DNA of 64,000 nt. Origin: Candidatus Tagabacteria bacterium. Lineage in GTDB: Bacteria; Patescibacteriota; Minisyncoccia; GCA-002779875. Positions 1-64,000 of this stretch are shown here, one piece after another (positions within the stretch are counted from its first letter, which is position 1; each line of letters starts with the position of its first letter). The DNA is taken from NCBI GenBank assembly GCA_963820595.1, contig CAWGAO010000005.1, forward strand, positions 3,853 through 67,852, given 5' to 3'. The notes under the pieces are model-generated. The model was not told the origin of the DNA. It saw only the letters and a program-made list of their open reading frames with translations, and ran no database searches. A program made the translations under genes and the position numbers.

Positions 1-1
1 T

Positions 2-313
2 ATTTTATCCGTTTATGGATTTCCGGGCATGGCAGGAAATTCAAGTTATGACCCGAGCCGCATCGCCAGCCAGATTGTCGTCGGTATCGGTTTTATCGGC
101 GCGGGCATGATTATTCTAAGAGAAAATAAAGTGGAAGGATTGACGACCGCGGCCAGCGTCTGGACAACGGCCGCTGTCGCGATGGCCGTGGGTTTTGGTT
201 TTTATTTTGTCGCCATTTTTACCGCTCTTTTAGTTCTTGGAGTTTTGGAGGCTCTCGGTTTCCTGATAAAGAGAAGGTCTCTTAGGAATAAGAATGAACA
301 AGAGCAATCTTAA
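2..313 (+). CDS. MgtC/SapB family membrane protein (5' end cut by window edge)
   Basis: Frame is open to position 2. DPSRIASQIVVGIGFIGAGMIL and GLTTAASVWTTAA motifs are typical of the MgtC family. Confidence 0.7.
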   Translation: MLSVYGFPGMAGNSSYDPSRIASQIVVGIGFIGAGMIILRENKVEGLTTAASVWTTAAVAMAVGFGFYFVAIFTALLVLGVLEALGFLIKRRSLRNKNEQEQS

Positions 314-1430
314 AGGTATCGGAATGCTTGTCGGGATGATTTTCGGGGCAGGCGTTTTCGTCTTGCCTTTTGCCGTTGTTAAGGCGGGGATTTTTTGGGG
401 AATTTTGCATTTTTTTTTGGCGTTGATCTTGGTGATTTTTCTTCATCTTTGGTACGGAGAAGTTGCTTATTTTACAGAAGGGAAACATTGCTTTACCGGC
501 TATGCAAAAATACTGATAGGGGAAAGAGCTAAGTGGCCCGCTTTTTTAATCACGATTTTTACCGATTACGGCGCCTTGCTCGTTTACGGCCTTTTAGGCG
601 GGATATTCTTGGCAAACTTTTTTCATTTGCCGCCGATTATTTTATCTATTTTTGTTTTTGCGGGCGGGAGCATTCTTGTTTTGTTCCACTTTGAAAAAGT
701 CGCCAGCATTAATTTTTATCTTACCGTCGCTCTTTCGGGAATGGTTGCGGTTCTTTTCGTGATTGCTCTCCCTTATATTAAAATAGCCAACTTCCCAGTC
801 GGCAATTTAAAATTTTCTTTTTCTTCCGATTGGTTTTTGCCTTACGGTATTTGGTTATTTTCTCTGGCGGGATTTTCCGTATTGCCGGAGGTGCGCGACA
901 TTTTTTCAAAATACCCTATAAAAAATCTGAAGAGAGTCATTTTAATCAGTCTTTCATTGTGCGCTCTTTTATATTTGATTTTTATTTTTACGATTGTGGG
1001 CGTTAGCGGGAGGTTAACGACCAAAGACGCGCTTACGGGTATGACTAAAATTTTAGGCAGCCCTGCGCTTATAATCGGTTCACTTTTCGGCTTTTTGGCA
1101 ATTTTCACTTCTTTTATCGCGCTTGGTGCAGATTTGAAAAACATTTTCCGTTACGATTTCCATTTTCCGAAATGGCTGGCGTGGCTTAGCGTTGTTGTTC
1201 CGCCAATTGCGCTTTTCCTTTCGGGCGCGAAAAACTTCGTCGGCATCCTGGGAGTAATCGGTTCAGTCGGCCTCGGCCTTATAGGTATTTTTATCATTTT
1301 GATGGTAAGAAAAATAAGGCAAAAACGCGGGGAGAACGGGAGATTTTTAATATTAAGTTCGGTTGTCGGCATTTTAATTATGGCGGGGGTAATTGCGGCG
1401 GTTATTTCCGAAGTGCAGTCTTTGTTTTAG
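294..1430 (+). CDS. polytopic amino-acid permease-like transporter (Trp/Tyr-permease or APC-like)
   Basis: 378-aa ORF with about 11 hydrophobic helices. The N-terminal GMLVGMIFGAGVFVLPFAV resembles amino-acid transporter signatures. It overlaps the upstream gene by 20 nt. Confidence 0.45.
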   Translation: MNKSNLKGIGMLVGMIFGAGVFVLPFAVVKAGIFWGILHFFLALILVIFLHLWYGEVAYFTEGKHCFTGYAKILIGERAKWPAFLITIFTDYGALLVYGLLGGIFLANFFHLPPIILSIFVFAGGSILVLFHFEKVASINFYLTVALSGMVAVLFVIALPYIKIANFPVGNLKFSFSSDWFLPYGIWLFSLAGFSVLPEVRDIFSKYPIKNLKRVILISLSLCALLYLIFIFTIVGVSGRLTTKDALTGMTKILGSPALIIGSLFGFLAIFTSFIALGADLKNIFRYDFHFPKWLAWLSVVVPPIALFLSGAKNFVGILGVIGSVGLGLIGIFIILMVRKIRQKRGENGRFLILSSVVGILIMAGVIAAVISEVQSLF

Positions 1431-1473
1431 TTTGTCTTGACCGGCAGGACTATTTTTGCTAGCCTCGCAGTAG

Positions 1474-1526
1474 GCCCGCCCGCTTGGACTTCGTCCATGC
1501 GAAGTCGGGCGGGCTAGTTTTGTTTC
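1474..1526 (+). terminator. rho-independent terminator-like hairpin
   Basis: GCCCGCCCG(cttg)GACTTCG-tccat-CGAAGTCGGGCGGGC followed by TAGTTTTGTTTC. Confidence 0.5.
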
Positions 1527-1691
1527 TTTGAAAATAAAAAAGAAGAGGAAAGAGGAGAAAATAATAGAAAGATCAAAATTCAGACCGGCAAATTCCGGGA
1601 AAAACCCGTCCGAAAAAATATCGCAGGAAAGTCTTAGTTTCCCAAAGAGATTAGTTGAATTTCTGAAAAAAGCGACGAATAGGAGGGAGGA

Positions 1692-2975
1692 ATGAAAATC
1701 ATCGAGCGAAATGCTTCATCTAGTAATCTCAAGATTATTTTGGCGCCGAGGGCGGGCGCAGAATCGGTAACTGGAATTTTTGCGGTTCGCGCAGGCAGTA
1801 AATACGAAACAACCGAGAATAAAGGAATCGCGCATTTTTGGGAACACATGTCGTTTAAGGGCACGCAAAAACGGCCAACGCCTTTGGACATTACGAAGGA
1901 AATAGAGGGGCGGGGCGGAGATTACAACGCTTTTACTTCGAAAGAAATGACTTGGTATTACATAAAAATTCTTCCTAAGTATCTGGAAGTTGTTTGCGAC
2001 GTTCTCTCCGATATACTGCTGAATTCCGTTATCGACCCGGCAGAAATCGAGAAAGAAAAAGGGGTTATTGTCCAAGAGATCATGAGAGGCCAAGACGACC
2101 CCGAAAATTATGTTATTTCAAAAATGTGGCCCGAATTGCTTTACGGAGACCAGCCTGCCGGTTGGGATATTCTTGGCACCGAAGAAAGCGTTAAAGCGAT
2201 GACCAGAGAAAATTTCACGGAATTTTTGGGAAATCTTTACACTGACGAAAACGCCGTATTCTGTTTAGCGGGGAAAATATCGGACGAAGAAAAAGCATTC
2301 GCCGCAGTTAGTAATTTTTTTTGTGGAATCAGAAAAGGGAAGCTAAAAATCATAAAGCAGCTGACGACCGAAAAGCAGGAAAAACCGGCTCTTCTTGTGA
2401 AAGTTCAAGATACCCAGCAGAGCCATATTGTTTTGGGGGTAAGGGCTTGTAATATCTTTGACCCCAGAAAATACATCTTTCAGGTGCTAGACATTATTCT
2501 GGGCGGAAATACCTGCTCCCGTCTCTTTACGGAAATCAGGGAAAAAAGGGGTTTGGCATATGGCGTATATTCTTTTTTAAGCTGGCAATCGGACATCGGC
2601 TATCTTGCTACATCAACTGGCGTTAATAAAGAAAAAGCGGAAGAAACTGTAAAGGTCATCATTGATGAATGTAAAAAGCTTTGCGACGCTAAAGTTTCCG
2701 ACGAGGAACTGCAAAGAGCGAAAGATTGTCTTATCAGTTCTTCGAAGATGGATATGGAATCTTCTTATGGCGTTGCTTCTTTTGTCGCCAGGCAATGGGT
2801 ATACTACGACAAGATTTTTCCTCTTTCGGAAATAGCAAAAAAAATAGAAGCGGTTACGGCCGAAGATGTACAGACGGTTGCGCGGGAAATTTTTATAGAC
2901 AAAGGGTTGAATTTGGCCATCATCGGTCCTCATGCCGGTATGGAAGAAGAATTTTTGAAAATTCTCAAATTTTAA
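1692..2975 (+). CDS. M16 (pitrilysin/insulinase) family zinc peptidase
   Basis: HxxEH motif (AHFWEHMSFKGT) near the N-terminus. 427 aa. AGGAGGGAGG Shine-Dalgarno directly upstream. Confidence 0.85.
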   Translation: MKIIERNASSSNLKIILAPRAGAESVTGIFAVRAGSKYETTENKGIAHFWEHMSFKGTQKRPTPLDITKEIEGRGGDYNAFTSKEMTWYYIKILPKYLEVVCDVLSDILLNSVIDPAEIEKEKGVIVQEIMRGQDDPENYVISKMWPELLYGDQPAGWDILGTEESVKAMTRENFTEFLGNLYTDENAVFCLAGKISDEEKAFAAVSNFFCGIRKGKLKIIKQLTTEKQEKPALLVKVQDTQQSHIVLGVRACNIFDPRKYIFQVLDIILGGNTCSRLFTEIREKRGLAYGVYSFLSWQSDIGYLATSTGVNKEKAEETVKVIIDECKKLCDAKVSDEELQRAKDCLISSSKMDMESSYGVASFVARQWVYYDKIFPLSEIAKKIEAVTAEDVQTVAREIFIDKGLNLAIIGPHAGMEEEFLKILKF

Positions 2976-2977
2976 TA

Positions 2978-3010
2978 AAAATCCCGCGAGATGCAATCTC
3001 GCGGGATTTT
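2978..3010 (+). terminator. rho-independent terminator
   Basis: AAATCCCGCGAG-atgcaat-CTCGCGGGATTTT immediately after the stop codon. Confidence 0.75.
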
Positions 3011-3012
3011 AC

Positions 3013-3041
3013 TTGCCCACCCCCGATTTTTATTGTAAACT
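3013..3041 (+). promoter_or_regulatory. candidate sigma70-type promoter
   Basis: TTGCCC-17 nt-TAAACT, 35 nt upstream of the 3076 ORF. Confidence 0.3.
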
Positions 3042-3075
3042 TAAAATAACTGCAAATCGTCGTTACTAAATTTTA

Positions 3076-4224
3076 ATGTATAGCCATATGAAAAAAATTT
3101 TACTTTTGCTAAGTCTGTGTGCGATTTTTTTTCCTGCCTCGTCATTTGCTGCTTATTTTAAGACGGGCAGCGGCGTGTTCGTAAACTCGTCGGAAACAAT
3201 ACGGGATAATGTCTACGTTGTAGGCGGAAACGTAGCCGTCTCAAGCGCGATAGACGGAGATATTTTTGCGGCAGGCAGCATGCTTTTCATTTCCGGCAAA
3301 GAGAATGGGGATATTACGGCGGTCGGCGGAACCGTAAATATTGCCGGCGCATCGGCTGAAGACATCCGTCTTATCGGAGGAAACGTGACCATAGGAGGAA
3401 ATTTTAGCGGCGAAGTCATGGTAATCGGAGGGCAAATTATGGTTACGCCGGATACGCAAATCAAGAAAGATTCGCATATAATCGGGGGAATGCTCAGTTT
3501 TAGCGGGAACGCATCGGGCAATTTATCCATGTCGGGCGGGACGATATACATAAACGGCACCATTGAAAAAAATTTGACGATCAAAACCGCAAAAAAAGTG
3601 GTAATCGGTTCAGGCGCGGTGATAAAAGGCAATTTGGAATATTCCGCCCTCTCGGAAGCTTCCATTGAAGAGGGTGCGCAAATACTCGGGATTACCACAT
3701 TTCACAAAATAGAAAAGGCGGGCGCCGGCAGAAATTCCGGTGCTGTGTTCGGATTTTTATTCGGATTATTCGCCTTGTCGTATTTAATTAAATTATTATT
3801 GATTCTTACTGCCACTTATCTTCTGTGGTATATCTGGAGAAAGGATTCGGCTGATATCGTTCGGTTGGCAAAATCGCATTTCGGCCATTCTCTTTTCCGG
3901 GGATTTGTTTTTCTCGTCGCCGTGCCGGCGGCGGCCATTATATCTCTTGTCACCGTTATCGGGGCGTTCGCCGGATTATTCGGCCTTCTGCTCTATGCGG
4001 CAATTCTTATTCTTGCCGTTCCGGTTGCGGTGTTGCTCGCAGCTTCTTTACTTATGAAAAATAGGGCTGATTTCAAGTGGTTCCATATTCTTCTCGGCGC
4101 GGTAGTGTTAATGGCGGTAAACATAATTCCTTTCGTTGGCTGGATTGCCGCGCTAATTGTGTATCTTGCCGCGTTGGGAGCACTGCTTGGCGTTTTACGG
4201 CCCAAATTCCAGCGTTCCGCCTGA
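3076..4224 (+). CDS. membrane protein with signal peptide, bactofilin-like (polymer-forming) beta-helical repeats and a C-terminal multi-TM region
   Basis: N-terminal MKKILLLLSLCAIFFPASSFA. Repeated G-x-V/I-x-I-x-G units (GDITAVGGTVNIAG, IRLIGGNVTIGG, VMVIGGQIMV). Four to five C-terminal hydrophobic helices. Confidence 0.45.
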   Translation: MYSHMKKILLLLSLCAIFFPASSFAAYFKTGSGVFVNSSETIRDNVYVVGGNVAVSSAIDGDIFAAGSMLFISGKENGDITAVGGTVNIAGASAEDIRLIGGNVTIGGNFSGEVMVIGGQIMVTPDTQIKKDSHIIGGMLSFSGNASGNLSMSGGTIYINGTIEKNLTIKTAKKVVIGSGAVIKGNLEYSALSEASIEEGAQILGITTFHKIEKAGAGRNSGAVFGFLFGLFALSYLIKLLLILTATYLLWYIWRKDSADIVRLAKSHFGHSLFRGFVFLVAVPAAAIISLVTVIGAFAGLFGLLLYAAILILAVPVAVLLAASLLMKNRADFKWFHILLGAVVLMAVNIIPFVGWIAALIVYLAALGALLGVLRPKFQRSA

Positions 4225-4296
4225 TGTTGTTCTAGTGAAGTCAAAAAGTAATTAAAAAATCACAAACCACTATTCTATCGATATCGGACATCGATA

Positions 4297-4368
4297 GGCC
4301 TGAACTTGGCCGTTGTCGGCCCGCATAAGGGTATAGAAGAGGAATTTTTGAAGACTCTCAAATTTTAA
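4297..4368 (+). pseudogene. orphan 3' fragment (23 codons plus stop) of an M16 peptidase gene
   Basis: Translates to GLNLAVVGPHKGIEEEFLKTLKF*, compared with GLNLAIIGPHAGMEEEFLKILKF* at the end of the 1692-2975 gene. 57/72 nt are identical. No upstream coding continuation. Confidence 0.65.
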
Positions 4369-4378
4369 AAAAATAAAA

Positions 4379-4401
4379 ATGCCGCGATTTAATCACGGCA
4401 T
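4379..4401. terminator. weak bidirectional hairpin between convergent genes
   Basis: ATGCCG-cgatttaatca-CGGCAT flanked by an A-run and a T-run. Confidence 0.4.
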
Positions 4402-4411
4402 TTCTGTATTT

Positions 4412-5629
4412 TTAATCTTTTTTAAAGACGCCGTTTTCGTAGATTACGACAGTGCCTCCGGTTTTGAGATGAGCGGTCATTTTTTTTCTTTCGGTATTTA
4501 TCAAATCCCAATGGATAGCTGAATCATTGAATCCGATTTCCTTTTTCATTTTTTTCGTCAGTTCTTTCGGGTTGCCGCTGTAAGTATCGGAATAACTTGC
4601 GCCTACGGCGATATGGCAATTGCCTTCTTCGCCTCCGACATTTTCGTCAAACAGGGTATGGGCCATAAATTTGCGAATGGGCGAAAATCTTTTGTCGGTA
4701 AAAGATATTTCTCCGATACGCCCTGCTCCTTTATCCGTTGCCAGCATCTTTTTGACGAATTCTTCTCCTATTTTTGCATTTATTCCTACGGCATTCCCTT
4801 TTTTAAAGACCAATCGGACACCCTCAACGTAATTTCCCATTACAAATGACGGCATGTTGGCGTAATAAATTCCTTTCGTTCCCCGCCAGTCGGGAGAAGT
4901 AAAGATTTCAAAACTGGGAATATTGTGTCCGCTTACTCCCAGCCACTTTCTTTTTGAGCCGGGCGTTATCATAAGGTCGGTATTTTCGGATTCAATATGG
5001 AGATGGTCAATGTCTTCTTCGAGTTCGTTCAGCCATGTTTTTATGGCGATGCTTTCTTTGTATAATTTTTCCCATTCGGTTACCGGATTTTCCTTATCCA
5101 GATAACAGGCCCTGATAATCTCTTCGCCGTATTCTTCGACACTCATATTGGCTTTTTCCGCCAGGGCTTTGGTCGGCATCATGCAAAGAGTCCAGCCGAA
5201 TTCTCCCTTTTCCTCTCGTTTATTTCTGATTGTACATAAGAGTTTACCGACCCTTGCCGTAACGGCAAATTTCTTCGGGTCAATGCTCGATAAATGGGTA
5301 AGCGAAGCCGGCGCTCCTAGCCAGATAGAACCGTTCAAATGCTTGTAAAGTGTTTTATTCCAGGGCGCCAAAAATTTCAGCTGTTCTTCATTCGCCACGT
5401 CAAAAAAATCAAACTCCATTTTCGGAGTGTCGTCCATTTTCATTACTACATGAAATCCTTTTTCCAGCAGTTTCCGGTGTAAAATTTCGGCTAATTTCAG
5501 AGAATCGAGCTCGTAGCGAACAATAATAATGTCGCCCTTTTTGAATTCGCCACCCGTGGTTTTTCTGGCCGTTTCCAATCCCCAAATCAGGACGTCGGCA
5601 TATTTATTCAGTACGGTTTCGTCAAACAT
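4412..5629 (-). CDS. M29 family aminopeptidase (AmpS/PepS-like)
   Basis: 405-aa ORF with overall resemblance to thermophilic metalloaminopeptidase family M29 (from memory, not searched). GAAAGGAG SD upstream. Confidence 0.6.
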   Translation of the reverse strand: MFDETVLNKYADVLIWGLETARKTTGGEFKKGDIIIVRYELDSLKLAEILHRKLLEKGFHVVMKMDDTPKMEFDFFDVANEEQLKFLAPWNKTLYKHLNGSIWLGAPASLTHLSSIDPKKFAVTARVGKLLCTIRNKREEKGEFGWTLCMMPTKALAEKANMSVEEYGEEIIRACYLDKENPVTEWEKLYKESIAIKTWLNELEEDIDHLHIESENTDLMITPGSKRKWLGVSGHNIPSFEIFTSPDWRGTKGIYYANMPSFVMGNYVEGVRLVFKKGNAVGINAKIGEEFVKKMLATDKGAGRIGEISFTDKRFSPIRKFMAHTLFDENVGGEEGNCHIAVGASYSDTYSGNPKELTKKMKKEIGFNDSAIHWDLINTERKKMTAHLKTGGTVVIYENGVFKKD

Positions 5630-5668
5630 CTGTTTTTTCTCCTTTCAAACAACTAATAATCTGCGCGA

Positions 5669-5696
5669 ATTATAGCAAACAGTCAACTTTTGGCAA
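5669..5696 (-). promoter_or_regulatory. candidate promoter for the aminopeptidase gene
   Basis: On the minus strand: TTGCCA-16 nt-TATAAT, about 35 nt upstream of the SD/ATG. Confidence 0.45.
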
Positions 5697-5743
5697 GATT
5701 TGTGATATTCTTAAAATAATGCGTATCATTGCCGACCCCGCCC

Positions 5744-5840
5744 TAATTTTACGAGGTAGAACCATAGCGAGACGCTTCGCGCAAAAGGCCTGCCTGCCGG
5801 CAGGCAGGGATGCGCTATTCGCGCCCGCGCCTCGCGAGAC
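5744..5840. repeat. partial copy (H) of the GC-rich palindromic element core
   Basis: About 88% identical by eye to the reverse complement of 15197-15302. Contains ACCCCGCCCTAATTTTAC and the 20-bp perfect palindrome CCTGCCTGCCGGCAGGCAGG (5789-5808). Confidence 0.85.
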
Positions 5841-5920
5841 AGAATTAAGTTTCATTTTTTTTGTTTAAATTCAAATCCGTTTCCAACGGTAAAATTAAAG
5901 CGGGATTAAAGATTTTATTT

Positions 5921-7156
5921 ATGAAATTAATTGCCGACTTTCATATTCATTCAAAATATTCGCGGGCGGTTTCTCAAGATATGACCTTGGAGAATCTTGA
6001 TATTTGGGCGCGGAAAAAAGGAATTCAGGTGATGGGCACGGGCGATTTCACTCATCCCGCATTGGTTTAATGACATTAAAACAAAACTCGAACCGGCGGA
6101 GCCCGGACTTTAATCCGATATCCTAAAGTCGAACGAAGCGTCGGGACTAAATCAGACTTCGACGCGTTTTATGCTTACGGTCGAGATTTCCAGCATTTAT
6201 TCAAAAGGCGGAAAAGTACGGCGCGTGCATAATATTATTTTCTGCTCCATCTATTGAAACTGCGGAAAAAATTAATACAACTTTATCTTTAATCGGTAAT
6301 ATAAAAAGCGACGGCCGGCCTATTTTAGGCCTTGATTCGAAAAAACTTCTTCAGATAATTCTTGGAATTGACCCGAGATGCGTTTTAGTGCCAGCCCACG
6401 CCTGGACGCCGTGGTTTTCAATATTCGGCTCGATGTCCGGGTTCGATTCTATCGAAGAATGTTTTGAGGAATTGAGCGGAAACATTTTTGCCATTGAAAC
6501 AGGGCTTTCGTCGGACCCGGCAATGAATTGGCGGCTTTCAAAACTGGACAAAATCGCGCTAATTTCCAATTCCGATTCCCATTCGCCGCAAAAAATCGGC
6601 AGGGAAGCGAATGTTTTTGACTGCGAACTTTCCTATGACGGGATAATTGATGCAATCAAATCTCATGACCCTGAAAAATTTCTTTTCACTATTGAATTTT
6701 TCCCCGAAGAAGGAAAATATCATTACGACGGCCACCGGGCTCTGCAACGTTTCGATGTCGCCGGAAGAAACCAAAAAAAACAAAGGCATTTGTCCCGTTT
6801 GCCATCGGCCTTTGACTATCGGCGTTTTGTATCGGGTTGATCAAGTTGGCCGACAGACCGGTTGGAGAAGGCGGAAACGGAAAAATTCCTTTTCGAAATC
6901 TGATTCCTTTGAATGAAATTATAGCCGACATTTTTGGATTTGGCGTCGCTTCAATGGCAATTAGAAAGGAATACGAAAAACTTATCAACGCCGTCGGGAA
7001 TGAGTTCAAAATTTTACTGGATGCCGATTATCAGACGCTTAGCAGGGTAACTTCGCTGGCTATCGCCAGGGCATCGTCAGCGTACGCGAAGGGAAAGTCG
7101 AACTGATTCCCGGCTACGACGGCGAATACGGTAAAATTAAAATGTTTAAAGGATGA
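5921..7156 (+). pseudogene. endonuclease Q-like PHP-domain nuclease, multiply frameshifted
   Basis: Pieces lie in three frames. They are MKLIADFHIHSKYSRAVS..GTGDFTHP (5921-6070), PAHAWTPWFSIFGS..SDSHSP..GKYHYDGHRA (6388-6840), CPVCHRPLTIGVLYRV, 6837-7106, and the C-terminal IPGYDGEYGKIKMFKG* (TGA 7154-7156). At least 5 frame changes. Confidence 0.7.
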
Positions 7157-7198
7157 GAAGGAAAAAACAACCAGTCCCATCAATCCCGCCTCTTTTAG

Positions 7199-7394
7199 AA
7201 AAATAAGGAGCCCCGACGTAAGGCGGGACGACTATATTTTTCTTACCCCCTCACTCAAATTTTCATTTAGTTCCTAAGTAATTATTAAATTTAAAAATTA
7301 ATACTCGATTAAAAATGATTTTTTTGAGATAATTTTGATTATGAGTGAGGGGGTGCTCAAAATTATTATTCACTAACGTTCATATAATTTTGGC
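7199..7394 (+). repeat. modular palindromic intergenic element, copy A (M + long C5/G5 stem + M')
   Basis: M is GAAAAATAAGGAGC-ccgacgtaaggcggga-CGACTATATTTTTC (7199-7242). The stem is CCCCCTCACTCA (7246-7257) paired with TGAGTGAGGGGG (7342-7353). M' (7354-7394) ends at the ATG at 7395. Confidence 0.9.
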
Positions 7395-8054
7395 ATGAAT
7401 ATAAAAAAGTTTTTCTTGCCGATAAATAAAATTATTAAGGTTTTGATGTTGTCCGACTTTATTATTATTTCGGCTTTTGGGTTTGTGGCGCCGATTTTTG
7501 CCCTTTTTCTTACCGATAAAATTCAAGGCGGAACGATAGAAACCGTCGGTTATGCCGCGGCTATTTATTGGGTTGCGGCAGTTTTAACCCGTTTGCCTAT
7601 TGCCAGACGTATAGATAAAACCAAATCGGAAAAAGATGACTTCTATTTTATGATTTTCGGCTCTATTTTGATTGCTGTCGTGCCTTTTCTTTGGATTTTT
7701 AGCACTAAAATTTGGCATATTTATTGCATTGAAGCGCTTTACGGTTTGGGATATTCTTTGCGTCTTCCGGGTTGGTATGGTATGTTTACCCGCCATATCG
7801 ATAAGGGTCACGAAGGTTACGAATGGAGTTTCGATTCTTTGGTGTCCGGTGTCGGTTCCGGCATTACGGCGGCTTTGGGCGGAATTATGGCTGCAAGGAT
7901 GGGTTTCAATGCTTTATTCATTGTTATCGGAGCTCTTTCGATTATCGGTTCGGCTGTTTTAATTTTTCTTTATTATATCGTCGAGCCGGATCACCGGCGC
8001 AATGATAATATTCCGGGTTTAAGTTTAAATAATGATGGAGATAAAAAACAATAG
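7395..8054 (+). CDS. six-TM MFS-like half-size transporter
   Basis: 219 aa with six hydrophobic helices. The loop motif RLPIARRIDK resembles the MFS D-R-x-G-R-K-type loop. Confidence 0.4.
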   Translation: MNIKKFFLPINKIIKVLMLSDFIIISAFGFVAPIFALFLTDKIQGGTIETVGYAAAIYWVAAVLTRLPIARRIDKTKSEKDDFYFMIFGSILIAVVPFLWIFSTKIWHIYCIEALYGLGYSLRLPGWYGMFTRHIDKGHEGYEWSFDSLVSGVGSGITAALGGIMAARMGFNALFIVIGALSIIGSAVLIFLYYIVEPDHRRNDNIPGLSLNNDGDKKQ

Positions 8055-8069
8055 GAACCCGGCTCATCT

Positions 8070-8098
8070 TTGCGAATAAGAAAATAAAATAGTATACT
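8070..8098 (+). promoter_or_regulatory. candidate promoter
   Basis: TTGCGA-17 nt-TATACT, 30 nt upstream of the ATG at 8128. Confidence 0.4.
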
Positions 8099-8127
8099 AT
8101 TTTATATCCTCATTAATTAATCATTTT

Positions 8128-8931
8128 ATGAAAAAGTTTTTTTTCTTTCTTATAATGTTCGGTTTAATAATCGGCGGAATCGATTGGCTTTTAAGACCGG
8201 ATGCCGTTCTGGGCATTACGTCTTCGACAGGTTTTTATATTAACGGTTATGTTAAGGATCAGTTGGGCAACGGCATACCCGGGGTGATTATCACGGTTCC
8301 AGAGGCTCAGGAAAATTCCGATTCTTGCCCGAAGGCCATGCCGGCTTTTTCAACCGCTACCACAAACGGGAATGGCTATTACGCTCTAATGGTGGTGACC
8401 GAGGGCGGAGGATGGACGGGAGCGTGTAATTATATTACGGTTAAAATTTCAAAACCGAACTGCACATTTGTTTCTCCTCAGCGACTTTTGCTTCAGAGTC
8501 CGCGCATAAATATCAATGGAACCTGCGTTAAACCTCCGCCGGTTTCGACATCTACTCCTTCTACTTCTCAGGTTACCGGCTTTGCGACTTCTACCGCAAC
8601 GATTGCCACCTCCGCTTTGCTGCCCGGCGAGTGTATTAATTGCGGCACGAATGAACGCATTTCGTTGGAGACGGGGCAGGAAAAAACCTATGTTGCGAAA
8701 ATAGAGAATTCTACGCTGACATCCCTGCGGGTGGAGGTTGTTGGTTTGACCAACGGGACATACGCCGAGATTTCTTTGATATTTCCGGACGGCCGCGTTT
8801 TTCCGACCGGAGCAACGGGTCAAAATCACGTTATAGGCGTTTCCTCGAATGGTACCGTGGATATTCGGACTCAAAAGAATCCTCAAGGCGGCAATGTTTC
8901 CGACCAGTACCTGCCGGCCAGGATTTTATAA
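8128..8931 (+). CDS. secreted/anchored hypothetical protein with carboxypeptidase-regulatory-like beta-sandwich and Ser/Thr-rich linker
   Basis: N-terminal hydrophobic helix. GYVKDQLGNGIPGVIITV motif. PPVSTSTPSTSQVTGFATSTATIATS linker. Confidence 0.4.
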   Translation: MKKFFFFLIMFGLIIGGIDWLLRPDAVLGITSSTGFYINGYVKDQLGNGIPGVIITVPEAQENSDSCPKAMPAFSTATTNGNGYYALMVVTEGGGWTGACNYITVKISKPNCTFVSPQRLLLQSPRININGTCVKPPPVSTSTPSTSQVTGFATSTATIATSALLPGECINCGTNERISLETGQEKTYVAKIENSTLTSLRVEVVGLTNGTYAEISLIFPDGRVFPTGATGQNHVIGVSSNGTVDIRTQKNPQGGNVSDQYLPARIL

Positions 8932-9338
8932 CCTGAAAATAAAAGCGCTGACTGCCAGCAAGGTCCGTCTCAGCAGTTTCACAACACTAAAATTATACAA
9001 GCCCCAGTAAAATATTTTTCCTTAAAAAAATCCCTTTCGGGTTACCCAAGGGGATTTTTTATAAATAAAATGGCCCCGCTTTTGGCAGGGCCTTGTTTGA
9101 TTTAGAATATTTTAAAAGACCAATGGTATGAAAAAGAAGAACAAGGAAAGGCAAAAGCCACGGTATGATAAGTGCTCTGACAAAACAAGCGTTTGTAAGT
9201 GAGCCTAATTGGGGCTCGCCTTTCTTCAATCTCTATTTTCCAAAAACAGAAATCTACTTTAAGAATACGTCAATGGCAGAAATAAACAACTTCAAATAGT
9301 AAAGGTGGATAATTTTTTATGTTATCATATAACTACCA

Positions 9339-11114
9339 ATGAAAAACGAAGAAATCGCAAAAATACTTTACGAAATGGCGCTTTATTTGGAAATAAAAGA
9401 AGCGCCTTTTAAGCCGCGCGCATATGAAAAAGCGGCTCAGTCCGTAGAAGCTCTCGGAGAAGACGTTGGCGATATTTATAAAAAAGGAGGATTAAAAGCA
9501 GTTGAAGAAATTCCCGCGATAGGAAAAGGCATCGGCGAAAGAATCGAGGAATATTTGAAAACCAGCCATATCAAAGATTACGAAAAATTAAAAAAGCAGA
9601 TACCAGTTGACATACAGGCCCTTTCGGAAATAGAGGGCGTCGGTCCGAAGCTGATAAAACTTTTTTACCAGAAACTGAAAATAAAAAATATCGGCGATTT
9701 GGAGAAAGCGGCAAGAGCGGGGAAATTGGCGAAATTGCCGCGCAGCGGCGAACGCCTGCAGGCAAAAATTTTAAGCGGAATAGAGTTTTACAAGCGTTCC
9801 CAATCCAGATTTTTACTGGGTTCCGTTTTACCTTTGGCTCAAGAAATCGAAGCGCGCCTGCAGAAGGTCAAAAGCGTTGCAAAGGCTGCCACCGCCGGTT
9901 CGGTGAGGAGAAGACAGGAAACAATCGGCGATTTGGACTTTTTGGTCGTTTCTCCGAAACCCGAAGAAGTGACGAAGTTTTTCGTTTCAATGCCCGAAGT
10001 TGCTCATATTCTCGCAAAAGGCCCCACAAAAACGATGGTTCAGCTTAAAGGCGGAATCGGAGCGGATTTGCGGGTGGTGGATAAAAAATCTTTCGGCGCC
10101 GCCCTCCAATATTTTACCGGCAACAAAGACCACAACATAGCATTGAGAAAAATCGCGATTAAGCACGGCTGGAAACTTAATGAATACGGAATCTTTTCGG
10201 CCCAAGGCCGATCCGCCTCGGGCGGAAAGGGCCGATGGAAGCAGATTGCCGGCGAAACAGAAGATGGCGTATACAAAAAACTTGGAATGAATTGGGTGCC
10301 TCCGGAAATTCGGACGAACAGCGGGGAGATAGAAGCGGCTCAAAAACATAAACTGCCGAAATTGATAATGCCGAAAGACATCAAGGGTGATTTACAGGTT
10401 CACAGCAATTGGACCGATGGTTCGAATTCAATCGAGGAGATGGCGACTGCCGCCTATAAACTCGGTTATCAATATATTGCCATTACCGACCATACGAAAG
10501 ATTTGGCGATGACGCACGGCAACGATGAGAAGAAACTGCTCAAAGAGATGGCTGCGATAGAAAAAATAAATGAAAAATTTTGGAAAAAAGGAGAGTTCAG
10601 AATTTTAAAAGGAGCGGAAGTAAATATCAGGAAAGACGGCTCGCTTGATATTAAAGATGAAGTTTTGGCGAAACTTGACGTTGTCGGCGCGGCGGTTCAT
10701 TCCTATTTTAATATTATGAAAGACGAACAAACCAAAAGACTAATCAGGGTGATAGAAAATCCGCATGTTGATATTATTCTGCATCTGACCGGCCGTTTAA
10801 TACAAGAACGGCAGGGGATTGAATTTGACGAAGACGAAGTTTTTGAAGCGGCGAAAAAAACCGGAACAATATTTGAAATAAACGCGTGTCCGAACCGGCT
10901 TGATTTGAGCGATGAGCATATCCGCCGCGCAAAGAATATGGGTATAAAGATGTCCATCGGCACGGATTCGCACGCAGCGCACGAATTTTTGTACATGTCT
11001 TATGGCGTTAGTCAGGCCCGCCGCGGCTGGGTCGAGAAAAAAGATGTTATCAATACGTTTTCTTTGGAAGAAATTTTGGAATTTTTGAAGAAGCCGAAAA
11101 GTAAGAGGTTTTGA
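9339..11114 (+). CDS. polX: family X DNA polymerase with C-terminal PHP domain
   Basis: 591 aa. N-terminal HhH region ([16 protein letters not shown]), pol-beta-like core ([17 protein letters not shown]) and a PHP region ([12 protein letters not shown] .. GTDSHA). Confidence 0.9.
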
Positions 11115-11176
11115 ATAGACTAACAATAAGATTAAAAACCTCTTAAAATAAGGGGGTTTTGAGCATTTAGTTATGC

Positions 11177-11206
11177 TTGACAAAATCATTTTAATCGTGG
11201 TATATT
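11177..11206 (+). promoter_or_regulatory. candidate promoter (extended -10)
   Basis: TTGACA-18 nt-TATATT with TGg directly upstream of the -10. AAGGAGG SD follows. Confidence 0.45.
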
Positions 11207-11249
11207 TAAAAAGGAAAATAGAGGGTTTTTAAAAGGAGGTAAAAAGAAA

Positions 11250-11441
11250 ATGAGAGGAAGACTTACCAGAATTTATTATAGATATCCTGGAACTATGAGA
11301 GCCGTCATTCGAGACGTTTGGGAAGAAGCAACGAATCTTCTTAAAGAGAAGGAGAAGTTGGAAAATCGGCTAGCCGAAATTAATAAAAGACTTACTGTAC
11401 TTGAAAAGAAGCCCAGTAAGATTGTCGAACATCGCGCTTGA
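11250..11441 (+). CDS. hypothetical small coiled-coil protein
   Basis: 63-aa ORF with a strong SD (AAAAGGAGG) and a terminator downstream. Confidence 0.35.
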   Translation: MRGRLTRIYYRYPGTMRAVIRDVWEEATNLLKEKEKLENRLAEINKRLTVLEKKPSKIVEHRA

Positions 11442-11533
11442 CTAAACTCCTATCGCGGTAAAGATTGATGTTGCTTCGGGAATTGTAATAAATCCAAACA
11501 TAAGTTTTTAAAGACTGTAAACCTCTCTGACTA

Positions 11534-11569
11534 TTAAGGGGATCCGACGTGAATCCCCTTAATTTTTTT
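11534..11569 (+). terminator. rho-independent terminator
   Basis: TTAAGGGGAT-ccgacgtga-ATCCCCTTAA followed by T7. Confidence 0.75.
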
Positions 11570-11704
11570 CTAAATTGTGCTAAAATAAAAATAACGGGAG
11601 GAGATAAAAACTTTGCAATTGTTTTATGAAATATTCGAATTACAAAACTTCTGAAGAAGTGTTTATTAAGGAAATGAGAAAATTTGAAGTAAAAAATCCA
11701 CTTT

Positions 11705-12448
11705 ATGGAAAATTTAGATAAAAATATGATTTCAAAAGAAAACATTCTTCGACCGCCGGAGAAAAAATTCTGGAAGCTTATTTCCGAAGAGCCGGCTTTT
11801 GTCAGTATTTTGAGCGAGAAAGACCCATCCGATATCGAGTGGTATAAGAAATTGGACAAAAGCCCGGAGGTGCAGAAATGGATGATTGAAGACGGGGAAG
11901 AAATGACGGAAGAAGACATAAAACATATCATCGCCCATCACCCTCAAAAATGGCTGTTCTATGCCGTCAGTGGCGAAAAAAGCGGAAGCGAAGTGGAAGG
12001 CTGGATTCAAATGTGGCCGGAGGAAGAAGAAATTGCCGATAGAATCAGGAAAAAATTTTCTGCAGATTTGCCAAAAGACAATCTAATATTGGAATTGAGC
12101 TACGCCAGATACAAGGACCCCAATATACCGAAAGAAAAACGCGAAAAGGGAATTATCTCGAGCGGCCTAAGGCAAGTGTGTTATTTGCTCGGTTTGCATC
12201 TGACCGGAGAGGACGCGGAAACCAAGGCGGCAAAAAAACCGTTATTGAAACCAAAATTAAATATTGTGGCCTATACCGATCCGGAGAACGAACCTTCCGA
12301 AAAAGTTTTGGAAAAGTCCGGATTTAAAATTGTCGGCAAGATTAAATACGAGCCTGGCAGCGGAAAAGAAGACAACTTCTGGGTGCTTGATTGGGATAAA
12401 TTGAGAGATTTTTACGCAAAAATAGACGAAGAAAGAATAAAAAAATAA
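11705..12448 (+). CDS. GNAT-family acetyltransferase-like protein
   Basis: C-terminal NIVAYTDPENEPSEKVLEKSGFKIVGK resembles the GNAT beta-strand/helix motif (N-x-x-S-x-x-x-x-EK-x-GF). The start is uncertain; an upstream ATG at 11626 lies in another frame. Confidence 0.45.
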   Translation: MENLDKNMISKENILRPPEKKFWKLISEEPAFVSILSEKDPSDIEWYKKLDKSPEVQKWMIEDGEEMTEEDIKHIIAHHPQKWLFYAVSGEKSGSEVEGWIQMWPEEEEIADRIRKKFSADLPKDNLILELSYARYKDPNIPKEKREKGIISSGLRQVCYLLGLHLTGEDAETKAAKKPLLKPKLNIVAYTDPENEPSEKVLEKSGFKIVGKIKYEPGSGKEDNFWVLDWDKLRDFYAKIDEERIKK

Positions 12449-12489
12449 ATTCTCGCATATTTTTTCTAAAAAGTGTTAAAATTAAGAAG

Positions 12490-13224
12490 ATGGCCGACGA
12501 AATCATTCTTTCGGTAAAAAATTTGACGGTGGAATTTAACGGCGTTGCCGTTTTAAGCGATGTTTCTTTTTCCGTAAAAAAAGGGGAAATATTCGTCGTT
12601 ATCGGACCAAATGGCGCGGGAAAAACGGTTCTTTTCAGGGCCTTGCTCGGGCTTATTCCCTATAAAGGCGAAATTAAATGGGCGGAAAATTCGCACATTG
12701 GTTACGTGCCCCAGCGGCTTGGCGTTAACCGAGATTTTCCTTTAACCGTCGAAGAATTTTTGCAATTGGTTCCGCCTAAAAATTCCAAAGGCGAACTTTA
12801 CCGCATTTTGAACCTTGTGGGTTTTGAGGGAGATGTGCATCATCTGGAGCACCACGTTTTAAGCAGGAAGCTCGGCGTGCTTTCGGGCGGTCAGCTGCAG
12901 CGAGTTTTGATTGCGTTCGCCATGCTCGATAAGCCGGAAGTTTTGTTGTTTGATGAGCCAACCAGCGGAGTTGATATCGGTTCAGAAGAGATAATTTATG
13001 AACGTATTAAAAAACTGAACAAAGAAGAAAATTTTACGATGCTTTTGATATCCCATGATTTAAGCGTTGTCCATAGATGGGCTACAAACGTTTTATGTCT
13101 TAATCGCAAGGCTCTCTGCGTCGGCGAGCCGCACACGGTGATAGGGGCAGACGTTTTAAAAGAGCTTTACGGCGGCGAAAAGGCGATTTATAGGCATCAT
13201 CACGAGCACGAAAATAAATTTTAA
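12490..13224 (+). CDS. metal (Zn/Mn-type) ABC transporter ATP-binding protein
   Basis: Walker A GPNGAGKT, signature LSGGQLQR, Walker B LLFDEP. Adjacent to an ABC-3 permease. Confidence 0.85.
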   Translation: MADEIILSVKNLTVEFNGVAVLSDVSFSVKKGEIFVVIGPNGAGKTVLFRALLGLIPYKGEIKWAENSHIGYVPQRLGVNRDFPLTVEEFLQLVPPKNSKGELYRILNLVGFEGDVHHLEHHVLSRKLGVLSGGQLQRVLIAFAMLDKPEVLLFDEPTSGVDIGSEEIIYERIKKLNKEENFTMLLISHDLSVVHRWATNVLCLNRKALCVGEPHTVIGADVLKELYGGEKAIYRHHHEHENKF

Positions 13225-13227
13225 ATT

Positions 13228-14001
13228 ATGTTTGCGGATTCACAATTTATAATGAGTTTGATTGTGGGAATCGCCGTTGGAGCGGCCAGCGGATTTTTGG
13301 GCGCGTTTTTGATTTTAAAAAGAATGGCTCTGGTTGGAGACGCAATGACTCATGTGGCTTTACCCGGCATCGGTCTCGCCTTTCTTTTCGGTATAAATCC
13401 GTTTTTAGGAGCGTTCGTTTTGCTGTTTGTCGCAATGGTTCTTGTTTGGAAATTGGAACAACGCACGGATTTGCCGGTTGAAACTCTGGTCGGGATTTTT
13501 TTCGCGACTAGCTTGGCCGCAGGCATTCTTTTGACTCCTCAATTGGAATTGTATGAAGCCCTTTTTGGAGACATTTCCCGCGTCGGAATTTGGGACGGAA
13601 TTTTTGCCGTGGCCGCCGCAATCGGAGTGTTCGCCATAATGATAAAAATCGCGGAAAAAATGCTGATGGGAATTATTTCCGAAGATTTGGCGGTTTCCTC
13701 CGGCATAAAAGTGCGCAAATTGAATTTTATTTTTCTTTTGCTCGTTGCGATAGTCGTGGCCTTGGGAGTAAAAGTGGTTGGAACTATGCTGATGGGTGGG
13801 CTTGTCGTTATCCCGGCCGCGGCGGCGAAAAATATCAGCCGGAGTTTCCGCCAGTACGCGTTTTGGAGCAGTTTATTGGGATTTGTCTGCGCCGGCGTTG
13901 GTATTTTTGTCGGCAAAAATATTTTCAATTTCGCCGGGACCCGCGGTAGTGCTTTCAAGTACGCATTTTTTCTGATTACATTGGCGTTCAAGCGGCGGTA
14001 A
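13228..14001 (+). CDS. metal ABC transporter permease (ABC-3 family), probable frameshift near the 3' end
   Basis: Polytopic with a ZnuB/MntB-like layout. After about 13930 an alternative frame gives SPGPAVVLSSTHFF*, which fits the family C-terminus better. Confidence 0.8.
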   Translation: MFADSQFIMSLIVGIAVGAASGFLGAFLILKRMALVGDAMTHVALPGIGLAFLFGINPFLGAFVLLFVAMVLVWKLEQRTDLPVETLVGIFFATSLAAGILLTPQLELYEALFGDISRVGIWDGIFAVAAAIGVFAIMIKIAEKMLMGIISEDLAVSSGIKVRKLNFIFLLLVAIVVALGVKVVGTMLMGGLVVIPAAAAKNISRSFRQYAFWSSLLGFVCAGVGIFVGKNIFNFAGTRGSAFKYAFFLITLAFKRR

Positions 14002-14027
14002 AAACCCTAATCTTCTTAAGGAGTTGC

Positions 14028-14058
14028 AAATAGCATAGAAGTGTGCTATTTTTGTTTT
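14028..14058 (+). terminator. rho-independent terminator
   Basis: AAATAGCA-tagaagtg-TGCTATTT followed by TTGTTTT. Confidence 0.6.
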
Positions 14059-14261
14059 GAACTGAAAGTTTAAAAAACAAAGGAGGAATTAAAATGGCGG
14101 TATGTGAACCTATTCGTAAATACTAAAAAAGAAAAGAAAGATGCGATCAAATTGCGCCTTGGCGAGGTATTATTACTTTTATTCTCACTCTATTATTGTG
14201 CCATTTCTGCCGTTCTTCCATTCAAAATAAACTCAAAAATTATTTGAAAAGGAGGAAAATT

Positions 14262-14454
14262 ATGAAAGTTGAGATGTTGTTACGCAAAATCGAACATCGA
14301 ACACATTTTAATCTTTGAAATGAATAGAAAGCTGGCCGAGTGGGAGTCCAAACACTCAAATGCCGAAATTATGCACGTTGACCAAAAAATAACTTTCGTG
14401 CCTGACATCGGTTGCCCGAATCTTCTTTTAACCCTTGTGATTGTATATCGTTAA
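14262..14454 (+). CDS. small hypothetical protein, apparently frameshifted
   Basis: AAAGGAGGA SD then ATG 14262 (MKVEMLLRKIEHRTHFNL*). It continues in the frame of ORF 14269-14454. Confidence 0.25.
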
Positions 14455-14496
14455 TTTTGAAAAAATAAAAAAACCCGACAATTCCTTGTCGGGTTT

Positions 14497-14841
14497 TTAC
14501 TTTACTTTTTTTACAATCTCTTCAAAAACTTCAGGGTGATTTTCGGCAAGCTCGGAAAGAACTTTCCTATTCAGGCCGATTTTGGCGCGGTTTAATTTGT
14601 GTATGAAAACACTGTAAGACATTCCGTGCTGGCGGCTGGCGGCGTTGATTTTTATCTGCCACAATTTTCTGAAATTTCTTTTTTTCTTTCGGAGGTCCTG
14701 GAATCTGTGGACGCCGGCGTGAAGAAGCGCTTCTTTTGCAAAGCGTTCTTTCGATTTCCGGCCCCACTTATAACCTTTCGTTTGTTTTAAGATTTTCCGC
14801 CGGTGTTTTAGCGATATTATTCCTCTTTTAACTCGCGTCAT
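14497..14841 (-). CDS. rplT: 50S ribosomal protein L20
   Basis: MTRVKRGIISLKHRRKILKQTKGY... is a canonical L20 N-terminus. Confidence 0.95.
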   Translation of the reverse strand: MTRVKRGIISLKHRRKILKQTKGYKWGRKSKERFAKEALLHAGVHRFQDLRKKKRNFRKLWQIKINAASRQHGMSYSVFIHKLNRAKIGLNRKVLSELAENHPEVFEEIVKKVK

Positions 14842-14903
14842 AAATTTTTACTCTTGCTTGCCCCGTAGCTCCGCCGAAGGCGGATGGTTCGGGGTCATAT
14901 ATT

Positions 14904-15095
14904 TTAGCGAATATAAGGCAATAGTTGTTTTAATTGTTTTCTGCTGATTTTAAGTTCCCTCCATTTTTTCGAGGCAAGCTCTTTTTTCCTTTTTTTCTTC
15001 GCCCGAAAATGAATTAAGCCGCCTTTACGGATTAATACTTTTCCTTTGCGCGTTATTTTTACGCGCTTTAATAATGCTTTGTTGGTCTTTGCCAT
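14904..15095 (-). CDS. rpmI: 50S ribosomal protein L35
   Basis: 63 aa, highly basic (MAKTNKALLKRVKITRKGKV). Position is between infC and rplT. Confidence 0.9.
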   Translation of the reverse strand: MAKTNKALLKRVKITRKGKVLIRKGGLIHFRAKKKRKKELASKKWRELKISRKQLKQLLPYIR

Positions 15096-15302
15096 TTTTA
15101 TTATGAGCGGAGCGAATTATAAAAATGAGCACCCCGCTCTAATTTTACCGTTAAAATCAAAATTGTCATTTATTGAACTAAAGAACCTATTTTAATCTCG
15201 CGAGGTGCGGGCGCGAATAGCGCATCCCTGCCTGCCGGCAGGCAGGCTTTTAGCGCGAAACGCCTCGCCGTTGTTCTATCTTGTAAAATTAGGGCGTGGG
15301 TT
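15096..15302 (-). repeat. modular palindromic intergenic element, copy G (between infC and rpmI)
   Basis: M' abuts the rpmI ATG (sense: GGGGTGCTCATTTTTATAATTCGCTCCGCTCATAATAAAAATG). Outer stem is 15130-15148 paired with 15283-15302 (CCCCGCTCTAATTTTAC / GTAAAATTAGGGCGTGGG). The GC-rich core carries CCTGCCTGCCGGCAGGCAGG (15227-15246). Confidence 0.9.
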
Positions 15303-15318
15303 GCCCTCCTTTTAGCCC

Positions 15319-15828
15319 TTATTTAATTCTTTCTATGATGATGTTGATGCCTGTCGGGCCGGATTTTGGGCCTTCAACCACTTTACAATTTTCCGTTATT
15401 AAAGGCAAGATGCGTTCAATTCTCGGCTTTAAAAAATTTCTATCAAGAAATTTCGCCTGACCTCTTAAAATGAGATCAACTTTTATCCGATGGCCTTCTT
15501 TTAAGAACTCCGAAGCTTGTTTTGCTTTTACTTCCAGGTCGTGTTGGGATGTGCCCAGTTTGAGCCGGATGCTTTTTGTTTCGACTTCGCGCGCTTTTTT
15601 TGAGGCTTCCTGCGCTTTCTTTTTCTCTTTGTACTGATATTTTCCGTAATCCATTATCTTGGCAATCGGAGGATTCGCAGTCGGGGATATTTCTATCAGA
15701 TCAAGTCCTTTATCTTTTGCCATTTGGAGCGCGGCCGCAATTTCAAGAACTCCCAGATTATTTCCTTCTTCATCTATCACCCTTAAGGGCGAAACCGCTA
15801 TTTGATTGTTGATGCGTACTTTTTTAAT
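15319..15828 (-). CDS. infC: translation initiation factor IF-3 (probable AUU start)
   Basis: IKKVRINNQIAVSPLRVIDEEGNNLGV... The reading frame extends upstream of the first ATG to ATT at 15828, which is preceded by an in-frame TAA. An AUU start is classical for infC. Confidence 0.9.
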   Translation of the reverse strand: MKKVRINNQIAVSPLRVIDEEGNNLGVLEIAAALQMAKDKGLDLIEISPTANPPIAKIMDYGKYQYKEKKKAQEASKKAREVETKSIRLKLGTSQHDLEVKAKQASEFLKEGHRIKVDLILRGQAKFLDRNFLKPRIERILPLITENCKVVEGPKSGPTGINIIIERIK

Positions 15829-15900
15829 CAGATGTTTTTATTTTAGCGGATTTATGATTTTACGCAAGAATACCGAATAAAGTGATTGTTTCGTCATATG

Positions 15901-16208
15901 TAGCCCCGTACAAATTTTGCGAGATTTGCCTACAAGTCCTCAAAAATCATAGTCGCTTCACTCCTTGATTTTTGGGCTCGCAGGCCGCCCCTCGCCCCGC
16001 CTGCGGCGGGGCTGCGGTCTTCAAATCTCGCTCCAGCTATTCGTGAAAAAGTAGCCCCAGCACAGCAGTTTGCGAGATTTTTCACCGGCAAGCCGCTTCG
16101 CCCTTAAGGGATGTGCCTATTCGGCACGCGCGGCTTGCGAAAGAAATTCTTACTTAGTGATATTGCAATAATTTTTGTAAAAACAATATGGCAAACTGTG
16201 TGCGGGGC
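15901..16208. repeat. compound nested-hairpin repeat region (J) downstream of tmRNA
   Basis: Direct repeat GTAGCCCC(g/a)..TTTGCGAGATTT at 15901-15930 and 16051-16086. Hairpins at 15920-16031, 15995-16013, 16088-16138 and 16054-16208. Confidence 0.8.
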
Positions 16209-16221
16209 AAAGGTTTCGCAA

Positions 16222-16257
16222 CCAAAAATCTGGCACCGCATGGCGCCAGATTTTTGG
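16222..16257 (-). terminator. tmRNA terminator hairpin
   Basis: CCAAAAATCTGGC / GCCAGATTTTTGG form a 13-bp stem directly 3' of the tmRNA end (minus-strand sense). Confidence 0.7.
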
Positions 16258-16269
16258 GCGAATTCACTT

Positions 16270-16614
16270 TGGAGATGGCGAGATTTGAACTCGCGTCAAG
16301 AAGTTAAATGCATTATCGTCTACAAGCTTGTTTCGGTTGAATAAGATTGCGGTTAGAACCGAAAGAAAAACGCAAAATTTTTCCTTCTTTTTAGTCGCTC
16401 TATATCGAAGGTTTATAGAGTCTAGCCCGATAATGACGTCTCGGTCTTTCTATCGTGCATCAAAAGAGAGACGGCTTTTGCTTAAATTTTAAGCAAAAGC
16501 GTAAGCAGGTTGATTCACTGCATTTACATTTGTTGAACGGATTTTAAAGAGGTAACCGATCATCCTCTGCCTGCGAATAACGCATTTTGACTCCCTTCGA
16601 AGCCTTTCATCCCC
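16270..16614 (-). ncRNA. ssrA: tmRNA (SsrA)
   Basis: 5' end GGGGAUGAAAGGCUUCGAAGGG, 3' end GACGCGAGUUCAAAUCUCGCCAUCUCCA. The acceptor stem has a G3:U pair. Tag ORF GCA GUG AAU CAA CCU GCU UAC GCU UUU GCU UAA encodes AVNQPAYAFA*. A helix (GCUUUUGCUUAAA/UUUAAGCAAAAGC) spans the stop. It lies next to smpB. Confidence 0.85.
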
Positions 16615-16657
16615 AAAATTTTCTTTGAAAATTTTGCCCTCGAGTCTTATCGAAGGG

Positions 16658-17101
16658 CTACTCTGTTTTCAATTCTCTTTCAATTTTTCTCTTCGCTTCT
16701 CTTTCTTTCATTCGCTCGCGCTTGTCGTATTTTTTAAGTCCGCGGCAAACTCCGAAAGAAAGCTTTAAAAAACCTTTTTTAATATACATCGCAAGGGGTA
16801 TCAAAGTCAAGCCTTGCTGCTGGCTTTTACCGCCTAAATACGAGATTTCTTTCTTGCTGAGGAGTAATCGGCGGGTGCGCAGGGAGTCGTAATCACTTGG
16901 CGTGTTTGCGGCTTGGTAGGGTGGAATGTCTATACCGACAACATAAGCCTCGCCGCCCCGGATGATGACTCGGCTTCCGACAAGGGACCCGCGTCCGTTT
17001 TTCAGGGCTTTTACTTCGAATCCTTTCAATTCCAAGCCCGCCTCGAACTTCTCGAGGATTTCGTAGTCGTGATATGCTTTTCGATTCTCGATAAGTGCCA
17101 T
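16658..17101 (-). CDS. smpB: SsrA-binding protein
   Basis: MALIENRKAYHDYEILEKFEAGLELKGFEVK is a canonical SmpB N-terminus. Confidence 0.95.
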   Translation of the reverse strand: MALIENRKAYHDYEILEKFEAGLELKGFEVKALKNGRGSLVGSRVIIRGGEAYVVGIDIPPYQAANTPSDYDSLRTRRLLLSKKEISYLGGKSQQQGLTLIPLAMYIKKGFLKLSFGVCRGLKKYDKRERMKEREAKRKIERELKTE

Positions 17102-17179
17102 TTTCTAAATACTATCATATCTTGTTTTCCATTCAATTTGTATTTTCAAAAGATTTTTTACGTTGTATTATTAAATAAT

Positions 17180-17506
17180 CATGAAGAATTCGAATACGAA
17201 GGAGAAAAATATCAAATAGACGCTTCGAAAAGAGTTGATGGCGGCGGAGATTTAGATCTGGCTACCAAAACTATTTTGGTGGATAAGGATGTCCCGGAGA
17301 AATTCCACGAGGGAATTGCGGTACACGAAATCGAAGAAAGAAAATACCTTTTGAAGGGGCATAGCTATGTGTATTCCCATAATGAAGCGCAGAAAAAAGA
17401 GCTTGAATTTTATGAAAAAGTTTACGGAAAAGACAAAGGAGTGCAAACGCTTGAAGAAGAGGAGATCTCTCGTTTTAACCATTACCCGCCGGCATTCTTC
17501 CCCTAA
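17180..17506 (+). CDS. hypothetical protein, tandem paralog 1 (start unclear or frameshifted)
   Basis: EFEYEGEKYQIDASKR..ILVDKDVPEKFHEGIAVHEIEERKYL. ATG 17181 is +1 relative to the ORF frame. An in-frame TTG is at 17138. Confidence 0.35.
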   Translation, partial: HEEFEYEGEKYQIDASKRVDGGGDLDLATKTILVDKDVPEKFHEGIAVHEIEERKYLLKGHSYVYSHNEAQKKELEFYEKVYGKDKGVQTLEEEEISRFNHYPPAFFP

Positions 17507-17579
17507 TTCGAGAAAGAGCAAGATAATCAAGGCGGAGGAAGAATCGCAAGAAGTTTCGAACAACGTTTTTCAAATTGAG

Positions 17580-17975
17580 ATGCGAACGGTGCCGGAGGTA
17601 GCTTTTGAGGGGAGGCAGTATATTATTGACCATAGCGAAAGATTGATAGGTACGCTGGTAGACGTTTATGAAAACGGAAAAGTAATTTATATTGACCGCG
17701 ATGTGCCGGAAAGATTTTTTGAAGGGCTTGCATTGAGCGAGTTAGTCACAAGAAAATTTTTAAAAAAAGGCATGGGTTGGTCTGAGGCGAGTGATGAGGC
17801 CAATAGAGCGGAAAAAGATTACTACGTTTCAAAATACGGCCCAGCCGAAGGTGCGGAGCTTTTTAATGACGAATTAAAATTCCAAGCTTGGAAATTTGAG
17901 CAGGAGAAAAAGGAACTGAAAGAAGAAGGCGGCCACAAAGTTATTTACGAAAAGGGTGAGATTTTGCCGAAATAA
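17580..17975 (+). CDS. hypothetical protein, tandem paralog 2
   Basis: MRTVPEVAFEGRQYIIDHSERL..IYIDRDVPERFFEGLALSELVTRKFL shares its motif order with paralog 1. Confidence 0.4.
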   Translation: MRTVPEVAFEGRQYIIDHSERLIGTLVDVYENGKVIYIDRDVPERFFEGLALSELVTRKFLKKGMGWSEASDEANRAEKDYYVSKYGPAEGAELFNDELKFQAWKFEQEKKELKEEGGHKVIYEKGEILPK

Positions 17976-18029
17976 AGCGCGACGCCGAGAAGCGTTTCGA
18001 ATTCAACAAAAAGAGCTCCTCTAACGGGC

Positions 18030-18058
18030 TTGACTCGCTCTCGGGGATAAGCTAGTAT
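18030..18058 (+). promoter_or_regulatory. candidate promoter upstream of secE
   Basis: TTGACT-17 nt-TAGTAT. Confidence 0.45.
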
Positions 18059-18123
18059 TAAAAAAAGACCCGGGAAGGGGGCTTTTTAGATTAAGGAAAG
18101 ATAAGATTATACTAATTATTTAT

Positions 18124-18321
18124 ATGTCGCTTACAGGAAAATTAGTTAATTATCTGAAGGAAACAAAAGTTGAATTAAAGCACGTTAATTGGCCGACCAG
18201 AAAAACGACCATCCGTTTTACGCTCCTCGTAATAGGCATTTCGTTTGCTATCTCGCTTTTTTTGGGATTTTTCGACGCGATTTTCAAATATTTGTTAGAC
18301 ACTTTTATTTTTAAGGTTTAA
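18124..18321 (+). CDS. secE: preprotein translocase subunit SecE
   Basis: 65 aa. KVELKHVNWPTRKTTIRFTLLVIGISF (KV.WP motif plus a single TM). Lies upstream of nusG. Confidence 0.8.
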   Translation: MSLTGKLVNYLKETKVELKHVNWPTRKTTIRFTLLVIGISFAISLFLGFFDAIFKYLLDTFIFKV

Positions 18322-18531
18322 TTTCTAAGGTGGGCGACCCCGCACAAATTTTGCGGGATAAATTAATGGCAGACCGCTGCGCCCAAAAAGGATGAAGCTA
18401 TTCGCTTCCCGCGGTCTGCGAGAGCAAAAATTTATTATTTTATTAAAGGTTTAATTTATAGCGTGAGGGGGTGGCAAAATTTGAGCGGGGTGCTCATTTT
18501 TGCGACTACTCGCTGACGCTTGCAGGCAAAA
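18322..18531 (+). repeat. modular palindromic intergenic element, copy I (secE-nusG gap)
   Basis: Outer stem is GACCCCGCACAAATTTTGC (18336-18354) paired with GGCAAAATTTGAGCGGGGTG (18473-18492). Inner stem is GCAGACCGC/GCGGTCTGC (18369-18377/18411-18419). An M'-like tail (CTCATTTTTGCGACTACTCGCT...) runs to ATG 18532. Confidence 0.85.
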
Positions 18532-19078
18532 ATGGCAAAACAAACATCGGAATTCGGGAGAAATTGGTACGCGGTGCATACCTACGCCGGTTACGAAGAT
18601 GCGGTTGCGCGCAATTTGAAGCAGCGCATCGAATCTTTGGGAATGGAAGACAAGATTTTTAACGTCTTGGTTCCTACCGAAAAGAAAATCCGTATTAAAG
18701 GAGGAAAGCGGAGAACGGTGGAAGAAAAAGTTTATCCCGGCTATGTTCTCGTTGAAATGATAGTCGCCGACGACTCCTGGTATATCGTGCGAAACACTCC
18801 TAGAGTTACTGGTTTCGTCGGTTCGGGCACTACGCCCATACCTCTCCAGAAAGAAGAGGTGGATATGTTGTTTCAGCGGATGGGAGCCAAAGAGCCGAAA
18901 TACAAGTTCGATATCGCGAGTCGGCGATACGGCCAGAATTTTTGACGGACCATTTAAGGATTTCGAAGGAAAAGTACACGCAATTGACGAAGAGCGCGGA
19001 AAGATAAAGGTTCTGGTTTCAATATTCGGCCGGGAGACGCCGGTTGAATTGGACTTTTTGCAGGTGAAAAAGATTTAG
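18532..19078 (+). pseudogene. nusG: transcription termination/antitermination factor NusG, one frameshift near 18925
   Basis: MAKQTSEFGRNWYAVHTYAGYE (NGN domain) runs to 18945. The KOW part, [52 protein letters not shown], is in another frame and ends with TAG at 19076-19078. Confidence 0.85.
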
Positions 19079-19150
19079 AAAAATAAGGAGCGATAGCGAC
19101 TATATTTTTCGTAAAAAATTATTATTCACTAACGTTTATATAATTTTGGC
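19079..19150 (+). repeat. modular palindromic intergenic element, minimal copy B (M directly abutting M')
   Basis: AAAAATAAGGAGCgataGCGACTATATTTTTC is followed by GTAAAAAATTATTATTCACTAACGTTTATATAATTTTGGC, then the ATG of rplK. Confidence 0.9.
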
Positions 19151-19577
19151 ATGGCAAAGAAGATTAAAACAATAATAAAACTTCAGATTCCCGCCGGAAA
19201 AGCGAATCCCGCCCCTCCGGTCGGGCCGGCTTTGGGCCAGCACGGCCTCAATATTGGCGAGTTCGTTTCGAGATTCAATGAAGCTACAAAGGAGATGGGA
19301 GATGATATTATTCCCGTTGAAATCACGGTTTATGAAGACCGCACTTATCAGTTTAAACTGAAAACCCCGCCAGCATCGGATTTATTGCGCAAAGCAGCCG
19401 GCATCGAAAAGGGCGCAAGCAACCCTTTAACTTCCAAAGTCGGAAAAATATCAAAGGCCAAAATTCGTGAAATTGCCGAACGAAAAATGGAAGATTTGAA
19501 CGCCAACGATATCGATGCGGCGCAAGAAAATTATAATGGGCACCGCGCGGAGTATGGGGATAGAGATTAAAGATTAA
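19151..19577 (+). CDS. rplK: 50S ribosomal protein L11 (frameshift about 50 nt before the end)
   Basis: [32 protein letters not shown] is canonical. After about 19525 the conserved C-terminus [15 protein letters not shown] is in the +1 frame and ends at 19577. Confidence 0.9.
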
Positions 19578-19670
19578 GCATGTTCCGATTCTGGCTTTGT
19601 CAGAATCGAGAGTCCTCGATTTCGTAAGGCGAAATCGGGAGGAATTGAAATCAAGGATTAAAATTTTTTC

Positions 19671-19699
19671 TTGACGAAAATTACAAAGCCTGCTATACA
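19671..19699 (+). promoter_or_regulatory. candidate sigma70-type promoter
   Basis: TTGACG-17 nt-TATACA. Confidence 0.5.
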
Positions 19700-19719
19700 A
19701 ATAGCGGGTTTTATTTTTT

Positions 19720-19783
19720 GTCCCGACGCTTCATTGTAGTTCTTTTAAAATAAAGAAGTCGGGATCCCGGCTTTACGTCGGGA
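19720..19783. repeat. 64-bp palindromic repeat, copy 1 (inverted partner at 44650-44713)
   Basis: GTCCCGACGCTTCATTGTAGTTCTTTTAAAATAAAGAAGTCGGGATCCCGGCTTTACGTCGGGA matches the reverse complement of 44650-44713 at 59/64 positions. Confidence 0.9.
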
Positions 19784-19889
19784 AAAACCCGAAAATTCTG
19801 GCGGAAAATCTGCGGATTTTCTAAGCCGGGCTCTTTCCGTGCGCGGAGAGAGAATCTACTCGCGTCTGTGGACGCAAAAGGAGGAGTTT

Positions 19890-20967
19890 ATGGAAGAGAA
19901 GGAAGAAGGGAAAGGAAAGTGTCCTAGTTTGTTGGCAGATTATCTTTTCGGCAGAATGTCGCCAGAAGAACGACTCAAAGTTTTGCAAGAAATTTTTATG
20001 ATGGCGGAAACAAAAAAACATAATGACGACGTGGCAACAAAATTGATAAACATGATTTACAATGAATATTCAGAAATAGAAAACGGAGATTGCCGGAGAA
20101 ACTGATCGTGATTATGGCCATGCTGCTATGCGCGCCTACTCCAAAAATTGCGACTATTTTAAAGATGTTTATTGGCAATTCCCAGAAAATTTAGGCAGAA
20201 GGTCGATAAATTGTAGCGATTTGATTAATTATCCAACTTTAATCCAGACAAAATTGGAAATAATCAGATTGTGGATGAGGCAGTGGCAGAGATATGCCTG
20301 CGATTTTCAAGATAAAGATGAAGAAGCTATTGAGGCATTTCGTTTTTTAATCTCCGCTTATACGGGGAAACTCGAAGACGATATAGAAGTAAGTCTTTAT
20401 GTTTCTCAAGACGAGAAAGAGGGCATCCTTAAACTTTTCCGCGAATATACGGATTCCAGCTTTACTCCGGAAATTGCCGAAAAATGGTTGAAGCAGCCGA
20501 ATGTGCCTGAAGAAATTAGGAAGATTTTCAGAATGGCCTGGATACGGAACGGCGGGCAGGAACTATTTGACCGCTGTATGAAAAACGCCGAACTCTTGAA
20601 ACCGCTTGATGTGGAAAATCGTTCGGAAGCTGAATTGGAATTCTGTCAAAAGTTTTTTAGAGAGCTGGAAAAAGTCGGCGGCAGGGTCCAAAAATTGATA
20701 AAGGAACTTAAGGAAGGCCCTTGTCTGAAAGCGGAAAAATTTGAGGCAATTTTTCACAAATTGGATGATATTACGCTTCATATCCATTACAAAAAAGAGG
20801 ATTTAATTTCCGACTCAGTGGTGCGGAAATTTATTCAAGACATTCGTTCTTTTGTTTCGCAATGCAAAAGTGGACGTTATGCCGAGATTTGGTTTATTTT
20901 ATGGGGAGATCAAGCGCAGAGAGATCATGTGGCGAATTTCAAGGAGATGGTTTATTTCGGCCCTTAA
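19890..20967 (+). pseudogene. hypothetical protein of about 359 aa, one frameshift near 20085
   Basis: AAAGGAGG SD and ATG at 19890. ORF 19890-20105 continues as EIAGETDRDYGHAAMRAYSKNCDYFKDVYW in the frame of ORF 20128-20967. Confidence 0.4.
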
Positions 20968-20988
20968 CGAACAGTAAATTTAAATTTA

Positions 20989-21020
20989 ATGCAGGTCCTA
21001 GAAACTGGGCCTGCATTTTT
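20989..21020 (+). terminator. rho-independent terminator
   Basis: ATGCAGG(t)CC-tagaaact-GGGCCTGCAT followed by TTTTT. Confidence 0.6.
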
Positions 21021-21113
21021 GTTCTTGCATTTAATATGGTTTTTTGCTAAAAATAGGAAAAGCATGTTTTTTGAGAGAAAAATAAAAATCGGCTATGATA
21101 AAGAGGTAAAAAG

Positions 21114-22016
21114 ATGGGAAATAGCCAAACAAATCCATTTATCGTTCTTGAAGGCACTGACGGTTCGGGAAAAACCGAACAGTTTAAATTGCTGATTAAA
21201 AGACTGGGAGAAGAAGGATATCCGATCGCGACTTTTGATTTTCCCCAGTACGGCAAGCCGTCCGCTTTTTTCGTTGAACAATATTTAAATGGCAAATACG
21301 GCGGATGGGAAGACGTAGGTCCTTACAAGGCGTCTGTTTTTTACGCCCTTGACCGTTTTGATGTCGGTTTAAAAATCACGGAAGCTTTAAAGGCAGGTAA
21401 AATTGTCGTATCTAACAGGTATGTCGGCTCCAATATGGGACATCAGGGAGCCAAGATTACTGACCGGAAAGAACTGATGAAGTTTTTGAAGTGGGTTTAT
21501 CGGTTTGAATACGAAATAATGGGAATTCCGCGTCCGGCCATCTCAATTATTCTTCATATGCCGGCCGAAATCGCCCAGGGATTTGTTGATAAAAAAGGAG
21601 CTCGCGAATATGTCGGTGGAATAAAACGCGATATTCACGAAGCGGATATAAAACATTTAGAGCGAGCCGAACAGACTTATCTTAAAATCGCCGAGTTATT
21701 CCCGAAAGATTTCGCGGTCGTTGAGTGCTATGAAAACGGTCGGGTTTTATCCATAGACGAGATTCACCAAAAAGTTTACGAAATTGTAGAAAAAATTCTA
21801 AAACGATTCAAAGGAGGCTTGTCCTCCGAAACTTTAGAGAAGGAGGAAAATAATATGCCGTATGTTCCAAGCGAGAAAACTTATCCATCAGCCGGCGGCA
21901 AAATAGAGAATATTTCTTATTGCGAATGTCCGTTTCCCGAAGGAGTTGTCAGTAGTCCGGTTGATACCGTCGAGACTTGTAAATATTGCGGTAAAATCAT
22001 CAAGGACAAGGATTAA
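21114..22016 (+). CDS. tmk: thymidylate kinase with an ~85-aa C-terminal Cys-rich extension
   Basis: P-loop FIVLEGTDGSGKT, DRF motif (YALDRFD), and a lid region. The extension carries CEC...CKYCG. An internal SD+ATG lies at 21841-21857. Confidence 0.8.
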   Translation: MGNSQTNPFIVLEGTDGSGKTEQFKLLIKRLGEEGYPIATFDFPQYGKPSAFFVEQYLNGKYGGWEDVGPYKASVFYALDRFDVGLKITEALKAGKIVVSNRYVGSNMGHQGAKITDRKELMKFLKWVYRFEYEIMGIPRPAISIILHMPAEIAQGFVDKKGAREYVGGIKRDIHEADIKHLERAEQTYLKIAELFPKDFAVVECYENGRVLSIDEIHQKVYEIVEKILKRFKGGLSSETLEKEENNMPYVPSEKTYPSAGGKIENISYCECPFPEGVVSSPVDTVETCKYCGKIIKDKD

Positions 22017-22031
22017 AGGAGAAAAATAATC

Positions 22032-22490
22032 ATGCCGTATATTAAACAGGAAAGCAGACCGCAATTTAATCCCGTTATCGCGCTGATGGTAATAAAAGGC
22101 GTGAGGCCGGATGAAAATTTAAAAGATATTCTTTTTGAATTTTGCAAACTGTATGTTCTGCCCTCTTATAATAATTTCAAAAATTTCCGCGGGGAATTAA
22201 AAGAGTGTGCAGATGAAATTACCAGAAGGCACAAAGAATTCATCAGACCATTATGGCCTAAAGATACTTTAAAGGATGAAGGATCAAAGAAAGAGATTAT
22301 TCAGAAAATGAAAGATGTGGGTGTTAAAGTAGACGGCGATTTGAATTATATTCTTTTTGCTTTCTGCAGATATTATGTGCCTAAATGGAAAAAGTTTTGC
22401 CGAATTTTGAGGCAATGCCATAAAGAAATTGGCGAAAAGTTAATAGCTCGTTATGAAGATCAAAAAATTGGAGCAAACGGAGACGTTTAA
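22032..22490 (+). CDS. hypothetical protein with an internal duplication
   Basis: Two roughly 55-aa repeats (DENLKDILFEFCKLYVLP...ECADEITRR and DGDLNYILFAFCRYYVP...CHKEIGEKLIARYEDQKIGANGDV). SD GGAGAAAAA upstream. Confidence 0.4.
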   Translation: MPYIKQESRPQFNPVIALMVIKGVRPDENLKDILFEFCKLYVLPSYNNFKNFRGELKECADEITRRHKEFIRPLWPKDTLKDEGSKKEIIQKMKDVGVKVDGDLNYILFAFCRYYVPKWKKFCRILRQCHKEIGEKLIARYEDQKIGANGDV

Positions 22491-22503
22491 ATTGTGACTA
22501 CAG

Positions 22504-22533
22504 GCCCGTTCGCCAGCTGGCGAACGGGCTTTT
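22504..22533 (+). terminator. rho-independent terminator
   Basis: Perfect palindrome GCCCGTTCGCCAGCTGGCGAACGGGC followed by TTTT. Confidence 0.8.
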
Positions 22534-22574
22534 AAATTTCCAATTATTCGACATTGAATGCCGAAGATAGTCAC

Positions 22575-22603
22575 TTGCCGTTTTTTTCTACTTCTGCTAA
22601 ATT
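22575..22603 (+). promoter_or_regulatory. candidate promoter
   Basis: TTGCCG-17 nt-TAAATT. Confidence 0.4.
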
Positions 22604-22679
22604 TGTTTTAGAAGATTTTTGAAAACCAGGAAAAAGCCCTCTTACGCATAAAGCTACGGACGGGGCAAGGAGACGAAAA

Positions 22680-23786
22680 ATGGCGGGAAAGCTTGTGATT
22701 ACAACGGGAATTTCCAGTTGTGGCAGAAAGGAAATATTTTTTCCTTCTTTTTTAGATCTGTGCGCTCAGAAAAATGTGAAAGTCAAAATGTATAATGTCG
22801 GCGATATGATTCCGGAATGGGCTTGGAAATACGCTCGCGAGAAATTACCGCAGAAAACTATTTTGTACATCAATAAGCTGGCTATGACTCTCGCCCAGGC
22901 GGGCGTCCATCAGCTTATTCTATCTCATCTTCAAAAAGATTTGGAAGAAAATGATATCATTTTAATTAATCTGCATACCCGGTTTCCGTGGTGGAAAGGA
23001 AACGTTTATATTCCGGTTTATAACGAAATTTTTATCCAGAATTTGATAAAAAGCGGTTTTGAGCCCGACATGTTCGTTTGTTTTATCGATAATGCAAACG
23101 ATATTTTAAGGCGCTTGAATGAAAAAGAGCAGTGGAAGGGCGAGAATCTAAATGAAAAAGATGTTTATCTTTGGCAGAACGAAGAAGTAAATGTCACGAA
23201 AGCATATAGGCTTCTTTCGGATAACGATATCAGATTTTTCGTTATGCCGGTAAGACAGCCGCCAGAAACCTTACTATTTTTGCTTTCCGAACCGTGGAGA
23301 CCTGTTGTTTACGCCCAAATGCCTCTTAGTCATATAAAAGTCAATGAGCTGAAAAAGGTCATTAAGCTTATTGAAGATCTGCGGAAATGTTCTGTCGTTT
23401 TCGATCCCATGACGATAGAAACGGGGATAGTGGAGCGGCAGGAACTTGAAAAAGCAGATGACGATACCGAGGTAATGGTTCGTCATACGCAAACCGGTTA
23501 TAGGGATACCGAGTGGTTTATACCGCAAGTGGATGTCTGTCTGGCTTACTATGTTAAGATGGTTCTCACAATCGGGACAGTCGATGAAACCGCCACTGCT
23601 TCCGGATTGGGCAAACAGACATGGGCGATTTTCCCGGGAAACATCAGTCCATTTATGCCGTTTCGCGTGTCTCCGGAAAGAATATTTCAAAATCCCGAAG
23701 AATGCTTTGCGGCTTTTAAAACATATGCCGAAGAATTGGAAAAGGCATACAAAGAACAGCAAGGTAAGGCGCAGGATGCCATATAA
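22680..23786 (+). CDS. two-domain hypothetical protein: degenerate P-loop kinase-like N-domain plus nucleoside 2-deoxyribosyltransferase-like (Rossmann/SLOG-like) C-domain
   Basis: N-terminus is KLVITTGISSCGRKE (GxxxxGRK). The C-half has VVYAQMPLS ... DVCLAYY ... TVDETATASGLGKQTW, resembling the NDT-like pattern (YxAGP...D...GTxxExGxAxxxGK). The assignment is from motif memory only. Confidence 0.3.
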   Translation: MAGKLVITTGISSCGRKEIFFPSFLDLCAQKNVKVKMYNVGDMIPEWAWKYAREKLPQKTILYINKLAMTLAQAGVHQLILSHLQKDLEENDIILINLHTRFPWWKGNVYIPVYNEIFIQNLIKSGFEPDMFVCFIDNANDILRRLNEKEQWKGENLNEKDVYLWQNEEVNVTKAYRLLSDNDIRFFVMPVRQPPETLLFLLSEPWRPVVYAQMPLSHIKVNELKKVIKLIEDLRKCSVVFDPMTIETGIVERQELEKADDDTEVMVRHTQTGYRDTEWFIPQVDVCLAYYVKMVLTIGTVDETATASGLGKQTWAIFPGNISPFMPFRVSPERIFQNPEECFAAFKTYAEELEKAYKEQQGKAQDAI

Positions 23787-23790
23787 AAAA

Positions 23791-23815
23791 ATCCTCCCCC
23801 GAAAGGGAGGATTTT
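23791..23815 (+). terminator. rho-independent terminator
   Basis: ATCCTCCC-ccgaaa-GGGAGGAT followed by TTTT. Confidence 0.75.
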
Positions 23816-23881
23816 CACCCGCGACACTCATGCATGAGTGTAGGGGTTTATTTTTCCCATTTTTCCGCTATTATTGAGGTT

Positions 23882-25509
23882 ATGATAAGAGATATTTTGT
23901 CGAGACGAAATTAGAAAAGGCGCTTAAAGCTCTTTATCCGGATATTGCTTATCCCGAAATTTCTGTTATCCGGAACGAGAATCCCGTTTTCGGAGATTAT
24001 GGCTTTGCCGTGATTGCTTTGGCTTCAAGAATAGGCAAGAATCCAAGAGAGATTGCCGAAGAATTTAAAGAGAAAATTTCGGCTTCGTCAAAAATCAGCC
24101 GCTATGTTTCAAAAATTGAAGTCGCCGGTCTGGGCTTTTTGAATTTTTGGCTTTCGGAAAAAGGTCTAGAAGAAGGATTAAAGAATCTAGACAAAAAGTT
24201 TACCCGCCAAGGGCGGGAAAAAATTTCCCTCGATTATCTTGATGCCAACCCGACCGGGCCGGTTCATTTGGGTCATGCCAGAAGCGGTTTTTATGGCGAC
24301 GTTTTGGCTAATATTTTGGAATTTTACGGCCATAAAGTTTCGAGGGAATTTTACGTCAATAACGCAAAATCGAGTCGGTACAAATTCAATCTCTTGGAAA
24401 AACAGCATTGGGGCAGGGGGAAGAATACAAGCACGAACAGCTTTTGAAAATTTTGGAAAAGCCGGAAGTAAAAAAGAAATTAAAAACGTTCAAGGAAGTA
24501 AAAGAGGCGAGTTTGCTCGCCGAAGCTTCAGCGAAGGCGGGATTTTATATCGCAGGATTGATTCAAAAAGAAAACGAAAAATTTTTGAAAAAATGTCGCC
24601 AAAATAAAATTTGATTTATTTTTTGAGGAGGAAAAAGTTTATTCATCGGGTAAGGTAAAAGAAATCATTGAAAAACTAAAGAAAGCAGACGTGACGTATG
24701 AAAAAGACGGCGCTTTGTGGTTTAAATCAACGCAATACGGCGATAGTGAAGACAAGGTGATTATAAGAAGCACGGGCGAGCCGACTTATTTTGTGCCGGA
24801 CATATATTATCATTTGGACAGGTTGATTAAGAGAAAGAACGACAAAGTTATCAATATATTCGGCGCTGACCATTACGGCGCCATTGCCAGAGTAAAAGGC
24901 GCTTTGGCGGCTTTGGGAATTGATACAGAAAAAATAGTTTATCTTTTGGTCCAGATGGTGCGCTTGATAAAAGGCGGCGAAGAGCTGAAAATGCAAAAAA
25001 GAAAAGGCGTGTTCGTGACCTTGGAAGAATTGATTAAAGATGTTGGCCTGGACGCTGCAAGGTTTTTCTTTCTAATGCGGTCGTTGGATACGCATTTGGA
25101 TTTTGATTTGGATTTGGCGAAGGAGCGTTCCAAAAAGAATCCGGTTTATTATGTCCAGTATGCCCATGCCCGGGCGTGTTCGATAATAAGAAAGTCAAAA
25201 GTCTCCGTCCGAGGCGGATTCGTCTTCAGCGGAAAAATTCAAAATTCAAAAGAGAGAAATTTAATTTTAAAACTCATCCAATTTCCGGAAGTTGTTGAAG
25301 ACATCGCCAAAGATTATCAAGTTCATCGCTTAACGACTTACGCATACGAATTCGCGCAGGTTTTTACGGATTTTTACGAAAATGTTCCGGTTTTGACTGC
25401 CGAAACGGAGGAACTGAAAAAATCCCGCCTTGTCTTGGTTTCCATTGCCAGAAAAATTTTAGAGAGAAGTCTATCATTGATGGGTATTTCCGCTCCGGAG
25501 AAGATGTAG
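23882..25509 (+). pseudogene. argS: arginyl-tRNA synthetase, at least 3 frameshifts
   Basis: Fragments are 23882 (MIRDILS), 24010-24447 (NPTGPVHLGHARSG, a HIGH-type motif), 24408-24614, and 24691-25509 (GADHYG..., C-terminal anticodon-binding part ending ISAPEKM*). Confidence 0.85.
25477..25508 (+). repeat. 32-bp direct repeat, copy 1 (native argS 3' end)
   Basis: TTGATGGGTATTTCCGCTCCGGAGAAGATGTA. The second copy at 26453-26484 differs at 1 nt. Confidence 0.95.
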
Positions 25510-25530
25510 CGGAAAATTACCCTATATTAC

Positions 25531-25558
25531 TTGACAAAAATATTTTTGGGTGTATCTT
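25531..25558 (+). promoter_or_regulatory. candidate promoter of the inserted gene
   Basis: TTGACA-16 nt-TATCTT, followed by a leader of about 120 nt and a GAAAGGAGG SD. Confidence 0.45.
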
Positions 25559-25685
25559 TGTAATCAAATTAAGTACCTTTATTAAATTTGTGGATTTGCG
25601 TGACGTATTTGCGATGCAATGATGAGTCAGGGGTTCTGGCATAGGGCAGAATGAGGGACGAGTCATAACCGAAAGGAGGAACGTT

Positions 25686-26309
25686 ATGGGAAAGAAGAAT
25701 GTAAGTTTGGTTGTTTCTGGGGCAGGGTGGCTTGCGAGTTTTGCTGATGGATTCATTATTAAGGCTCTTCGCGAGCGCGGGGTTTCGGACGAGGCAATCC
25801 ATAGCCTTGCAACCGAAGGTGACGAATTAACGATTGGCAAGATTGAGGACGCGCTTGCTGAAGTTGAACAACGGGCGAAAAATATTTTTCGTCTTATGGT
25901 CGGTGAAAACCGTACCACAGAAGAAGTGGTCAAAGCGGGGAAATATGACTGGGTCAATAATTATGTAACCGGTAGGAACTTCCCGATGAGATCAAGGGCT
26001 GGCGGTAAGGTTACGATTGAACTCGTTGATTTCGGCCGAGACATATCTTCGGAGGAAGCGATTAAGAAAGCGCGCAGGCGCGGATTTGAACGACCTTCTT
26101 ATGAAGACGCCTTGTTTTTCGGGGAGCAGTTTCCTGAGAAGCAAAGAGAACGACCGATCATTTTTCTGCACGAACCCTGGCAGGAGGACCCGGACTGTCT
26201 TCCTTTCGTGCTTGTTCTCTACGGCTGGTCCTCGCAACGCCGCCTGTACTTGTGCTGGTTTGCCGCTGAGTGGTGTCGCGACTACGTGTTTGCTTTCGTC
26301 CGCAAGTAG
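25686..26309 (+). CDS. hypothetical protein (cargo 1 at the argS/dedA junction)
   Basis: 207-aa ORF with a strong SD. Visibly GC-richer than its neighbours. Has its own promoter and terminator. Confidence 0.45.
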   Translation: MGKKNVSLVVSGAGWLASFADGFIIKALRERGVSDEAIHSLATEGDELTIGKIEDALAEVEQRAKNIFRLMVGENRTTEEVVKAGKYDWVNNYVTGRNFPMRSRAGGKVTIELVDFGRDISSEEAIKKARRRGFERPSYEDALFFGEQFPEKQRERPIIFLHEPWQEDPDCLPFVLVLYGWSSQRRLYLCWFAAEWCRDYVFAFVRK

Positions 26310-26315
26310 CAACTT

Positions 26316-26366
26316 GGGACCCTGGATTCCTTTTTTCTTGGGAATCCTTGGTCCCTTGAATTTTTT
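26316..26366 (+). terminator. terminator-like hairpin
   Basis: GGGACCCTGGATTCC-ttttttctt-GGGAATCCTTGGTCCC followed by TTGAATTTTTT. Confidence 0.55.
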
Positions 26367-26388
26367 GCCCCTTGGTTTTTAGCGAGGG

Positions 26389-26448
26389 TTTTTTTATTTT
26401 TAAATGTCGTTTGGAAACTAAGTCTCCAATTTATTTTTTCGTCAGATG
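26389..26448 (-). pseudogene. decayed duplicate of the dedA 3' end plus its downstream sequence
   Basis: About 85% identical to 27064-27122 (TTTTTTATTTTTAAAT[G/C]TCGTTTGGAAACTAAG[T/C]CTCC...). The remnant has an in-frame stop. Confidence 0.8.
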
Positions 26449-26452
26449 GTCC

Positions 26453-26484
26453 TTGATGGGCATTTCCGCTCCGGAGAAGATGTA
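26453..26484 (+). repeat. 32-bp direct repeat, copy 2 (orphan argS 3' end)
   Basis: TTGATGGGCATTTCCGCTCCGGAGAAGATGTA. 31/32 identical to 25477-25508. It ends in TAA where the native copy has TAG. Confidence 0.95.
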
Positions 26485-26508
26485 AGGAGGGGTTTTTATA
26501 ATTTGAAG

Positions 26509-26537
26509 TTGACAGGTAGCACTATATACGCTACTCT
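26509..26537 (+). promoter_or_regulatory. candidate promoter
   Basis: TTGACA-17 nt-TACTCT. The same -10 hexamer occurs at 44809-44814. Confidence 0.5.
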
Positions 26538-26569
26538 GGTTTTAGATTAAAACTCCTAAGGAGGTAACT

Positions 26570-27013
26570 ATGGGCAGTAAACCCAAGCAAATACAAAATT
26601 CAAAAGGCGTACAAATGCATTTTGCTGTCGGGGCGGTGATTGAAGTCGCCGGAAAATATTTATTGATTGACCGCGACATGGAGCCATTCGGCTTTGCCGG
26701 AATTGCCGGTCATATTGACGAAGGAGAAACTCCCGAAGAAGCACTTTTCCGCAAAGTAAAAGAAGAGAGCGGCTTAAAAATTGAAAGCTATTCCTTGCTT
26801 TTTGAAGAAGAAGTTGAATGGAATTGGTGCAGAGTAGGAATCCAATCTCACTATTGGTATATGTATAAATGCGAAGTTGAAGGGAAGGCGCAAAATAATC
26901 CGGAAGCATCTAAGTCTATCGGATGGCATACTACGGAGGAGATTAGAACATTAAAAATGGAGCCGGTATGGAAATACTGGTTTGAAAAACTAGGCATTTT
27001 AACAAAAACGTAA
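26570..27013 (+). CDS. NUDIX hydrolase (cargo 2 at the argS/dedA junction)
   Basis: Nudix box GHIDEGETPEEALFRKVKEESGL (GX5EX7REUXEEXGU). AAGGAGG SD. Confidence 0.85.
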   Translation: MGSKPKQIQNSKGVQMHFAVGAVIEVAGKYLLIDRDMEPFGFAGIAGHIDEGETPEEALFRKVKEESGLKIESYSLLFEEEVEWNWCRVGIQSHYWYMYKCEVEGKAQNNPEASKSIGWHTTEEIRTLKMEPVWKYWFEKLGILTKT

Positions 27014-27040
27014 AACCTTTTATTTTAAGTTTGCATTATA

Positions 27041-27070
27041 ATCCGTTGGCACATCGCAACGGATTTTTTA
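27041..27070. terminator. bidirectional rho-independent terminator
   Basis: ATCCGTTG-gcacatcg-CAACGGAT followed by T6. Confidence 0.75.
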
Positions 27071-27091
27071 TTTTTAAATCTCGTTTGGAAA

Positions 27092-27747
27092 CTAAGCCTC
27101 CGAGTTGTTTTTTTGTCGGATGCCCCGCAGAAATTCAATAATAGCGGGCAGGATTGAAATGATAATGATAGCGAAAATAACCAAAGAAAAATTTTGTTTG
27201 ATTAGCGGAATATTTCCGAAATAATATCCGCCGAAAATGAAAAGCGCCGGCCAGGTTATGCCGCCAATAATATTGTAGCTGATGAAACGCCAATAACTCA
27301 TTTGTCCGATGCCCGCGACAAACGGCGCGAAAGTGCGGATAATAGGAATGAAGCGGGCGATAATAATCGTTTTTCCGCCGTGTTTTTCATAAAATTGATG
27401 GGTGCGCTCCAGATATTTCTTATTTAAAAAACGGAGATTTTCTTCTGTGAGAATATTTTCGGGCCGACAAAACGGCCTAGCCAATAATTTACAGTGTCGC
27501 CCAAAACAGCCGCGAGAGCCAAAATAATGAAAAGCCAAACTACATTGAAAGAGCCGACGGCCGCGAAAGCGCCGGCGGCAAAAAGGATGGAATCGCCCGG
27601 CAGAAACGGAATTACAACCAGTCCGGTTTCGCAGAAAATAATCAGAAAAAGAAGCGAATAAGTCCAAGCCCCGTATATTTGAATAATCGCGCCCAAGTGT
27701 TTGTCGAGATGGAGTGCAAAACTGATAATCGTTTTTATTAAATCCAT
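27092..27747 (-). pseudogene. dedA: DedA family membrane protein, one frameshift near 27435
   Basis: The N-terminal fragment 27424-27747 (..[22 protein letters not shown]..) and the C-terminal fragment ([35 protein letters not shown]..) are in different frames. Confidence 0.8.
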
Positions 27748-27833
27748 TATTTCAAGATTATCACAATGCGCGCGAAAGGAAAAACAAAAAAGGTATTCTA
27801 GTTGCGAGAATTAATAAAGGTGATAACCTGAAA

Positions 27834-28211
27834 ATGAAAAGGTCTTTTGAAAAATCCAAAAATAAGGCGGTAAAAATGGAAAATATTCAGAAAGCCAGAG
27901 AATTGGTTGAACGAAAAAAAGAATTGATAAAAAGAAATACAAAATTATTTTTAGAAAACAGAGTTTATGCCGGAGCCGACGGTAATCCGGAAGAATACGA
28001 GGAAAAACTTCAGGAGTTAATAAAAGAGTCAAAAAGGATTTCTGTAGAACGGATTAAAATAGTGGAAGAAGCCAGGCAGATTTTAAAGATTTTGGAAGAG
28101 GAATTTTTTACCGTGGTTCGTGAAGAAGGCGAGAAGGCGCAGGAAGAAATAAGAAACGCAATAATAGAGAGAACCACTAAAAACTCGGAAGAAAAGGAAC
28201 TCCCCAGTTGA
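27834..28211 (+). CDS. hypothetical Lys/Glu-rich coiled-coil protein
   Basis: 125-aa ORF followed by a clean terminator. An alternative start is at 27876. Confidence 0.35.
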   Translation: MKRSFEKSKNKAVKMENIQKARELVERKKELIKRNTKLFLENRVYAGADGNPEEYEEKLQELIKESKRISVERIKIVEEARQILKILEEEFFTVVREEGEKAQEEIRNAIIERTTKNSEEKELPS

Positions 28212-28214
28212 GAG

Positions 28215-28247
28215 AAAGTCCGTTTGAAAAACTTGAACGGACTTTTT
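28215..28247 (+). terminator. rho-independent terminator
   Basis: AAAGTCCGTT-tgaaaaacttg-AACGGACTTT followed by TT. Confidence 0.7.
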
Positions 28248-28253
28248 AATTTT

Positions 28254-28483
28254 CCAAAAATTAAGAAAGTCGCTTTTATGCGACCGACTATAATTTTTGA
28301 GAACCCCGCTCTAATTTTGCCGTAGATGTTTCAATAAAGGTTTAACAAATCTAAAAAGGCCGAGTTGTTCTCATGGCGCAGAGCCGAAATAGGCCGAGCG
28401 AAGCGAGTGCGCCACCGTAGCAATATTTCGCAAAATTAGGGCGGGGTTGAAAGGGCTGTTAAATTAAGTACTATTAACATTAT
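28254..28483 (+). repeat. modular palindromic intergenic element, copy F (upstream of ileS)
   Basis: M-like CCAAAAATTAAGAAAGTCGCttttatGCGACCGACTATAATTTTTGAG. Stem is AACCCCGCTCTAATTTTGC (28301-28320) paired with GCAAAATTAGGGCGGGGTT (28430-28448). The tail runs to ATG 28484. Confidence 0.85.
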
Positions 28484-31400
28484 ATGCAAGGAAAGGAGGA
28501 AAAATTAAGTTTTCCCGAGCGGGAAGAGAAGATTTTGGAGTTCTGGAAAAAGAACAAGATTTTTGAAAAATCCGTTGAGCAGAGGAAGGGCGAAAAAGAA
28601 ATTCGTTTTTTACGAAGGCCCGCCGACGGCCAACGGCCAGCCAGGCATTCACAGCATGGAAGCGCGTGTTTTTAAAGATATTGTTTTGCGCTATAAAGCA
28701 ATGCGGGGATTTTATTGCAAGCGAAAAGCCGGCTGGGACACCCACGGTTTGCCCGTAGAAATCCAGGTTGAAAAAGAACTTGGTTTAAAAAATAAAAAAG
28801 AAATTGAGGAATATGGCATTGAAAAATTTATAGAGAAATGCAAGGAAAGCGTTTGGCGTTACAGGAATGAGTGGGAAAATACTGACATACCGGATGGCTT
28901 ACTGGCTGGATATGAAAAACGCTTACGCGACAATGACGAACGATTACATCGAAACTCTTTGGTGGATTTTCAAAGAGATCGACAAGCGAAAATTGCTTTA
29001 CGAGGATTATAAAATCGTTCCTTGGTGTCCGCGTTGCGGAACCGCTCTTTCTTCGCACGAGGTCAGCCAGGGTTATCGCAAAATAAAAGAAGATTCCGTT
29101 TATATAAAATTTCCCGTGAAAGGAAGACCGAATACTTATTTTTTGGTTTGGACAACTACGCCCTGGACATTGCCGTCCAATGTTGCTTTGGCGATAAATC
29201 CCAAAATAACGTATACCATAATCGAAAAAGACGGACGAGCGCTTGATTTTGGCGAAAAATCGCCTTTCCGTTATCGATGGTGAATACAGGATTGGCGAAG
29301 AAAAACCGGGAACTGATTTAATCGGCAGAGAGTATGACCCCTTATACTCGCGGAGCGCTTAACCCAGACCAAGTCGAGGGGCTTATAAAATTTATGCCGC
29401 GGATTTTGTTTCCGCTGACGACGGCACGGGTATTGTCCATATTGCTCCGGCTTTCGGCGAAGACGATATGAAACTGGGCAAAGCGAATAATCTCCCGGTT
29501 TTAAGTCTTGTCGACGAAGAAGGAAAAATGCTGACGCCGAATTACAAATGGAACGGAATGTTTATCAAAGACGCCGACCCGTTGATTGTCGAAGATTTGC
29601 GCCAAAGAAATCTTCTTTATAAAACCGAAAGCTACGAGCATGATTATCCTTTTTGCTGGCGCTGCGACAGTCCTTTGATGTATTATGCCAAAACTTCCTG
29701 GTGGCTGAAGACAACAGGCGTAAAACAGCAGATGATTAAGGAAAATAAAAAAATTCACTGGCACCCGGATTATTTGAAAGACGGCCGTTTCGGCGAATGG
29801 CTGAACGAGTTGCGGGATTGGGCGATTTCGCGCGAGCGTTATTGGGGAACGCCGCTTCCGATATGGCGATGTCCTGATTGCAAGCGTTACGAAGTTATCG
29901 GCTCAAGAGAAGAGTTGAAGAAAAAAACCGTGAAATCGGGAAACAATTATTTTTTGATGAGGCATGGATTTTCGGAAGCCAATCAGAAAAATATCAATAA
30001 TTCAAATATCGAAACAAATCATTACAAACTGACTCCAAAAGGCAAAAAAGAAGTTTTGAAAGCGGCCCAAAAATTGAAAGAAGCAAAAAATAGATTTGAT
30101 TTTCTCCTCCGATTTTTTGAGAACAAAGGAAACGGCGCTGTTGGCGGCTGAAACTTTGGGCATTCCAGAAAAGGATGTTGTTTTTGACGAACGATTGCGC
30201 GAAATAAATACGGGAATTTTCGACGGAAAATCCCGCGCCGAATATCACAAATATTTTTCTTCGCTTCTGGAAAAATTCACCAAAACCCCGCCTCAAGGCG
30301 AAAATTTAACCGAATTGAAAAATCGCATCACGCAGTTTTTGTATGAAATAGAAAATAAGTACAAAGGTAAAAACATTTTGATTGTCAGCCATGAATATCC
30401 GATTTGGATGTTAACTGCGGGAGCAAAAGGAATGACTAACGAGGAAGCGGTGGCGACTAAAGGGGAAAAAAGACGATTTTATTAAAACAGCCGAAGTTAT
30501 GAAACTGGATTTTACGCCTTTGCCTCATGACAAGAATTTTGTTTTGGATTTTCACCGGCCATATATAGATAAAATCATATTGAAATGCGACAAATGCGGC
30601 GGCGACATGATTCGCATTAAAGATGTTTGTGATGTTTGGTTTGATTCCGGTTCGATGCCGTTCGCCCAAAATCACTTTCCATTTTCTATCCCTAAAAAAA
30701 ATTTACTCTATCCGGCGGACTATATTTGTGAAGCGATTGACCAGACAAGAGGGTGGTTTTATACGCTGCTTGCGGTTGCGATTTTGTTGGGACGAAAAGC
30801 GCCTTATAAAAACGTGCTTTCTTTGGGTTTGGTTTTGGACGCCGAGGGGCAAAAAATGTCAAAATCGCGCGGCAACGTGGTGGTGCCAGGAGAATTGATG
30901 AACAAATACGGCGCCGATGCGGTGCGCTGGTATTTTTATACCATCAATCAGCCGTGGGACGAAAAATTATTTAAAGAGGAGGATGTCCAGGCGGCTTTGC
31001 GAAGATTTATTTTGATTTTTTGGAATTGCTTTTCCTATTGGAAAATGTACGCGGGTAAAAATTTTAAAATCAATCCGCCAGCTGGCGGACCCAAATTGGT
31101 TATCAATAAATGGCTGCTGGCGAAATTTAATCAAATTGCCTTAGAAGTTCCCAAATTACTCGATAATTACGATATCGTTTCAGCGGCGCGGTTGATAGAA
31201 GATTTTGTAATTGAAGATATCTCTCATTGGTATATTCGCCGCATGCGCGGAAATAACTGAAAAATTCCGGTTCCCGAGAAGCCAAAGAAATAAATGCGGT
31301 TTTGGGCCAAGTGATTATGGACACAGCAAAATTACTTGCGCCGTTTATGCCTTTTGTTTCAGAAACGGTTTACCGGGAAACGGGCGGGAAAAAGAAAAGC

Positions 31401-31947
31401 ATTCATTTGGAGAATTTCCCGACGGTCCAAAAATCCTGACGGTAAAAGAAAAACAGCTTTTAAAGAAAATGGAGAAGCGTGAGAGATGACGTTTCCCAGA
31501 GCATTGGAGGTAAGGGCAAGAGCGGGGATAAAAGTGAGACAGCCGTTGTCGGAAATGGCTACCAAAATCAAAAATCCTAAAATTGAAAACTGGGCAAGAG
31601 ATTATTAGATTGACGAGGAGAGGCGAATTTCAAAAAGATCGTTTTCGACAAGAATTTAAAGATGAAATAAAAATTAACACCGATGATCACTGAAGAATTG
31701 AAAGAAGAAGGAATTTTGCGGGATTTAATCCGTCAATTTCAGGATATCCGCAAAAAAGAAGGCCGTAAGCCCAATGAAATGCTGATTTTTTACGTTGCCG
31801 TCGATGTGAAAGGAAAAGAATTTTTGATTAAATATGCAAAAGAATCTGAAAAAGGCGATTAGCGCGAAATCCATCGTGGTCCGCGCCAACATTGAAGATG
31901 GATACGAAGTCAAAGCGGGAGAATTGAATTTTAAGGTCAAATTATGA
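28484..31947 (+). pseudogene. ileS: isoleucyl-tRNA synthetase with an inserted histidine-phosphatase domain, at least 7 frameshifts
   Basis: Fragments are 28484 ([21 protein letters not shown]), 28563-29012 ([12 protein letters not shown]), 28867-29283, 29468-30151, 30096-30485 and 30499-31260 (KMSKSRGN). The tail pieces end at TGA 31945-31947. Confidence 0.9.
29925..30495 (+). other. histidine phosphatase (PGAM-superfamily) domain embedded in ileS
   Basis: [12 protein letters not shown] (RHGxxxxN), [24 protein letters not shown] and LIVSHEYPI. It lies between the IleRS motifs [18 protein letters not shown] and DFHRPYIDKIILKCDKCGG. Confidence 0.75.
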
Positions 31948-32686
31948 ACTTTTTCGAAGATATCAAAAAGCAGATAGAGCAGGATAAACTATTTTTAATC
32001 GCTTATTACGGGGCTTCGACGACCAGCGCGGAGTATTGTTTTCCGAATTGGGGAGAAATAATCAGATATGTTTTGAAAGACACCTTGGAAGAGAGTATGG
32101 GTGTTTACAAAAAGGCGTACTGGGATTTACAGACGATGAATATTGGGCTCAATGGCGCCTTTTCCGCAGATTTACTGGAAAGATTTGATTTTTGGGTTTT
32201 GGACAAAAATCCAAACTTGATTTTTTTAAACGTGGGCAAAAATGACCCTTATCACAATATAGACAAAGAAATTATCGAGAAAAATACTAAAACAATAATT
32301 GAAAAAGCCCTGGAAAAGAACATAAAAGTAGTTTTTACCAATAATATCCCGTCATTGCGAGATGATTTAAATAAAAAGAGTTATTGATTATACCAAAGTA
32401 GACCAAGAAGTCGCGGAATATTTTAACGGGAATAAAAATTTTATTTTTGTTGATTTGTTCAATATTTTCCCAAAAGAGTTGATAAAGAGATCTTATACGC
32501 TTATTGCAGAAGAAAATAAGGATGTCGGAGTTAAAGAAGGGAGAAATAGATCCCATACATTATAACAGATACGGGAACGCGATAGTGGCAAAGATTTTAC
32601 TGAAAAAAGTTTTCAGCGTAGATTTTGATGAAGAAAAATTTTTAGAAGATTTGGCAAATCCGATCGTGAAATGGCCGCGTTATTAA
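31944..32686 (+). pseudogene. SGNH/GDSL-like hydrolase, frameshifted
   Basis: The N-terminal part is 31944-32387 (LIAYYGASTT.., NVGKNDP). The C-terminal part is 32504-32686 and carries a DPIHYN (DxxH) motif. The segments between are in another frame. Confidence 0.5.
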
Positions 32687-32713
32687 CGCATGATATATCG
32701 TGATATTTAATCT

Positions 32714-33313
32714 ATGAAACGCGTTTTTATAATTCACGGCTGGGGGAAACATCCGGAAGAAGGATGGTATCCATGGCTCAAAAAAGAATTAGAAAAAAAC
32801 GGCTTTGAAGTTTTTGTTCCGGCAATGCCGAATACGGATGAACCGAAAATTAATGAATGGGTAGATTTTCTCTCAAATTTAGTCGGCGAACCGGATGAAA
32901 ATACTTATTTTGTTGGGCATAGCATAGGTTGCCAAGCGATTTTACGCTATTTGGAAAAAGTAATGAATAAAAAAGTTGGCGGCGCGATATTCGTATCAGG
33001 ATGGTTTAATTTGAGCGAGTATTCTTTTAAGGAAGACCCACTAAATGAGGAAGAATCGAGAAATATCGCCAAACCTTGGTTAGAAACGCCTATAAATTTT
33101 GAAGAAGTAAAAAAGACCACGAATAATTTTGTTGCTATTTTTTCCGATAGTGATCCTTATGTGCCGATTGAAGATAAAAATATTTTTAAAGAAAAATTAG
33201 GCGCAGAAATTATTATCGAACACAATAAAGGGCATTTCGATAGCAGCGACGGTGTAATAGAATTACCCAGCGCCCTTAATTCATTATTTAAAATGAGTAC
33301 AAGAAAAACTTAG
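32714..33313 (+). CDS. alpha/beta hydrolase (YdeN/RBBP9-like serine hydrolase)
   Basis: VFIIHGWG.., nucleophile elbow GHSIGC, and a C-terminal GHF motif. Confidence 0.7.
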   Translation: MKRVFIIHGWGKHPEEGWYPWLKKELEKNGFEVFVPAMPNTDEPKINEWVDFLSNLVGEPDENTYFVGHSIGCQAILRYLEKVMNKKVGGAIFVSGWFNLSEYSFKEDPLNEEESRNIAKPWLETPINFEEVKKTTNNFVAIFSDSDPYVPIEDKNIFKEKLGAEIIIEHNKGHFDSSDGVIELPSALNSLFKMSTRKT

Positions 33314-33314
33314 G

Positions 33315-33986
33315 ATGATGATAAAAAATAACAAAGAAAAAAATATTTTTGTTTTTGGAGATAGCTGCGTGCAGGGATTTTGGGACAGCCGAGGCGGTTG
33401 GGCTACAAGACTCAAACAATATTTTGATGCTTTAATGGTTTCAGCCCCTAAATTTCCTCACCACGGTTTTTATTATATGGTTTATCCTCTTGGTATAACT
33501 GATGATACTACTAGAAGCATTCTGGAAAGATTTGAGTTTGAAGTGGAAAAAAGAATGGTGTGGGGAACTACTGAAGAAATACTTATTTTTTCTATAGGCG
33601 GAAATGATACAGCTATTTTAGATATGAACGAATTCAGAAGGAATATCAGGGACATAATTAAGCGCGCGAAGAGATTTTCGGATGAAATAGCTTTTTTGGA
33701 GATTGAACCAGTTGATGAAAAATTTACTCAGCCCGTCCCGTGGGATAGTAGATTTTATTACAATAATAAAAAGATCGCCGAATTCAACAAACTTCTTAAC
33801 GAATTAGCAGAGGAAAATAATATTAAAATAATCGGGCTTTTTGAAGAATGGAAGAAAATTAATTATACCAAACTGCTTGCCGATGGAGTACATCCGAATG
33901 ACGCAGGGCATGAGTATATTTTTGAAAAAGTTAAAAGTTTCCTGATTAAAAATTATTTTAAAAATTTCAAAATAAAAAATATTTAA
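33315..33986 (+). CDS. SGNH/GDSL family hydrolase
   Basis: Block I FVFGDSCVQG, GGND, and block V DGVHPNDAGH. Confidence 0.7.
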   Translation: MMIKNNKEKNIFVFGDSCVQGFWDSRGGWATRLKQYFDALMVSAPKFPHHGFYYMVYPLGITDDTTRSILERFEFEVEKRMVWGTTEEILIFSIGGNDTAILDMNEFRRNIRDIIKRAKRFSDEIAFLEIEPVDEKFTQPVPWDSRFYYNNKKIAEFNKLLNELAEENNIKIIGLFEEWKKINYTKLLADGVHPNDAGHEYIFEKVKSFLIKNYFKNFKIKNI

Positions 33987-33987
33987 A

Positions 33988-34560
33988 GTGTCTTATCATA
34001 TTTATCAAACCGAGGGGATCATTCTCGGAAAAAATGATGTCGGCGAAGCGGACCGCCGTTTCAGTATTTTGACGGCTGAATTCGGCCGGATAGACGCGGC
34101 GGCGCAAGGCGTGCGTTATCTCAAATCCAAACTTCGCTATAGTCTCGATATTTTCGTCCATGCGAGATTGGGGCTCGTAATGACGAGGGAAGATTCTTGG
34201 CGAATCGTTGATGCCGAAGAATTAAACAGCTGGTCGCAAATTCGCGCGAATCCCGAAAAATTGGCCGCGGCTTTCCGGATTGCCGATTTAATCAATCGGA
34301 TGGTGCGAGGCCAGGAATCTGATGCCGTCCTTTGGGAGGAGGTTAAAAAATCTTTTATTTTTTTGGAGCAAGCCAAAGATTCGGATGACAAAAAAATATT
34401 GCAGGCTTTCGAACTGCTGACGCAGTTGAAAATTCTTTCCCATTTGGGATATGTGGCCGAACAAGATAAATGGCTGAATATGCCGCTTGAAGAGGCTCAA
34501 AAAAAAGAATCTTTGATGGTATCCACAATCAACAAAGCCATCGAAGAAAGTCAGCTTTAG
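33988..34560 (+). CDS. recO: DNA repair protein RecO (short form, GTG start)
   Basis: YQTEGIILGKNDVGEADRRFSILTAEFGRIDAAAQGVR is typical of the RecO N-terminal OB fold. Confidence 0.8.
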   Translation: MSYHIYQTEGIILGKNDVGEADRRFSILTAEFGRIDAAAQGVRYLKSKLRYSLDIFVHARLGLVMTREDSWRIVDAEELNSWSQIRANPEKLAAAFRIADLINRMVRGQESDAVLWEEVKKSFIFLEQAKDSDDKKILQAFELLTQLKILSHLGYVAEQDKWLNMPLEEAQKKESLMVSTINKAIEESQL

Positions 34561-34772
34561 AAAAATAATGAGCCCTGCCTGCCGGCAGGCAGGGAAGCGA
34601 CTATATTTTTCTTAACCCCCATCTTTTACACCCGACCATTTTAAGGTTAATATTAAAGATATTCTATGATGCAAACTTTTATGCAAACTTCAATGTTGTA
34701 TATATTCTGGTCGGTGTTAAAAGAGGGGGTGATAATTTTATAAAATTCACTTCGTTCGCTAGTAAAATTATC
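34561..34772 (+). repeat. modular palindromic intergenic element, copy C
   Basis: M is AAAAATAATGAGC-CCTGCCTGCCGGCAGGCAGG-GAAGCGACTATATTTTTC. Stem is CCCCCATCTTTTACACCCGACCA (34616-34638) paired with TGGTCGGTGTTAAAAGAGGGGG (34708-34729). M' runs to ATG 34773. Confidence 0.9.
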
Positions 34773-36689
34773 ATGGATAACGACGAGATAGAGAGATTAA
34801 AAAAACGGCTTTATAGAAAAGGGGAAACTTTCAGGGAAAGAGAAATACGTTCGCCTCTTACTCCAACTTCCCAGAAAGCCAAAACATATTGGGAGGAAGC
34901 TTCTCCGGAAGAAGGCCGCTTGTCCTTTCCGGAACAGCCAAAATCAACCCTCGTTAAAAAACTTGTTATCGCCGCCGTGGTTGTGGTTTCTTTGGCGATT
35001 GCGGGAATTGTCGCTTATTTTTTAGCAGGAGGGATGTCCGTAGTATCATCCAGTAATATTGATATAAGCCTGGGAGGCCCGACAAGTATTAAAGGCGGTG
35101 AGTCGGGAAATTGGCAAGTCGCAATCACGAATAAAAATAAAACCAATCTGGAATTAGCCGACTTGATTATTGATTATCCCGAGGGCGCCCGGCCGATTTC
35201 CGGCGCCGTCAGCGGCACGAAAGCTTTTTCCGAACGCCGGTCTATCGGTCAGATTGGGGCCGGTCAAACCGTTACCGAAGCGATAGGCGCATATCTTTTC
35301 GGAGAAAAAGATACCGACCAAGTTTTTAAATTCACGCTTGAGTATCGCCCTCAAGGTTCAAACGCCATTTTGGCAAAGACGGCGGAGCAGTCTGTCCATT
35401 TGTTGCAATCTCCGGTGGAGGTATCCATTAATCTGCCCGACAGAATCAAACTCGGGAGAAGAGATTACTGCGGAGATAAAGATTATCTCAAATGCCCAAA
35501 CCATAATAAAAGATTTGACGCTGAAAATGGATTATCCATCAGGTTTTCAATATCAGTGATTCGGATTTAAAGCCGACTTCGGGCGACAACATTTGGCGTT
35601 TTGGCGATCTTGAGCCAAATAAAGGACGTACTATTAAAATTACAGGTACGCTTGAAGGACAGGACCAAATGAATCTTGTTTTTCATGCTTCGGCCGGCCC
35701 GCTCGATGAAAACGGAGAGGTTATCCCTTACGGAATTGCGGTTCAGAATATCACCCTTAAAAAACCGTTTTTGAGCATGGAAGTTAAGGTTAACGATAAA
35801 TCGGGAGAAACAATCGCGTCTGCCGGTAGCGATTTAAACTTGGCTATCAATTGGCAAAATACGCTGCCCGATAAAATTTATAATGCCGTTATTGAGGCGA
35901 AGCTAAACAGCCCGATAATTGATCAGCACACAATTTCCGCCACTAAAGGATTTTACAGAGGTTTTGACCAAGTCTTGGTTTGGAATCAATCAAGTTATCC
36001 CGATTTGGCGGAAATCGATCCGTTAGCTACGGGCGAAGCGTTGTTTAAATTTTCCGTTCTCGATTCTCTTTCGAATAGCGTTATTAAGCAAGGTAATCCG
36101 GTGATTTCCATAGATATAAAAATAAGCGGCGAAAGGGTGACCCAAGATCAAGGACGCATACAAGTCACAAATCATCTGACTAAAGAAATAAAAATCGCCA
36201 CTTTATTCCAGCTTAGCCGTCGGGGATTGTATTATTCGGGCCCGTTTAAAAATAGCGGACCATTGCCGCCAAAAGTCGGAAAGGAAACGACATATACGGT
36301 TGTTTGGTCATTGACCAATACTTCAAATAATGTTTCGGATGCCACTGTCAGCGCCTTTTTGCCTTCATATGTTAAGTGGCTGGGCGTGATTAATCCGGAA
36401 AATGCCAATATTTCTTATGACCAGTCGACGGGGCAGATAGTCTGGCAGGCGGGAACAGTTTCTGCCGGTAGCGGGGATTATTGCGCCAGCGCAGGAATTG
36501 GCGTTTCAAATTTCTTTTATGCCCAGCGCTTCTCAAACGGGAAACCAGCCGGTTTTGGTTTCCGAAGCCGCAGTCGGCGGCAAAGATACGTTTACCGGCA
36601 TCTTTTTCCACGACGTAAAACCGGCACTTACCACTTTTCTTGATACCGATCCGCAGTTTCAATATAATGAATCTTTTGTGAAGCAATAA
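34773..36689 (+). pseudogene. membrane-anchored hypothetical protein (~638 aa) with beta-sandwich-like repeats, 3-4 frameshifts
   Basis: Fragments are 34773-35570 (N-terminal TM LVIAAVVVVSLAIAGIVAYFLAG), 35338-35559, 35669-36643 and 36498-36689. Adjacent fragments read on into one another once the frame is shifted. Confidence 0.5.
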
Positions 36690-36693
36690 AAAA

Positions 36694-37992
36694 ATGGAAT
36701 CAAAATTGGACAAAATTGTTTCATTGGCAAAGAGGCGGGGTTTTATTTATCCCGGTTCGGAAATTTACGGCGGCTTGGCTGGCACGTGGGATTACGGCCC
36801 CTTGGGAAGCGAGCTAAAATTTAATCTTAAAGATGAATGGTGGAAAACAATGGTTAGAAATAGGGAGGATGTTGTTGGAGTGAGCGCCGCGATTTTAATG
36901 AATCCAAAAGTTTGGGAAGCATCTGGTCATCTTACGGCCGGTTTCGCCGATTTACTTGTTGAATGTAAAAAATGTCATAAAAGATTTAGAACCGAAGATT
37001 TGCGGGAGAAAAAATGTCCCGAGTGCGCCGGCGATTTAACCGAGCCGAAAAAATTTAATTTGATGATGAAAACTTTTGTCGGCGCAGTTGAGGATGAATC
37101 AACGACAACTTACCTTCGCGGAGAAATTACCCAGGGCGTTCATGTTAATTTTAAAAATGTTCTTAATTCCTCGCGCTTAAAAATCCCATTTGGCATAGCT
37201 CAAATCGGCAGAGCTTTCCGCAATGAAATTACGCCCGGAAATTTTACTTATCGCTCCAGGGAATTTGAACAAATGGAATTGCAATTTTACGTAAAACCGG
37301 ACGAAAAAGAAGAAAAGAAATGGTTTGAATATTGGAAATTGCAAAGAATGGATTGGTACAAAAATTTGGGAATGAAAAAAGAAAATTTGAGATTTAGAAA
37401 GCATGAGACAGATGAAAGGGCCCACTATGCCAAAGACGCTTGGGATATTGAATACAACACTCCTTTTGGCGGATGGAAAGAAATGGAGGGTATTCATGAT
37501 AGGGGAGATTGGGATTTGTCCCAGCACACAAAATATTCGAAACAGGACCTGAGTTATTTTGACGAAGAGATAAAAGAAAGATATATTCCATTTGTGATAG
37601 AGACTTCCGGTGGGGTGGATAGGGCAATGCTTTTCTTTTTAATAGATGCTTATGCCGAAGATGGCGACCGCGTAATTTTAAAACTGCATCCAAAACTGGC
37701 ACCGTATAAGGCCGCGGTTTTTCCGCTTTTGGCAAATAAACCGCAACTAGTGGAAAAGGCGAGAGGGATTTATAATGATTTGCGTAAAGAGTTTAATGTA
37801 GCTTGGGACGATAGGGGTAATATTGGCAAGCGTTATTATTCCCAGGATGAAATCGGCACTCCATGGTGCGTCACTGTTGATTTTGATACCTTGGAAAATA
37901 ATACCGTCACCATCCGCGACCGCGACACTGGAAAACAGGAAAGAGTTGACATAAAAGATCTTAACTGCTATCTTCTCAAAAGATTGAAATAA
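36694..37992 (+). CDS. glyQS: glycyl-tRNA synthetase (dimeric class II type)
   Basis: IVSLAKRRGFIYPGSEIYGGLAGTWDYGPLG is a canonical GlyRS N-terminus. 432 aa. Confidence 0.95.
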   Translation: MESKLDKIVSLAKRRGFIYPGSEIYGGLAGTWDYGPLGSELKFNLKDEWWKTMVRNREDVVGVSAAILMNPKVWEASGHLTAGFADLLVECKKCHKRFRTEDLREKKCPECAGDLTEPKKFNLMMKTFVGAVEDESTTTYLRGEITQGVHVNFKNVLNSSRLKIPFGIAQIGRAFRNEITPGNFTYRSREFEQMELQFYVKPDEKEEKKWFEYWKLQRMDWYKNLGMKKENLRFRKHETDERAHYAKDAWDIEYNTPFGGWKEMEGIHDRGDWDLSQHTKYSKQDLSYFDEEIKERYIPFVIETSGGVDRAMLFFLIDAYAEDGDRVILKLHPKLAPYKAAVFPLLANKPQLVEKARGIYNDLRKEFNVAWDDRGNIGKRYYSQDEIGTPWCVTVDFDTLENNTVTIRDRDTGKQERVDIKDLNCYLLKRLK

Positions 37993-38032
37993 GGGCTTTT
38001 GTCCAAAATTCTTTGAAAAAGGAGAATTAAAA

Positions 38033-38206
38033 ATGAAACATATTTTATCGCTTTCCGATAAAAACGACTTAAGGAGAATATGTAAACTTATGACTAAATA
38101 CGCCGAGATTATGAAAATTTTGAACGAGGATAGCAAGAAATCAACTGAAGGCGGGGCGTTCATGGAATATGAAGTTAAGATTGAACTTAAAGAGAAGTGG
38201 GCGTAA
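38033..38206 (+). CDS. small hypothetical protein (57 aa)
   Basis: AAAAGGAGA SD 7 nt upstream of the ATG. A strong terminator follows. Not in the ORF track because it is under 60 aa. Confidence 0.4.
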   Translation: MKHILSLSDKNDLRRICKLMTKYAEIMKILNEDSKKSTEGGAFMEYEVKIELKEKWA

Positions 38207-38249
38207 AACGAAAAATAAAATTTAATAAGCCATTTTTTCTTTTTGGATG

Positions 38250-38276
38250 GCGGGCCTTCGGCCCGCTTTTTGTTTT
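38250..38276 (+). terminator. rho-independent terminator
   Basis: GCGGGCC-ttcg-GGCCCGC followed by TTTTTGTTTTT. Confidence 0.85.
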
Positions 38277-38303
38277 TCAAGATTTTCATGTTAGATTTAA
38301 TTT

Positions 38304-39587
38304 ATGAAATACGAGAGAAAAGTTTTCAAAAATGGTCTTAGGGCGATTGTGGTGCCGATGGAAAACACCGAAGCGGTTACGCTTTTGGTTTTAGTGGGCA
38401 CGGGTTCGCGATATGAAGATAAGGATATCGGCGGCATCTCCCATTTCTTGGAACATTTGTTTTTTAAAGGAACTAAAAGCCGGCCGACACCCGGTCAAAT
38501 TTCGCGTACATTGGATAAAATCGGCGCCGTATACAACGCTTTTACTTCAAAGGAATTTACGGGTTTTTGGGTTAAATCGGCTTTTTCGGAGTTCGACATC
38601 GCTTTGGATATAGTTTCCGATATTTTACTTGAACCCATTTTTAAGAAAGAAGAAATTGAGAAAGAGCGCGGCGTTATTTTCCAGGAAAAAAATATGCGGG
38701 AAGACATGCCATACGCGAGAGCCGCGGACATTCTGGAAAATGTTTTATACGGCGACACGCCTCTCGGCCGCGATATCATCGGAACCGAAGAGAGCATCGG
38801 AAAAATAAAGCGCGACCAAATCGTAAATTATCTAAAGGCTTATTATTTCGGTTCGAATGCGGTTGTCGCGGTAGCGGGAAATATCGGCGCAAAAGATGCT
38901 TTTGTGAAGTTAGAGAAAGCGTTCAGAAAAATGCCGCGAGGAAAAATCAGACCGAAAAAAAAAGTCGGCGATGTCCAAAAAGCCCCGCAGATTAAACTGA
39001 TTGAAAAGCAGACAGACCAGATGCATTTTGCGATGGCACTTCGCGCTTACAATATGTTTGACGAAAAGAAATACGCGTTGGGCCTGTTGTCCACTATTTT
39101 TGGGGGTAATCTTTCCAGCCGTTTATGGATGGAAATCAGAGAAAAACTCGGCCTCGCCTATTATGTCGGTTCGAGCGGCGAACAGTACACCGATGTCGGG
39201 TATTTGGCCATCAAAGCCGGCGTGCCTCACGAAAAACTCGGAAAAGTTCTGGAAAAAGTTGTTGAAATTATCAAAAATATAAAGAGAGTCGGGGTTTCCG
39301 AAAGAGAGTTAAAAGACGCTAAAAGTTTTACGCGCGGTCGTTTCGCCTTGAGCCTTGAATCTTCGGACGAAGTCGCCATGTTTTATGCGGAGCAGGAGTT
39401 GTTGTTAGAAGAGATTCTTCAGCCCGAGGATATTTTAGAAAAGATTGGAAAAGTTTCTAAAAGTGATATTCTTAAGATAGAAACCGATATTTTCAGGTCG
39501 GGAAAAAGCAATCTGGTGGCGATTGGCCGACACGGAAATATAAAAAATCAAGAGCAGCTGTATAAAAAAATATTCGATAAAATATGA
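38304..39587 (+). CDS. M16 family zinc peptidase (second copy)
   Basis: HxxEH motif SHFLEHLFFKGT. 427 aa. Paralogous to 1692-2975. Confidence 0.85.
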   Translation: MKYERKVFKNGLRAIVVPMENTEAVTLLVLVGTGSRYEDKDIGGISHFLEHLFFKGTKSRPTPGQISRTLDKIGAVYNAFTSKEFTGFWVKSAFSEFDIALDIVSDILLEPIFKKEEIEKERGVIFQEKNMREDMPYARAADILENVLYGDTPLGRDIIGTEESIGKIKRDQIVNYLKAYYFGSNAVVAVAGNIGAKDAFVKLEKAFRKMPRGKIRPKKKVGDVQKAPQIKLIEKQTDQMHFAMALRAYNMFDEKKYALGLLSTIFGGNLSSRLWMEIREKLGLAYYVGSSGEQYTDVGYLAIKAGVPHEKLGKVLEKVVEIIKNIKRVGVSERELKDAKSFTRGRFALSLESSDEVAMFYAEQELLLEEILQPEDILEKIGKVSKSDILKIETDIFRSGKSNLVAIGRHGNIKNQEQLYKKIFDKI

Positions 39588-40630
39588 GTCCCGATAAAAA
39601 AGATAACTTTAAAATTGAGATTACTACCGGCACAATTATCCGCGTCTTTCTTTTGGCATTGTTGGTGGTTTTTCTTTATCTTTTGCGTCACATTTTGGCT
39701 ATATTCCTGTTCGCCGTGGTAATCGCTTCTGCCATTGAACCGGTTGCCCACTGGGGCAAGCGTCATCATATCCCCCGGGTTTTATCGGTTATAGGTATTT
39801 ACGTTGGCGCCATCGGTTTGCTGAGTATGGTTTTTTACCTGATTATTCCTACTCTCTTTTCGGAGTTTCTTGATTTTGTAAATAACATTTCTTCCGGATT
39901 GGTCGCGAAATCTCAAATTCAAACCTTATTCGGTTTGGTGCCAAATTTGCCGGAAGCCCTTTCCGGAGCGTTGGTACAGCTCTTTGTCGGTTTGCAGGGC
40001 ACGATTGAAAATTTTACTTCCGGATTTTTTGAAACTGCCGCTACCGTTTTCGGAGGAGCTTTTTCTTTAATTTTGATTGTGGTAGTTTCCTTTTATTTGT
40101 CGGTTCAAGAGCACGGCATCGAAAAGTTCCTAAGGATAGTTGTGCCGGCTAAATATGAAAATTATATTCTTGATCTCTGGCTTCGTTCCCAGTACAAAAT
40201 AGGACGTTGGCTTCAGGGCCAGATTTTGCTTGGAGTTTTGTTGGGCGTTTTAGTTTTTCTTGGTTTGACGATTTTGGGCATCAAGTACGCGTTGATGCTC
40301 GCAATACTGACGGCCGTATTCTCATTGATTCCCCTCTTCGGTTCAATTTTATCGGCTTTGCCGGCTGTCGGTATCGCTTTTCTTCAGAGCCCTTCCCTGG
40401 CATTGGTAGTTATCGTTTTGTATATTATTATCCATCAATTTGAAAGCCATCTTATTTATCCGGTTGTAATGAGGCAGATAATCGGCGTACCTTCCATTTT
40501 GGTAATACTTGCCATGATTATCGGCGGGACGCTTGGCGGGCTCTGGGGCATTATTTTAGCCGTTCCCGTAACTGCCGTTGTCATTGAATTTCTAAACGAT
40601 GTTTCCGCCAAGAAGCAGTCTCTAATTTAA
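39584..40630 (+). CDS. AI-2E family transporter (PerM/UPF0118)
   Basis: 348 aa with about 8 TM helices. Family-typical LIPLFGSILSALPAVGIAFL and IYPVVM segments. 4-nt overlap with the upstream gene. Confidence 0.75.
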   Translation: MSPDKKDNFKIEITTGTIIRVFLLALLVVFLYLLRHILAIFLFAVVIASAIEPVAHWGKRHHIPRVLSVIGIYVGAIGLLSMVFYLIIPTLFSEFLDFVNNISSGLVAKSQIQTLFGLVPNLPEALSGALVQLFVGLQGTIENFTSGFFETAATVFGGAFSLILIVVVSFYLSVQEHGIEKFLRIVVPAKYENYILDLWLRSQYKIGRWLQGQILLGVLLGVLVFLGLTILGIKYALMLAILTAVFSLIPLFGSILSALPAVGIAFLQSPSLALVVIVLYIIIHQFESHLIYPVVMRQIIGVPSILVILAMIIGGTLGGLWGIILAVPVTAVVIEFLNDVSAKKQSLI

Positions 40631-40632
40631 AG

Positions 40633-40808
40633 GAAAAATAAGAAGCGTTAGCGATTATATTTTTCCCAACCCCCTCTTTTACACCCAAATATTCTTTTTA
40701 TAGCTATATGTAAAAACCAAAAATAATTACTGAAATTGACATTAGATTAAAATTTTGGGGTTAAAAGAGGGGGTTCTCATAAATTATATTCGTTTCGCTC
40801 ATTAATTT
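40633..40808 (+). repeat. modular palindromic intergenic element, copy D
   Basis: M is GAAAAATAAGAAGCgttaGCGATTATATTTTTC. Stem is CCCCCTCTTTTACACCC (40670-40686) paired with GGGGTTAAAAGAGGGGG (40757-40773). M' (TCTCATAAATTATATTCGTTTCGCTCATTAATTT) runs to ATG 40809. Confidence 0.9.
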
Positions 40809-42233
40809 ATGGAAAAATTCTACGTTACAACTGCTATTGATTATGTAAACGCGGCGCCTCATTTGGGTCATGCTCTCGAAAAGACGCAGGCGGATATAAT
40901 AGCGCGATACCAAAGGCTTCTAGGAAAAGACGTCTTTTTTTTGACGGGCACCGATGAACACGGCGCAAAAGTTGCTAAAGCGGCAGCACTTCAGAATAAA
41001 GAGCCGGAAGATTTTGTCGATGAAATCGTTGAGAATTACAAAAAGCTGGTCAAGGAATTAAATATTTCAAACGATGATTTTATCAGAACCTCGGATAAAG
41101 CCCGCCACTGGCCCGGCGCCGAGGCGCTTTGGAAAAAACTCGCCGCCAAAGGAGATATTTATAAGGCTAATTATAAAGGTCTTTATTGCGTTGGATGCGA
41201 AGCGTTTATTACAAAAAAAGATTTAGTCAACGGAAAGTGCGCGATTCATAATCAGGAACCGGAAGAGATAAATGAGGAAAATTATTTCTTTAAATTATCG
41301 GCATATCAGGAAAAGATTAAAAGCGCCATAACTTCCGGAAGGTTGAATATTATTCCCGAATCGAGAAAAAACGAAGTGCTCGGGATGATTGCCGTAGGAT
41401 TAGAAGATGTTAGTTTTTCAAGGCCGGCAAAAGATATTCCTTGGGGCATTCCGGTGCCGGGCGACAAATCGCAAACGATGTATGTCTGGGCCGACGCCTT
41501 AACAAATTACATTTCCGCTCTCGGCTACGGCTCAAAAGATGAATCAAAATTTAAAAAATATTGGCCTGCCGACGTTCAGGTAATCGGCAAGGACATTTTG
41601 CGCTTCCATGCTTTGATTTTGCCGGCGATGCTTATTTCGGCTGGCATTGAATTGCCGAAAAATATTCTTGTGCACGGTCACCTTACGGTTGATGGCAAAA
41701 AAATGTCCAAATCTTTGGGTAATGTCATTGATCCGTTTGACCTTATCGCGCGGTACGGTACTGACGCGGTGCGTTATTATTTGTCCCGCGAAATTTTGAC
41801 AGCCGAAGACGGGGACATCACCGAGGAAAAATTTAAAACTGCGTATAACGCTAATTTGGCGAACGGCTTGGGAAATCTGGTAAGTAGAATTATGAAGATG
41901 GCCGCGAGCTACCTTGAAGTTTGCCCGGAGTTGCCCGAGAAGTCTATCCCCGAAAACTTTATCGAAGCCTTGGCTAATTATGAAATTAATAAAGCAGCCG
42001 ATATTATTTGGCGAAAGATTGGCGAATTAGACGGTAAAATTCAAACAACAGAGCCGTTCAAATTAATCAAAACCGACAAAGAAGCGGCTATTAAAATTGT
42101 TAAAGAGCTGGTTATTGACCTCTATACCATTGGTCGGATGCTCAATCCGATTATGCCGGCGACTTCGGCCATCATCAAATCGACGGTCAAATCCAACAAA
42201 ATGCCCGAACCGCTGTTTGTAAGAAAAGAATAA
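40809..42233 (+). CDS. metG: methionyl-tRNA synthetase (short form)
   Basis: AIDYVNAAPHLGHALEK (HIGH-type motif) and KMSKSLGN. Confidence 0.95.
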   Translation: MEKFYVTTAIDYVNAAPHLGHALEKTQADIIARYQRLLGKDVFFLTGTDEHGAKVAKAAALQNKEPEDFVDEIVENYKKLVKELNISNDDFIRTSDKARHWPGAEALWKKLAAKGDIYKANYKGLYCVGCEAFITKKDLVNGKCAIHNQEPEEINEENYFFKLSAYQEKIKSAITSGRLNIIPESRKNEVLGMIAVGLEDVSFSRPAKDIPWGIPVPGDKSQTMYVWADALTNYISALGYGSKDESKFKKYWPADVQVIGKDILRFHALILPAMLISAGIELPKNILVHGHLTVDGKKMSKSLGNVIDPFDLIARYGTDAVRYYLSREILTAEDGDITEEKFKTAYNANLANGLGNLVSRIMKMAASYLEVCPELPEKSIPENFIEALANYEINKAADIIWRKIGELDGKIQTTEPFKLIKTDKEAAIKIVKELVIDLYTIGRMLNPIMPATSAIIKSTVKSNKMPEPLFVRKE

Positions 42234-42290
42234 TTTTGTTATTCTTTTAGCGAGATAGAAGCTTGAAAAATTTAATGGAGGGCGGATATT

Positions 42291-42650
42291 ATGGAGATAA
42301 TCCAGAAAGAAGTTTTTTGCAGGATAGGCAGAGACCATCAGAGCGGTTATTTGTTCATTGGAAAATTGAGAATCGGTAATCTTGACGAGAAAATTGCGGA
42401 TTTGGTGTGCCAGAGACTTGGCATGGATCCGAAAGAGCTTCATGACAAAACATGCATTATTAAAAAATTCGACGTGCAGAGCATTGTCGGAGACGATTAT
42501 CTGGCGGAAAAGGTTGTGAAGCTTAAATTTGCTATAGCGATATCGGTTGAAGAATGCGAGCTTGTTGATGATAAGGAGGCTAAAGATGAAAAAGAGGAAC
42601 TTAAGAAGCTTCCCGAAAGCCCTACTTTGGTTGAAGAAAAGGAATCCTAA
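42291..42650 (+). CDS. hypothetical acidic protein
   Basis: 119-aa ORF. GGAGGG SD. Terminator downstream. Confidence 0.35.
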   Translation: MEIIQKEVFCRIGRDHQSGYLFIGKLRIGNLDEKIADLVCQRLGMDPKELHDKTCIIKKFDVQSIVGDDYLAEKVVKLKFAIAISVEECELVDDKEAKDEKEELKKLPESPTLVEEKES

Positions 42651-42668
42651 TAAATAAGTTAAAAATAC

Positions 42669-42699
42669 AGACGCCCGCAAAGGGCGTCTTTGTGTTTTG
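42669..42699 (+). terminator. rho-independent terminator
   Basis: AGACGCCC-gcaaa-GGGCGTCT followed by TTGTGTTTT. Confidence 0.75.
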
Positions 42700-42747
42700 T
42701 GTAAAATCGAAAGTCGGATAAAATAATAATTGTTAGCAGATAATTTT

Positions 42748-43527
42748 ATGCTAATAGATACCCATTGCCATTTGGATTTTCAAGATTTTGATTCGGACAG
42801 AGATGAGGTAATTAAGCGCGCTTATGAAGGCGGCGTGACGAAAATGATTACCATTGGTTGCAGTGCGGACTTGGAAAAGACAAGAAAAACCATTGAAATT
42901 GCGAAAAGCCGCGATTTCATTTTTGCCGCTTGCGGGCTTCATCCTCAAGAAGCGGGAAAGGGCGATGAAAAATTTTTCTCGCAATTGAGAAAATTAATAT
43001 CTGGGCCGAAAGTCGTCGCGATAGGCGAATGCGGTTTGGAGTATTACGGAATTCATAATAATCCCGAGGCGCGCGAAAAACAAAAAGAAGTATTTTTGAA
43101 GCATCTTGATTTGGCAAAAAAAAATGACAAACCGGTGATTATCCATTCCCGCAGGGCTTATCCGGAAATTATGGAAATTTTAAAAAAAGAAAAAGAAAAA
43201 AATCCGGGACTTTCGGGCGTAGTCCATTGTTTTGTCGGCCGCTTTTCCCAGGCGGAAGAATTTTTGAAATTGGGATTTTTAATTTCTTTTACCGGCATTA
43301 TTACTTATGCCAGGGATTACGATAAAGTCATAAAAGCCATTCCGCTTGAAAAAATTATGATTGAAACCGATGCGCCTTTAATTTCGCCCGAACCTTATCG
43401 CGGCAAAAGAAACGAACCGCTTTATGTAAAATACGTCGCCGAAAAAATCGCCGAGATAAAAGGATTAAGCTTTGAAGAAGTTTCAGCGGCGACAACAAAA
43501 AACGCCGAAAAATTGTTCGGCATCTGA
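42748..43527 (+). CDS. tatD: TatD family metal-dependent hydrolase
   Basis: MLIDTHCHLDF, GECGLEY, IHSR, HCF and ETDAP motifs. Confidence 0.9.
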   Translation: MLIDTHCHLDFQDFDSDRDEVIKRAYEGGVTKMITIGCSADLEKTRKTIEIAKSRDFIFAACGLHPQEAGKGDEKFFSQLRKLISGPKVVAIGECGLEYYGIHNNPEAREKQKEVFLKHLDLAKKNDKPVIIHSRRAYPEIMEILKKEKEKNPGLSGVVHCFVGRFSQAEEFLKLGFLISFTGIITYARDYDKVIKAIPLEKIMIETDAPLISPEPYRGKRNEPLYVKYVAEKIAEIKGLSFEEVSAATTKNAEKLFGI

Positions 43528-43555
43528 TTTCAAAATTTGTTTTCCTGCGCAATAA

Positions 43556-43585
43556 AAACCCGTTGATTTCTCAACGGGTTTTTTA
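43556..43585. terminator. bidirectional rho-independent terminator
   Basis: AAACCCGTTGA-tttc-TCAACGGGTTT flanked by A/T runs, between convergent tatD and ald. Confidence 0.8.
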
Positions 43586-43593
43586 TATTTTAT

Positions 43594-44634
43594 CTATTCG
43601 ATTTTTGCCGCTTGGGCCAAAACCGGATTTTCTTCCAAGGCCTTTTCCCAGCCTTTATTGGCAACTTCCAGGATATACGGAAGCGTTTTTTCCACGAGAG
43701 TCGGTGTTGAACTCCTGGGAACCGCGCCGGGCATATTGGCGACGCAGTAATGGATTACGCCTTCTTCGACGAAAACAGGATTATCATGCGTGGTCGGCCG
43801 GGATGTTTCAGCGCATCCACCTTCGTCAATGGAAGGGTCCACAATAACCGAACCCTGCTGCATTGACTTCACCATTTCGCGAGTTATCAATTTTGGCGCA
43901 CCCTCTCCTTTCGCGGCCGCGGCGCAAATGATGAGGTCGGTGAAGGGAATAATTTTTTTAATGCGTTGTTCGACAGAAGTAATTCTTTTTTCTAATAGTC
44001 CCGATCCGAATTCCATAAAGCCGGAACTGACCGGTATTAATTCTTCATTTTTATCAAAACCGATGGCGCAACTTCCCCTCTCTCTTAAAAGCCTAAAAGC
44101 TGTTTTACCTAAAGACCCTTTGCAGCCTATAACTATTGCTGCGGCATTTTTTAGCAATATGCCTTTTCCGCCGTTTTCTCTTCTTAAGTAATGCGCGGCG
44201 GCGTCAACGGAAATTTCCGCTGCGACTTCACTCATTGCTTTTAAAATCGGCCGGGAGCCGTCAGGAAGCTGGATGTTTTCATAAGGCAGAGTTCTGATTT
44301 TTTTCTCCAGAATAATTTTTTTAAGTGACATATTCGCCGGGAAATGGAAAAAGGCGAAAAGAATTAAGTTTTCACTTAGGAATGGATATTCTTCGGCAAG
44401 CGGCTCTTTTACCTTGATGACCATGCCTGAGTTCCGCCAGACATCTTGGCGATTAGTGACTAAAGCACCTGCTCGCTCGAAATCGCCATCAGAAAAACCG
44501 CTTCCAAGTCCCGCTCCATTCTCTATTAGAACTACAATATGATAATTTACAACAAGAGTTTTAACCACATTAGGGGTTAGTCCCACCCGATATTCATGAT
44601 TTTTAATCTCTTTCGGTATTCCGATTACCACCAT
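43594..44634 (-). CDS. ald: alanine dehydrogenase / PNT-family dehydrogenase
   Basis: VIGIPKEIKNHEYRVGLTPNVVKTL N-terminus and an NAD-binding VIGCKGSLGKTA segment. Confidence 0.8.
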   Translation of the reverse strand: MVVIGIPKEIKNHEYRVGLTPNVVKTLVVNYHIVVLIENGAGLGSGFSDGDFERAGALVTNRQDVWRNSGMVIKVKEPLAEEYPFLSENLILFAFFHFPANMSLKKIILEKKIRTLPYENIQLPDGSRPILKAMSEVAAEISVDAAAHYLRRENGGKGILLKNAAAIVIGCKGSLGKTAFRLLRERGSCAIGFDKNEELIPVSSGFMEFGSGLLEKRITSVEQRIKKIIPFTDLIICAAAAKGEGAPKLITREMVKSMQQGSVIVDPSIDEGGCAETSRPTTHDNPVFVEEGVIHYCVANMPGAVPRSSTPTLVEKTLPYILEVANKGWEKALEENPVLAQAAKIE

Positions 44635-44649
44635 TGTTTTTACTCCTTT

Positions 44650-44713
44650 TCCCGACGTGAAGTCGGGATCCCGACTTCTTTATTTTAAAAGAACTATTAT
44701 GAAGCGGCGGGAC
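44650..44713. repeat. 64-bp palindromic repeat, copy 2 (inverted relative to 19720-19783)
   Basis: Contains the 20-bp perfect palindrome GAAGTCGGGATCCCGACTTC (44659-44678). Lies directly upstream of the ald SD. Confidence 0.9.
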
Positions 44714-44785
44714 AATGAGCTTTTATTTAAAACTTTTGCTGAAATTCTACCTTTTGTCTATAAAAAAGTCAAGTATCATATTCTC

Positions 44786-44814
44786 TTGACAGATTTTTTA
44801 GCGGTTGCTACTCT
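44786..44814 (+). promoter_or_regulatory. candidate promoter of the secreted-protein operon
   Basis: TTGACA-17 nt-TACTCT. Confidence 0.5.
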
Positions 44815-44884
44815 CTTTTTAGATGGTATTGCCCCGGCTATAGACATGCGGGCGAAACCGAAGAAAGGAAAGGGCAGTTGAGCT

Positions 44885-44937
44885 AAACTCGACATCGACT
44901 CTATCCCTAGCGGGTAGATTTTGGTGTCGAGTTTTTT
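44885..44937 (+). promoter_or_regulatory. terminator-like hairpin inside a 5' leader (possible attenuator or unknown riboswitch expression platform)
   Basis: AAACTCGACA (44885-44894) pairs with TGTCGAGTTT (44925-44934), followed by TTT. It lies between the promoter at 44786 and ATG 44987. Confidence 0.4.
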
Positions 44938-44986
44938 GTAAGTAAGATTGTCCTGTTCTTTGAAAAAAGAAAGAGAGGTAAAGACA

Positions 44987-46753
44987 ATGAAGAAGCGCAT
45001 TTCCAGTTTTTTAGTTTTGTTGTTTTGCCTGTTTTTTGCCAGCGGCAACGGATTTTATGCCAAGGCGGCAGAAGCAGAAAAGGGAACGGATGTTCAGGAG
45101 GCGGTTTCCGCAATAGGCATTCCTTATAAATCCGTCACAGTGACGGAGATTGAAAACGATATCCTGAATCCGGTAATGCCAAAAGGCGATATGTTCACTA
45201 ATGAGGAAAAAAATGAATTGTATCGGATTCCCGACAGGCCTCATTACCTTTTAGGCCTCCAACAGTTTCCCGAACCGGTTTATGAGCGTAGGATTGAGCT
45301 TCAAAAGCTCTACCAGATGCGGGAAATGTTCTATTCTTACAATGGCGGCCTTTACATCGACAAGGCTGCGGAGTGGTTGGGGCTTAATAAGAATTCCAAC
45401 TATCTCCAACTCACATCAGAGATAGAGGTGTCAGGGAAGAGGGTGTTTGTAATCTATCCTCTGCATCTACTGAGCGACACAAAGGAGAAATTGTTTATTT
45501 ACATTTCTCCGACAGGCCCGAAAAATTTGGCTGAATATTCTCCTCTTTACGAGAAATACAAGGTCCAATGGGCGCTTGGGAAAATCTCGAACGAAAAGTG
45601 GGTTGCGGCCCAAAGAATTTTGGGATGGGCGCAGTTTAGGGCTCTTAAAGACCACCTTTTCAAGAGATTCCATGATTCCTTGACTTGGGATATGAATGTG
45701 CATAAGGATCTGGTCAACGGCGTCATTGAAAATCAGACAAAACTGCTCAATGACCCGGATTACGCCAAAAAGCAAAATGAGCCGATTTCCGATCTTAAGG
45801 GATTTACCGTTAGAGATATTATGAGAATCCCTAAAGTTGGGGCTAACGAGTTCACCCCGAATATTTTCATATTCGGCCCTTTAAAGGAAGCATGGGGTTT
45901 GACTCATTCTTGGCGGACTCCCGGTTCGGAAAGCATTGTCTGGCTCGATATTTTAGGCGACGCTTACGATTATATCCGGGCACAGTCGCTTATTCTGGCT
46001 CATGAATTCACTCACGGCAATCCTTATCTTCAGGGAACGCCGATAGATTTCTACTTCGATGTGGAGATGTGGACTGCACTCTCTACGGACATCTTCGACG
46101 ATATGATGTACTTTACCCATCCTTACTTAGCTGTAGTGGCCGATACGGCGCATACGTATTTCGGCTATAACGCTAGAGAGGCCTATAACAGAATATGGCC
46201 CAGTGGGTTTACAAATCTGCGGGATTTCAGAAGGGAAGAATACGAAGAAAACATGAAGCGGGTTAAAGAAATAAACCAGGCATTCAAAGATTTCATTCCG
46301 AAATTCATGCAGATTTTTTACGCCGACCAACATTTCTGGAACAGCGTTAATCTGAAGTGGTGCGACACGGCTGCGGTCTGGCGCATCGTCATGGCTTTTG
46401 AGTTCGAGCCAAGTGTCATTTTTGATTCTAAGAAGATTGATCCGGTTACCGGAAAACCTATTCCTCCGTCTGTACAGACAAAACAATGGTTGTCAGAGCA
46501 GGAAGCTGCTGGAAAAATCCAGAGGTTGGCTGAAAAAGCCATGGAGAAAACCGGCGAGCTGACTGATATGGGAGAGAAGATGTCTAAGATTGAGGATTTT
46601 GCCGGATTAGTGAAGTGTCCCAGTAATAGCGGCTGGTTTGATATGCCATCCAAACAGCAGAAGTATGTTCGCGAAATGATCGAACGGCTTCTCAAAGAAA
46701 ATGACCCGAGATTTTTAAATTTTTTGGGCCATTGGAACAGAATTCAGAAATAA
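44987..46753 (+). CDS. secreted hypothetical protein with a zincin HExxH motif
   Basis: Signal peptide MKKRISSFLVLLFCLFFASGNGFYAKA. LILAHEFTHGNPY (HEFTH at 46001-46015) with a Glu 21 residues downstream. Confidence 0.5.
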   Translation: MKKRISSFLVLLFCLFFASGNGFYAKAAEAEKGTDVQEAVSAIGIPYKSVTVTEIENDILNPVMPKGDMFTNEEKNELYRIPDRPHYLLGLQQFPEPVYERRIELQKLYQMREMFYSYNGGLYIDKAAEWLGLNKNSNYLQLTSEIEVSGKRVFVIYPLHLLSDTKEKLFIYISPTGPKNLAEYSPLYEKYKVQWALGKISNEKWVAAQRILGWAQFRALKDHLFKRFHDSLTWDMNVHKDLVNGVIENQTKLLNDPDYAKKQNEPISDLKGFTVRDIMRIPKVGANEFTPNIFIFGPLKEAWGLTHSWRTPGSESIVWLDILGDAYDYIRAQSLILAHEFTHGNPYLQGTPIDFYFDVEMWTALSTDIFDDMMYFTHPYLAVVADTAHTYFGYNAREAYNRIWPSGFTNLRDFRREEYEENMKRVKEINQAFKDFIPKFMQIFYADQHFWNSVNLKWCDTAAVWRIVMAFEFEPSVIFDSKKIDPVTGKPIPPSVQTKQWLSEQEAAGKIQRLAEKAMEKTGELTDMGEKMSKIEDFAGLVKCPSNSGWFDMPSKQQKYVREMIERLLKENDPRFLNFLGHWNRIQK

Positions 46754-46759
46754 ATTCCG

Positions 46760-46799
46760 AAGAGGAATTCTGCTTAAAACTTAGAGCAGAATTCCTCTT
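46760..46799 (+). other. perfect 14-bp stem hairpin between the two secreted-protein genes
   Basis: AAGAGGAATTCTGC-ttaaaacttaga-GCAGAATTCCTCTT with no clear T-run. Confidence 0.6.
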
Positions 46800-46838
46800 T
46801 CCTGATATTAAAGTCTAAATCTATTGAAGGAGGATAGG

Positions 46839-48377
46839 ATGGGAAAGCTTAAACTTTTTTGCTTAATGATTTTTTTGGGCGCTTTAACGGTTTTAAACAT
46901 CTCCTGTACCATGCCCTTTGTCAATTCTTGCCGGAACTTGGCGCAAGATCCCAAGGAAGAATGGGGGTATTCGGCAGAGCAGGCGAAAGCGGCTTGCGAA
47001 GACGCCAATCGCTTTCTAGCGGGAAAGTTCGATGCCGATAAGGGCATCTGGGAAATTGATTATACCAAGATTCTGACATTGGAAGATGTCGCAAAATATC
47101 TAAAGGATCAACTCGCATCCATTGACGTCATGCTTAGTTATAAGCACGATGACCTGGCCCGGGAGATTGATTTCTTTAAAGGATTGAGGCCGGGACTGGA
47201 AGGAGAGGAAAAAAACCTGAAATGGGTGCTTCAGCGGATTAATTATTTCATTAACTATAATGAGTTCGCGGAAGCCGTTGGTGAGTCTCCTGCCAATAAA
47301 GAAATATTGGGCAAGCTGATGCCTTATGGCAGGAAGGCCTACTCGCTTCGGTTGCTTTACCCGATTTATGACCTGAAAAAGCTTACTTTCGCGGCCGATT
47401 ATGTGGAATCCGCGAAAAAGGCAGGGATCTTAAAGCAGGTAAGCGAATTCCCGATAGTGAAAAAGAAGGAATTCGCCGAAAAGATAATTAATAAGGATGA
47501 TCCCAATAAGTTTACCTGGAAGAAGCATTATCGCGGGTGGCTTATTAAGGGCTATAAGATCGTGCCTGGAGGGGAGACTCCGGCAAATCCGAATGTAGAC
47601 TATTTGGAAATATACAAAGCGAAGTTCAGCGATGCAGATGCCAAGTTCGAAGGCTATGAAAAAGATTTTGTAGTGAGTGGCTTTAAGTCTAAAGGTAAGG
47701 GTGCCGTTGACCTGTTCGTGATAAATTACAATCTCGACGGGCTGAAGGAATTTACCCCCGACAAAATTTTCAGCACTTTGGTTGAGGTGGTTTACGGAGA
47801 TGAGATTTACGTCAATGAAAGCCTCCGTCAAGAGATACTGGAAGTACTCTACGATCCGCCGGTTGCGCAGGTAAAAGAGTACCGCAAAAAGCCCCCGGAA
47901 AAACCTCTTTATATTGAAATCGCCAAGATGGGCGAGGTCAATGTGGAGATGTGGGAGAATGGAACATTCAGCGTGCCCTTCGGCTATTCTGATAAAGGAC
48001 CGGCCAAATTTCACACTAAATTGGATATCAAATGGGTTGTACCTAAAGACCCAAAAATGGAAGATGAAGGCGGGTTGAAACGCATTGAATTTTTCAAGAT
48101 TAAATATTCAATAGGGGGAAACATAAAAGTAGTTGAATATTACGCCCCCAAATCAGAATTTGCGGAAAAGAATATTAAGGAAGGCCGGGTCGGTTATGAT
48201 ACTTTTGTCATTCGGAGAGTCGGCTTTCCCGAGAATTCCGCGGATGTGAAGTTCTTTGCCGATAAGATCAGAATGATCGATTACGAATACGGTGGCCGTT
48301 GGTACCGTATTCTGGACAAGGACGGCGATGGCGTTTTTGAAAAAATGCGCAAAATCGCCAATCCATCTTCGGAATAA
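46839..48377 (+). CDS. secreted or lipoprotein-like hypothetical protein
   Basis: GAAGGAGGA SD. MGKLKLFCLMIFLGALTVLNISC is signal- or lipobox-like. 512 aa. Confidence 0.45.
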   Translation: MGKLKLFCLMIFLGALTVLNISCTMPFVNSCRNLAQDPKEEWGYSAEQAKAACEDANRFLAGKFDADKGIWEIDYTKILTLEDVAKYLKDQLASIDVMLSYKHDDLAREIDFFKGLRPGLEGEEKNLKWVLQRINYFINYNEFAEAVGESPANKEILGKLMPYGRKAYSLRLLYPIYDLKKLTFAADYVESAKKAGILKQVSEFPIVKKKEFAEKIINKDDPNKFTWKKHYRGWLIKGYKIVPGGETPANPNVDYLEIYKAKFSDADAKFEGYEKDFVVSGFKSKGKGAVDLFVINYNLDGLKEFTPDKIFSTLVEVVYGDEIYVNESLRQEILEVLYDPPVAQVKEYRKKPPEKPLYIEIAKMGEVNVEMWENGTFSVPFGYSDKGPAKFHTKLDIKWVVPKDPKMEDEGGLKRIEFFKIKYSIGGNIKVVEYYAPKSEFAEKNIKEGRVGYDTFVIRRVGFPENSADVKFFADKIRMIDYEYGGRWYRILDKDGDGVFEKMRKIANPSSE

Positions 48378-48412
48378 GCAGGAACATAGAACCAGTAAAA
48401 ATAATGAGATAC

Positions 48413-48446
48413 ATGCGGGGGTAAAACACCCTCGCATTTTTGTTTT
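48413..48446 (+). terminator. rho-independent terminator
   Basis: ATGCGGGGGT-aaaac-ACCCTCGCAT followed by TTTTTGTTTTT. Confidence 0.7.
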
Positions 48447-48480
48447 TAGCTATATCGAGCTATAATAATGGTGTGATTCG

Positions 48481-50647
48481 ATGAAAAATAATAAATCCAA
48501 CAAAAAAACAAAACAAAATAATGAGCGTTGGCACGATGGTTTGAAGTCGGAAACAAAACATTCGATTTCGGCTATAATTTTTTTTGGTTTGGCGGTATTT
48601 TTCACCTTGGCCGCTTTCGGGAAAGCCGGCCTTGTGGGAAATTCAACCTATAAAGCTTTAAATTTCGCTTTCGGCTCGGCATTCTTTTTGGTGCCGGCTT
48701 TCTTTTTTCTGGGAAGCGCGATTTTTTTCCTTTCATTAAGGAAGAATCTTGTTTTAACGACGGCAATCGGAGGCGTTATTTTTCTTTTAAGTACATTGGG
48801 TCTTGCTGATATTATTTTCGGCGGGAAAACTGGAGGACATATTGGCTTTTGGCTTGCTTGGCCGTTTTTAAAACTCTTCGATTTTTGGGCGAGCCTTGTT
48901 TTGTTTTTCGTGCTTTTTGTCACCGGCCTTTTAATAATGTTTAATATCCCCTTAAGATTTAGGAGAGAAAAAAAAGAGGAAGAGGCGCTCGCCGGGGTTT
49001 CGGAGGGCGAGGGAAAAGAAAGTATTCTTTCTTCTTTTAGAGAGCTACTCACCGATTTTAAAAATACTCTTGGTGAAAAAGAAAAAGGTTTGCGTCCCGA
49101 AAGCCCGATTGAGATGCCTCAAGACAGAAAAATTATAGAAGACAGAGATGATAAGGAAGATATCCCATTACGGCAACCCAAAAGAATGCCTTCTCGTAAT
49201 TTCCATTCTCCGCCTCTTGATCTTTTCGAGGGGGACCGTGGAAAACCTTCGAGTGGCGACATCAAGGCCAACGCCAATATCATCAAGCGTACGCTTCAGA
49301 ATTTCGGCGTCAGCGTTGAAATGGGAGAAGTTACTATCGGCCCTTCGATTACCCAATATACCCTGAAGCCGGCGGAGGGAATTAAACTTTCGCGCATCAC
49401 CGCTCTTCAAAATGATTTGTCTCTTGCTCTGGGCGGTCATCAGATCCGGATAGAGGCGCCCATTCCCGGAAAATCGTTAGTCGGCATAGAAGTTCCGAAC
49501 AGCGCGGCATCTTTGGTGGGGCTTCACCATCTTTTTGCCCAAGAGGAGTTTCTGAAGTCGGACCGCCCTTTGCTTTTGGCTCTCGGCCGCAATGTTCAAG
49601 GCCAGCCGGTTTACGCGGATCTTTCTAAGATGCCTCACCTCATGATCGCCGGCGCCACCGGTACTGGCAAGTCGGTTGCCATTCACGCAATAATTTGCAG
49701 TCTTCTTTTTCGCAATTCTCCAGAAATTCTGCGCTTTTTACTCATTGATCCGAAGCGTGTCGAGCTTACGGGCTACAACGAATTGCCCCATTTATTGACT
49801 CCGGTGATAACCGAGCCAAAAAAAGCAATTCCGGTATTAAAGTGGCTTACGAAAGAAATGGAACGGCGCTATGATGTTCTTTTGAAAGCTAAGGCGCGCG
49901 ATATCGGCGTTTATCATCAAATAATTGCAGAAGCGGGGGCTGACGGAAAAAGCGAGAACGATCCGATGCCATACATCGTGGTTATCATTGACGAATTGGC
50001 GGACCTAATGGCGACCTATCCCCGTGAATTTGAAGCTTCAATCGTCAGGCTTGCCCAGATGTCCCGCGCAGTCGGCATTCATCTGGTTCTTTCCACGCAG
50101 AGGCCGTCGGTTGAAGTATTGACCGGTCTTATTAAAGCGAATATTACTTCCAGAATGGCTTTTCAGGTTGCCACACAGGTCGACTCGCGAACTGTTTTGG
50201 ATATGGCCGGCGCGGAGAAATTGTTGGGCAACGGCGACATGCTTTATCTTGCCGGTGACGTCGCAAAGCCGCGAAGAGTCCAGGGCGCTTTTGTTTCCGA
50301 CAAGGAGATTAAGCGTTTGGTAAATTACTTGGCCGATGAATACGAAGATGCCGATACTGAAGAATTGGAAATTATGCCGCCTGAAGTCGAGAACGGTTCC
50401 CTTTTTGACGATAATTCGGAAGACGTGGACGACGAACTTTATAAAGAAGCCCGGGAGTTGATTATCCAAGCCCAGAAAGCATCGTCTTCTTATCTGCAGC
50501 GGCGCTTGAAGATAGGATACGCGCGGGCGGCGCGCTTGCTGGATATACTCGAGGAAAGAGGGGTGGTTGGGCCGGGAGAAGGCGCGAAAGCCACGAGAGG
50601 TATTTATCAAGCCTTTTTCGGCAGAAGATAGCGGAGAGCATGAGTAA
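48481..50647 (+). CDS. ftsK: DNA translocase FtsK/SpoIIIE (frameshift about 50 nt before the end)
   Basis: N-terminal TM helices. Walker A GATGTGKS. A gamma-domain winged helix (SSSYLQRRLKIGYARAARLLD). The conserved tail KPREVFIKP... is in the +1 frame after about 50590 and ends at 50647. Confidence 0.9.
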
Positions 50648-50978
50648 GATTAATATAAAATTAGTTTTAATTATCCTCACTATGATATTTTTAGGAGGAT
50701 ATTTTTTGTACCAAGCAAGAGGATATTTGCTCGGTCCGAAAATTGTTATCGAATCGCCGCAGTCGGGCGAAGTTATCCGCGGCGCATACCTTACGGTAAA
50801 AGGTCAGGCGTTAAATATTTCTTCTTTATCGCTGAACGGCCGCCAAATTTTTACAGACGAGCACGGATTTTTTAACGAAGGGTTGCTTTTAGCAAGAGGT
50901 TATAATATTATTGAACTGACCGCGACCGACAAATTTGGCCGTGTCAAAAAAGAAAAAAGAGAAGTGATTTTAGAGTAA
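50640..50978 (+). CDS. hypothetical single-TM protein with a small beta-sandwich-like ectodomain
   Basis: 112 aa. N-terminal TM LVLIILTMIFLGGYFLY. Confidence 0.4.
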   Translation: MSKINIKLVLIILTMIFLGGYFLYQARGYLLGPKIVIESPQSGEVIRGAYLTVKGQALNISSLSLNGRQIFTDEHGFFNEGLLLARGYNIIELTATDKFGRVKKEKREVILE

Positions 50979-51027
50979 AATTTGAGGAGCGGGCGCATTT
51001 TTGATGATGAATACGAACTCAAAAATC

Positions 51028-51059
51028 GGCGCTATCCTGTTTTCGGATAGCGCCTTTTT
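51028..51059 (+). terminator. rho-independent terminator
   Basis: GGCGCTATCC-tgttttc-GGATAGCGCC followed by TTTTT. Confidence 0.8.
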
Positions 51060-51063
51060 GTTC

Positions 51064-51178
51064 GCCCCGTTAGAAGTTTTTAATTTAACTACAGTTTAGT
51101 TAACAGTCAAAACCGTGAGGTGGATTCGCTTTCTAAATATTATTTAACCTCAAGACATCGCTGAACTTCTAACGGGGT
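51064..51178 (+). repeat. long-stem intergenic element, copy K (class CCCGTTAGAAGT)
   Basis: GCCCCGTTAGAAGTT (51064-51078) pairs with AACTTCTAACGGGGT (51164-51178) around an 85-nt AT-rich loop. Confidence 0.85.
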
Positions 51179-51235
51179 TTGCAAAGATTATTGGGTTATA
51201 GTAGTGTTAGAATATTAAAATTTAACTTTTAAAAC

Positions 51236-52252
51236 ATGACGAAGAAAATCGAAAAAATCGAAAAAGGTAAAAAAATGGATGAGCTCGAAGAAACCATCCA
51301 AAGCATCAAATCAAGATATGGCGAGGGCTCGATTATGAAATTGGGCGAGGCGCCGAGAGTTGACGTTGATGTCATTCCCACGGGTTCTTTATCTTTGGAT
51401 TTGGCTTTGGGCGTAGGCGGGATTCCCCGAGGAAGAGTAATTGAAATTTTCGGGCCGGAAGCATCGGGAAAAACAACGCTTGCCCTCCAAATCATTGCCC
51501 AGGCCCAGAAGAAGGGCGGACTTTGCGCTTTTATTGATGCCGAACACGCTCTTGATCCGGAATATGCCAAAAAACTCGGCGTGAAAGTTGATGATATTTT
51601 GATCTCCCAGCCTGATACCGGCGAACAAGCCCTTGAGATTACCGAAAGTTTGGTGCGGTCAAGTAAAATTGACGTTATCGTTATTGACTCGGTGGCGGCC
51701 TTGACTCCGCAGGCGGAAATTGAAGGAGAAATGGGCGCTCACCATATCGGGCTTCAGGCGCGGCTGATGTCTCAAGCCTTGCGCAAACTCACTGCCATCA
51801 CCGCCAAGTCAAAAACAATCGTTATTTTCATAAATCAAATCAGGATGCAGATTGGCGTGATGTTCGGCAACCCCGAAACAACCACAGGCGGTAAAGCTTT
51901 GAAATTTTATTCGTCAGTGAGAATTGAAGTAAGGAGGATCGCTCAAATCAAAAAAGGAGATGAGATTATCGGGAACAGAGTGCGGGCGAAAGTGGTGAAA
52001 AACAAAGTGGCCGCGCCTTTCAAAGTTGCCGAATTTGACCTGATTTCAAACGAGGGAATCTCTTTAGCCGGCGAAATTCTGACTTTTGGCGAAAAGAAAG
52101 GCGTTATCAAAAAATCCGGCGCAACTTATTCTTACGATTCCCAGAAATTGGGCGCGGGCTACGAAAAAGCGAAACAATTCCTGAAAGAAAATCCGCAATT
52201 GATGGACGAAATAATAAAAAAGATAAAAGAAGCGGCAGCCGAAGAGGAGTAG
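51236..52252 (+). CDS. recA: recombinase RecA
   Basis: [16 protein letters not shown] (Walker A) and canonical RecA sequence throughout. Confidence 0.97.
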
Positions 52253-52277
52253 GGCAAAATGTAATCTGGATTAAAAA

Positions 52278-52308
52278 AACCGTTAGGGATTTCTCCTAGC
52301 GGTTTTTA
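52278..52308 (+). terminator. rho-independent terminator
   Basis: AACCGTTAGGGA-tttc-TCCTAGCGGTT followed by TTT. Confidence 0.65.
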
Positions 52309-52427
52309 ATGTGCGATTTTAATCTTAGAGTAATAATTCCTGGAATATTTCCATTTCATCCATTTCTTTGAGTAAATGCAATACTTAGGTAAAATTTACC
52401 AATCTATTAAGAATTATTCTTCCTGCC

Positions 52428-52461
52428 CGACACGATTTGTCCATATGGACAAATCGTGTCG
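52428..52461. repeat. 34-bp perfect palindrome
   Basis: CGACACGATTTGTCCAT|ATGGACAAATCGTGTCG in an ORF-free 370-bp gap. Confidence 0.95.
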
Positions 52462-52529
52462 TCTATTTTCCTGACTTTTAGTTTCTAAACTTTTTCTCCT
52501 AACTTCCCTGTAGAATATTAATCTGTTCC

Positions 52530-52566
52530 TAATAAAATCTGCGGGGAGTTCAACTTCCCGCAGATT
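52530..52566 (-). terminator. rho-independent terminator of the rpsF-ssb-rpsR operon
   Basis: Minus-strand sense: AATCTGCGGGAA-gttgaac-TCCCCGCAGATT followed by TTTATT. Confidence 0.7.
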
Positions 52567-52626
52567 ATAATTTCTATGAACCCTGAAGCGCTTTGTAGTC
52601 CGGGTGTCGGGGCTATTCTCTAGTTT

Positions 52627-52833
52627 TTAGTGGCTGACGAAAGGCAGGAGGCCCATGATGCGGCTGCGTTTTATCGCTTTGGCGAGTTTCCGCTGGTGTT
52701 TCGCGCAGACATCGCTTCTTTTTCTCGCGACAATTTTTGCTTGCGGATCTATGAAGCGTTTCAGCGTTTCAACGTCGGTATATTCGATTGTTCTTACGTT
52801 ATTTGTGCAAAAATAACAGTTTCTTTCTGCCAT
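52627..52833 (-). CDS. rpsR: 30S ribosomal protein S18
   Basis: MAERNCYFCTNNVRTIEYTDVETLKRFI... The start was chosen at the ATG at 52833 rather than at the ORF-track start. Confidence 0.9.
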   Translation of the reverse strand: MAERNCYFCTNNVRTIEYTDVETLKRFIDPQAKIVARKRSDVCAKHQRKLAKAIKRSRIMGLLPFVSH

Positions 52834-52948
52834 AATTTCCAAAAAATAAAGAGCGAAGCGATTATATTTTTTGAGAACCCCGCCTTTGGCGGGGTTAAGG
52901 TTTTGCAACCACGATTTGTCGCTTCATTCCAAATCGCGGGCAAATTCC
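52834..52948 (-). repeat. modular palindromic intergenic element, copy E (ssb-rpsR gap)
   Basis: Sense strand: AACCCCGCCaaaGGCGGGGTT followed by CTCAAAAAATATAATCGCTTCGCTCTTTATTTTTTGGAAATT and then the ATG of rpsR. An extra hairpin lies at 52911-52938. Confidence 0.85.
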
Positions 52949-53392
52949 TTAAAACGGTATATCTTCGGGATTTACTTCTTCTTCCGGGTATTCGATAGTC
53001 TCTAACGGTTCGGGAGCGGGAGCGGGCTTATTTCCTCCTTTTGATGTTGGTTCTTGCATCCCTGACCGTCGCGGTCCGAATTGCAGACGTTCGGATATTA
53101 TCTCTGTTTTGGAATGTTTTGTGCCGTCTTTAGCATCCCAATTTCTGGTTTGAATTCTTCCTTCAATTAAAACGGAACTGCCTTTTGTAAGGTATTGTTT
53201 GACTATTTCCGCCTGTTTTCCAAAAACAACGATATTGTGGAATTGGACATCTTCTTTTTTCTGTCCGCTTTTGTCTTTCCAAACGCGATTGGTAGCTACG
53301 CCGAATGACGTCACGGACACTCCCGAAGGAAGAGCTTTCAATTCTGGATCTCTTGTAAGATTTCCGATAATGAAAACTTTATTTAGATTCAT
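52949..53392 (-). CDS. ssb: single-stranded DNA-binding protein
   Basis: MNLNKVFIIGNLTRDPELK.. OB fold and an acidic tail ending DIPF. Confidence 0.95.
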   Translation of the reverse strand: MNLNKVFIIGNLTRDPELKALPSGVSVTSFGVATNRVWKDKSGQKKEDVQFHNIVVFGKQAEIVKQYLTKGSSVLIEGRIQTRNWDAKDGTKHSKTEIISERLQFGPRRSGMQEPTSKGGNKPAPAPEPLETIEYPEEEVNPEDIPF

Positions 53393-53529
53393 CCCGTTAG
53401 AAGTCTGTCTTTATATGACCAAAATAGTCAATTTCAGACAGCTTTATTTATGAAGTGAATGATCCCCGTTCGTTTCCAGCACAGAAAAATTTTATTAAAA
53501 TTTTTCTGCGCAAAGACTTCTAGCGGGAT
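53391..53529 (-). repeat. long-stem intergenic element, copy L (rpsF-ssb gap)
   Basis: ATCCCGTTAGAAGTCT (53391-53406) pairs with AGACTTCTAGCGGGAT (53514-53529). An inner perfect palindrome CAGAAAAATTTTATTAAAATTTTTCTG lies at 53482-53508. The element spans exactly from the rpsF stop to the ssb start. Confidence 0.85.
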
Positions 53530-54039
53530 TCATTGACCGAGTATTTCTTCTAATTTTTTGTCAATTTCTTCGACCTGAAGAGGTTCGCCTCGCTCGCCTC
53601 GCGTCGAAGCGGGCTTCGCGGGCGAAGCGGCTATCTTTGGTTTTGCCTCTTCTGTTGCTGATCCTAATGGGGCTTCTTTGCTCACTGACTGGCGGATCAC
53701 CCTCCTTTTAAGGGAACGCTTTGCCAGTTCGCCCTCATGTTTTGCTTGGCTTATCATTGAGCGCAGTAAATCAAATTTTTCAAGATTTTTTTTAAACGGT
53801 ACGATTTTTCCAACGGGAAAAATAAATTTCAGAAAACCGGCATAGCCGATTTTGTGATTTTTAATCGGGTAGCCTAAATTTTGTTTTTGGGGTTTATTTT
53901 CCTTAATAATTATGCCTTGTTCGTCTTCGAGCGCTTTTCGAATAAGTTCGCTTATCTCGAGCGCCTTTTCTTCCCCCAGATCTCCTTTTAAGACATAGCC
54001 AAATTCGTATAATCTCGTTTTTTCTTCCTTTTCTTCCAT
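53530..54039 (-). CDS. rpsF: 30S ribosomal protein S6 with an extended C-terminal tail
   Basis: RLYEFGYVL... has S6-like N-terminal domain spacing. Operon position is upstream of ssb-rpsR. 169 aa. Confidence 0.75.
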   Translation of the reverse strand: MEEKEEKTRLYEFGYVLKGDLGEEKALEISELIRKALEDEQGIIIKENKPQKQNLGYPIKNHKIGYAGFLKFIFPVGKIVPFKKNLEKFDLLRSMISQAKHEGELAKRSLKRRVIRQSVSKEAPLGSATEEAKPKIAASPAKPASTRGERGEPLQVEEIDKKLEEILGQ

Positions 54040-54113
54040 GAAATTTATGCTAACACGGCTCTAATTTCCGCGCAACCCCCTCCCCCGGCATCTAAAAACA
54101 AGACAAAAAGTCA

Positions 54114-54142
54114 TTGCGTAAAGGCAGAAAATTTGTTAAAAT
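54114..54142 (+). promoter_or_regulatory. candidate promoter of pheST
   Basis: TTGCGT-17 nt-TAAAAT. Confidence 0.4.
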
Positions 54143-54154
54143 TAAAAAATAAAT

Positions 54155-55168
54155 ATGGTGAAAGAACAGTCAATGGATATCTTCCAATCTCTCAGAAAAG
54201 ACGCATTTGAGGCCTTAGAAGAGGCCTCGGATTTTGAGTCTGTCCATAAGGTTGAGATAGATTATCTGGGGAAAAAGGGCAGACTTACAAACATTCTGAA
54301 AAGTCTGAAAGATATGCCGGCAGCGGAGCGAAAAGTTATGGGCAGCACCGCCAATGCCTTGAAAAAGGAGATAGAAGAAAAAATTAAAGAGAAAAAGAGC
54401 GAGCTCGGAGAAAAGCCCGCGATTCGATATAAAACCGGCTGGATAGATATTTCCGCTCCGGGGAAAAAGATTTCGCGAGGACATCTTCATCCGCTAAGCC
54501 GAATTACAAAAGAAGTGACGGATATTTTCGAATTAATGGGCTTTGAAGTCGTCGAGGGCCCGGAATTGGAAACCGAACATTATAATTTCGACGCGCTTAA
54601 TGTGCCGAAAAATCATCCAGCCCGAGATTTAATGGATACTTTTTGGCTGAAGCCTCTAGAGAGTCATTTACTTTTGCAGACCCATACTTCCCCGATGGAG
54701 ATTCGTTATATGGAAAAAAATAATCCGCCTTTGAGAATCGTAGCGCCGGGCAGATGCTTTCGCTATGAAGCCACGGACGCTACTCACGATATTCAATTTT
54801 ATCAATTGGAAGGTTTGGTGCTTGGAGAAAAAACAAACTTAGCGAACCTTAAGGGAACTTTGGAAATTTTTTTGAAACGCCTTTTCAAGAACAAAGAAGT
54901 TGAAATTAGATTTATACCGGCTTATTATCCTTTCGTTGAACCGGGGGTAGAAGTTGATTTCAGAATAAATAAAAATAGTGAATGGTTAGAGCTTGGTGGC
55001 GCCGGAATGACCCACCCCCAAGTTTTAAAAAATGTAAAACTGAATCCATTATTATGGCAAGGTTTTGCCTTCGGGCTGAGCTTGGATAGGCTTGCGATGC
55101 TCAAATACAAAATTAACGATATTCGCTTGTTTTATTCCGGCGATTTGAGATTTATCAGGCAATTCTAA
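54155..55168 (+). CDS. pheS: phenylalanyl-tRNA synthetase alpha subunit
   Basis: HPLSRITKEV.., HPARDLMDTFW, and class II motifs 2 and 3 (GRCFRYE, GFAFGLSLDRLAM). Confidence 0.95.
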   Translation: MVKEQSMDIFQSLRKDAFEALEEASDFESVHKVEIDYLGKKGRLTNILKSLKDMPAAERKVMGSTANALKKEIEEKIKEKKSELGEKPAIRYKTGWIDISAPGKKISRGHLHPLSRITKEVTDIFELMGFEVVEGPELETEHYNFDALNVPKNHPARDLMDTFWLKPLESHLLLQTHTSPMEIRYMEKNNPPLRIVAPGRCFRYEATDATHDIQFYQLEGLVLGEKTNLANLKGTLEIFLKRLFKNKEVEIRFIPAYYPFVEPGVEVDFRINKNSEWLELGGAGMTHPQVLKNVKLNPLLWQGFAFGLSLDRLAMLKYKINDIRLFYSGDLRFIRQF

Positions 55169-55175
55169 ATTTATC

Positions 55176-57160
55176 ATGCAATTTTCATACAATTGGCTGC
55201 AATCTTTTTTCGAGAAAAAAATTCCCGAGGCGGAAAAGCTGGCGGATGTTTTAACCATGCATTCTTTTGAAGTAAAAGGGTTTAAAAATATCAATTTGCC
55301 GTCGGGAACGCCGGATATTATATTTGATATCGATGTTTTGCCTAATCGCGCCCATGACTGTTTTTCTCATTTGGGCATAGCAAAAGAAATTTCCGCGCTT
55401 TTTAATATGCCGCTAAAAGTTGCTCCGCGGCCAAAATTGGAAATTTTGAAGGAAAGAGCGGAAAAATATTTGGAACTCGAAGTGCAGAATCCGGATTTAT
55501 GCAAAAGATACATTGCCGGCATAATGGTGGATATTAAAGTCGGCCCTTCTCCTTCCTGGATGCAGGAAAGATTGATGGCCGTAGGCCAAAAGCCGATTAA
55601 TAACATTGTCGATTCGGCAAATTACGTGATGTTAGAAACAGGTCAGCCCTTGCACGCTTTCGACATGAACAAATTAAACCCCCCCACCAAAAATTTTGGT
55701 GGGGGGTAAATCCCGTCCGGATTATCGTAAGGCGCGCAAAAAGCGGCGAGAGTATCGTTACTCTGGATAATAAAGAATGCCAGCTCGATAGCGGCATGCT
55801 GGTTATCGCCGACGATAAAGTGCCGCTTGCGATTGCCGGCATCAAGGGCGGGAAAAAGGCGGAAATAGACAAAAAGACCAAAAATATAATCATAGAATCG
55901 GCAAATTTCGAACCGACGAATATCAGGCTCACCTCGCAAAAATTGGGTTTGCGCACCGGCGCTTCGGTCGGTTTTGAAAACGAGATTTCTCCGAGTTTGG
56001 CTCCGAAGGCAATGGATAGGGTCATGGCTTTAATTCAAGAAACGGCCGGCGGCAAAATTATTTCTGATAAAATCGATTTTTATCCTAAAAAAGTTGGAGC
56101 AAGCCGCGTTTCTTTTAACCTGACCGACGTTTCGAAATTGCTCGGAGTCGTCATCAGCGAAAAAGAAATTATTTCAACGCTGGAACGGCTTGGCTTTGAA
56201 ATCAAAAAGACAAAAGGAGTTTTGGGCGTTACCGCTCCGATTGAGCGCTTGGATATAACAAATAAAGAAGATATCATAGAGGAAATCGTCAGAATTCACG
56301 GCTATGAAAAAATTCCGGCGAAAGTTCCGGAAGGAAATTTGGCGCCGGCGACGCGAAACGATAATTATTTTTACGAAAATGTCATCAGAGGTTTATTCGT
56401 TGAGGCGGGTTTTAGCGAAGTTTACAATTATTCTTTTATGTCCGAAGGTGAGGTGGAAATTCAGAATCCAATCGCCGAAGACAAAAAATATTTAAGAGCC
56501 AGTCTTCTGCCCGGCTTAATAGACAATGTCGGCCAGAATTTCAAAAACTTCAGCGAAGTCAAAATATTTGAAATAGGAAAAGTTTTCAAAAAATCAAAAG
56601 CTGGCATTGAAGAAAAAAATATGCTTGCCGGCATCATCGCGTATAAAAACGCAAAAACCAAAGCGGAGGAATTTTATGAGCTAAAAGGGATTCTTGAAGT
56701 TTTATTTTCAGGGATGGGAATCGACGATTATTGGTTTAGCGGACATCCGGAGAAGACGGCGGAGATAAAAATCGGGGAGAAGTCGGTGGGAACAATTGAA
56801 GAGAATGCGTTTGAAATAGATTTGGATGAGTTAATTCCTCTTGCCGACGAAGAGCTTGAGTTTCGGCCGGTTTCAAAGTATCCGGCCGTAATGAGGGATA
56901 TCGCTTTATTCGTTCCGCCGGAAACAAGAGTGATAGAGGTGCTGGATATTATCGAGAATGCGGCCGGGCCGCTTTTGATAGATACCGACTTATTCGATAT
57001 TTTCGAAGGCGAGGAGGTGGGGGACAACAGAAAAAGTTTTGCTTTTCATTTGATATTTCAAAGCAGTGAAAAAACTTTGAGCGACAAAGAAGTTAATGCT
57101 TTAATGGATAAGATTATCAAAGCGCTTGATGGAAACCTTGATTGGGAAGTCCGGAAGTAA
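55176..57160 (+). pseudogene. pheT: phenylalanyl-tRNA synthetase beta subunit (short form), one frame break inside a palindrome
   Basis: MQFSYNWLQSFF.. runs to 55709. The sequence NPVRIIVRRAKSGESIVTLDNKECQLDSGMLVIADD continues in another frame from about 55707 to 57160. Confidence 0.9.
55679..55706 (+). repeat. C7-ACC-A5/T4-GGT-G6 palindrome inside the pheT coding sequence
   Basis: The sequence is CCCCCCCACCAAAAATTTTGGTGGGGGG. The frame break maps to its homopolymer arms. Confidence 0.9.
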
Positions 57161-59261
<2,101 letters not shown>

Positions 59262-59291
59262 AATTTTATTTTCGGTAAGGGAGAATAGCAA

Positions 59292-59325
59292 AAGAAGATG
59301 CTCTGTAAAGCATCTTCTTATTTTA
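59292..59325. terminator. bidirectional terminator
   Basis: AAGAAGATGC-tctgtaaa-GCATCTTCTT followed by ATTTT. Confidence 0.7.
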
Positions 59326-59343
59326 CGTAAAACAGATTAAAAC

Positions 59344-60135
59344 TTACACTACAATATAACCGAATTTTTCTTTAAGAACTTGATTGATTTTATTTACCGC
59401 TTTGGCGGATTCTTTTTTCTGTTTTCTGGTTGTCGGGCAGCCGCCAATGTACATACAAATAATAAAACCGCCAGTGCCCGCCTTTTTCTTGTCAACGACT
59501 ACTTTTCCGAATTGAGTCCTTAAATTCAATAATTGTTCTTCTGACAAGCGGTTCAGATATCCATTGCATGTGCACGGGGCTTCATGTCGGCATTTAGGTT
59601 TACTTTTTTGATCCTTCCAGCGTATCAGTTCGGCAATATTCGCAATAAAGAAGGCTATATTCAAAATAAACCAAATCCATATTGCTAAGGCGCCGCTGTA
59701 AATAATAATCAGAGCGCCGCCGATGGCCATTATCACGAAACTTCTCTTTTTCGGTAATTGGGTAAGGCCTAAACCGATTCCAAGAAGGCCAAACGAACCG
59801 ATCCAATACCAGATTCCGTTAATTGAACCGGTAATTAACAGCAAAATGTAAGCTATTCCTGTTAGAATACCCACCATCAAGAGAGCGCTATCGCCCTTTT
59901 TGATTCTCAAAAGGTTTAAAGCGCCAGAAGAAGCGATAATGAATTGAAGGCAGTATAGAAGTGGATTATGAAGAAAAAACCAGGCATAGAACATTAAAGC
60001 CAGCGGTCCCCAAACAAAAAAATGATTTCGGTATTTTTTGGAAATTACGGCTACGATAATCACAATCATTCCGAGATAAGCCAGAAGATTCCAAAAAGTA
60101 CTCGTTAGACCGGTAAAGCCCAATAATTCAAACAT
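59344..60135 (-). CDS. hypothetical polytopic membrane protein with a Cys-rich soluble C-terminal domain
   Basis: AAGGAGG SD before MFELLGFTG (ATG 60135). Six to seven TM helices. The C-terminus carries CRHEAPCTC and GGCP. Confidence 0.45.
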   Translation of the reverse strand: MFELLGFTGLTSTFWNLLAYLGMIVIIVAVISKKYRNHFFVWGPLALMFYAWFFLHNPLLYCLQFIIASSGALNLLRIKKGDSALLMVGILTGIAYILLLITGSINGIWYWIGSFGLLGIGLGLTQLPKKRSFVIMAIGGALIIIYSGALAIWIWFILNIAFFIANIAELIRWKDQKSKPKCRHEAPCTCNGYLNRLSEEQLLNLRTQFGKVVVDKKKAGTGGFIICMYIGGCPTTRKQKKESAKAVNKINQVLKEKFGYIVV

Positions 60136-60213
60136 TTTTCGTGCCTCCTTGATTGATTTAGCAAAGCGCCATTCGCTGTTTATATTAACGGGCGTTGAAA
60201 ATTTTGTCAATTA

Positions 60214-60240
60214 TAAAAGGCGCCGCGAAGCGCCTTTTTA
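60214..60240. terminator. small GC hairpin flanked by A/T runs
   Basis: AAAAGGCGC-cgcgaa-GCGCCTTTTT. Confidence 0.55.
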
Positions 60241-60258
60241 GTTTTTATCAAAATATTT

Positions 60259-60432
60259 TTACGATTGTTCTCGCCACTTGTCGAATTTTTCCTTGAGCCA
60301 GTTTTTTGGTTTATCTTCTTTTTTTAGCCGTTCGACAAAGTGCGGCATTTCTGCTTTTGCCGATTTCTTTTGATATTTTTCTTTTTTGTCGCCTATTTTT
60401 TCTTTAGGCATTTTTGGAAATTCCTCTGTCAT
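60259..60432 (-). CDS. possible small Lys-rich protein (57 aa)
   Basis: MTEEFPKMPKEKIGDKKEKYQKKSAKAEMPHFVERLKKEDKPKNWLKEKFDKWREQS*. No SD. Lies between thrS and a terminator. Confidence 0.3.
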   Translation of the reverse strand: MTEEFPKMPKEKIGDKKEKYQKKSAKAEMPHFVERLKKEDKPKNWLKEKFDKWREQS

Positions 60433-60443
60433 ATTTTCTTATA

Positions 60444-62216
60444 TTATTTATTAATAATTATGATTCTACTTTCTATTTCCAGTTTAATTTTTCCGATAAA
60501 ATTGTCAATCTCCATCGCTCCCAAATCTCCTTTGCCGCGTTCGCGCACGGCAACCGTTCCTGATTTTTCTTCCTTGTCGCCGACAACCAAAAGATAGGGG
60601 ATTTTCTGCAATTCGCCTTCGCGAATTTTTTTGCCGAGAGTTTCGTTGCCGTCGTTTATTTCAGGACGGAGATTTTCTTTTTTAAGCAGCTCAAAAATCT
60701 TTTTTGCGTAATCGTTGAATTTTTCGCTTACCGGAATTATTTCCGCCTGCACCGGCGCGAGCCAAACCGGAAAAGCCCCGGCATAATGTTCAATCAATAC
60801 TCCCAAAAATCTGTCCGGCGAACCGATAATCGCGGAATGAATCATAACCGGCGTTTCTTTTTGTCCGTCCTTTCCTGTATATTCGAGGGAAAATCGTTGG
60901 GGCATGTTGAAGTCCAATTGGATTGTGGATAATTGCCATTCGCGGCCAAGCGAATCTTTTGCTATCAAGTCCATTTTCGGGCCGTAAAAAGCCGCTTCTC
61001 CCTCCGTTCGGAAATATTTAATCTTTTTTTCTTTCAGAATATCCTCGAGGATTTTTTGGGATTTTTCCCAAATTTTGTCGTCGCCGAGATATTTTTCCTT
61101 ATTCTTTTTATCGCGCAGCGAGAGCCGGATGAAATATTCCATTTTATAAGTTTTCATCGCCTCCTCTATCACGGAAAGCAGAAAGCCGAATTCATCCATG
61201 ATTTGGTCCTCGCGGCAGAAACTGTGGCCGTCGTCCTGGGCAAAAGCCCTTAGTCGCATCAGGCCGCTTAGTTCGCCGGTTTTTTCGTCGCGGTAAAGGT
61301 TGGCCGAATCGGCTATCCGTATCGGCAAATCGCGATAGCTTCTCATTCGCGCCGCGTAAATCTGCGTGTGCTGGGGGCAGTTCATCGGTTTCAGATAATA
61401 TTCTTCTTCGGAATAATTTGAAACGACTTTGAACATGCTGTCTTTGTATTTTTCGTAATGGCCGGAAATTTTGAAAAGTTCCGCCTTGTTCATTTGCGGC
61501 GTATGGACTTCTTCGTAGCCGATTTATTTTCTCAATTTTGAGGAGTAATCCGTTATAGTTTTTCTGATAAACGCGCCTTTAAACGTGTAAAGCGGGAGGC
61601 CCGGGCCGACCAAGTCCGAGAAAACAAAAAGTTCCAGTTCCTTGCCGAGTTTTCGGTGGTCTCTTTTTTCGGCTTCTTCCTGGATGCGGAGATAATTTTT
61701 CAGTTCTTCCAAAGAATCGAAAGCAACGGCGTAAATTCTGGTGAGCATCGGATTTTTTTCCGAACCTTTCCAGTATGCGCCGGCGATTTTTGTGAGTTTG
61801 AAGCTGACGTTTCTTAAATCTTCGGTAGATTCGACGTGCGGACCGGCGCACAAATCGATAAATTCGCCGGACCGCCAGCCGGCGGGCAAGTTTTGTAAAT
61901 CGTGATCGGCTGTTTGTTATTTTCCAATTCTTCGACAATCGCCAGTTTGAAGGGCTGGTTTTCGAATATTTTCTCTTGCTTTTTCCGGCGGAATTTCTTC
62001 GTGTTCGAATTTAAATTCGGATTTTATAAATTCTCCCATCCGTTCCTGGATTTCTTCCAAGTCATCCGATGTAATCTTTTTTCTGAAATCGAAATCGTAA
62101 TAAAAGCCGTTTTCGATTATCGGCCCGATGCCCATTTTCGTATCCGGACACAAATCCAAAACCGCCATTGCCAGGACATGGGCCAAGGAATGCCGTTTTG
62201 TTTCTATACTAGCCAT
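60444..62216 (-). pseudogene. thrS: threonyl-tRNA synthetase (no TGS domain), 2 frameshifts
   Basis: Fragments are 60444-61493 (class II core plus anticodon-binding domain), 61524-61889, and 61917-62216 (MASIETKRHSLAHVLAMAV..GFYYDF, the editing-domain start). Confidence 0.9.
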
Positions 62217-62290
62217 AAAATAACAATACCATAATCGATTATATTTCAAAATTATTCGCAATTTGGAGAGACTAAAGGAAAAATCTTTTT

Positions 62291-62330
62291 AACGGCTCAC
62301 CCGATTTTTTCGGTTGAGCCGTTGATTTTT
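62291..62330 (+). terminator. terminator-like hairpin at the edge of the AT-rich segment
   Basis: AACGGCTCACC-gattttttc-GGTTGAGCCGTT followed by GATTTTT. Confidence 0.4.
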
Positions 62331-62565
62331 CCGGGAGGGTTGCTAATGTAATTGAGGCTTTTACGTGGCCTTAAGTTTATTTTGGGAAGAGGAGATGGGA
62401 GATAAAAATAAAAATATGGCAAATAAAAATGACAATCGAATGGGATGGATCCGTAATATGGAAAAATTTACCAAGAAATAATTAATAGCCGTTTTTTCTT
62501 TTGATGTAAAGATGTAAAATTTAAATCAGACTAGTTTTAAATTAATCATATGAAAAATAAAGAAT

Positions 62566-63096
62566 ATGAGTATAGTTGTAATAGCTATTGATAAGAATAA
62601 GAAATTATATATAGCTTCTGATAAAGAAGAGAGGAAATGTAGTGGATTTATAACAGATGATTATCGTAAGATTTATCAAATAAAAGACAACATTTATTTT
62701 GGAATGACTGGGGTGTATGAGGTAGGGCTAGATATTTTAGACTTGATTAAAAAGATAGAGTGGGGCAATAGATTAGAATTGATTAAAAAAGTTAATTCCT
62801 GTTTTGATTCTTGTTGTATTGTTGCGAAGCCAGAAAAAATGACGATGGTAATTGCTGGAAAAGACGAAGAAGGATTTTTTATTTTACAAAGAAATATCCA
62901 AGGGGAGATAAAAATTGTTAACGGTTCAGATAACATCGAATTGGCTATCAATTCCACGAGTGGAATAAGTGATTTTCAAAAATATCTTGAAGGTAAAATA
63001 ATTTCTGGTGAAGGAATTAAGGACTCCATAATAAAAACCATTGAATATGCATCAACGATTGATGTAAGTATTTCTAAAGATTTTATTCTTATATGA
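62566..63096 (+). CDS. Ntn-hydrolase, proteasome beta/HslV-like, with Ser as putative N-terminal nucleophile
   Basis: MSIVVIAIDKNKKLYIASDKE..YRKIYQI..IYFGMTG has the spacing of Thr1/Asp17/Lys33 in proteasome-type subunits (here Ser1, Asp18, Lys34). Based on motif memory only. Confidence 0.4.
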   Translation: MSIVVIAIDKNKKLYIASDKEERKCSGFITDDYRKIYQIKDNIYFGMTGVYEVGLDILDLIKKIEWGNRLELIKKVNSCFDSCCIVAKPEKMTMVIAGKDEEGFFILQRNIQGEIKIVNGSDNIELAINSTSGISDFQKYLEGKIISGEGIKDSIIKTIEYASTIDVSISKDFILI

Positions 63097-63152
63097 AGTA
63101 TAAAATTTATGAGTTCGCAAGAGAAGAAATTAAAGTAATTTAATAACGAAAG

Positions 63153-63794
63153 ATGGTCGAAAATATTAAATATCTTGTATCTTTTTTCAATCAGAATGCC
63201 AGCAGAACGGCATTATTTACCGTTGTGCTAGCGATATTTACCGCTATCTATGTCATAGGAACACTTTTGATGTGGTGGGAGATGAGAAAAAATCGACAAA
63301 GATTAGATAGGCCAAAGATTCAAATTTCATTAGAGCCAGAGGCTCGTTGGGGAACTTTTTCGACCTCGTAGTTACAAATCATAGTAATGTATCGGTGTAT
63401 GACTTGCAGTTAGATATCAAGCCGAAGGGGTTGAAGATATAGGCGAAGAAAACTCGAGGATATAAACCTCTTTAAGAAACCGATACGGTTTGGGATAAGT
63501 CGAAAAGTTGAGCACATTTGCTATTGCCTATGTAGATTTTATGCACAGTAACCAGTCGAAACAAATTAGTTTTATTGCAAGATACAAAACTTCAAATGGA
63601 AAGAAAAAAACCAAAGATATGATTTCGATTTGGAAGTTTACGAAGGTATGTCGGCATCTTCAGAAGGTTCATTGAACGATGTGACAAAGCAAATTGAAAA
63701 ATTAACAAACGAGATGAATAAAATCTCCCGATATTATGAACAGAGAAGATTAAAGGAAATCATTTGTGATGATAAAGATAATATCTCTAAATAA
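63153..63794 (+). pseudogene. hypothetical single-TM protein (~210 aa), about 3 frameshifts
   Basis: 63153-63371 (TM ALFTVVLAIFTAIYVIGTLLMWW) continues as FDLVVTNHSNVSVYDLQLDIKPKG, ..FIARYKTSNGKKK.., and ..LNDVTKQIEKLTNEMNKISRYYEQRRLKEIICDDKDNISK* (stop at 63792-63794). Confidence 0.3.
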
Positions 63795-63835
63795 ACTTAT
63801 TTGCTCTATGATCTACGGACGGACGCAGTAAATTC

Positions 63836-64000
63836 ATGGAAAAAAGTTATTATTTAAGATTAAGAAATAAATATAAACCTGATAAAATGAAAAATCATTT
63901 CAGATCTTTTTTAAAGAAACATGGATTTTTGCCGTTGCGTCGCTGGAATTTTTTCAAGATAGAGCATGGCACAAAGACTATTTCCAAAAATAATATCGTA
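63836..64000 (+). CDS. partial ORF running off the window end
   Basis: MEKSYYLRLRNKYKPDKMKNHFRSFLKKHGFLPLRRWNFFKIEHG... is open to position 64000. Confidence 0.2.
   Translation, partial: MEKSYYLRLRNKYKPDKMKNHFRSFLKKHGFLPLRRWNFFKIEHGTKTISKNNIV

Follow-up and report, generated by a model that had tools for sequence, protein, structure and literature searches.

Homology-facilitated illegitimate recombination (HFIR) during natural transformation was described for Acinetobacter, Streptococcus pneumoniae, and Pseudomonas stutzeri (de Vries & Wackernagel, 2002; Prudhomme et al, 2002; Meier & Wackernagel, 2003, all via PMC5361080; see also PMC3240628); microhomology of 3-10 bp at the illegitimate joint is the usual case. 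HFIR was also proposed to account for displaced gene ends analogous to the one considered here (PMC5361080). C-terminal displacement in rhs genes results in orphan CDI/Rhs tips (Jackson et al, 2009; PMC2935791), and arrays of orphan immunity genes are known from the type VI secretion (T6SS) clusters of Vibrio cholerae (Kirchberger et al, 2017; PMC5361080). A further process is insertion with long target duplication, the cases of which come for the most part from species with natural competence (Nobusato et al, 2000; Furuta et al, 2010; PMC2853133). The repeats it generates are direct, longer than 30 bp, and single-copy in the genome lacking the insert; some overlap the 3′ end of a gene, and the two copies are near-identical, e.g., at 44 of 46 positions (PMC2853133).

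Hardly any Patescibacteria have been cultured, and the routes by which genes enter and leave their small genomes are little understood. Saccharibacteria, which also belong to the Patescibacteria, are naturally competent (PMC10187176; PMC10633639). The locus described here lies in a stretch of 64,000 nucleotides from Candidatus Tagabacteria bacterium (contig CAWGAO010000005.1; hereafter, the window). It carries the stranded 3′ end of a peptidase gene, which is a new instance of an established kind of recombination scar, informative but ordinary.

Results

The 3′ end of an M16 peptidase gene recurs behind a membrane-protein gene

The left part of the locus is composed of the following features (positions are those of the window):

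29-313, plus strand, MgtC-like gene (Pfam)
294-1430, plus strand, permease gene of the Trp/Tyr permease family (Pfam)
1692-2975, plus strand, intact gene for an M16 (pitrilysin-type) peptidase, 427 aa (Pfam Peptidase_M16 and M16_C)
2904-2975, plus strand, repeat copy 1, formed by the final 23 codons and the stop codon of the intact M16 gene (pairwise repeat)
2978-3010, plus strand, terminator hairpin (15-bp stem, -23.6 kcal/mol) that follows the intact M16 gene and has an identical counterpart in relative L085
3012-3087, plus strand, upstream/promoter region travelling with the membrane gene, homologous to the region after the permease gene of relative L094
3088-4224, plus strand, gene for a DUF8173/bactofilin-like membrane protein, 378 aa (the ORF opens at 3076, homologues start at 3088)
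4225-4296, no strand, spacer between the end of the L085-type homology (4222) and the start of the L092-type homology (4297/4301), with the putative illegitimate joint at its right edge
4297-4368, plus strand, orphan M16 tail, 23 codons and stop without a start, truncated left end of an L092-like block

The last 23 codons and the stop codon of the intact M16 gene matched positions 4297-4368 at 57 of 72 nucleotides, in one ungapped register and without indels. Both copies are in frame up to a TAA codon (GLNLAIIGPHAGMEEEFLKILKF at 2904-2975 and GLNLAVVGPHKGIEEEFLKTLKF at 4297-4368) and share 18 of 23 amino acids. When the 72-mer was compared with all other positions of the window on both strands, the mean was 18.7 identities (sd 3.9) and the next-best position reached 39/72. 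The match is, thus, ∼10 sd out and not due to chance; the repeat reported in the initial annotation is real, and the similarity withstands the comparison with chance on which that annotation had made itself dependent. A repeat search extended the pair to 78 nt of 79% identity (2903-2980 and 4296-4373, direct, spacing 1393 nt), which places it among the two longest direct repeats of the whole window. A second M16 paralogue of the window (38304-39587, 37% identical) was rejected as the source of the tail, its C-terminus being unrelated.

The 15 differences between the copies fall on codon positions 1, 2, and 3 in the ratio 4/2/9 (P = 0.03 for nine or more at position 3). Seven codons changed synonymously and five changed the residue (I>V, I>V, A>K, M>I, and I>T). 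Among random sets of 15 substitutions, only 0.04% were free of stop codons and had five or fewer residue changes (P ∼0.0004). The differences between the copies look like coding divergence, and their previous characterization as mostly third-position or conservative was accurate.

Homology to M16 ends abruptly upstream of 4296/4297, leaving a fragment with one clean edge and no internal indels. No start codon was found for the orphan frame, and two in-frame stops lie between the upstream gene and the fragment. A search of positions 1-9000 against Rfam yielded only sub-threshold chance matches (His_leader with 30 bits versus a gathering threshold of 49, snoRNA, and miRNA). Because it has no start codon, follows two in-frame stops, and matches no RNA family, we conclude that the orphan tail is inert and non-functional. 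The only part in use is probably its terminator. The tail forms part of the membrane-gene 3′ untranslated region, which extends to the hairpin at 4375-4405, and its proper annotation is that of a pseudogene remnant rather than a gene or regulatory element.

The tail is continuous with an M29 block of another allele type

Relatives were taken from contigs encoding M16 orthologues (52-74% identical) and homologues of the M29 and membrane proteins (loci L081-L097). The best protein matches bore names of Patescibacteria (Portnoybacteria, Wolfebacteria, and Minisyncoccia); searching genome contigs with the M16 protein returned only distant M16 proteins (30-41%, mostly Bacteroidota) and no useful relatives. 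To the right of the orphan tail, the window contains:

4375-4405, no strand, bidirectional terminator hairpin, T-rich on both sides, orthologous to the M16-M29 hairpin of L092
4412-5629, minus strand, gene for an M29 aminopeptidase, 405 aa (Pfam Peptidase_M29, E = 7e-108)
5630-5737, no strand, stretch between the M29 and MJ0043_C genes, containing the native promoter of MJ0043_C and the initial 18 nt of its ORF, right end of the uninterrupted L092-like block
∼5921-7200, plus strand, MJ0043_C-like gene, frameshifted (Pfam)
7395-8054, plus strand, MFS transporter gene (Pfam)
9339-11114, plus strand, gene for a PolX-type polymerase (Pfam of collinear relatives and tblastn)

In L092, an intact M16 gene stands tail-to-tail with an M29 gene, 45 nt apart and with a homologous hairpin between them. 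Window positions 4301-5735 aligned with this locus in unbroken collinearity (84.6% over 1446 nt), from 68 nt before the M16 stop, via the hairpin, M29, and the intergenic region (76 of 88 bases matching), to the start of the MJ0043_C gene. The M29 protein, whose gene is missing from L085, is 86% identical to that of L092, and the orphan tail agrees with the C-terminus of L092 M16 (GLNLAVVGPHKGMEEEFLKILKF) at 21 of 23 amino acids and 58 of 72 nucleotides. Orphan tail, hairpin, and M29 gene are, thus, one truncated copy of an M16/M29 tail-to-tail junction. At only ∼85% identity to the block, L092 represents the donor type and not the donor itself. The two residues at which the orphan differs from L092 M16 (M>I and I>T) are kept by nearly all intact M16 orthologues, as expected for decay after stranding. 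Within the tail, ∼4 informative sites are shared exclusively with the L085 allele and four to five with that of L092, so that a stretch of 72 nt is too short to be placed by such sites.

Taken with the coding-type divergence, the collinearity with L092 bears out the initial view of the fragment as the stranded 3′ end of a diverged M16 gene that had evolved as coding sequence in another allele. The same annotation had suggested that peptidase followed by hairpin in a relative would represent the empty site. This order does exist (M16 stop, homologous hairpin, and M29 in L092) but is more likely the donor configuration.

The membrane gene had been credited with a terminator of its own. What was found at this position is a weak palindrome (CTATCGAT-ATCGGAC-ATCGATAG, 9 bp, ∼4274-4298, -8.8 kcal/mol) without a T-run. 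Downstream of the membrane gene, no real terminator precedes the hairpin that accompanies the orphan tail. As the gene's own palindrome lacks a T-run, the imported hairpin at 4375-4405 probably acts as the membrane-gene terminator now, in addition to ending the M29 transcript. The spacer 4225-4296, compared with the window and with every fetched locus including L085 and L092, gave no significant match. A relation of the spacer to the membrane-gene terminator in L094 and L095 was considered and dropped, only "AAACCAC" and a hairpin being in common.

The slot between permease and MJ0043_C genes varies among relatives

The interval between the permease and MJ0043_C genes had nine different contents in ten related genomes:

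L090/L091, M16 only
L089, M16 and a 115-aa ORF
L082, M16 and a 265-aa ORF
L083/L084, M16 and a cation-efflux gene
L085, M16, membrane gene, and a 119-aa ORF (where the window has 4223-5702)
L092, M16 tail-to-tail with M29
L093, M29 only, next to the permease gene (the contig ends just beyond)
L094, membrane gene and two ORFs, no M16
L095, membrane gene and five other genes, no M16
Window, M16, membrane gene, M16 tail, and M29

No second M16 tail was present in L081-L096; only L097 has such tails, and L085, L090, and L092 contain one copy each. Pfam and PADLOC scans assigned no family to the small ORFs of the slot. Neither a recombinase or transposase gene nor a tRNA or Rfam family was found in or beside the segment; the window as a whole contains no tRNA and only a tmRNA at 16270-16614. 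In L094 and L095, a ComEC-type gene (DUF4131 and Competence domains) is located ∼5-6 kb upstream of the permease gene.

The window is collinear with L085 from position 1 to 4222, where the alignment ends within the stop codon of the membrane gene. The membrane protein (a weak Bactofilin match in the window copy; PF26514, i.e., DUF8173, on its homologues) is 91% identical in L085, 85% in L094, and 71% in L095, and its gene is resident in the same slot of all three. Window 3012-4220 matched 8926-10133 of L094, which lacks M16, at 87% (blastn); in L085, the gene, its upstream region, and the preceding M16 terminator are all present at ∼93% nucleotide identity. The membrane gene and its junction to M16 are, therefore, shared with L085 by descent. 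The initial annotation had regarded the membrane gene as inserted accessory DNA that left the tail behind; given its presence in L085 and its occupation of the same slot in L094 and L095, insertion of this gene as the source of the tail is probably wrong, a statement on polarity drawn from the comparison of relatives.

The intact M16 gene itself departs from this pattern. Its body (∼1740 to 2940-2966) is a divergent allele between flanks ∼90-97% identical to L085: M16 shares 57% of its amino acids (∼65% of nucleotides) with the L085 protein, compared with 84-94% for the neighboring genes (94% for MgtC and 84% for the permease). The M16 frame was swapped for a distant allele in either the window or the L085 lineage. 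Both breakpoints of the swap lie inside conserved gene ends, the right one inside or at the end of the repeat. Because the intact allele was itself replaced relative to L085, at least two events took place at the locus. The C-terminal 23 amino acids of M16 are 85% identical pairwise among alleles versus 63% for the rest of the protein. As a test for an attachment site, the fraction of identical codons at conserved M16 residues was determined; with 0.56 in the tail versus 0.52 in the rest, no constraint on the DNA of the tail beyond that on the protein was found.

Short L092-type patches in an L085-type backbone

Which side of the junction came in was addressed by scoring the window at sites where L085 and L092 differ:

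5690-6000, L092-like or mixed
6150-7200 (MJ0043_C body), L085-like
7350-7950 (MFS), L092-like
7950 onward, including PolX, L085-like

The switch from L092-like to L085-like sequence takes place within ∼300 nt of the MJ0043_C gene after 5737. A MITE-like insert with a 9-bp duplication is present at 5736-5926 of the window.

As a second measure, the fraction of identical codons at conserved residues was used. Between window and L092, it was 0.71 for M29, 0.83 for MFS, 0.585 for PolX, and 0.52 for an ABC gene; saturation for M29, as estimated from L093, corresponds to 0.42-0.47. Between window and L085, it was 0.78 for the permease, 0.87 for the membrane gene, and 0.70 for PolX. Based on the informative sites and the codon fractions, the window has an L085-type backbone with short L092-type patches, among them the orphan tail and M29, which are both missing from L085. 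Since the tail is continuous with an L092-like M29 block in an L085-like backbone, it more likely came in together with M29 than was left by insertion of the membrane gene. For Bacillus, multiple donor patches close to each other, the pattern observed here, are reported to result from single transformation events (PMC13344027).

Scars of the same type occur elsewhere

The initial annotation had likened the M16 tail to the argS/dedA junction, and the tail copies found there support the likeness. The argS 3′ end (25474-25509) has a second copy at 26450-26486, the only differences being TAG>TAA and two synonymous changes, and the dedA 3′ end with its terminator (27043-27122) recurs at 26369-26448 (80%), abutting the argS tail copy. 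The resulting order is argS, a 207-aa ORF, terminator, dedA tail, argS tail, NUDIX gene, terminator, and dedA, i.e., two alternative slot contents joined through a ghost junction. NUDIX and VTT (DedA) were the only families that the Pfam and PADLOC scans detected at this locus. A protein-level search of the whole window (63 genes) for other orphan gene ends returned the M16 and argS cases only.

Among the relatives, L095 has a 4-kb insert with an orphan MJ0043_C promoter and the first 107 nt of that gene on its upstream side and the intact gene on its downstream side. L097 contains two M16 tails, 93.5% identical to each other and each preceding a small ORF, and no intact M16 gene; five of the six differences between these tails are synonymous. 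The arrangement in L097 is an array of the form tail-ORF92-tail-ORF97.

An L092-type piece of DNA may have brought M29 and left the tail

It is proposed, with a confidence slightly better than even, that a piece of L092-type DNA brought M29 into the locus and left the M16 tail as a scar, by HFIR. The recipient would have had the L085-type order of permease, M16, terminator, DUF8173 membrane gene, variable slot, MJ0043_C, MFS, and PolX genes, and the donor lineage, of the L092 type, M16 and M29 tail-to-tail with one common bidirectional terminator. The incoming piece would have begun 72 nt before the donor M16 stop, comprised the terminator and M29, and ended in the 5′ region of MJ0043_C. On the right, it would have recombined homologously with the MJ0043_C region of the recipient, and its left, non-homologous end would have been joined illegitimately ∼72 nt behind the resident membrane gene. 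The most plausible route of entry would be natural DNA uptake. As a result, M29 would have been gained, the occupant of the slot replaced, and the M16 tail carried along into the 3′ untranslated region of the membrane gene. What is shown directly is the repeat, its coding-type divergence, the collinearity with L085 on one side and L092 on the other, the abruptness of the left joint, and the mosaic nature of the backbone; the direction of transfer, its completion in one step, and uptake by transformation are inferred.

Several observations count against an import of M29. The spacer 4225-4296 matches neither L085 nor L092 nor the other fetched loci, L092 is no closer to the block than ∼85%, and the replaced M16 allele points to at least two events at the locus; furthermore, M29 adjoins the permease gene in L093, as does the membrane gene in L094 and L095. 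Both genes are, thus, old residents of the slot in different lineages, which leaves some room for the opposite polarity. In that case, which is possible but rather unlikely, the window lineage originally had M16-M29 as in L092, and an incoming piece with permease/M16, terminator, and membrane gene displaced the resident 3′ end. The left side would have been joined by homology, and the other by an illegitimate joint 72 nt before the resident M16 stop or by a single crossover of a circular intermediate within the conserved tail, the latter being the published model for Rhs tips (PMC2935791). Consistent with such a displacement, the membrane gene is framed by two tails 1393 nt apart, M29 occurs by this neighborhood in L092, L093, and the window, and the intact M16 allele is foreign with respect to L085 and has its right breakpoint in or at the end of the repeat. 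However, the backbone on both sides (permease, membrane gene, MJ0043_C, and PolX) is L085-like, and the tail with M29 forms a short patch whose similarity to L092 exceeds that of the backbone. Moreover, L085 has the identical junction between M16 terminator and membrane gene without any tail, and the left flank contains no L092-like remnant.

M29 import in one step also has to be weighed against a history in two steps, in which recombination first placed another M16 copy, large or even complete, behind the membrane gene and deletions later trimmed it to 72 nt. A precedent for such trimming exists in L097, where an orphan tail keeps GGGMSSRMFI, a motif from the interior of M16, in fusion with the last 28 codons; this copy must once have comprised at least ∼150 codons, the middle of which was lost by deletion, and the main M16 body of L097 is gone as well. 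The fragment in the window, in contrast, has a single clean edge and no internal indels, and a full second M16 gene at its position, which according to the initial annotation would have pointed to simple gene decay, was found in no relative. Two-step trimming is, therefore, considered improbable.

That the assembler joined two co-occurring related genomes is very improbable, despite the fact that all sequences compared are metagenome contigs, that L085 and L092 originate from one sample, and that the junction is known from assembly. Several genes of the window are frameshifted, and an independent Logan contig (L099), which is 100% identical to window 1592-2996, ends at 2996, short of the junction. 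A chimera is at odds with the position of the joint, which does not lie at shared sequence and has the unique 72-nt spacer between its parts, and with the return of L085-like sequence to the right of M29. Furthermore, neither part is identical to L085 or L092, and like scars occur in independent assemblies (L095 from NCBI and L097 from JGI).

Orphan M16 tails in two lineages (the window and L097) might suggest that the M16 3′ end is an attachment site for site-specific integration, with the two tails as attL and attR at the borders of an integrated element or cassette array; conservation within M16 is also highest in the tail, which includes the palindrome AGAATTTTTGAAAATTCT. Nevertheless, this is highly improbable: neither an integrase nor a transposase gene lies in or near the segment, conservation of the tail exists at the protein level only (synonymous identity 0.56 vs 0.52), and the copies are identical over no more than ∼12-13 consecutive nucleotides. 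A second tail is missing from seven further versions of the slot, both occupied and empty, and the scars in argS, dedA, and MJ0043_C involve unrelated sequences. A duplication of the M16 3′ end in situ followed by drift, to which the direct orientation of the copies 1.4 kb apart would correspond, is practically excluded, as the initial annotation had also held for a recent one, by the coding-type divergence expected so rarely under random substitution, the different terminators of the two copies, and the collinearity of copy 2 with the M16-M29 junction of L092.

Discussion

The locus provides a dated, base-resolved example of exchange in Patescibacteria: at conserved gene ends, entire alleles are exchanged, and one-sided recombination may add accessory genes and leave short, stranded ends of genes behind. 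Such scars could be mined systematically as markers of the direction and frequency of DNA exchange, and they fit the idea that DNA uptake shapes the genomes of Patescibacteria. It is a very doubtful notion that the conserved M16 tail is a preferred entry point of cassette exchange in this clade, with small genes stacked behind it that each bring or leave a tail. If it were true, the system would be an analogue of rhs tip arrays or integrons that works without an integrase or with a recombinase acting in trans, and the peptidase and the stacked genes might be functionally linked.

Among known systems, the locus differs from integrase-borne islands. Such elements carry a tyrosine or serine recombinase gene in or by the segment, whereas only the DUF8173 gene lies between the repeats, with M16, M29, and permease genes as neighbors; the att-type DNA conservation beyond protein constraint that would be expected is likewise absent from the M16 tail (0.56 vs 0.52). 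The edges of 2976-4368 display neither attC with an integrase, as in integron cassettes, nor the terminal inverted repeats and target-site duplication of insertion sequences and MITEs. Insertion with long target duplication is similar in outcome, in that genes without mobility functions are flanked by direct repeats longer than 30 bp (78 nt in the window) that are single-copy elsewhere (one copy in L085, L090, and L092). In place of near-identical copies of one target, however, the copies here are 79% identical, differ in a coding-type manner, are followed by different terminators, and represent two alleles; the "duplication" was, thus, assembled from two genomes.

With the immunity-gene arrays of the V. 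cholerae T6SS clusters, the locus shares mix-and-match modules in a fixed slot between conserved genes, the retention of relics, and HFIR as the proposed mechanism. It differs from them in that no effector or immunity function is evident, the slot being occupied by a membrane protein, an aminopeptidase, a cation-efflux protein, and small ORFs without a family. The likeness to displaced rhs tips lies in the repetition of a conserved gene part downstream, as a silent and degenerating fragment, upon the addition of laterally acquired DNA: the orphan opens with sequence homologous to the conserved part of the upstream gene (57/72 nt and 18/23 aa). Even arrays of such fragments have a counterpart, in L097. 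A displaced rhs piece, in contrast, contains a variable toxin tip with its cognate immunity gene, whereas the parent here is M16, the displaced or co-transferred part is a conserved metallopeptidase tail without an alternative tip or toxin/immunity logic, and the next gene is the convergent M29.

In mechanism, the locus matches HFIR, in which recipient DNA between one homologous anchor and one abrupt non-homologous joint is replaced and no mobile-element genes are involved, with the difference that the event described here is reconstructed from metagenome contigs alone. The segment is absent from the closest relative, L085, and found in its native context in the more distant L092. One of its ends merges into the homologous backbone, with the switch between ∼5700 and 6150, and the other is an abrupt joint, at which homology to L085 extends to 4222 and homology to L092 begins at 4297-4301.

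Orphan gene ends at argS/dedA and in related genomes

At the argS/dedA locus, two gene ends are present twice in the window. The argS 3′ end (25474-25509) recurs at 26450-26486 with synonymous changes only, and a segment comprising the terminator and the 3′ end of dedA (27043-27122) recurs at 26369-26448, the dedA copy containing an in-frame stop. The duplicate dedA tail and the duplicate argS tail meet at 26448/26450. The gene order is as follows:

argS
25686-26309, 207-aa ORF of no family
terminator
dedA tail
argS tail
26570-27013, NUDIX gene
terminator
dedA

The argS/dedA junction is a second scar (a stranded gene end), of the same type as the orphan M16 tail, the 3′-end copy of the M16 peptidase gene at 4297-4368.

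Orphan gene ends were also observed in two further relatives. In L095, an orphan copy of the MJ0043_C promoter and of the 5′-most 107 nt of its ORF (10207-10338) is located downstream of the terminator of the membrane gene, followed by a 4-kb insert and then by the intact MJ0043_C gene. The insert contains:

CYTH
dCMP deaminase
two unknown ORFs
methyltransferase

In L097 (reverse strand), two orphan M16 tails of 139 and 94 nt were found (1425-1563 and 1921-2014, in reverse-complement coordinates), each with a small ORF lacking a family behind it (92 and 97 aa, respectively); an internal M16 motif is fused to the second tail. Intact M16 and the permease gene are both absent from this contig.

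Allelic replacement of M16 and fine-scale mosaicism

Comparing the M16 reading frame (1740-2966) with that of the closest relative (L085, 8050-9285) yielded only 57% amino acid and about 65% nucleotide identity, whereas the flanks are about 90-97% identical, the distant allele comprising the M16 frame alone. Both breakpoints lie within conserved gene ends, namely the first ∼20 and the last ∼23 codons. The difference is a whole-gene allelic replacement. Among the M16 alleles sampled, mutual identity was just 55-74%, irrespective of how similar the flanks were. A contig (L099) from an independent Logan assembly of run ERR10755944 matches 1592-2996 at 100% identity; its ends fall 100 nt upstream of the M16 start codon and 21 nt beyond the stop, so both contig breaks coincide with the edges of the M16 module, which could reflect either strain variation there or low coverage. 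Within the module, the conserved EEFLKIL codons (2946-2963) form an 8-bp inverted repeat (AGAATTTTTGAAAATTCT), shared by several alleles and probably due to codon bias in an AT-rich genome. The permease-M16 intergenic region carries a GC-rich hairpin (GGCCCGCCCGCTTGGACTTCGTCCATGCGAAGTCGGGCGGGC; 1473-1515), which is missing from the corresponding place in L085.

The MFS gene (7350-7950) is 92% identical to L092 (the relative with intact M16 tail-to-tail with M29) at the nucleotide level, versus 78% to L085, and 94% identical to L089 at the amino acid level. It is a second L092-like patch within an L085-like backbone, which indicates fine-scale mosaicism. A promoter-like block of 39 nt that contains TATAAT and the ATG precedes two unrelated genes, that of the MFS transporter (7359-7397) and that of ribosomal protein L11 (19115-19153), with 97% identity between the two copies.

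Interrupted reading frames and a MITE-like element

The MJ0043_C-like gene (5921-7200), right border of the variable slot, contains at least five single-base indels compared with L085, none of them at homopolymers. Likewise, argS (24010-25509) is broken into several ORFs, and fragmented genes also occur in L092. The frame breaks in both genes represent either true pseudogenes or assembly errors.

The MJ0043_C-like ORF is also interrupted, 18 nt in, by a GC-rich element of ∼190 nt with a palindrome (5736-5926), the insertion showing a direct repeat of 9 bp (ATTGCCGAC). At 5700-5737 the gene retains its native promoter and its start, and a new ATG at 5921 reopens the ORF. Other copies are:

15133-15299, reverse strand, 80%
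34571-34604
731-836 of L085

Together these copies make up a small repeat family, and the element resembles a MITE.

Follow-up and report, generated by a model that had tools for sequence, protein, structure and literature searches.

The DNA analysed here (the window) is a 64-kb stretch of a Patescibacteria (CPR) genome. Three of its intergenic gaps (7198-7394, 34560-34772 and 40633-40808) have a common layout in which a hairpin, module M, is followed by a long inverted-repeat stem and by a second hairpin, module M'. The preliminary description had proposed this layout, and we found it at all three places with a covariance model of M and with fold z-scores (Table 1). The full elements of copies A, C and D had z-scores of -5.7, -6.5 and -5.2, respectively, and none of the shuffles (0/200) folded equally well. 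In the window, the M covariance model matched six copies on the plus strand with E = 1e-11 to 6e-5 and two copies on the minus strand with E = 3e-5 and 1e-4. The earlier estimate of at least 12 copies in the 64 kb also stood, as the nine further loci that it listed all hold related modules. The elements are 72-212 bp long, occupy the gaps between annotated genes and have no coding capacity. Copies A, B and C start with TTTAG followed by AAAAATAA, as had been described; the assembly has frameshifts in endoQ, nusG and several other genes, and the stop-codon statements for copies A and B use reconstructed frames.

Table 1. Palindromic elements and modules in the 64-kb window
Feature	Position	Strand	Description
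Copy A, module M	7198-7242	+	Hairpin with extended GC apex, directly 3' of TTTAG; covariance-model match 7188-7253, 45.2 bits, E = 1e-6
Copy A, central element	7246-7353	+	Terminal inverted repeats CCCCCTCACTCA / TGAGTGAGGGGG flank AT-rich interior
Copy A, module M'	7354-7394	+	Hairpin with 3' end TATAAT-TTTGGC, flush with ATG at 7395
Copy B	19078-19150	+	M 19078-19110, then directly M' 19111-19150, without central element; nusG/rplK gap; covariance-model match 49.1 bits
Copy C, module M	34560-34611	+	Apex with inserted 11-bp GC hairpin; directly 3' of recO TAG; covariance-model match 39.3 bits
Copy C, central element	34616-34729	+	Terminal inverted repeats CCCCCATCTTTTACACCCGACCA / TGGTCGGTGTTAAAAGAGGGGG; arms 34616-34638 / 34708-34729
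Copy C, module M'	34730-34772	+	Hairpin reaching ATG at 34773
Copy D, module M	40633-40665	+	Begins 2 nt past AI-2E transporter stop codon; covariance-model match 45.4 bits
Copy D, central element	40670-40773	+	Terminal inverted repeats CCCCCTCTTTTACACCCAAA / TTTGGGGTTAAAAGAGGGGG; arms 40670-40689 / 40754-40773
Copy D, module M'	40774-40808	-	Inverted M, reaches metG ATG (40809); covariance-model match on minus strand 40768-40820, 37.8 bits
Copy E	52840-52941	+	ssb/rpsR gap (both genes on minus strand); M 52840-52873 is the top-scoring copy, 65.8 bits
Copy F	28255-28446	+	Degenerate M 28255-28299, then S1-class element with inverted repeats CCCCGCTCTAATTTTGC / GCAAAATTAGGGCGGGG; upstream of ileS; 36.3 bits
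S1-class element	5736-5904	+	CCCCGCCCTAATTTTAC ... GTAAAATTAAAGCGGG, GC hairpins inside; 80% identity over 170 nt to 15133-15299, inverse orientation
S1-class element and M'	15093-15300	-	infC/rpmI gap
Two S1-class elements	15904-16200	-	Downstream of tmRNA gene; one encloses minus-strand M 15941-15974 (match 15931-15983, 35.1 bits)
S1-class element and M'-like hairpin	18338-18534	+	S1-class element 18338-18490; hairpin reaches nusG ATG
S3-class MITE	51066-51176	+	Upstream of recA; terminal inverted repeat CCCGTTAGAAGT; flanking 6-mers GTTCGC / GTTTGC
S3-class MITE	53393-53527	-	rpsF/ssb gap; perfect 6-bp target-site duplication, ATGAAT on gene strand

The central parts had been described as long stems. 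Inverted repeats are present, but in copies A, C and D they are only terminal repeats of 12-22 bp around a non-complementary AT-rich interior. In copy A the arms are 7246-7257 and 7342-7353, and complementarity is limited to about 13 bp per end, while copy D as a whole is 69% self-complementary over 174 nt. Mismatches of the G·U type and of the A·C type were 15 versus 16 in the long stems, which thus carry no RNA-strand signal. The description of M' as an inverted M held for copy D but not for copies A, B and C (about 12 bits or less), in which M' is a related hairpin with an inner part like inverted M and a different outer stem. The M' modules of copies A and B are 97% identical across 39 nt and precede unrelated genes.

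The elements are modular, in that copy B has no central element and one M is enclosed in an S1-class element. Besides M, copy E contains two further hairpins, the short AACCCCGCCTTTGGCGGGGTT (52876-52896) and one whose apex resembles that of M (52905-52941). The three stem classes proposed earlier exist, but they are separate element families, nested or juxtaposed, and not parts of one element. Among them, the CCCGTTAGAAGT class (S3) is a true MITE with 6-bp target-site duplications. Its ends, CCCGTTAGAAGT / ACTTCTAACGGG, form 12-13-bp terminal inverted repeats, and its members are 97-164 bp long; the duplication is a perfect 6 bp in 4 of 10 copies and matches at 5/6 positions in 2 more, and seven of the 10 copies abut an ATG. 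In the rpsF/ssb gap, the left copy of the duplication retains the rpsF TGA and the right copy retains the ssb ATG. At the loci compared, the M-stem-M' composites and S1 showed no clean target-site duplication.

At their downstream end, copies A and B read TATAAT-N6-ATG. Scans for sigma-70 and terminator consensus sequences gave a mild and not decisive enrichment, and the promoter reading fits copies A and B well and copies C, D and E poorly. On the sense strand, neither M nor the long stems gave a terminator call. An intrinsic (Rho-independent) terminator has a GC-rich stem, a loop of 3-8 nt and an immediate T tract; M does not have this build, its T run pairs with its own A run, and we rejected it as such a terminator. 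Since canonical GC-stem/T-tract terminators occur elsewhere in the window, the elements are a different thing, and at one locus of another genome (L015) a canonical terminator is placed after M. The RNA-level roles suggested earlier (RNase III-type processing, insulation between cistrons, terminator/promoter cassettes) thus have little backing in the sequence, and a terminator or promoter role of the elements is possible. About three-quarters of the window genes have no Shine-Dalgarno sequence, and the organism seems to use mostly leaderless or Shine-Dalgarno-less starts. For this reason we dropped the idea that the elements displace Shine-Dalgarno sequences; the sole clear case is rpmI, where the S1-class insertion lies between the old Shine-Dalgarno sequence (AAGGAGG past the infC stop) and the rpmI ATG.

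Orthologous gaps in relatives

The gap between the AI-2E transporter gene and metG is 178 nt in the window versus 6, 21 and 9 nt in the relatives L001, L002 and L003, and the gap between recO and the next gene is 212 nt versus 19, 19 and 31 nt in L207, L208 and L209. For rpsF/ssb, the window has 137 nt; the gap could be measured at 38 related loci, and at 34 of them it is -4 to +10 nt. For ssb/rpsR, the window has 115 nt, and most of 80 related loci have 2-30 nt. At the orthologous sites of most relatives compared, copies C, D and E and the rpsF/ssb S3 element are missing. In a few lineages the rpsF-ssb-rpsR gaps are occupied by other elements, namely a full M-stem-M' composite in L125 and, in L132, S3 elements in each of the two gaps. 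The element of copy E is common to L124 with 87.5% identity, whereas the flanking genes are 72-75% identical and their third codon positions 52-60%. Because the shared element is more conserved than its flanking genes or third codon positions, it appears to be under constraint and not junk.

The covariance model found 8 M matches in the 64-kb window versus 3 in 570 kb of related loci, so that the extra copies anticipated in the preliminary description do exist. Its view that the gaps are not ordinary gene-specific UTRs agrees with the finding that relatives do not keep them. Taken together, the elements are insertions, not conserved UTRs, and they are polymorphic among relatives and expanded in this genome.

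Module M: structure and distribution

Other genomes have module M too: it is conserved among Patescibacteria and present in unrelated phyla. The hairpin has 29 bases, and its core, AAAAATAAGGAGC-loop-GCGACTATATTTTT, is near-invariant among some 60 Patescibacteria genomes. Outside this group, high-copy mosaic repeats of sponge-associated Arenicellales and Poriferihabitaceae contain it, as do some Clostridia, and the core is about 90% identical between phyla. Altogether, the same modules were found in more than 60 independent assemblies from different projects.

Compensatory changes, which had been predicted for the stems, were seen: in the lower stem of M, pair 11-42 is GC (20), CG (16) or AU (7), and pair 20-32 exchanges G-C for A-T. 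The conserved non-Watson-Crick features are a tandem G·A and a bulged A, and the third pair of the lower stem is a fixed defect. Single M arms with three mismatches were only about two times as frequent as in shuffles. Of 81 distinct copies, 54 have a GC/GC-closed apical loop of the type GNA or GNNA, and loops of four bases read GNYA instead of GNRA. The apex thus matches the GCGNAGC/GCGNNAGC rule of DNA mini-hairpins, with G·A pairs alongside and a CTA trinucleotide immediately 3'. Such mini-hairpins are extraordinarily stable as DNA, and their RNA counterparts are much less stable (PMC13037366). Their known natural uses are phage and plasmid priming sites (the primase sites of G4-type phages and ssiA) and the hairpin promoter of the N4 virion RNA polymerase (PMC13037366), whereas M is a dispersed chromosomal repeat.

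In Patescibacteria, M often lies 1-2 nt past tRNA or tmRNA genes or at stop codons. At least 18 cases in sense orientation lie within -7 to +11 nt of a stop codon, and in no case does M abut a stop codon in antisense. It adjoins smpB-ssrA in at least nine loci of different classes. The 3' flank of tRNA-linked M is complementary to the tRNA 3' end, sometimes across the whole T-arm, and in other genomes tRNA- or tmRNA-linked M is followed by GTAG and a GC-rich palindrome; this unit is missing from the window copies. In Clostridia, a conserved unit of about 150-200 nt with its own terminator contains M as an internal hairpin. The orientation of M relative to genes is random in Arenicellales (16 same, 20 opposite), and on a complete Arenicellales chromosome its strand shows no replichore pattern. 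In the window, M is on the majority-gene strand in 6 of 8 copies, and the top-scoring M (copy E) is, like its L124 orthologue, antisense to the local genes.

We compared M with known RNA motifs. A kink-turn was ruled out by hand against the alignment, as the 3-nt bulge beside the G·A pairs is missing, and a hammerhead core, also checked by hand, was ruled out by the missing CUGANGA and GAAA. Loop B of the hairpin ribozyme has only the UAUAUU hexamer in common with M, and the 11-nt tetraloop receptor and the UAA/GAN motif do not match in register. A small ORF in Clostridia was rejected as well, since the frame is not kept between L007 and L014. In the window, Rfam 15 at gathering score matched only tmRNA and nothing at M, and at E <= 1 six M-bearing loci gave no match at M. 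M matched no described RNA or repeat family.

The absence of transposase and integrase genes noted earlier was confirmed by a search for their Pfam domains, of which none occurs in the 60 ORFs of the window. Clustering of the ORFs near M in over 100 sponge-symbiont and CPR loci revealed none that recurs and looks like a transposase, and a tblastn search with IS200 TnpA, a weak test against partial genomes, gave no match. A phage or plasmid origin was rejected: four matches to a long-loop pattern in IMG/VR are probably chance, there was no phage match, and two plasmid matches are partial and inside genes. The window copies are dispersed, one per gap, and form no array, which sets them apart from CRISPR arrays and from TIGR-Tas stem-loop arrays; the latter are tandem arrays beside a Nop-domain gene, with box C/D motifs (PMC12045711). 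Within the collection of papers searched, none ties Patescibacteria to REP, RAYT, MITE or the M sequence.

Origin and role of the elements

Like MITEs, the window elements are small (below about 300 bp), non-coding and intergenic, with terminal inverted repeats and presence/absence polymorphism, and S3 has its fixed 6-bp duplication. Unlike MITEs, they are built of interchangeable nested hairpin modules, one of which is cross-phylum; they have no known parent insertion sequence, and the M-stem-M' composites show no clear duplication. The earlier comparison with MITEs and the suggestion of selfish palindromic DNA are supported by the empty orthologous gaps, the S3 duplications and the copy expansion. 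In Neisseria, the Correia elements (CREE/NEMIS) are palindromic, intergenic and about 100-160 bp long, lie inside transcription units, form mRNA hairpins, may contain promoters that point outward, and can influence termination as well as processing. This functional picture is the best fit for copies A and B. Correia elements have 26-bp inverted repeats, a TA duplication and an IHF site and are confined to one genus; they have no sequence relation to the window elements, whose ends differ and whose duplication is 6 bp (S3) or unclear to absent.

BOX elements of Streptococcus pneumoniae and the BIME/REP mosaics of enterobacteria are high-copy, intergenic combinations of short hairpin units in varied order, and REP sequences, imperfect palindromes headed by GTAG, are species-specific and linked to a Y1 (RAYT) transposase, none of which turned up in the weak tblastn test above. 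The modular hairpin build is similar, and tRNA-linked M with GTAG and its palindrome resembles a REP unit. The differences are the missing GTAG unit in the window copies and the cross-phylum occurrence of M; no BOX or BIME module is known to be shared between phyla. Rickettsia palindromic elements also spread as palindromic repeats in a reduced genome without a visible transposase, but they are typically in frame within genes and translated, whereas all window copies lie between stop and start codons.

We consider it probable that the window contains a modular, nested family of small non-coding, non-autonomous mobile palindromic (MITE-like) elements, inserted in short operon spacers and in each other. 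At least three element types are combined: an M/M' hairpin pair, which can occur by itself (copy B); elements whose terminal inverted repeats are CCCCC... or CCCCGCTCTAATTTTGC and which sit between M and M'; and the CCCGTTAGAAGT element, an independent MITE with 6-bp target-site duplications, often at a start codon. With spacers of so few bases, any insertion that is tolerated would come to lie flush with the stop and start codons, and tolerance would come from the folding of each element back on itself. At least in copies A and B, the element would supply a TATAAT box 6 nt ahead of the ATG, so that the operon may be divided into an upstream part that ends in a hairpin and a downstream gene with a new promoter. 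Module M would serve as the conserved recognition or nucleation hairpin of the family, and because its apex obeys the rule for ultra-stable DNA mini-hairpins, a role in single-stranded DNA (mobilisation or replication) is favoured over a role in RNA. Our searches yielded neither an autonomous element nor a transposase with matching ends, so we infer mobilisation from its footprints only.

Several observations stand against the mobile-element reading. The M-stem-M' composites have no clean target-site duplication, the identity of the M core between phyla is far above that usual for transposable-element ends, the conservation of the element shared with L124 speaks for constraint, the sense bias at stop codons and the adjacency to tRNA and tmRNA genes resemble an RNA 3'-end function, and the promoter idea fits copies C, D and E poorly. 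The sense bias and the position at stop codons and tRNA or tmRNA 3' ends also favour an alternative that we regard as unlikely, in which M and the neighbouring hairpin are a functional RNA at transcript 3' ends (processing, stabilising or termination-related), the composites are selected cis-regulatory punctuation, and the patchiness reflects recruitment and loss, not transposition. The position of M beside smpB-ssrA in different classes, the covariation of its lower stem, the conserved tandem G·A and bulged A, the conservation of the L124 element beyond synonymous sites, and the Clostridia unit with its own terminator would all agree with it. However, the orthologous gaps of most relatives lack the element, copy E and its L124 orthologue are antisense to the local genes, orientation in Arenicellales is random, and the loops follow the DNA GNA/GNNA rule instead of the RNA GNRA rule. 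In addition, M is not a terminator where a canonical one comes after it (L015), a trailer paired with the tRNA acceptor strand would impede tRNA folding, and M has no Rfam match.

The mini-hairpin apex with CTA just 3' could instead mark M as a host-useful single-stranded-DNA signal, such as an entry hairpin for primase or RNA polymerase on the lagging-strand template or incoming single-stranded DNA, with palindromic flanks grown by template switching. The natural mini-hairpins of G4-type phages, ssiA and N4 (PMC13037366) offer a precedent, a G·A-stabilised hairpin is possible on one strand only, most window copies are on the majority-gene strand, and flanks complementary to tRNA 3' ends, up to a whole T-arm, are the expected product of quasi-palindrome correction. 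We nevertheless judge this quite improbable, as the complete Arenicellales chromosome shows no replichore-linked strand switch, plasmids and phages, where such signals are best known, gave almost no matches, and it leaves unexplained why most related genomes carry none or one. Chance likeness of AT-rich intergenic DNA, or an assembly artefact, could draw on the many frameshifts and on the weak enrichment of single M arms, but it can practically be discounted, being already refuted by the covariance-model E-values and fold z-scores and by the recurrence of the modules in independent assemblies.

Along with the mobile-element reading, we tentatively put forward a further proposal that we would call possible but not likely: M may be an undescribed strand-specific hairpin motif (AAAAATAAGGAGC-GNA/GNNA-GCGACTATATTTTT with a covarying lower stem) that has a definite job across phyla. 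It might be the single-stranded-DNA recognition hairpin of new hairpin-dependent mobile elements, with an enzyme common to Patescibacteria, sponge-associated Gammaproteobacteria and Clostridia, or else a signal that Patescibacteria use generally at 3' ends, transcribed together with tRNAs, tmRNA and mRNAs and equipped with a trailer that senses or imitates the acceptor end of tRNA.

The genomes of Patescibacteria are tiny and densely packed, and they are usually called poor in mobile DNA. Here, operons that relatives keep contiguous are split by palindromic insertions at a density of about a dozen per 64 kb, and the lineage is a natural experiment in how operons tolerate or exploit inserted hairpins when most genes seem leaderless. 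The M hairpin, nearly fixed over its length from Saccharibacteria to sponge symbionts, gives further work a concrete and inexpensive start. Should it mark a new mechanism of mobilisation or a new RNA 3'-end signal, cultured Saccharibacteria would permit direct tests.

Layout of the gap elements

The preliminary description of this DNA had proposed a family of nested-palindromic intergenic elements with at least 12 copies. In the three type copies (A, C and D), the claimed layout was confirmed: a hairpin module (M) after the upstream stop codon, a central inverted-repeat element, and a related hairpin (M') that reaches the ATG of the next gene. Related modules were also present in the other nine gaps, so that the tally of 12 loci stands. 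The "long stems" of the central elements held for their ends, as the outer 12-22 bp of each are complementary, but not as continuous stems, because the interior is not complementary. A covariance model trained on 46 M hairpins from other genomes found 8 matches in the window (E = 9e-11 to 1e-4).

Folding of copies A, C and D produced three hairpins, or for D a long M:M' pairing, with z-scores of -5.7, -6.5 and -5.2, respectively. The transition mismatches in the central-element arms were 15 of the G·U type and 16 of the A·C type; such an even split would be expected of DNA inverted repeats, not of stems selected in one RNA strand.

The element family is modular and nested. While copies A, C and D carry a central element between M and M', copy B (the nusG/rplK gap) is M and M' with nothing in between, and copy F (upstream of ileS) is M and an element of S1, a separate class of inverted-repeat elements, without M'. 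M'-like hairpins come after S1 elements at infC/rpmI and secE/nusG, and past the tmRNA gene, an S1 element encloses one M. M' of copy A, before an MFS transporter gene, and M' of copy B, before rplK, are 97% identical over 39 nt including the ATG; M' is therefore part of the element, not of the genes.

The window also contains other repeats. A 69-nt repeat with CCCGAC...GTCGGG hairpins, a further family unrelated to M, occurs in inverse orientation (93% identity) downstream of rplK and beside the alanine dehydrogenase gene. The NUDIX gene region has two pairs of direct repeats (80% identity over 80 nt and 94% over 35 nt), and each long copy has a hairpin resembling a terminator, with TTTTTTATTTTTAAAT after it. 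Downstream of recA, a 374-nt gap contains a perfect palindrome of 34 nt, CGACACGATTTGTCCATATGGACAAATCGTGTCG, next to two further strong hairpins.

Insertion sites and gene starts

Where compared, the gaps that carry the elements are mostly far shorter in relatives. The AI-2E transporter/metG spacing is 178 nt in the window and 6, 21 and 9 nt in three relatives, and that between recO and its neighbour is 212 nt versus 19, 19 and 31 nt. Since recO of locus L209 likewise ends CTT TAG, the TTTAG before M is native sequence, with M directly 3' of it. Among 80 metagenomic rpsF-ssb-rpsR loci, the rpsF/ssb and ssb/rpsR gaps are mostly -4 to +10 and 2 to 30 nt, as compared with 137 and 115 nt in the window. 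The ssb/rpsR element is common to the window and locus L124; L125 has a different, complete M-stem-M' composite in that gap, and L132 has CCCGTTAGAAGT elements in both gaps. M is found 8 times in 64 kb of the window versus 3 times in 570 kb of relatives. By the gap comparisons, the window elements are insertions.

The CCCGTTAGAAGT...ACTTCTAACGGG class, judging from its ends and flanks, is a textbook MITE with a full transposition signature. The window and six other loci together yielded ten such elements of 97-164 bp. Four are flanked by perfect 6-bp direct repeats, two more by repeats matching at 5 of 6 positions, and seven abut an ATG. The rpsF TGA and the ssb ATG overlap in relatives (ATGA). 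Because ATGAAT was duplicated at this overlap around the rpsF/ssb element of the window, the stop codon now lies in the left copy and the start codon in the right copy.

Shine-Dalgarno sequences are absent from about three quarters of the window genes (SD-like sequence at only about 12 of 53 starts), and many starts have a (TG-)TATAAT-like -10 box 6-8 nt upstream of the ATG. One example is the empty recO site of L207, which reads TGGTATAAT-AAAATAA-ATG. Leaderless starts thus seem to be common, which suggests frequent leaderless mRNAs in this lineage. Copies A and B end in TATAAT-TTTGGC-ATG, which would fit a portable leaderless promoter; copies C, D and E (E being that of the ssb/rpsR gap) fit less well. 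The infC/rpmI element parts an old AAGGAGG from the rpmI ATG, and ordinary GC-stem/T-tract terminators are present elsewhere in the window. A terminator/promoter-cassette role of some copies is plausible from these sequences. The motif (T)CAT-N-AATTTT(T)GGC directly 5' of ATG precedes differing genes in differing genomes, "empty" spacers included, and could represent a core promoter or start context specific to the clade, or else a footprint of M'.

The window (41.7% GC) was placed by MetRS, RecO and SSB in Patescibacteria (Parcubacteria/Paceibacteria, near "Candidatus Tagabacteria"), with 65-82% protein identity to the nearest public relatives. It carries housekeeping genes (ribosomal proteins, aminoacyl-tRNA synthetases, recA, recO, ssb, gyrB, ftsK, tmRNA). 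Many conserved genes are split into two to five reading-frame pieces, endoQ requiring at least four frame changes. The same breakage occurs in the related ENA contig L209, and the genes are intact in NCBI relatives; long-read indel error is probably the cause, not mass pseudogenisation. Three M16-peptidase paralogues are present, and the 3' ends of the first two ORFs share 77% DNA identity, including sequence just beyond the stop codon.

Module M in other bacteria

One genome per GTDB species was scanned for the M pattern, and at least 119 stretches matched. Among the matches listed, about 60 Patescibacteria assemblies have one or two copies each, and the labels of M-bearing assemblies include Saccharibacteria, Kaiser-, Campbell-, Vogel-, Taylor-, Nomura- and Kerfeldbacteria, Paceibacterota and Minisyncoccia. 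The matches listed also include three complete sponge-associated genomes (one Arenicellales, two Poriferihabitaceae) with many copies, where M is one of the hairpins in mosaic repeats (210-280 nt) that lie dispersed or in tandem. The tandem arrays in these chromosomes consist of units with four hairpins, M included, and gave at least 38 and at least 19 pattern matches in the portions analysed, with no orientation bias relative to genes. In four Clostridia MAGs, also among the matches listed, M is inside a conserved unit of about 150-200 nt adjoining tRNA genes, with no Rfam match. This unit combines M having a 20-nt apical insert with a covarying CNNCC-GGN-GGNNG hairpin; in L007 and L121, which have it in tandem copies, it opens with the initial 19 nt of the neighbouring tRNA-Leu gene.

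The 29-nt core of M is almost invariant, while its flanks are variable yet complementary. At pair 11-42, 20 sequences have GC, 16 have CG and 7 have AU; covariation is also seen at pairs 10-43 and 8-45, and core pair 20-32 switches between G-C and A-T. Nearly all copies have a mismatch or bulge at the third flank pair. At least 12 other genomes have the complete stop-M-stem-M'-ATG cassette, placed between differing gene pairs, and compensatory stem changes, by which the preliminary description had proposed to judge the family, were found there (CCCAGCACC/GGTGCTGGG, CCCTGCAC/GTGCAGGG, TCCGACACC/GGTGTCGGA).

In Patescibacteria, M starts 1-2 nt past the 3' end of tRNA-Val, Ala, Arg, Gln, Glu, His, Tyr and Thr genes and likewise of tmRNA genes, and adjoins smpB-ssrA in at least nine loci. 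The 3' flank of M is complementary to the 3' strand of the tRNA itself, covering the whole T-arm in some loci, and a second hairpin follows whose end repeats the 3' terminus of the tRNA. M starts -7 to +11 nt from a sense stop codon in at least 18 loci; no M abutting an antisense stop was found in the Patescibacteria loci. As a normal terminator comes after both hairpins in L015, M as a terminator was ruled out there.

In some Patescibacteria, a tRNA gene, M and an inverted copy of the whole T-arm and acceptor strand make up a long, perfect hairpin that has M as its tip, followed by a conserved segment (...GCGTGGTCAGGCGGA...). Downstream of the window tmRNA gene (tag AVNQPAYAFA) lie first an ordinary terminator hairpin and next two S1 elements; elsewhere in many Patescibacteria, M directly follows the tmRNA gene.

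The evidence on whether M works as RNA or as DNA is mixed. Its sense-strand bias in Patescibacteria and its position next to tRNA and tmRNA genes favour RNA, as does the element shared by the window and L124, which is 87.5% identical over 104 nt versus 75% for ssb, 72.5% for rpsR and 52-60% at third codon positions. On the DNA side, the best window M and its orthologue in L124 run antisense to their operon, and the loop of this shared element has flipped from AAA to TTT, as inversion across a DNA palindrome would produce. In Arenicellales, M orientation is random relative to genes (16 versus 20). Of 81 distinct apical loops, 54 are GNA or GNNA with GC/GC closure, the rule for extraordinarily stable DNA mini-hairpins, of which RNA versions melt far lower (PMC13037366); the four-base loops are GNYA, not GNRA. 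The complementarity to tRNA ends, we infer, could arise without selection by template switching at a stable hairpin.

Coordinates of features in the window and in loci of other genomes
Feature	Locus	Position	Strand
M	window	52831-52883	+
M	window	19068-19121	+
M	window	40623-40676	+
M	window	7188-7253	+
M	window	34556-34620	+
M	window	28246-28309	+
M (M' of copy D)	window	40768-40820	-
M	window	15931-15983	-
69-nt repeat	window	19718-19786; 44647-44715	
NUDIX-region repeat, long	window	26369-26448; 27043-27122	
NUDIX-region repeat, short	window	25474-25508; 26450-26484	
34-nt palindrome	window	52428-52461	
tmRNA gene	window	16269-16614	-
M16-peptidase paralogues	window	1692-2975; 3076-4224; 38304-39587	
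M16-peptidase 3' ends	window	2903-2989; 4296-4387	
Frame-broken endoQ	window	5861-7157	
Frame-broken nusG	window	18532-19077	
Frame-broken infC	window	15319-15780	
Frame-broken rplK	window	19151-19570	
Frame-broken argS	window	24010-25509	
Frame-broken ileS	window	28563-31900	
Frame-broken pheT	window	55176-57160	
Frame-broken gene	window	34773-36643	
(T)CAT-N-AATTTT(T)GGC	window	7377-7394; 19133-19150	
(T)CAT-N-AATTTT(T)GGC	L123	685-695	
(T)CAT-N-AATTTT(T)GGC	L002	2865-2885	
(T)CAT-N-AATTTT(T)GGC	L172	2330-2359	
Empty recO site	L207	10574-10592	
Mosaic-unit array	L019	1950-2850	
Mosaic-unit array	L074	3700-4420	
Mosaic-unit array	L117	6600-7750	
Clostridia M unit	L007	3520-3930	
Clostridia M unit	L121		
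Clostridia M unit	L014	280-480	
Clostridia M unit	L111	4880-5060	
tRNA-M long hairpin	L029	1178-1378	
tRNA-M long hairpin	L066	1480-1680	-
tRNA-M long hairpin	L106	3896-4130	
tRNA-M long hairpin	L020	1600-1810	-

Taken together, the palindromic gap elements are real and are not a set of gene-specific UTRs. The M hairpin exceeds what is known for MITE/REP-like elements: searches of Rfam and the literature found no counterpart to its cross-phylum conservation, strand-specific non-canonical pairs and exact placement at gene 3' ends. The gap elements are best classed as a new variant of bacterial MITE/REP-like elements, one that is modular and nested and has expanded in the genome of the window.

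Follow-up and report, generated by a model that had tools for sequence, protein, structure and literature searches.

The spacer that separates infC from rpmI in this contig is, with a probability that we put at about 0.7, a recent insertion of a MITE-like non-autonomous repeat, a member of an undescribed family that has expanded in one lineage of Patescibacteria (CPR). The stretch of 64 kb analysed here (hereafter, the window) contains four clear and one or two degenerate copies of this family, and one more was found in another organism. The preliminary description of this DNA had proposed a dispersed element that colonised an essential operon, and this is borne out by the presence of the same element at at least three non-ribosomal places in the window as well as in an unrelated organism. 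Three landings can be seen at the level of the target: copy A fills the exact interval from the infC stop codon to the rpmI start codon, copy D lies between secE and nusG, and copy B interrupts the 5' end of endoQ, where 9 bp are duplicated (Table 1). Most probably the element does not act as a regulator but is selfish or neutral.

Table 1. Features of the repeat family and of the nested palindrome in the 64-kb window
Feature	Position	Strand	Remarks
Left 9-bp target duplication, ATTGCCGAC	5728-5736	+	endoQ codons 4-6; original ATG at 5719-5721
Copy B, full-length	5737-5929	+	Orientation opposite to copy A on the contig; inserted after endoQ codon 6
Right 9-bp target duplication, ATTGCCGAC	5930-5938	+	Runs on into the endoQ frame (FHIHSKYSR...)
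Copy A, whole inserted unit	15096-15318	-	223 nt; fills the gap from the infC stop codon (15319-15321) to the rpmI start codon (15093-15095)
Copy A, tail by the rpmI start	15096-15130	-	mRNA strand GCTC-ATTTTT-ATAAT-TCGCTCCGCTC-ATAATAAAA; putative function
Copy A, GAGCGGAGCGA motif	15104-15114	-	In the tail before rpmI
Copy A, TATAAT hexamer	15116-15121	-	In the tail; consensus match
Copy A, left terminal inverted repeat	15131-15148		ACCCCGCTCTAATTTTAC; pairs with 15283-15301
Copy A, GC-rich core	15200-15268		About 70% GC; folds as a three-way junction
Copy A, P1 of the core	15200-15207 with 15261-15268		Closing stem
Copy A, P2 of the core	15211-15223		Hairpin GCGC-GAATA-GCGC
Copy A, P3 of the core (20-nt palindrome)	15227-15246		CCTGCCTGCCGGCAGGCAGG, exact match; third arm, nested
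Copy A, right terminal inverted repeat	15283-15301		GTAAAATTAGGGCGTGGGT; one bulged T in the pairing
Copy A, extension by the infC stop	15302-15318	-	mRNA strand GGGCTAAAAGGAGGGCA, Shine-Dalgarno-like; missing in relatives
Copy F, degenerate	16047-16220	-	Upstream of infC; weak nhmmer match (E = 0.006); architecture read from the sequence
Copy D, full-length	18321-18532	-	Fills the secE-nusG junction; same ends, tail and core plan; without the palindrome
Copy E, diverged	28283-28460	+	Upstream of ileS; E = 2.2e-6; terminal repeats at 28303-28321 and 28429-28447
Third palindrome copy	34574-34593		Lies within another repeat family, directly behind a stop codon

The infC-rpmI spacer and its empty sites in relatives

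On the minus strand the genes run from infC (ATT start at about 15828, stop at 15319) through the spacer (15096-15318) to rpmI (15095-14904) and rplT (14841-14497), and the spacer contains no ORF of note. The 236 nt that span it (15090-15325) fold at -80.1 kcal/mol as mRNA-sense RNA, with a z of -3.96, and 0 of 200 dinucleotide shuffles fold as well; the earlier view of the spacer as one nested hairpin thus holds. The outer stem, previously given as 15130-15148 with 15283-15302, is real in the slightly adjusted form listed in Table 1, while the length of 207 nt assigned to the element has to be extended to the whole inserted unit. The extension beside the infC stop resembles the same position of copy D, TTTCTAAGGTGGGCG.

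Four relatives (L121, L122, L125 and L126; IF3 82-99% identical) were compared at this junction. The distance from the infC stop to the rpmI start is 1 nt in L121, 14 nt in L122 and 0 in both L125 and L126, against 223 nt here, and the junction itself reads AAATAA-C-ATG in L121 and AAATAAATG in L125 and L126. This comparison of the spacers of relatives, which had been proposed as a check, reveals no conserved leader, and with gaps this small in all four genomes the whole 223 nt must be regarded as an insertion. The secE-nusG junction measures 6-22 nt in relatives and about 210 nt here, and the start of endoQ runs uninterrupted in L121 and L122; altogether, empty sites were found for copy A in four relatives, for copy D in three and for copy B in two. 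A profile search with nhmmer returned no family match in L121, L122, L125 or L126, and no family members were found in the relatives' syntenic DNA.

The preliminary description had left open that the spacer might be an L20 operator mimic, that is, an L20-responsive leader or operator for rpmI-rplT that imitates 23S rRNA. Such a leader would sit in the right operon and would be strongly structured, as the spacer is, and copy D, which lies outside the operon, gives a weak L20_leader match (18.5 bits, E = 0.17-0.21). That match, however, is 40 bits below the gathering score of the model (58.7, RF00558), and we rejected it: it is absent from copy A, which has no L20_leader match even at E <= 10, and from the groundwater copy described below (L124), and its basis is a generic hairpin together with an AU-rich stretch and a terminator pattern. 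In the four relatives the spacer is missing altogether, with infC and rpmI adjacent or at most 14 nt apart, and the same sequence stands at endoQ, secE-nusG and ileS and in another organism. Copy A thus resembles the L20 leader (RF00558) and the E. coli L20 operator upstream of rpmI in its infC-rpmI-rplT operon and in having a stable RNA structure ahead of rpmI, but the element is neither conserved in relatives nor specific to the operon and has no significant match to the model, so that membership was rejected. The 0-14-nt junctions of the relatives, the non-ribosomal copies and the lack of an Rfam match settle the matter against an operator mimic, to which we give next to no credence; the comparative data effectively refute it. 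What was found is the opposite of a spacer conserved only in the infC-rpmI context with a chimeric twin elsewhere. Across the window, Rfam at gathering level recognises only tmRNA, and a permissive search (E <= 10) gave nothing meaningful on A or L124, the matches on A, D, F/G and L124 being at chance level only.

The part of the insert that borders rpmI is an A/U-rich tail. A promoter/terminator scan found one terminator-like site (GAGCGGGGTGCTC plus ATTTTTATAA, in the copy A tail on the minus strand) and one internal promoter-like site, a yield that is not above shuffle expectation. Similar tails are kept in copy D and in L124, where they also reach the downstream ATG, but the TATAAT of copy A is conserved in neither. 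The combination GAGCGAAGCGA-TATAAT was considered as a clade-wide promoter and rejected, since no such motif is present in the intergenic DNA of the relatives; the motif hence moves along with the inserts. Promoter and terminator roles of the tail are putative and are suggested by consensus matches. The tail would put an unstructured A/U-rich leader directly before the downstream start codon and might supply a TATAAT promoter behind a terminator-like hairpin, and rpmI-rplT could thereby be expressed despite the lost stop-start coupling with infC.

Copies of the family, their fold and their movement

In the nhmmer search copies A, B and L124 reach E values of 1e-66 to 1e-68, copy D 7e-18 (6.8e-18, over model positions 2-218), copy E 2e-6 and copy F 6e-3. 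L124 is a full copy on a 55%-GC contig from Hainich groundwater (the window has 42% GC), where it lies between unrelated genes and shares the tail, the repeats, the core and a near-exact palindrome; a metagenome scan with the core gave one match only. The occurrence of the family in two genomes of such different base composition implies transfer between organisms. The block that holds copy F (15836-16269) is entirely missing from L122. Inserts, comprising repeats of about 200 nt and smaller nested cassettes, are present at the infC-rpmI, rpmI-rplT, secE-nusG and nusG-rplK junctions.

Copy B had been described as an inverted partial twin (5744-5840, about 88% identical by eye) next to endoQ. 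The inversion is confirmed, since 5736-5851 aligns with 15184-15299 without gaps at 86% over 116 nt and, with gaps, 5736-5904 aligns with 15133-15299 at 80% over 170 nt (E = 5e-36). The twin is not partial, being full length with both terminal repeats, and the empty sites of the relatives place it inside the first codons of the gene rather than beside it. Relatives have the target stretch once, as ATGCGCATAATCGCGGATTTTCAC, and both copies of ATTGCCGAC (at 5728 and 5930) are homologous to their single ATCGCGGAT. In copy B the palindrome occupies 5789-5808, and the tail has an in-frame ATG (5921-5923). The inverted repeat of copy B reaches the very end of the element on one side only, with a 25-nt tail beyond it on the other, and this one-sidedness is atypical for a simple DDE cut. 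We also considered endoQ as a pseudogene and rejected this as unproven: ileS, argS, thrS and nusG are frameshifted too, which makes assembly indels the likelier cause of the endoQ frameshift.

So many frameshifts in essential genes (endoQ, ileS, argS, thrS and nusG) suggest an error-prone long-read assembly, and one might ask if the spacer or its twin is itself an assembly artefact or chimera. Indel noise, however, cannot create a structured insert of 223 nt; the copies differ from one another by 14-20%, they have proper gene flanks on both sides, copy B has its target duplication, and the same element was found on an independent contig, which comes from a different study and a different organism. 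We therefore regard an artefact as extremely improbable.

Members of the family are 178-225 nt long, non-coding and self-complementary, and are built to one plan: terminal repeats, an AT-rich variable arm, a GC-rich three-way core and a one-sided tail of 25-40 nt that runs up to the start codon of the gene that follows. The terminal inverted repeats, 18-19 nt of the form (A)CCCCGCYCTAATTTTRC, are common to A, B, D, E and L124, and ACCCCGCTCTAATTTTAC is found with 0-3 mismatches at the ends of B, D, E and L124. The core has three parts, namely the closing stem, the hairpin whose GAATA loop is fixed and the third arm, and is about 95% conserved among A, B and L124. In the two most diverged copies, whose stems were read by eye from the sequence, it can still be followed: copy E has a P1 of TGGCGCA/TGCGCCA and a hairpin GCC-GAAATA-GGC, and copy F has a P1 of GCAAGCCGC/GCGGCTTGC and a P2 of GTGCC-GAATA-GGCAC, then ATCC and then CCC-TTAA-GGG.

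The pairing is kept while the letters change. Across four copies the terminal-repeat helix is 94% paired, with two pairs changed on both sides, and in the structure alignment 92% of the cells are paired. Changes on both sides affect 8 of 44 pairs; shuffles give 2.7 +/- 1.3, with none of 500 reaching 8, and slid controls give 1-4. P1 and P2 each occur in four different complementary versions, their stems differing in D, F and E yet remaining complementary, and the core loops GAATA, ATCC and GCGAA stay constant while the stems covary. Covarying stems with fixed loops are needed by a folded single strand, either RNA or ssDNA, and not by a transposase that binds double strands; the hallmarks of a MITE combined with a covarying three-way core point to recognition of a folded single strand.

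If the family is MITE-like, its members would depend for their movement on an enzyme acting in trans from another locus; the duplication of 9 bp would favour a DDE transposase making staggered cuts, and copies in essential operons may survive because the transcribed insert folds back on itself. A clear target duplication is seen at copy B only, with A, D and L124 flanked by 4-5-nt similarities. None of the ten unassigned ORFs of the window has a transposase domain and its remaining ORFs look like housekeeping genes; no longer or parent element with the same ends was found in the window or in the loci compared, and no gene for a RAYT (Y1 transposase) or TnpA was seen in the window.

The fold also suggests another route, in which the element moves as single-stranded DNA through a hairpin-recognising HUH/Y1 enzyme (as with REP/REPIN and RAYT, or with palindrome-associated elements derived from IS200/IS605), or through a site-specific recombinase with a short shared core, and not through a DDE enzyme. 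Stems that covary around fixed loops are what would be expected if a folded single strand were recognised, and in A, B, D and L124 most stem mismatches are G-T on one and the same strand, the wobble pairs favouring the strand antisense to the flanking genes; the folding energies of whole elements, however, show no consistent strand preference. The motifs GCGAAGC and GCGGAGC, which form very stable DNA mini-hairpins, occur in the tails and in the core of copy E, and the GCCGAC just outside the repeat of copy B resembles the GGCGAC of the copy D extension, a resemblance that would fit recombination at a short core common to both. On the other hand, the movement of IS200/IS605 elements and REPINs leaves no target duplication, whereas copy B has 9 bp; the lack of a RAYT/TnpA gene in the window also counts against such a route, and the ends of A, B, D and E have no GTAG or CGTC head of the kind found in the two large REP superfamilies (PMC3733652). 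We consider this route unlikely.

A second alternative takes the same fold as the mark of an RNA with a function, be it a cis-regulatory module or a small RNA gene, that was repeatedly recruited before highly expressed genes (rpmI, nusG, infC, ileS) and kept by selection. Such a module would fit with a three-way core whose loops do not vary and whose stems change in a compensatory way, with the roughly 95% conservation of this core in two genomes that differ greatly, and with the terminator-like and TATAAT-like sites in the tail; yet TATAAT is not conserved in D or L124, no Rfam family matches, and close relatives lack the element at every one of these sites. In four of the five clear copies the element has the same orientation to the downstream gene, with its tail ending at the ATG, but copy E is turned the other way, one copy interrupts a coding sequence, and ancestral spacers were so tiny that any intergenic insert automatically abuts a start codon. 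An RNA module kept by selection is accordingly judged improbable, and the MITE-like insertion remains the reading that we prefer.

A 20-nt palindrome nested in the core

The third arm of the core is a perfect 20-bp palindrome, CCTGCCTGCCGGCAGGCAGG, and its reported recurrence at 34574-34593 is exact: the window contains it three times (at 5789, 15227 and 34574), where shuffles expect 0.00. In the repeat family around 34574, the homologue at 7194-7250 has a different small hairpin at this place and the copies at 19083 and 40638 have none, and copy D, which is homologous to copy A, shows a clean gap exactly at the position of the palindrome. It thus sits within two unrelated repeat families of the window, both of which have homologous copies that lack it. 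The palindrome forms a unit of its own, which had entered the core of the A/B/L124 subfamily ahead of the spread of these copies.

Its occurrence is much wider than that of the element. CCTGCCTGCCGGCAGGCAGG was found in at least 120 stretches of species-representative genomes, with about 0.5 expected by chance, and among the genome matches listed are Patescibacteria, Bacteroidota (including cultured isolates), Omnitrophota, Planctomycetota, Proteobacteria and Chloroflexi. Viral contigs contain it in 35 stretches, whereas two palindromes of equal composition gave 0 each. For cultured phages, no exact copy was found in 50,697 GenBank phage records. Its edges are sharp, the inner 18-mer adding only 2 more stretches, and its flanks have no consensus and usually no duplication. 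In L018 and L042 the palindrome is nested in its own centre. It also occurs in the variable loop of a tRNA-Met, where its deletion in silico gives a canonical 72-nt tRNA, in the D-loops of tRNA-like sequences and, read in frame as LPAGRQ, in ribosomal protein bS6, in a GatB-like protein (named by eye only) and in other proteins. The literature searched gave no match to the palindrome sequence. This wide occurrence is a more novel lead than the element itself; one may tentatively ask if the palindrome is itself a mobile unit, of extremely small size, that has spread among bacterial phyla and their viruses, which we hold to be possible but doubtful.

Very small dispersed repeats (SDRs) were reportedly described in cyanobacteria by Elhai et al. 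in 2008, a study listed in PMC3116915. Like the SDRs, the palindromic elements of Rickettsia (PMC10969869) and the GC clusters of yeast mitochondria, the palindrome is tiny, lies within other repeats and within structural RNA genes, is tolerated as part of protein reading frames and leaves no obvious target duplication. The SDRs, however, are confined to related cyanobacteria, and the Rickettsia elements are about 150 bp long and confined to Rickettsia, whereas the palindrome is one exact 20-mer across many phyla and viral contigs. If its mobility were confirmed, few known mobile sequences would be as small or as widely distributed.

Known repeat families and the meaning of the inserts

MITEs inserted in operons (Chunjie) and MITEs with promoter, terminator or RNase sites (Correia) are described in PMC10969869 and PMC2649163. 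Chunjie of Geobacter uraniireducens (Chen et al., 2008, as summarised in PMC10969869) is the closer parallel in form: according to that summary, it is likewise non-coding and about 180-235 bp long, with terminal inverted repeats and direct repeats, and likewise has many dispersed copies and a recent operon insertion that left the operon usable. As far as that account of Chunjie goes, the copy A family differs in having no sequence similarity to it and no known parent IS, in showing a duplication at one copy only, and in its covarying three-way core and asymmetric tail; its host is a CPR bacterium, a group not mentioned in the 2024 MITE review. The Correia elements of Neisseria (CREE/NEMIS) also have inverted repeats around a conserved core, form co-transcribed hairpins, have ends that can create promoter hexamers, and lie between or before genes with a presence that varies between close strains (PMC2649163). 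They have, however, a TA duplication, 26-bp repeats, an IHF site and proven processing by RNase III, where the copy A family has a 9-bp duplication (at copy B) and unrelated repeats.

Other families share the folding habit. ERIC/IRU of enterobacteria and RUP/BOX/SPRITE of pneumococcus (PMC2229807, PMC3049150) are, like the copy A family, imperfect palindromes of about 100-200 nt that are transcribed from intergenic sites, operons included, and fold in the mRNA, but their sequences and hosts are unrelated and their terminal and core architecture differs. The REP/BIME/REPIN elements with their RAYTs (PMC3116915, PMC3733652) are also extragenic palindromes without coding capacity that expand in particular lineages and keep their hairpin potential through compensatory change; REPs, however, are 20-40 nt long with a GTAG or CGTC head, often form inverted doublets and make no target duplication (PMC3733652), and the members of the copy A family, at about 200 nt, are five to ten times longer.

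In annotation, so large and stable a structure in the infC-rpmI-rplT operon invites the label of an L20 leader, and the relatives show it to be a passenger. Since this spacer is a passenger, structured operon spacers in CPR genomes need to be checked against sister genomes before they are called riboregulators. CPR genomes are small and tightly packed, with stop-start junctions between genes, yet this lineage has admitted repeats at the junctions of essential translation and transcription genes. The inserts break translational coupling, so that their tails must allow independent expression, and they amount to a natural experiment in how far such cells can do without their operon architecture.

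The infC-rpmI spacer and its empty sites in relatives

The infC-rpmI spacer is occupied in full by copy A of a hairpin element, and the interval that spans it (15090-15325) folds in the mRNA sense to -80.1 kcal/mol, an energy that 0 of 200 shuffles reach (z = -3.96). The outer stem proposed in the preliminary description is indeed present (15131-15148 paired with 15283-15301), as is the 20-nt palindrome CCTGCCTGCCGGCAGGCAGG nested in the core, which is exact at all three of its window positions (0.00 expected). The inverted twin near endoQ (copy B) is also real, matching copy A at 86% over 116 ungapped nt or at 80% over 170 gapped nt (E = 5e-36), but it is not "partial" as had been supposed; because its second terminal repeat is also present, the twin is complete.

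That description had further considered that the spacer might mimic an L20 operator, i.e., serve as a dedicated L20 leader. Relatives were picked by an IF3 search and their contigs compared at the infC-rpmI junction: AAATAA-C-ATG in L121 (IF3 identity 99%, DNA 85-96%), 14 nt in L122 (84%), and AAATAAATG in both L125 (87%) and L126 (82%). Since the window has 223 nt exactly at this short junction, the copy A spacer is lineage-specific in full and a conserved L20 leader is ruled out; judged from these alignments, the element is not an L20 leader. Rfam placed tmRNA alone above its gathering threshold across the whole window and, at E <= 10, returned nothing but chance-level microRNA-type matches on the copy A spacer. 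An L20_leader match on copy D, at the secE-nusG junction (18383-18505, plus strand; 18.5 bits vs gathering 58.7, E ~0.2), is driven by a GAAGC/GCUUC hairpin, an AU-rich stretch and a terminator-like end, and was judged a chance match.

On the mRNA strand the tail of copy A reads GAGCGGGGTGCTC-ATTTTT-ATAAT-TCGCTCCGCTC-ATAATAAAA-ATG: a terminator-like site, then a TATAAT hexamer, then an A/U-rich, unstructured leader that has no Shine-Dalgarno sequence. Such a sequence is also missing ahead of other genes in the window, some of which start 6-7 nt past a TATAAT. The relatives couple rpmI stop-to-start with infC; here rpmI must start by itself.

Features of the window, with positions in nt
Feature	Position	Description
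infC	~15828 to 15319	minus strand; classical ATT start codon
rpmI	15095-14904	minus strand
rplT	14841-14497	minus strand
Copy A	15096-15318	223 nt; whole infC-rpmI spacer; one nested hairpin (folding)
Copy B	5737-5929	interrupts endoQ start
Second ATTGCCGAC	5930-5938	after copy B; endoQ resumes with FHIHSKYSR
Copy D	18321-18532	fills secE-nusG junction; profile E = 7e-18
Copy E	28283-28460	upstream of ileS; profile E = 2e-6
Copy F	~16047-16220	upstream of infC; weakly detected by profile
Palindrome	5789-5808; 15227-15246; 34574-34593	CCTGCCTGCCGGCAGGCAGG
62-nt nested hairpin	14842-14903	rpmI-rplT spacer; CCCCGAACCATCCGCCTTCGGCGGAGCTACGGGG; shared with L121
69-nt cassette	19083-19150	between nusG and rplK; 3-4 nt in relatives
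Second hairpin-element family	7201-7394; 34561-34760; 40638-40800; 52851-52900	ACCCCCTC-type inverted ends
Frameshift-split genes	5921-7210; 24010-25509; 28563-31260; 60444-61889; 18520-19081	endoQ; argS; ileS; thrS; nusG

Members of the family and their common fold

In L121 and L122 the start of endoQ is uninterrupted (...ATATTCTTARAATA-ATGCGCATAATYGCGGATTTTCA...); in the window its ATG at 5719 runs ATGCGTATCATTGCCGAC before copy B intervenes. Because ATTGCCGAC reappears after the element and the relatives' endoQ is uninterrupted, these 9 bp are a duplication of the target sequence. The tail of copy B supplies an in-frame ATG at 5921, and the endoQ product would begin MKLIADFHIH instead of MRIIADFHIH. 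Several frameshifts in endoQ, and others in ileS, argS, thrS and nusG, look like indel errors of long-read assembly rather than gene decay, since essential genes are hit.

A profile built from copies A and B and a copy outside the organism (L124) was used to find copies D, E and F. Copy D stands at a junction that measures 6-22 nt in relatives. Copy F sits in a 434-nt GC-rich block (15836-16269; one or two degenerate repeat copies) between infC and tmRNA; L122 lacks the block, tmRNA abutting infC, and in L121 (2057-2922) the tmRNA-smpB segment runs in the orientation opposite to that of the window. No element match was obtained with the profile in 13-20 kb of syntenic DNA of L121, L122, L125 and L126. 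When metagenomes were scanned with a 26-nt piece of the core, one contig was recovered, L124, from Hainich groundwater (GC 55% vs 42% in the window), whose copy has the same tail, repeats and core, carries the palindrome with one mismatch, and is flanked by a transketolase-like gene (by eye, from translation) and an unassigned gene. As L124 carries a full copy, the composite element occurs in two very different organisms. Parts of the window's repeat repertoire are seen at two other Patescibacteria loci: GAGCGAAGCGATTAG... directly past a stop codon in L003 (Wolfebacteria, 892-1065), and CACCCGACCAT beside the palindrome in L015 (4061-4090), like the window element at 34617.

On the plus strand, copy A comprises a tail (GAGCGGAGCGA plus an A/T-rich stretch), the left repeat ACCCCGCTCTAATTTTAC, a variable AT-rich arm of ~50 nt, the core, the right repeat and a short extension. 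P1, P2 and a third arm meet in the core as a three-way junction, with ATCC after P2 and GCGAA after the third arm. P1 is GCGAGGYG / CGYCTCGC in A, B and L124, GCAGACCGC / GCGGTCTGC in D, GCAAGCCGC / GCGGCTTGC in F and TGGCGCA / TGCGCCA in E; the P2 stem is, respectively, GCGC / GCGC, GAAGC / GCTTC, GTGCC / GGCAC and GCC / GGC, around a GAATA loop (GAAATA in E). The third arm is the palindrome in A, B and L124, CC-TTTTT-GG in D and CCC-TTAA-GGG in F. Pairing in the four best copies extends to 92% of cells (outer helix 94%, P1 97%). Both sides have changed in 8 of 44 pairs; shuffles give 2.7 +/- 1.3 (none of 500 gets to 8) and slid controls 1-4. Pairing and two-sided changes above both controls mean, therefore, that folding of a single strand, one or the other, is preserved in the family.

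Mobility and nested insertion

The same element at several window loci and in a second organism, with empty sites in relatives, bears out the earlier reading of a dispersed element. The family has inserted at three gene junctions or gene starts, with one target duplication and terminal repeats; its copies are multiple and diverged, restricted by lineage, and present in a second organism. The element would have moved in trans, and the 9-bp duplication favors a DDE transposase as the probable mobilizer; the covarying hairpins fit a ssDNA/HUH or recombinase route, a less probable alternative. Neither a candidate mobilizing enzyme within the 64-kb window nor a longer element with the same ends was found. 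In size, repeats, copies and polymorphism the family agrees with MITEs; the target duplication was seen once and a parent element was not found. Chunjie, Correia and ERIC are MITEs of bacterial operons and transcripts (PMC10969869, PMC2649163, PMC2229807), and this element works like them; it is itself neither a Correia element nor, as defined in PMC3733652, a REP/REPIN. We class the family as MITE-like; our literature search returned no description of such elements in this host group.

The window carries further lineage-specific inserts. The 62-nt rpmI-rplT spacer, where L122, L125 and L126 have 1-8 nt, marks a second insertion in this operon, an older one. The last 39 nt of the nusG-rplK cassette (AAAATTATTATTCACTAACGTTYATATAATTTTGGCATG, start codon included) recur at 97% identity at 7359-7397, before an MFS transporter gene, and suggest a portable promoter/leaderless-start module. 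The ACCCCCTC-type elements sit inside copies of the same cassette, which starts AAAAATAAGGAGC...AGCGAYTATATTTTTC, directly after stop codons, and the copy at 7201-7394 is missing from L121. Elsewhere, L121 (5610-8033) encodes a reverse transcriptase (RVT_1) together with bAvd, a pair that marks a diversity-generating retroelement; its window counterpart (11116-12481) is unrelated sequence including a GNAT acetyltransferase.

The palindrome across phyla and viruses

Copy D lacks the palindrome, with a clean gap at that position; at the spot that it fills at 34574, a different small hairpin stands in the homologous copy at 7194, and the copies at 19083 and 40638 have none. The palindrome is a further nested layer among the window's lineage-specific inserts. 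Among species-representative genomes, drawn from many phyla, at least 120 stretches contain it exactly (uniform expectation ~0.5), as do 35 stretches of IMG/VR, where two palindromes of identical composition gave 0 each and its inner 18-mer added just 2; none of 50,697 GenBank phage records contains it, and the sequence was not found in the searchable literature. Its flanks show no consensus and duplication is rare. Longer hairpins carry it at their apex, and in L018 and L042 it is nested within its own center; it is also placed in D-loops of tRNA-like fragments and in a viral tRNA-Met, where it occupies the variable loop. ARAGORN gives that tRNA gene a long arm and, when the 20 nt are deleted, calls a canonical 72-nt tRNA. 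In open reading frames it is read as LPAGRQ, e.g., in bS6, whose alignments to solved S6 chains pick up again directly after these residues. At the end of one viral contig (L160, 3916-4142), the 21-nt unit CCATGCCTACCGGCAGGCAGG, which differs from the palindrome by two mismatches, is repeated in tandem at least ten times.

A technical source of the sequence retains a small residual probability, but the palindrome is present in cultured isolates, inside contiguous genes, and in contigs that, judging by their names, come from several different assemblers. The palindrome is a discrete unit common to many bacterial phyla and viral contigs, and this cross-phylum occurrence is the lead most worth following.

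Follow-up and report, generated by a model that had tools for sequence, protein, structure and literature searches.

The 72-nt spacer between nusG and rplK in this Candidatus Tagabacteria genome is probably the most reduced, ORF-less relic of a mobile cassette, the full-length form of which consists of a left hairpin (H1), a stem (H2) enclosing a GIY-YIG nuclease gene, and a right hairpin (H3). Several observations support this reading across the window (the whole 64-kb stretch of DNA that was analysed) and in other genomes: the spacer belongs to a family of units with covarying hairpin structure, it is absent at the orthologous sites of relatives, and intact elements carrying the GIY-YIG gene occupy the same junction elsewhere. 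The copy at nusG–rplK (copy B) would have retained the two end hairpins only, while a second copy upstream of an MFS-type transporter gene (copy A) would have kept, in addition, an ORF-less H2 and a GC-rich hairpin inside H1.

Hairpin units between stop and start codons

The first-pass annotation had reported that rplK and an unrelated transporter gene are preceded by the same 39-nt sequence. This was confirmed: positions 7359–7397 and 19115–19153 are identical at 38 of 39 positions, with the Y position (C/T) as the sole difference, and this 39-mer, AAAATTATTATTCACTAACGTTYATATAATTTTGGCATG, occurs exactly twice within the 64-kb window. Chance or low complexity as its source is excluded by this uniqueness together with 100 dinucleotide-preserving shuffles, which yielded 0 matches, and the sequence is thus not the common AT-rich, low-complexity 39-mer that had been envisaged as an alternative. 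The downstream genes are indeed different, with ribosomal protein L11 (Pfam Ribosomal_L11_N and Ribosomal_L11) in one case and, in the other, a 219-aa MFS_1 protein that is a member of a conserved stand-alone family of ~212 aa. Similarity between copies A and B also extends beyond the 39-mer into upstream blocks (“M”, the 39-mer region being “M′”): TTAGAAAAATAAGGAGC is common to copy A (7195) and copy B (19075) at 17/17 positions, and GACTATATTTTTC to copy A (7230) and copy B (19098) at 13/13. Taken together, the M blocks and the 39-mer indicate that the 72-nt nusG–rplK spacer corresponds to copy A minus two internal hairpins. Accordingly, copy B is, as had been proposed, the minimal M+M′ form of a modular repeat common to both genes, and only the trinucleotide GTA takes the place of a central stem-loop between M and M′. 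The accompanying suggestion that this stem-loop is an optional or insertable module stood in part: the stem-loop is dispensable, but in full-length relatives the same stem encloses a GIY-YIG gene, and what is left of it in the window is a remnant of cargo instead of an insertable module.

Every copy consists of successive hairpins, which together occupy the interval between the stop codon of the gene upstream and the ATG of the gene downstream (Table 1). H1, which corresponds to M, is composed of GAAAAATAAGGAGC, a short loop or a long GC-rich hairpin, and GCGACTATATTTTTC, with its outer arms paired. H2 is an optional long stem-loop. H3, which corresponds to M′, has AT-rich arms that vary among copies while their complementarity is kept, and a conserved loop core, TTC(A/G)(C/T)T-n-CG(C/T)T. 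A covariance model built of H1 (R1) and searched against both strands of the 64-kb window returned eight matches with E<1e-3, i.e., at least eight significant copies of the unit, at 7189, 19069, 28247, 34556, 40624, and 52832 on the plus strand and at 15932 and 40769 on the minus strand, the last of which is the H3 of copy D. When H1 was aligned with reverse-complemented H3 copies (alignment A1), the two were found to have a common core, GAGCG-A-AGCGA(C/A)TAT, between A and T runs. This indicates that H3 is an inverted and diverged H1, and thus that the element has terminal inverted repeats. The H3 hairpins of copies A and B are more diverged from the H1 model, and either scored 15.7 bits or were not found.

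Table 1 Positions of the hairpin units and their parts in the window. R1, covariance model of H1.
Feature	Positions	Strand	Composition and context	Evidence
Copy A, H1	7195..7242	+	Starts at the ancestral TAG (7196–7198) of the upstream PHP/MJ0043_C-type gene; inner GC-rich hairpin 7212–7229	R1 46.8 bits
Copy A, H2	7243..7358	+	ACCCCCTCACTCA … TGAGTGAGGGGGT, then GCTC; ORF-less remnant of the cargo region	
Copy A, H3 (M′)	7359..7394	+	MFS ATG at 7395	38/39 vs copy B, counting the ATG
Copy B, H1 (M)	19078..19110	+	GAAAAATAAGGAGC-GATA-GCGACTATATTTTTC; pairing begins with the G of the nusG stop TAG (19076–19078)	R1 56.5 bits, E=1.6e-8; fold
Copy B, linker	19111..19113	+	GTA, 3 nt; position of H2 in other copies (vs 7243–7358)	
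Copy B, H3 (M′)	19114..19150	+	Arms AAAATTAT / ATAATTTT, loop core TTCAC-TAA-CGTT; TATAAT is in the 3′ arm; rplK ATG at 19151	
Copy C, recO to gene 34773	34557..34772	+	recO stop TAG 34558–34560; H1 with palindrome CCCTGCCTGCCGGCAGGCAGGG; H2 34612–34730; H3 34731–34772	R1 41.1 bits
Copy D, AI-2E transporter gene to metG	40628..40811	+	Transporter stop TAA 40628–40630; H1 40633–40665; H2 40668–40775; H3 40778–40811; metG ATG inside the H3 stem	R1: H1 52.2 bits (+ strand), H3 37.7 bits (- strand)
Copy E, upstream of ileS	28247..28455	+	H1 variant AAAAATTAAGAAAGTCGC…GCGACCGACTATAATTTTT, long H2-type stem-loop	R1 35.3 bits
Copy F	52832..52899	+	H1 and minimal H2 hairpin AACCCCGCC-TTT-GGCGGGGTT; no H3	R1 64.8 bits, top H1 in the window
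Copy G, infC to rpmI	15093..15318	-	Long H2-type stem-loop and H3 (15093–15127, CATTTTTAT…ATAAAAATG, rpmI ATG included); H1 degenerate	
Element-derived filling, secE–nusG spacer	18322..18534	+	H2-type hairpins and H3-like hairpin (18495–18534, CATTTTTGC…GCAAAAATG, nusG ATG at 18532 included)	
Extra H1 copy downstream of tmRNA gene	15932..15982	-		R1 34.7 bits

Searches of Rfam 15, both at the gathering score and at permissive thresholds (E≤5–10), returned no match on the window elements, copy B, an Arenicellales array, or four full-length elements. In a scan for intrinsic terminators, the H1 of copy B, which is devoid of a GC-rich stem, was not called, and the inner hairpin of copy A qualified on the minus strand only. 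What we took to be likenesses of the H1 internal loop to tandem sheared G-A, the UAA/GAN motif, a tetraloop receptor, a K-turn, or a Xer/dif-like site were considered and then dropped.

Intact elements and empty sites

In three other CPR contigs (L060, L135, and L202), the full element lies at the nusG–rplK junction, with H3 seen in L060 and L135. The nusG stop codon TAG of L060 is followed by H1 (1533–1561), an ORF (1592–1861), H3, and the rplK ATG, and the sequence runs from TAG and H1 through CTTAACCCTGTTAAAT…, an 89-codon ORF with …ATTTAACAGGGT within its 3′ end, TAA, and TTCACTTCGTTCAT… to this ATG. The order is NusG-H1-ORF (2501–2758)-H3-L11 in L135 and NusG-H1-GIY-YIG-L11 in L202. Overall, H1 followed by an ORF-bearing H2 is present in L060, L105, L116, L135, and L202, and H3 was seen in L060, L105, L116, and L135. 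A further recurrent site of the element is located upstream of nusA, in L116, L140, L143, and L174.

The element ORF encodes an 85–89-aa GIY-YIG nuclease of the UPF0213/YhbQ-like type that comprises the catalytic domain only (Pfam PF01541, E=3e-15 to 8e-19; 3e-15 for the L060 ORF), with no obvious DNA-binding part and with 1ZG2, a UPF0213 protein, as the nearest solved structure. In an alignment of the full-length relatives (alignment A3), the columns that hold the catalytic-type residues Tyr, Gly, Arg, His, and Glu show no variation. In phage and plasmid collections, only distant matches annotated as “GIY-YIG nuclease family protein” were found. A metagenome scan returned at least 595 relatives of the ORF, a frequency that is biased by search patterns derived from this window, and 80 loci were kept. 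Nearly all ORFs of these 80 loci are preceded by CCCTGTTAAAT and have ATTTAACAGGG at their end, which form a stem around the ORF. All 22 significant H1 matches in the metagenome loci lie on the strand of the ORF, 15 of them 25–80 nt upstream of it. In many GIY-YIG loci outside CPR the CCCTGTTAAAT stem is present and H1 is absent, and in Poriferihabitaceae inverted H1-type units are found on both flanks of the ORF. No GIY-YIG ORF was detected within the 64-kb window, and the GGGGTGCTCA that precedes H3 in the window is homologous to the ORF end, GGGGTGATGA, of full-length elements. Together, this suggests that the window copies are internally deleted derivatives, of which copy B is the extreme case.

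The first-pass annotation had proposed aligning the nusG–rplK spacer in related genomes, and M+M′ did not turn up there. The closest available relatives are annotated as Candidatus Tagabacteria, with an L11 identity of about 85%, and the junction in L001–L009 reads TGA-att-ATG, TAA-ttt-ATG, or TAG-aatt-ATG, i.e., with spacers of 3–4 nt, compared to TAG + 72 nt + ATG in the window. One such empty junction is AAGATTTAGAATTATGGCAAA. Between the PHP-type gene and the MFS gene, L209 and L211 have …ctcttcTAG + 30 nt + ATG, compared to …ctcttTTAG (7196–7198) + 196 nt + ATG in the window; the secE–nusG spacer measures 10 nt in L007 and ~210 nt in the window, and the infC–rpmI spacer 1–10 nt elsewhere and 223 nt in the window. 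Consistently, R1 found no significant H1 in ~53 kb of DNA from the closest relatives (best E=0.14). At copies A and B, the ancestral spacers (30 nt and AATT, respectively) were not split but replaced, exactly from TAG to ATG, and no consistent target-site duplication was found at A, B, L060, or L105. Such a replacement of the spacer without target-site duplication is not what a simple cut-and-paste insertion predicts. The elements reach from the stop codon of one neighbor to the start codon of the next because the original spacers were just 3–30 nt long and were replaced. Frameshifts are present in nusG, ileS, and the PHP-type gene of the window, so that sequence errors are possible. An alternative genetic code, considered for an in-frame TGA at 7154, was rejected, since the upstream gene shifts frame several times and the alignment of relatives shows local frame shifts.

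Beyond these relatives, a pattern scan for H1 with one genome per species identified at least 119 loci, a number to be read with the same bias of window-derived patterns and in which related element copies do not represent independent events. Among the matches listed, the H1 core of 30–35 nt, AAAAATAAGGAGC-n(2–4)-GCGACTATATTTTT, is almost invariant across CPR phyla, and its hosts include Saccharibacteria, Kaiser-, Campbell-, Vogel-, Taylor-, Adler-, and Kerfeldbacteria, and Paceibacterota, as well as Oscillospiraceae. Arenicellales, a gammaproteobacterial order, harbor many H1 copies and arrays of about 210 nt, along with a GIY-YIG ORF beside the H1 core, and 35 nt of copy B are identical to Arenicellales copies at 35/35 positions. 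Two flanking pairs of H1 that lie beyond the search pattern covary (GC 28, CG 11, and AU 8 for one; AU 25, CG 9, GC 4, and UA 3 for the other): 88.6% of the flank cells are paired, compared to 42–57% with slid partners, and none of 500 shuffles reached the observed value. In the inner 2-bp stem of H3, pairing is kept in 44/44 cells through compensatory changes (GC 13 / AU 9 and CG 17 / UA 4). Covariation of a palindrome may also arise from intrastrand template switching, without selection. Among the matches listed, the TAG of H1 is the stop codon of an ORF of 80 codons or more in seven loci, and its internal TAA in four; several H1 copies come after intrinsic terminators instead of ORFs.

Expression of rplK and rival readings

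We infer that rplK is still expressed, through read-through transcription from secE–nusG followed by initiation at the AUG without a Shine–Dalgarno sequence, which is the usual case among the genes of this genome. The lack of a Shine–Dalgarno sequence, which the first-pass annotation had presented as a peculiarity of rplK and the MFS gene, turned out to be the rule: a strong one is missing in 49 of the 59 window genes, with a 5-mer in ten, a 4-mer in four more, and no match at all in 45. The loss of both GC-rich hairpins may be the reason why copy B is tolerated inside an essential operon. Since most genes have no Shine–Dalgarno sequence and copy B has no GC-rich hairpin, nusG read-through and ordinary initiation may suffice, and this neutral reading may stand slightly ahead of two others in which H1 and H3 supply signals of their own. 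All three are compatible with an origin of the spacer as an element; judged from the sequence, what the spacer is appears well supported, and what it does to rplK does not. In the first of these two readings, H3 (M′) would be a portable, outward-facing, −10-only promoter, from which transcription is predicted to start at or next to the A of the ATG, so that the rplK and MFS mRNAs would be leaderless. We consider this doubtful, although a leaderless promoter would explain why the element abuts the start codon, and although the TATAAT reported by the first-pass annotation is perfect and lies 6 nt before the ATG in both copies (7383–7388 with the ATG at 7395; 19139–19144 with the ATG at 19151), which is the canonical spacing for leaderless starts. 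In addition, 18 of the 21 H3 copies, which come from many genomes, carry an xAxxxT box (at least 4/6 vs TATAAT) that ends 4–7 nt before the ATG, the MFS spacers of relatives, in which there is no element, contain TAAAAT at 7 nt from the ATG, and initiation independent of a Shine–Dalgarno sequence is normal for the window genes. A TANNNT is also found 6–7 nt before the ATG of 9 of 46 window genes vs roughly two per position elsewhere, a weak excess in a loose test, but a stricter positional test of −10-like boxes in the window showed no enrichment. Moreover, both a −35 box and a TG upstream of the −10 are absent at M′, a sigma-70 scan calls no promoter, and the window promoters that were recognized by eye have strong TTGACA boxes. 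Of the 18 xAxxxT boxes, 12 are separated from the ATG by only 4–5 nt, a short distance if transcription is to begin at its A, and three H3 copies (D, nusG, and L115) have no box. The box is furthermore the A-rich 3′ hairpin arm that H3 has in common with H1, with arms differing between copies, and it would thus be inherited, the copies not being independent. Finally, rplK lies 3–4 nt after nusG in the relatives and does not need its own promoter there. It is also unlikely, on what is purely a structural argument, that H1 and H3 serve as RNA coupling hairpins, in which a ribosome terminating upstream would unwind the helix and then start again at the adjoining AUG, so that the ancestral 3–4-nt coupling would be kept. 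Such a role would fit the start of H1 at the stop codon, where the G of TAG pairs with C, and the ORFs that end at the element TAG or at its internal TAA. In intact elements, the UGA that ends the GIY-YIG gene (within GGGUGAUGA) is paired, across H3, to a UCA overlapping the next AUG, and in copies D, G, and nusG the H3 stem contains the ATG. Both stems covary, with some G-U pairs included, and H1 is oriented in the direction of transcription throughout (22/22 relative to the ORF, 12/12 after tRNA/tmRNA genes). However, the hairpins of copy B are AU-rich, and the predicted RNA fold of this copy is not better than that of shuffled sequence (z=-1.4). Furthermore, H1 copies after tRNA/tmRNA genes cannot serve translation, and several others come after intrinsic terminators.

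Two further alternatives bear on the origin of the unit. The placement at stop and start codons and the conservation of the core sequence could be expected of a regulatory cassette that evolved in the host (a terminator, an operator, or a regulon promoter) and is not mobile DNA. This is highly improbable, as the cassette is missing at the same junctions and in 53 kb of the closest relatives, 35/35 identity is seen in Gammaproteobacteria, intact copies carry a nuclease gene, and the genes served (rplK, MFS, metG, rpmI, nusG, and ileS) are unrelated. The 38/39 identity of copies A and B would instead indicate that one element was recently copied within this genome, or that two of its copies underwent gene conversion; an identity that stems from element copying is not that of a regulatory sequence evolved for rplK and the MFS gene. 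Alternatively, the units could be REP/REPIN-like sequences or MITEs moved by another enzyme (RAYT/Y1 or a DDE transposase), with the GIY-YIG gene as an unrelated selfish gene lodging inside them. The units are extragenic palindromes located after stop codons that occur as singlets, inverted doublets, and, in Arenicellales, ~210-nt tandem arrays; non-CPR GIY-YIG loci can have the CCCTGTTAAAT stem without H1, and H1 can be found alone after tRNA genes. We nonetheless regard this scenario as quite improbable, since H1 always points the same way as the ORF and keeps a fixed short distance from it, the H1-ORF-H3 order is repeated in CPR, the Poriferihabitaceae ORF lies between inverted H1-type units, and no transposase was seen beside the units in the loci inspected by reading.

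Mobility and relation to known elements

Returning to the mobile-cassette reading, the ends are presumably mobilized in trans by the GIY-YIG protein or by a host pathway that it triggers, with a source of the enzyme within the genome being assumed. It is by association that the GIY-YIG protein is proposed as the mobilizing enzyme, and it could be cargo. Tentatively, it is possible that the bare GIY-YIG protein is the mobilizer of an undescribed class of hairpin-ended elements, in which it would recognize H1 and H3 as folded DNA or RNA, and not a long linear site, and move ORF-less copies in trans, and the ends of which would act as “stop-to-start adaptors” (coupling hairpins and/or an outward −10 box). 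If so, adaptor ends would allow the element to live in packed essential operons (secE–nusG–rplK and infC–rpmI), and would account for a 35-nt end that is identical in CPR bacteria and Gammaproteobacteria.

Free-standing GIY-YIG homing endonuclease genes, such as the seg genes of phage T4, spread by “intronless homing”. The element resembles these in having a small GIY-YIG gene between conserved genes and co-oriented with them, as well as in the occurrence of the same junction in filled (window, L060, L135, and L202) and empty (L001–L009) states, with a second site upstream of nusA. Occupation of the nusG–rplK junction in as many as four genomes resembles homing. Unlike homing genes, however, the element encodes a protein reduced to the catalytic domain (UPF0213/YhbQ/YazA-like) with no DNA-binding domain, its gene is wrapped in conserved hairpin inverted repeats, and ORF-less copies are found at many non-homologous sites of one genome, with copies A and B near-identical, an outcome that homing alone cannot yield. 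Because classical homing cannot explain near-identical, ORF-less copies at non-homologous sites, these suggest either gene conversion between copies or mobilization in trans.

MITEs and modular intergenic repeats, including Correia elements of Neisseria and the BOX (A-B-C) and RUP elements of pneumococci, provide a second comparison. Like these, the element is short, ORF-less, multi-copy, intergenic, and modular with an optional middle, has hairpin-forming terminal inverted repeats, and may affect the expression of neighboring genes. Features used to recognize MITEs are found here, i.e., ORF-less multi-copy units with terminal inverted repeats, a longer relative that codes for an enzyme, and filled and empty orthologous sites. 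In contrast to MITEs, the intact relative encodes a GIY-YIG nuclease rather than a DDE transposase, no target-site duplication was found, and the 30–35-nt end is nearly invariant across phyla, while known MITE families are, to our knowledge, lineage-specific. With REP/REPIN sequences and their RAYT transposases, the element has in common extragenic imperfect palindromes located right after stop codons, as single units, inverted doublets, and arrays. It differs from them in that H1 does not have the conserved GTAG-type 5′ tetranucleotide (GT[AG]G) and in that the linked gene is a GIY-YIG nuclease; no RAYT/Y1 transposase was seen in the loci inspected by reading. In 2012, Matus-Garcia and colleagues reportedly described “putative mobile promoters”, i.e., homologous upstream regions before unrelated genes. 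Here too, unrelated genes of one genome are immediately preceded by the same sequence, but what they have in common is one arm of a unit that resembles a transposable element and has a conserved hairpin, and the promoter activity of this arm is only predicted. Overall, the features that set the element apart are the bare nuclease, the hairpin ends conserved across phyla, the failure to find a consistent target duplication, and the exact stop-to-start placement. Searches by sequence string and by topic found no published description of it, which is no proof of absence.

Genomes of CPR/Patescibacteria are small and tightly packed, and the survival of mobile DNA in them is little understood. In this context, a selfish cassette and its ORF-less relics fill stop-to-start gaps of core operons (secE–nusG–rplK and infC–rpmI, as well as upstream of metG and ileS) without destroying them, and, if the ends do supply expression signals, this would represent a natural “operon-safe” design for insertion. 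A minimal GIY-YIG nuclease with conserved hairpin ends and copies mobilized in trans would also add a nuclease family to the DNA-moving enzymes of prokaryotes. At a practical level, these repeats account for many long “intergenic” regions and common upstream sequences in CPR MAGs, and could mislead predictions of promoters, regulons, or ncRNAs.

A separate set of H1 copies is associated with RNA genes: among the matches listed, 12 loci have an H1 that begins 1–2 nt downstream of a tRNA or tmRNA gene and lies on the strand of that gene. The presence of H1 alone at these positions counts against the nuclease-cassette reading, which does not explain it. These tRNA-linked copies are flanked by short repeats such as CCACA, and only in them is H1 followed by GTAGGATGCCG.

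Left hairpins beside tRNA and tmRNA genes

In many CPR genomes (L012, L017, L023, L053, L059, L098, L104, L123, and others), H1, the left hairpin of the element family, begins 1–2 nt past a tRNA or tmRNA gene. Behind it come another conserved hairpin (GTAGGATGCCG…CGGCGCC), a repeat of the tRNA's final 4–6 nt (e.g., CCACA), and lastly an ordinary terminator. The nuclease gene is absent at these tRNA- or tmRNA-linked loci, and the arrangement could represent either a 3′-trailer element or a targeted insertion. In the window, nested hairpins spanning ~290 nt and one copy of H1 come after the tmRNA gene (see table).

Arrays and nuclease reading frames in other lineages

On chromosomes of Arenicellales, a gammaproteobacterial order, and Poriferihabitaceae, tandem arrays with a unit of ~210 nt were found (L026, 2050–2800; also L016, L046, L081, and L100). 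Each unit includes the H1 core along with two further long hairpins and is closed by GTCATTCTCGA…TCGAGAATGAC, and some copies carry an extra, TTTTT-flanked hairpin within the T run of H1. Outside CPR, the GIY-YIG ORF was found on five metagenome contigs (L150, L154, L157, L163, and L175), where it keeps the CCCTGTTAAAT stem and an SD-like cttGAGGt, while H1 is absent from these loci. By eye, the ORF appears to lie within another coding sequence, which reads on at both sides.

Other repeats in the window

A perfect palindrome, CCTGCCTGCCGGCAGGCAGG, has three copies in the window, each nested in a hairpin of the element, and has the look of a small insertable palindrome in its own right. The window also holds two direct-repeat pairs (~80 nt, ~80% identity), both unrelated to the H1/H3 family (H3 being the right hairpin).

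Features of the window outside the element copies at nusG–rplK and the MFS gene
Feature	Position	Strand	Remark
CCTGCCTGCCGGCAGGCAGG palindromes	5788-5807, 15226-15245, 34573-34592
H1 copy	15932-15982		after tmRNA gene
tmRNA gene	16269-16614	-	Rfam 126.8 bits; tag AVNQPAYAFA
Direct-repeat pair 1	26369-26448, 27043-27122		brackets gene 26570-27013
Direct-repeat pair 2	2903-2980, 4296-4373		one copy at the 3′ end of 1692-2975, the other in the spacer past gene 3076-4224
nusG	18532-19078		split by frameshift
PHP/MJ0043_C-type gene	5861-7198		several frames, internal stops
ileS	28484-31260		several frames, internal stops
Region after rplK	19571-20127		GC-rich hairpins
ORF past rplK	20128-20967

Broken reading frames and the region downstream of rplK

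The N-terminal part of nusG is read in one frame, ending at a TGA (18943–18945), and the KOW part (12 protein letters, then …LQVKKI*) in a different one; the alignment with the close relative L001 is 549 nt against 547 nt. Either an error in sequencing or assembly caused this split, or nusG is a pseudogene here. Since several essential genes look damaged, assembly errors are suggested. The PHP gene also includes a window-specific in-frame TGA at 7154, 14 codons ahead of the ancestral TAG.

For the ORF beyond rplK, Pfam gave no significant hit above the curated cut-off, and the hairpin region preceding it includes a promoter-like site (TTGACG…TATACA) and no rplA. In relatives too, rplK is followed by thyA/tmk and not by rplA.
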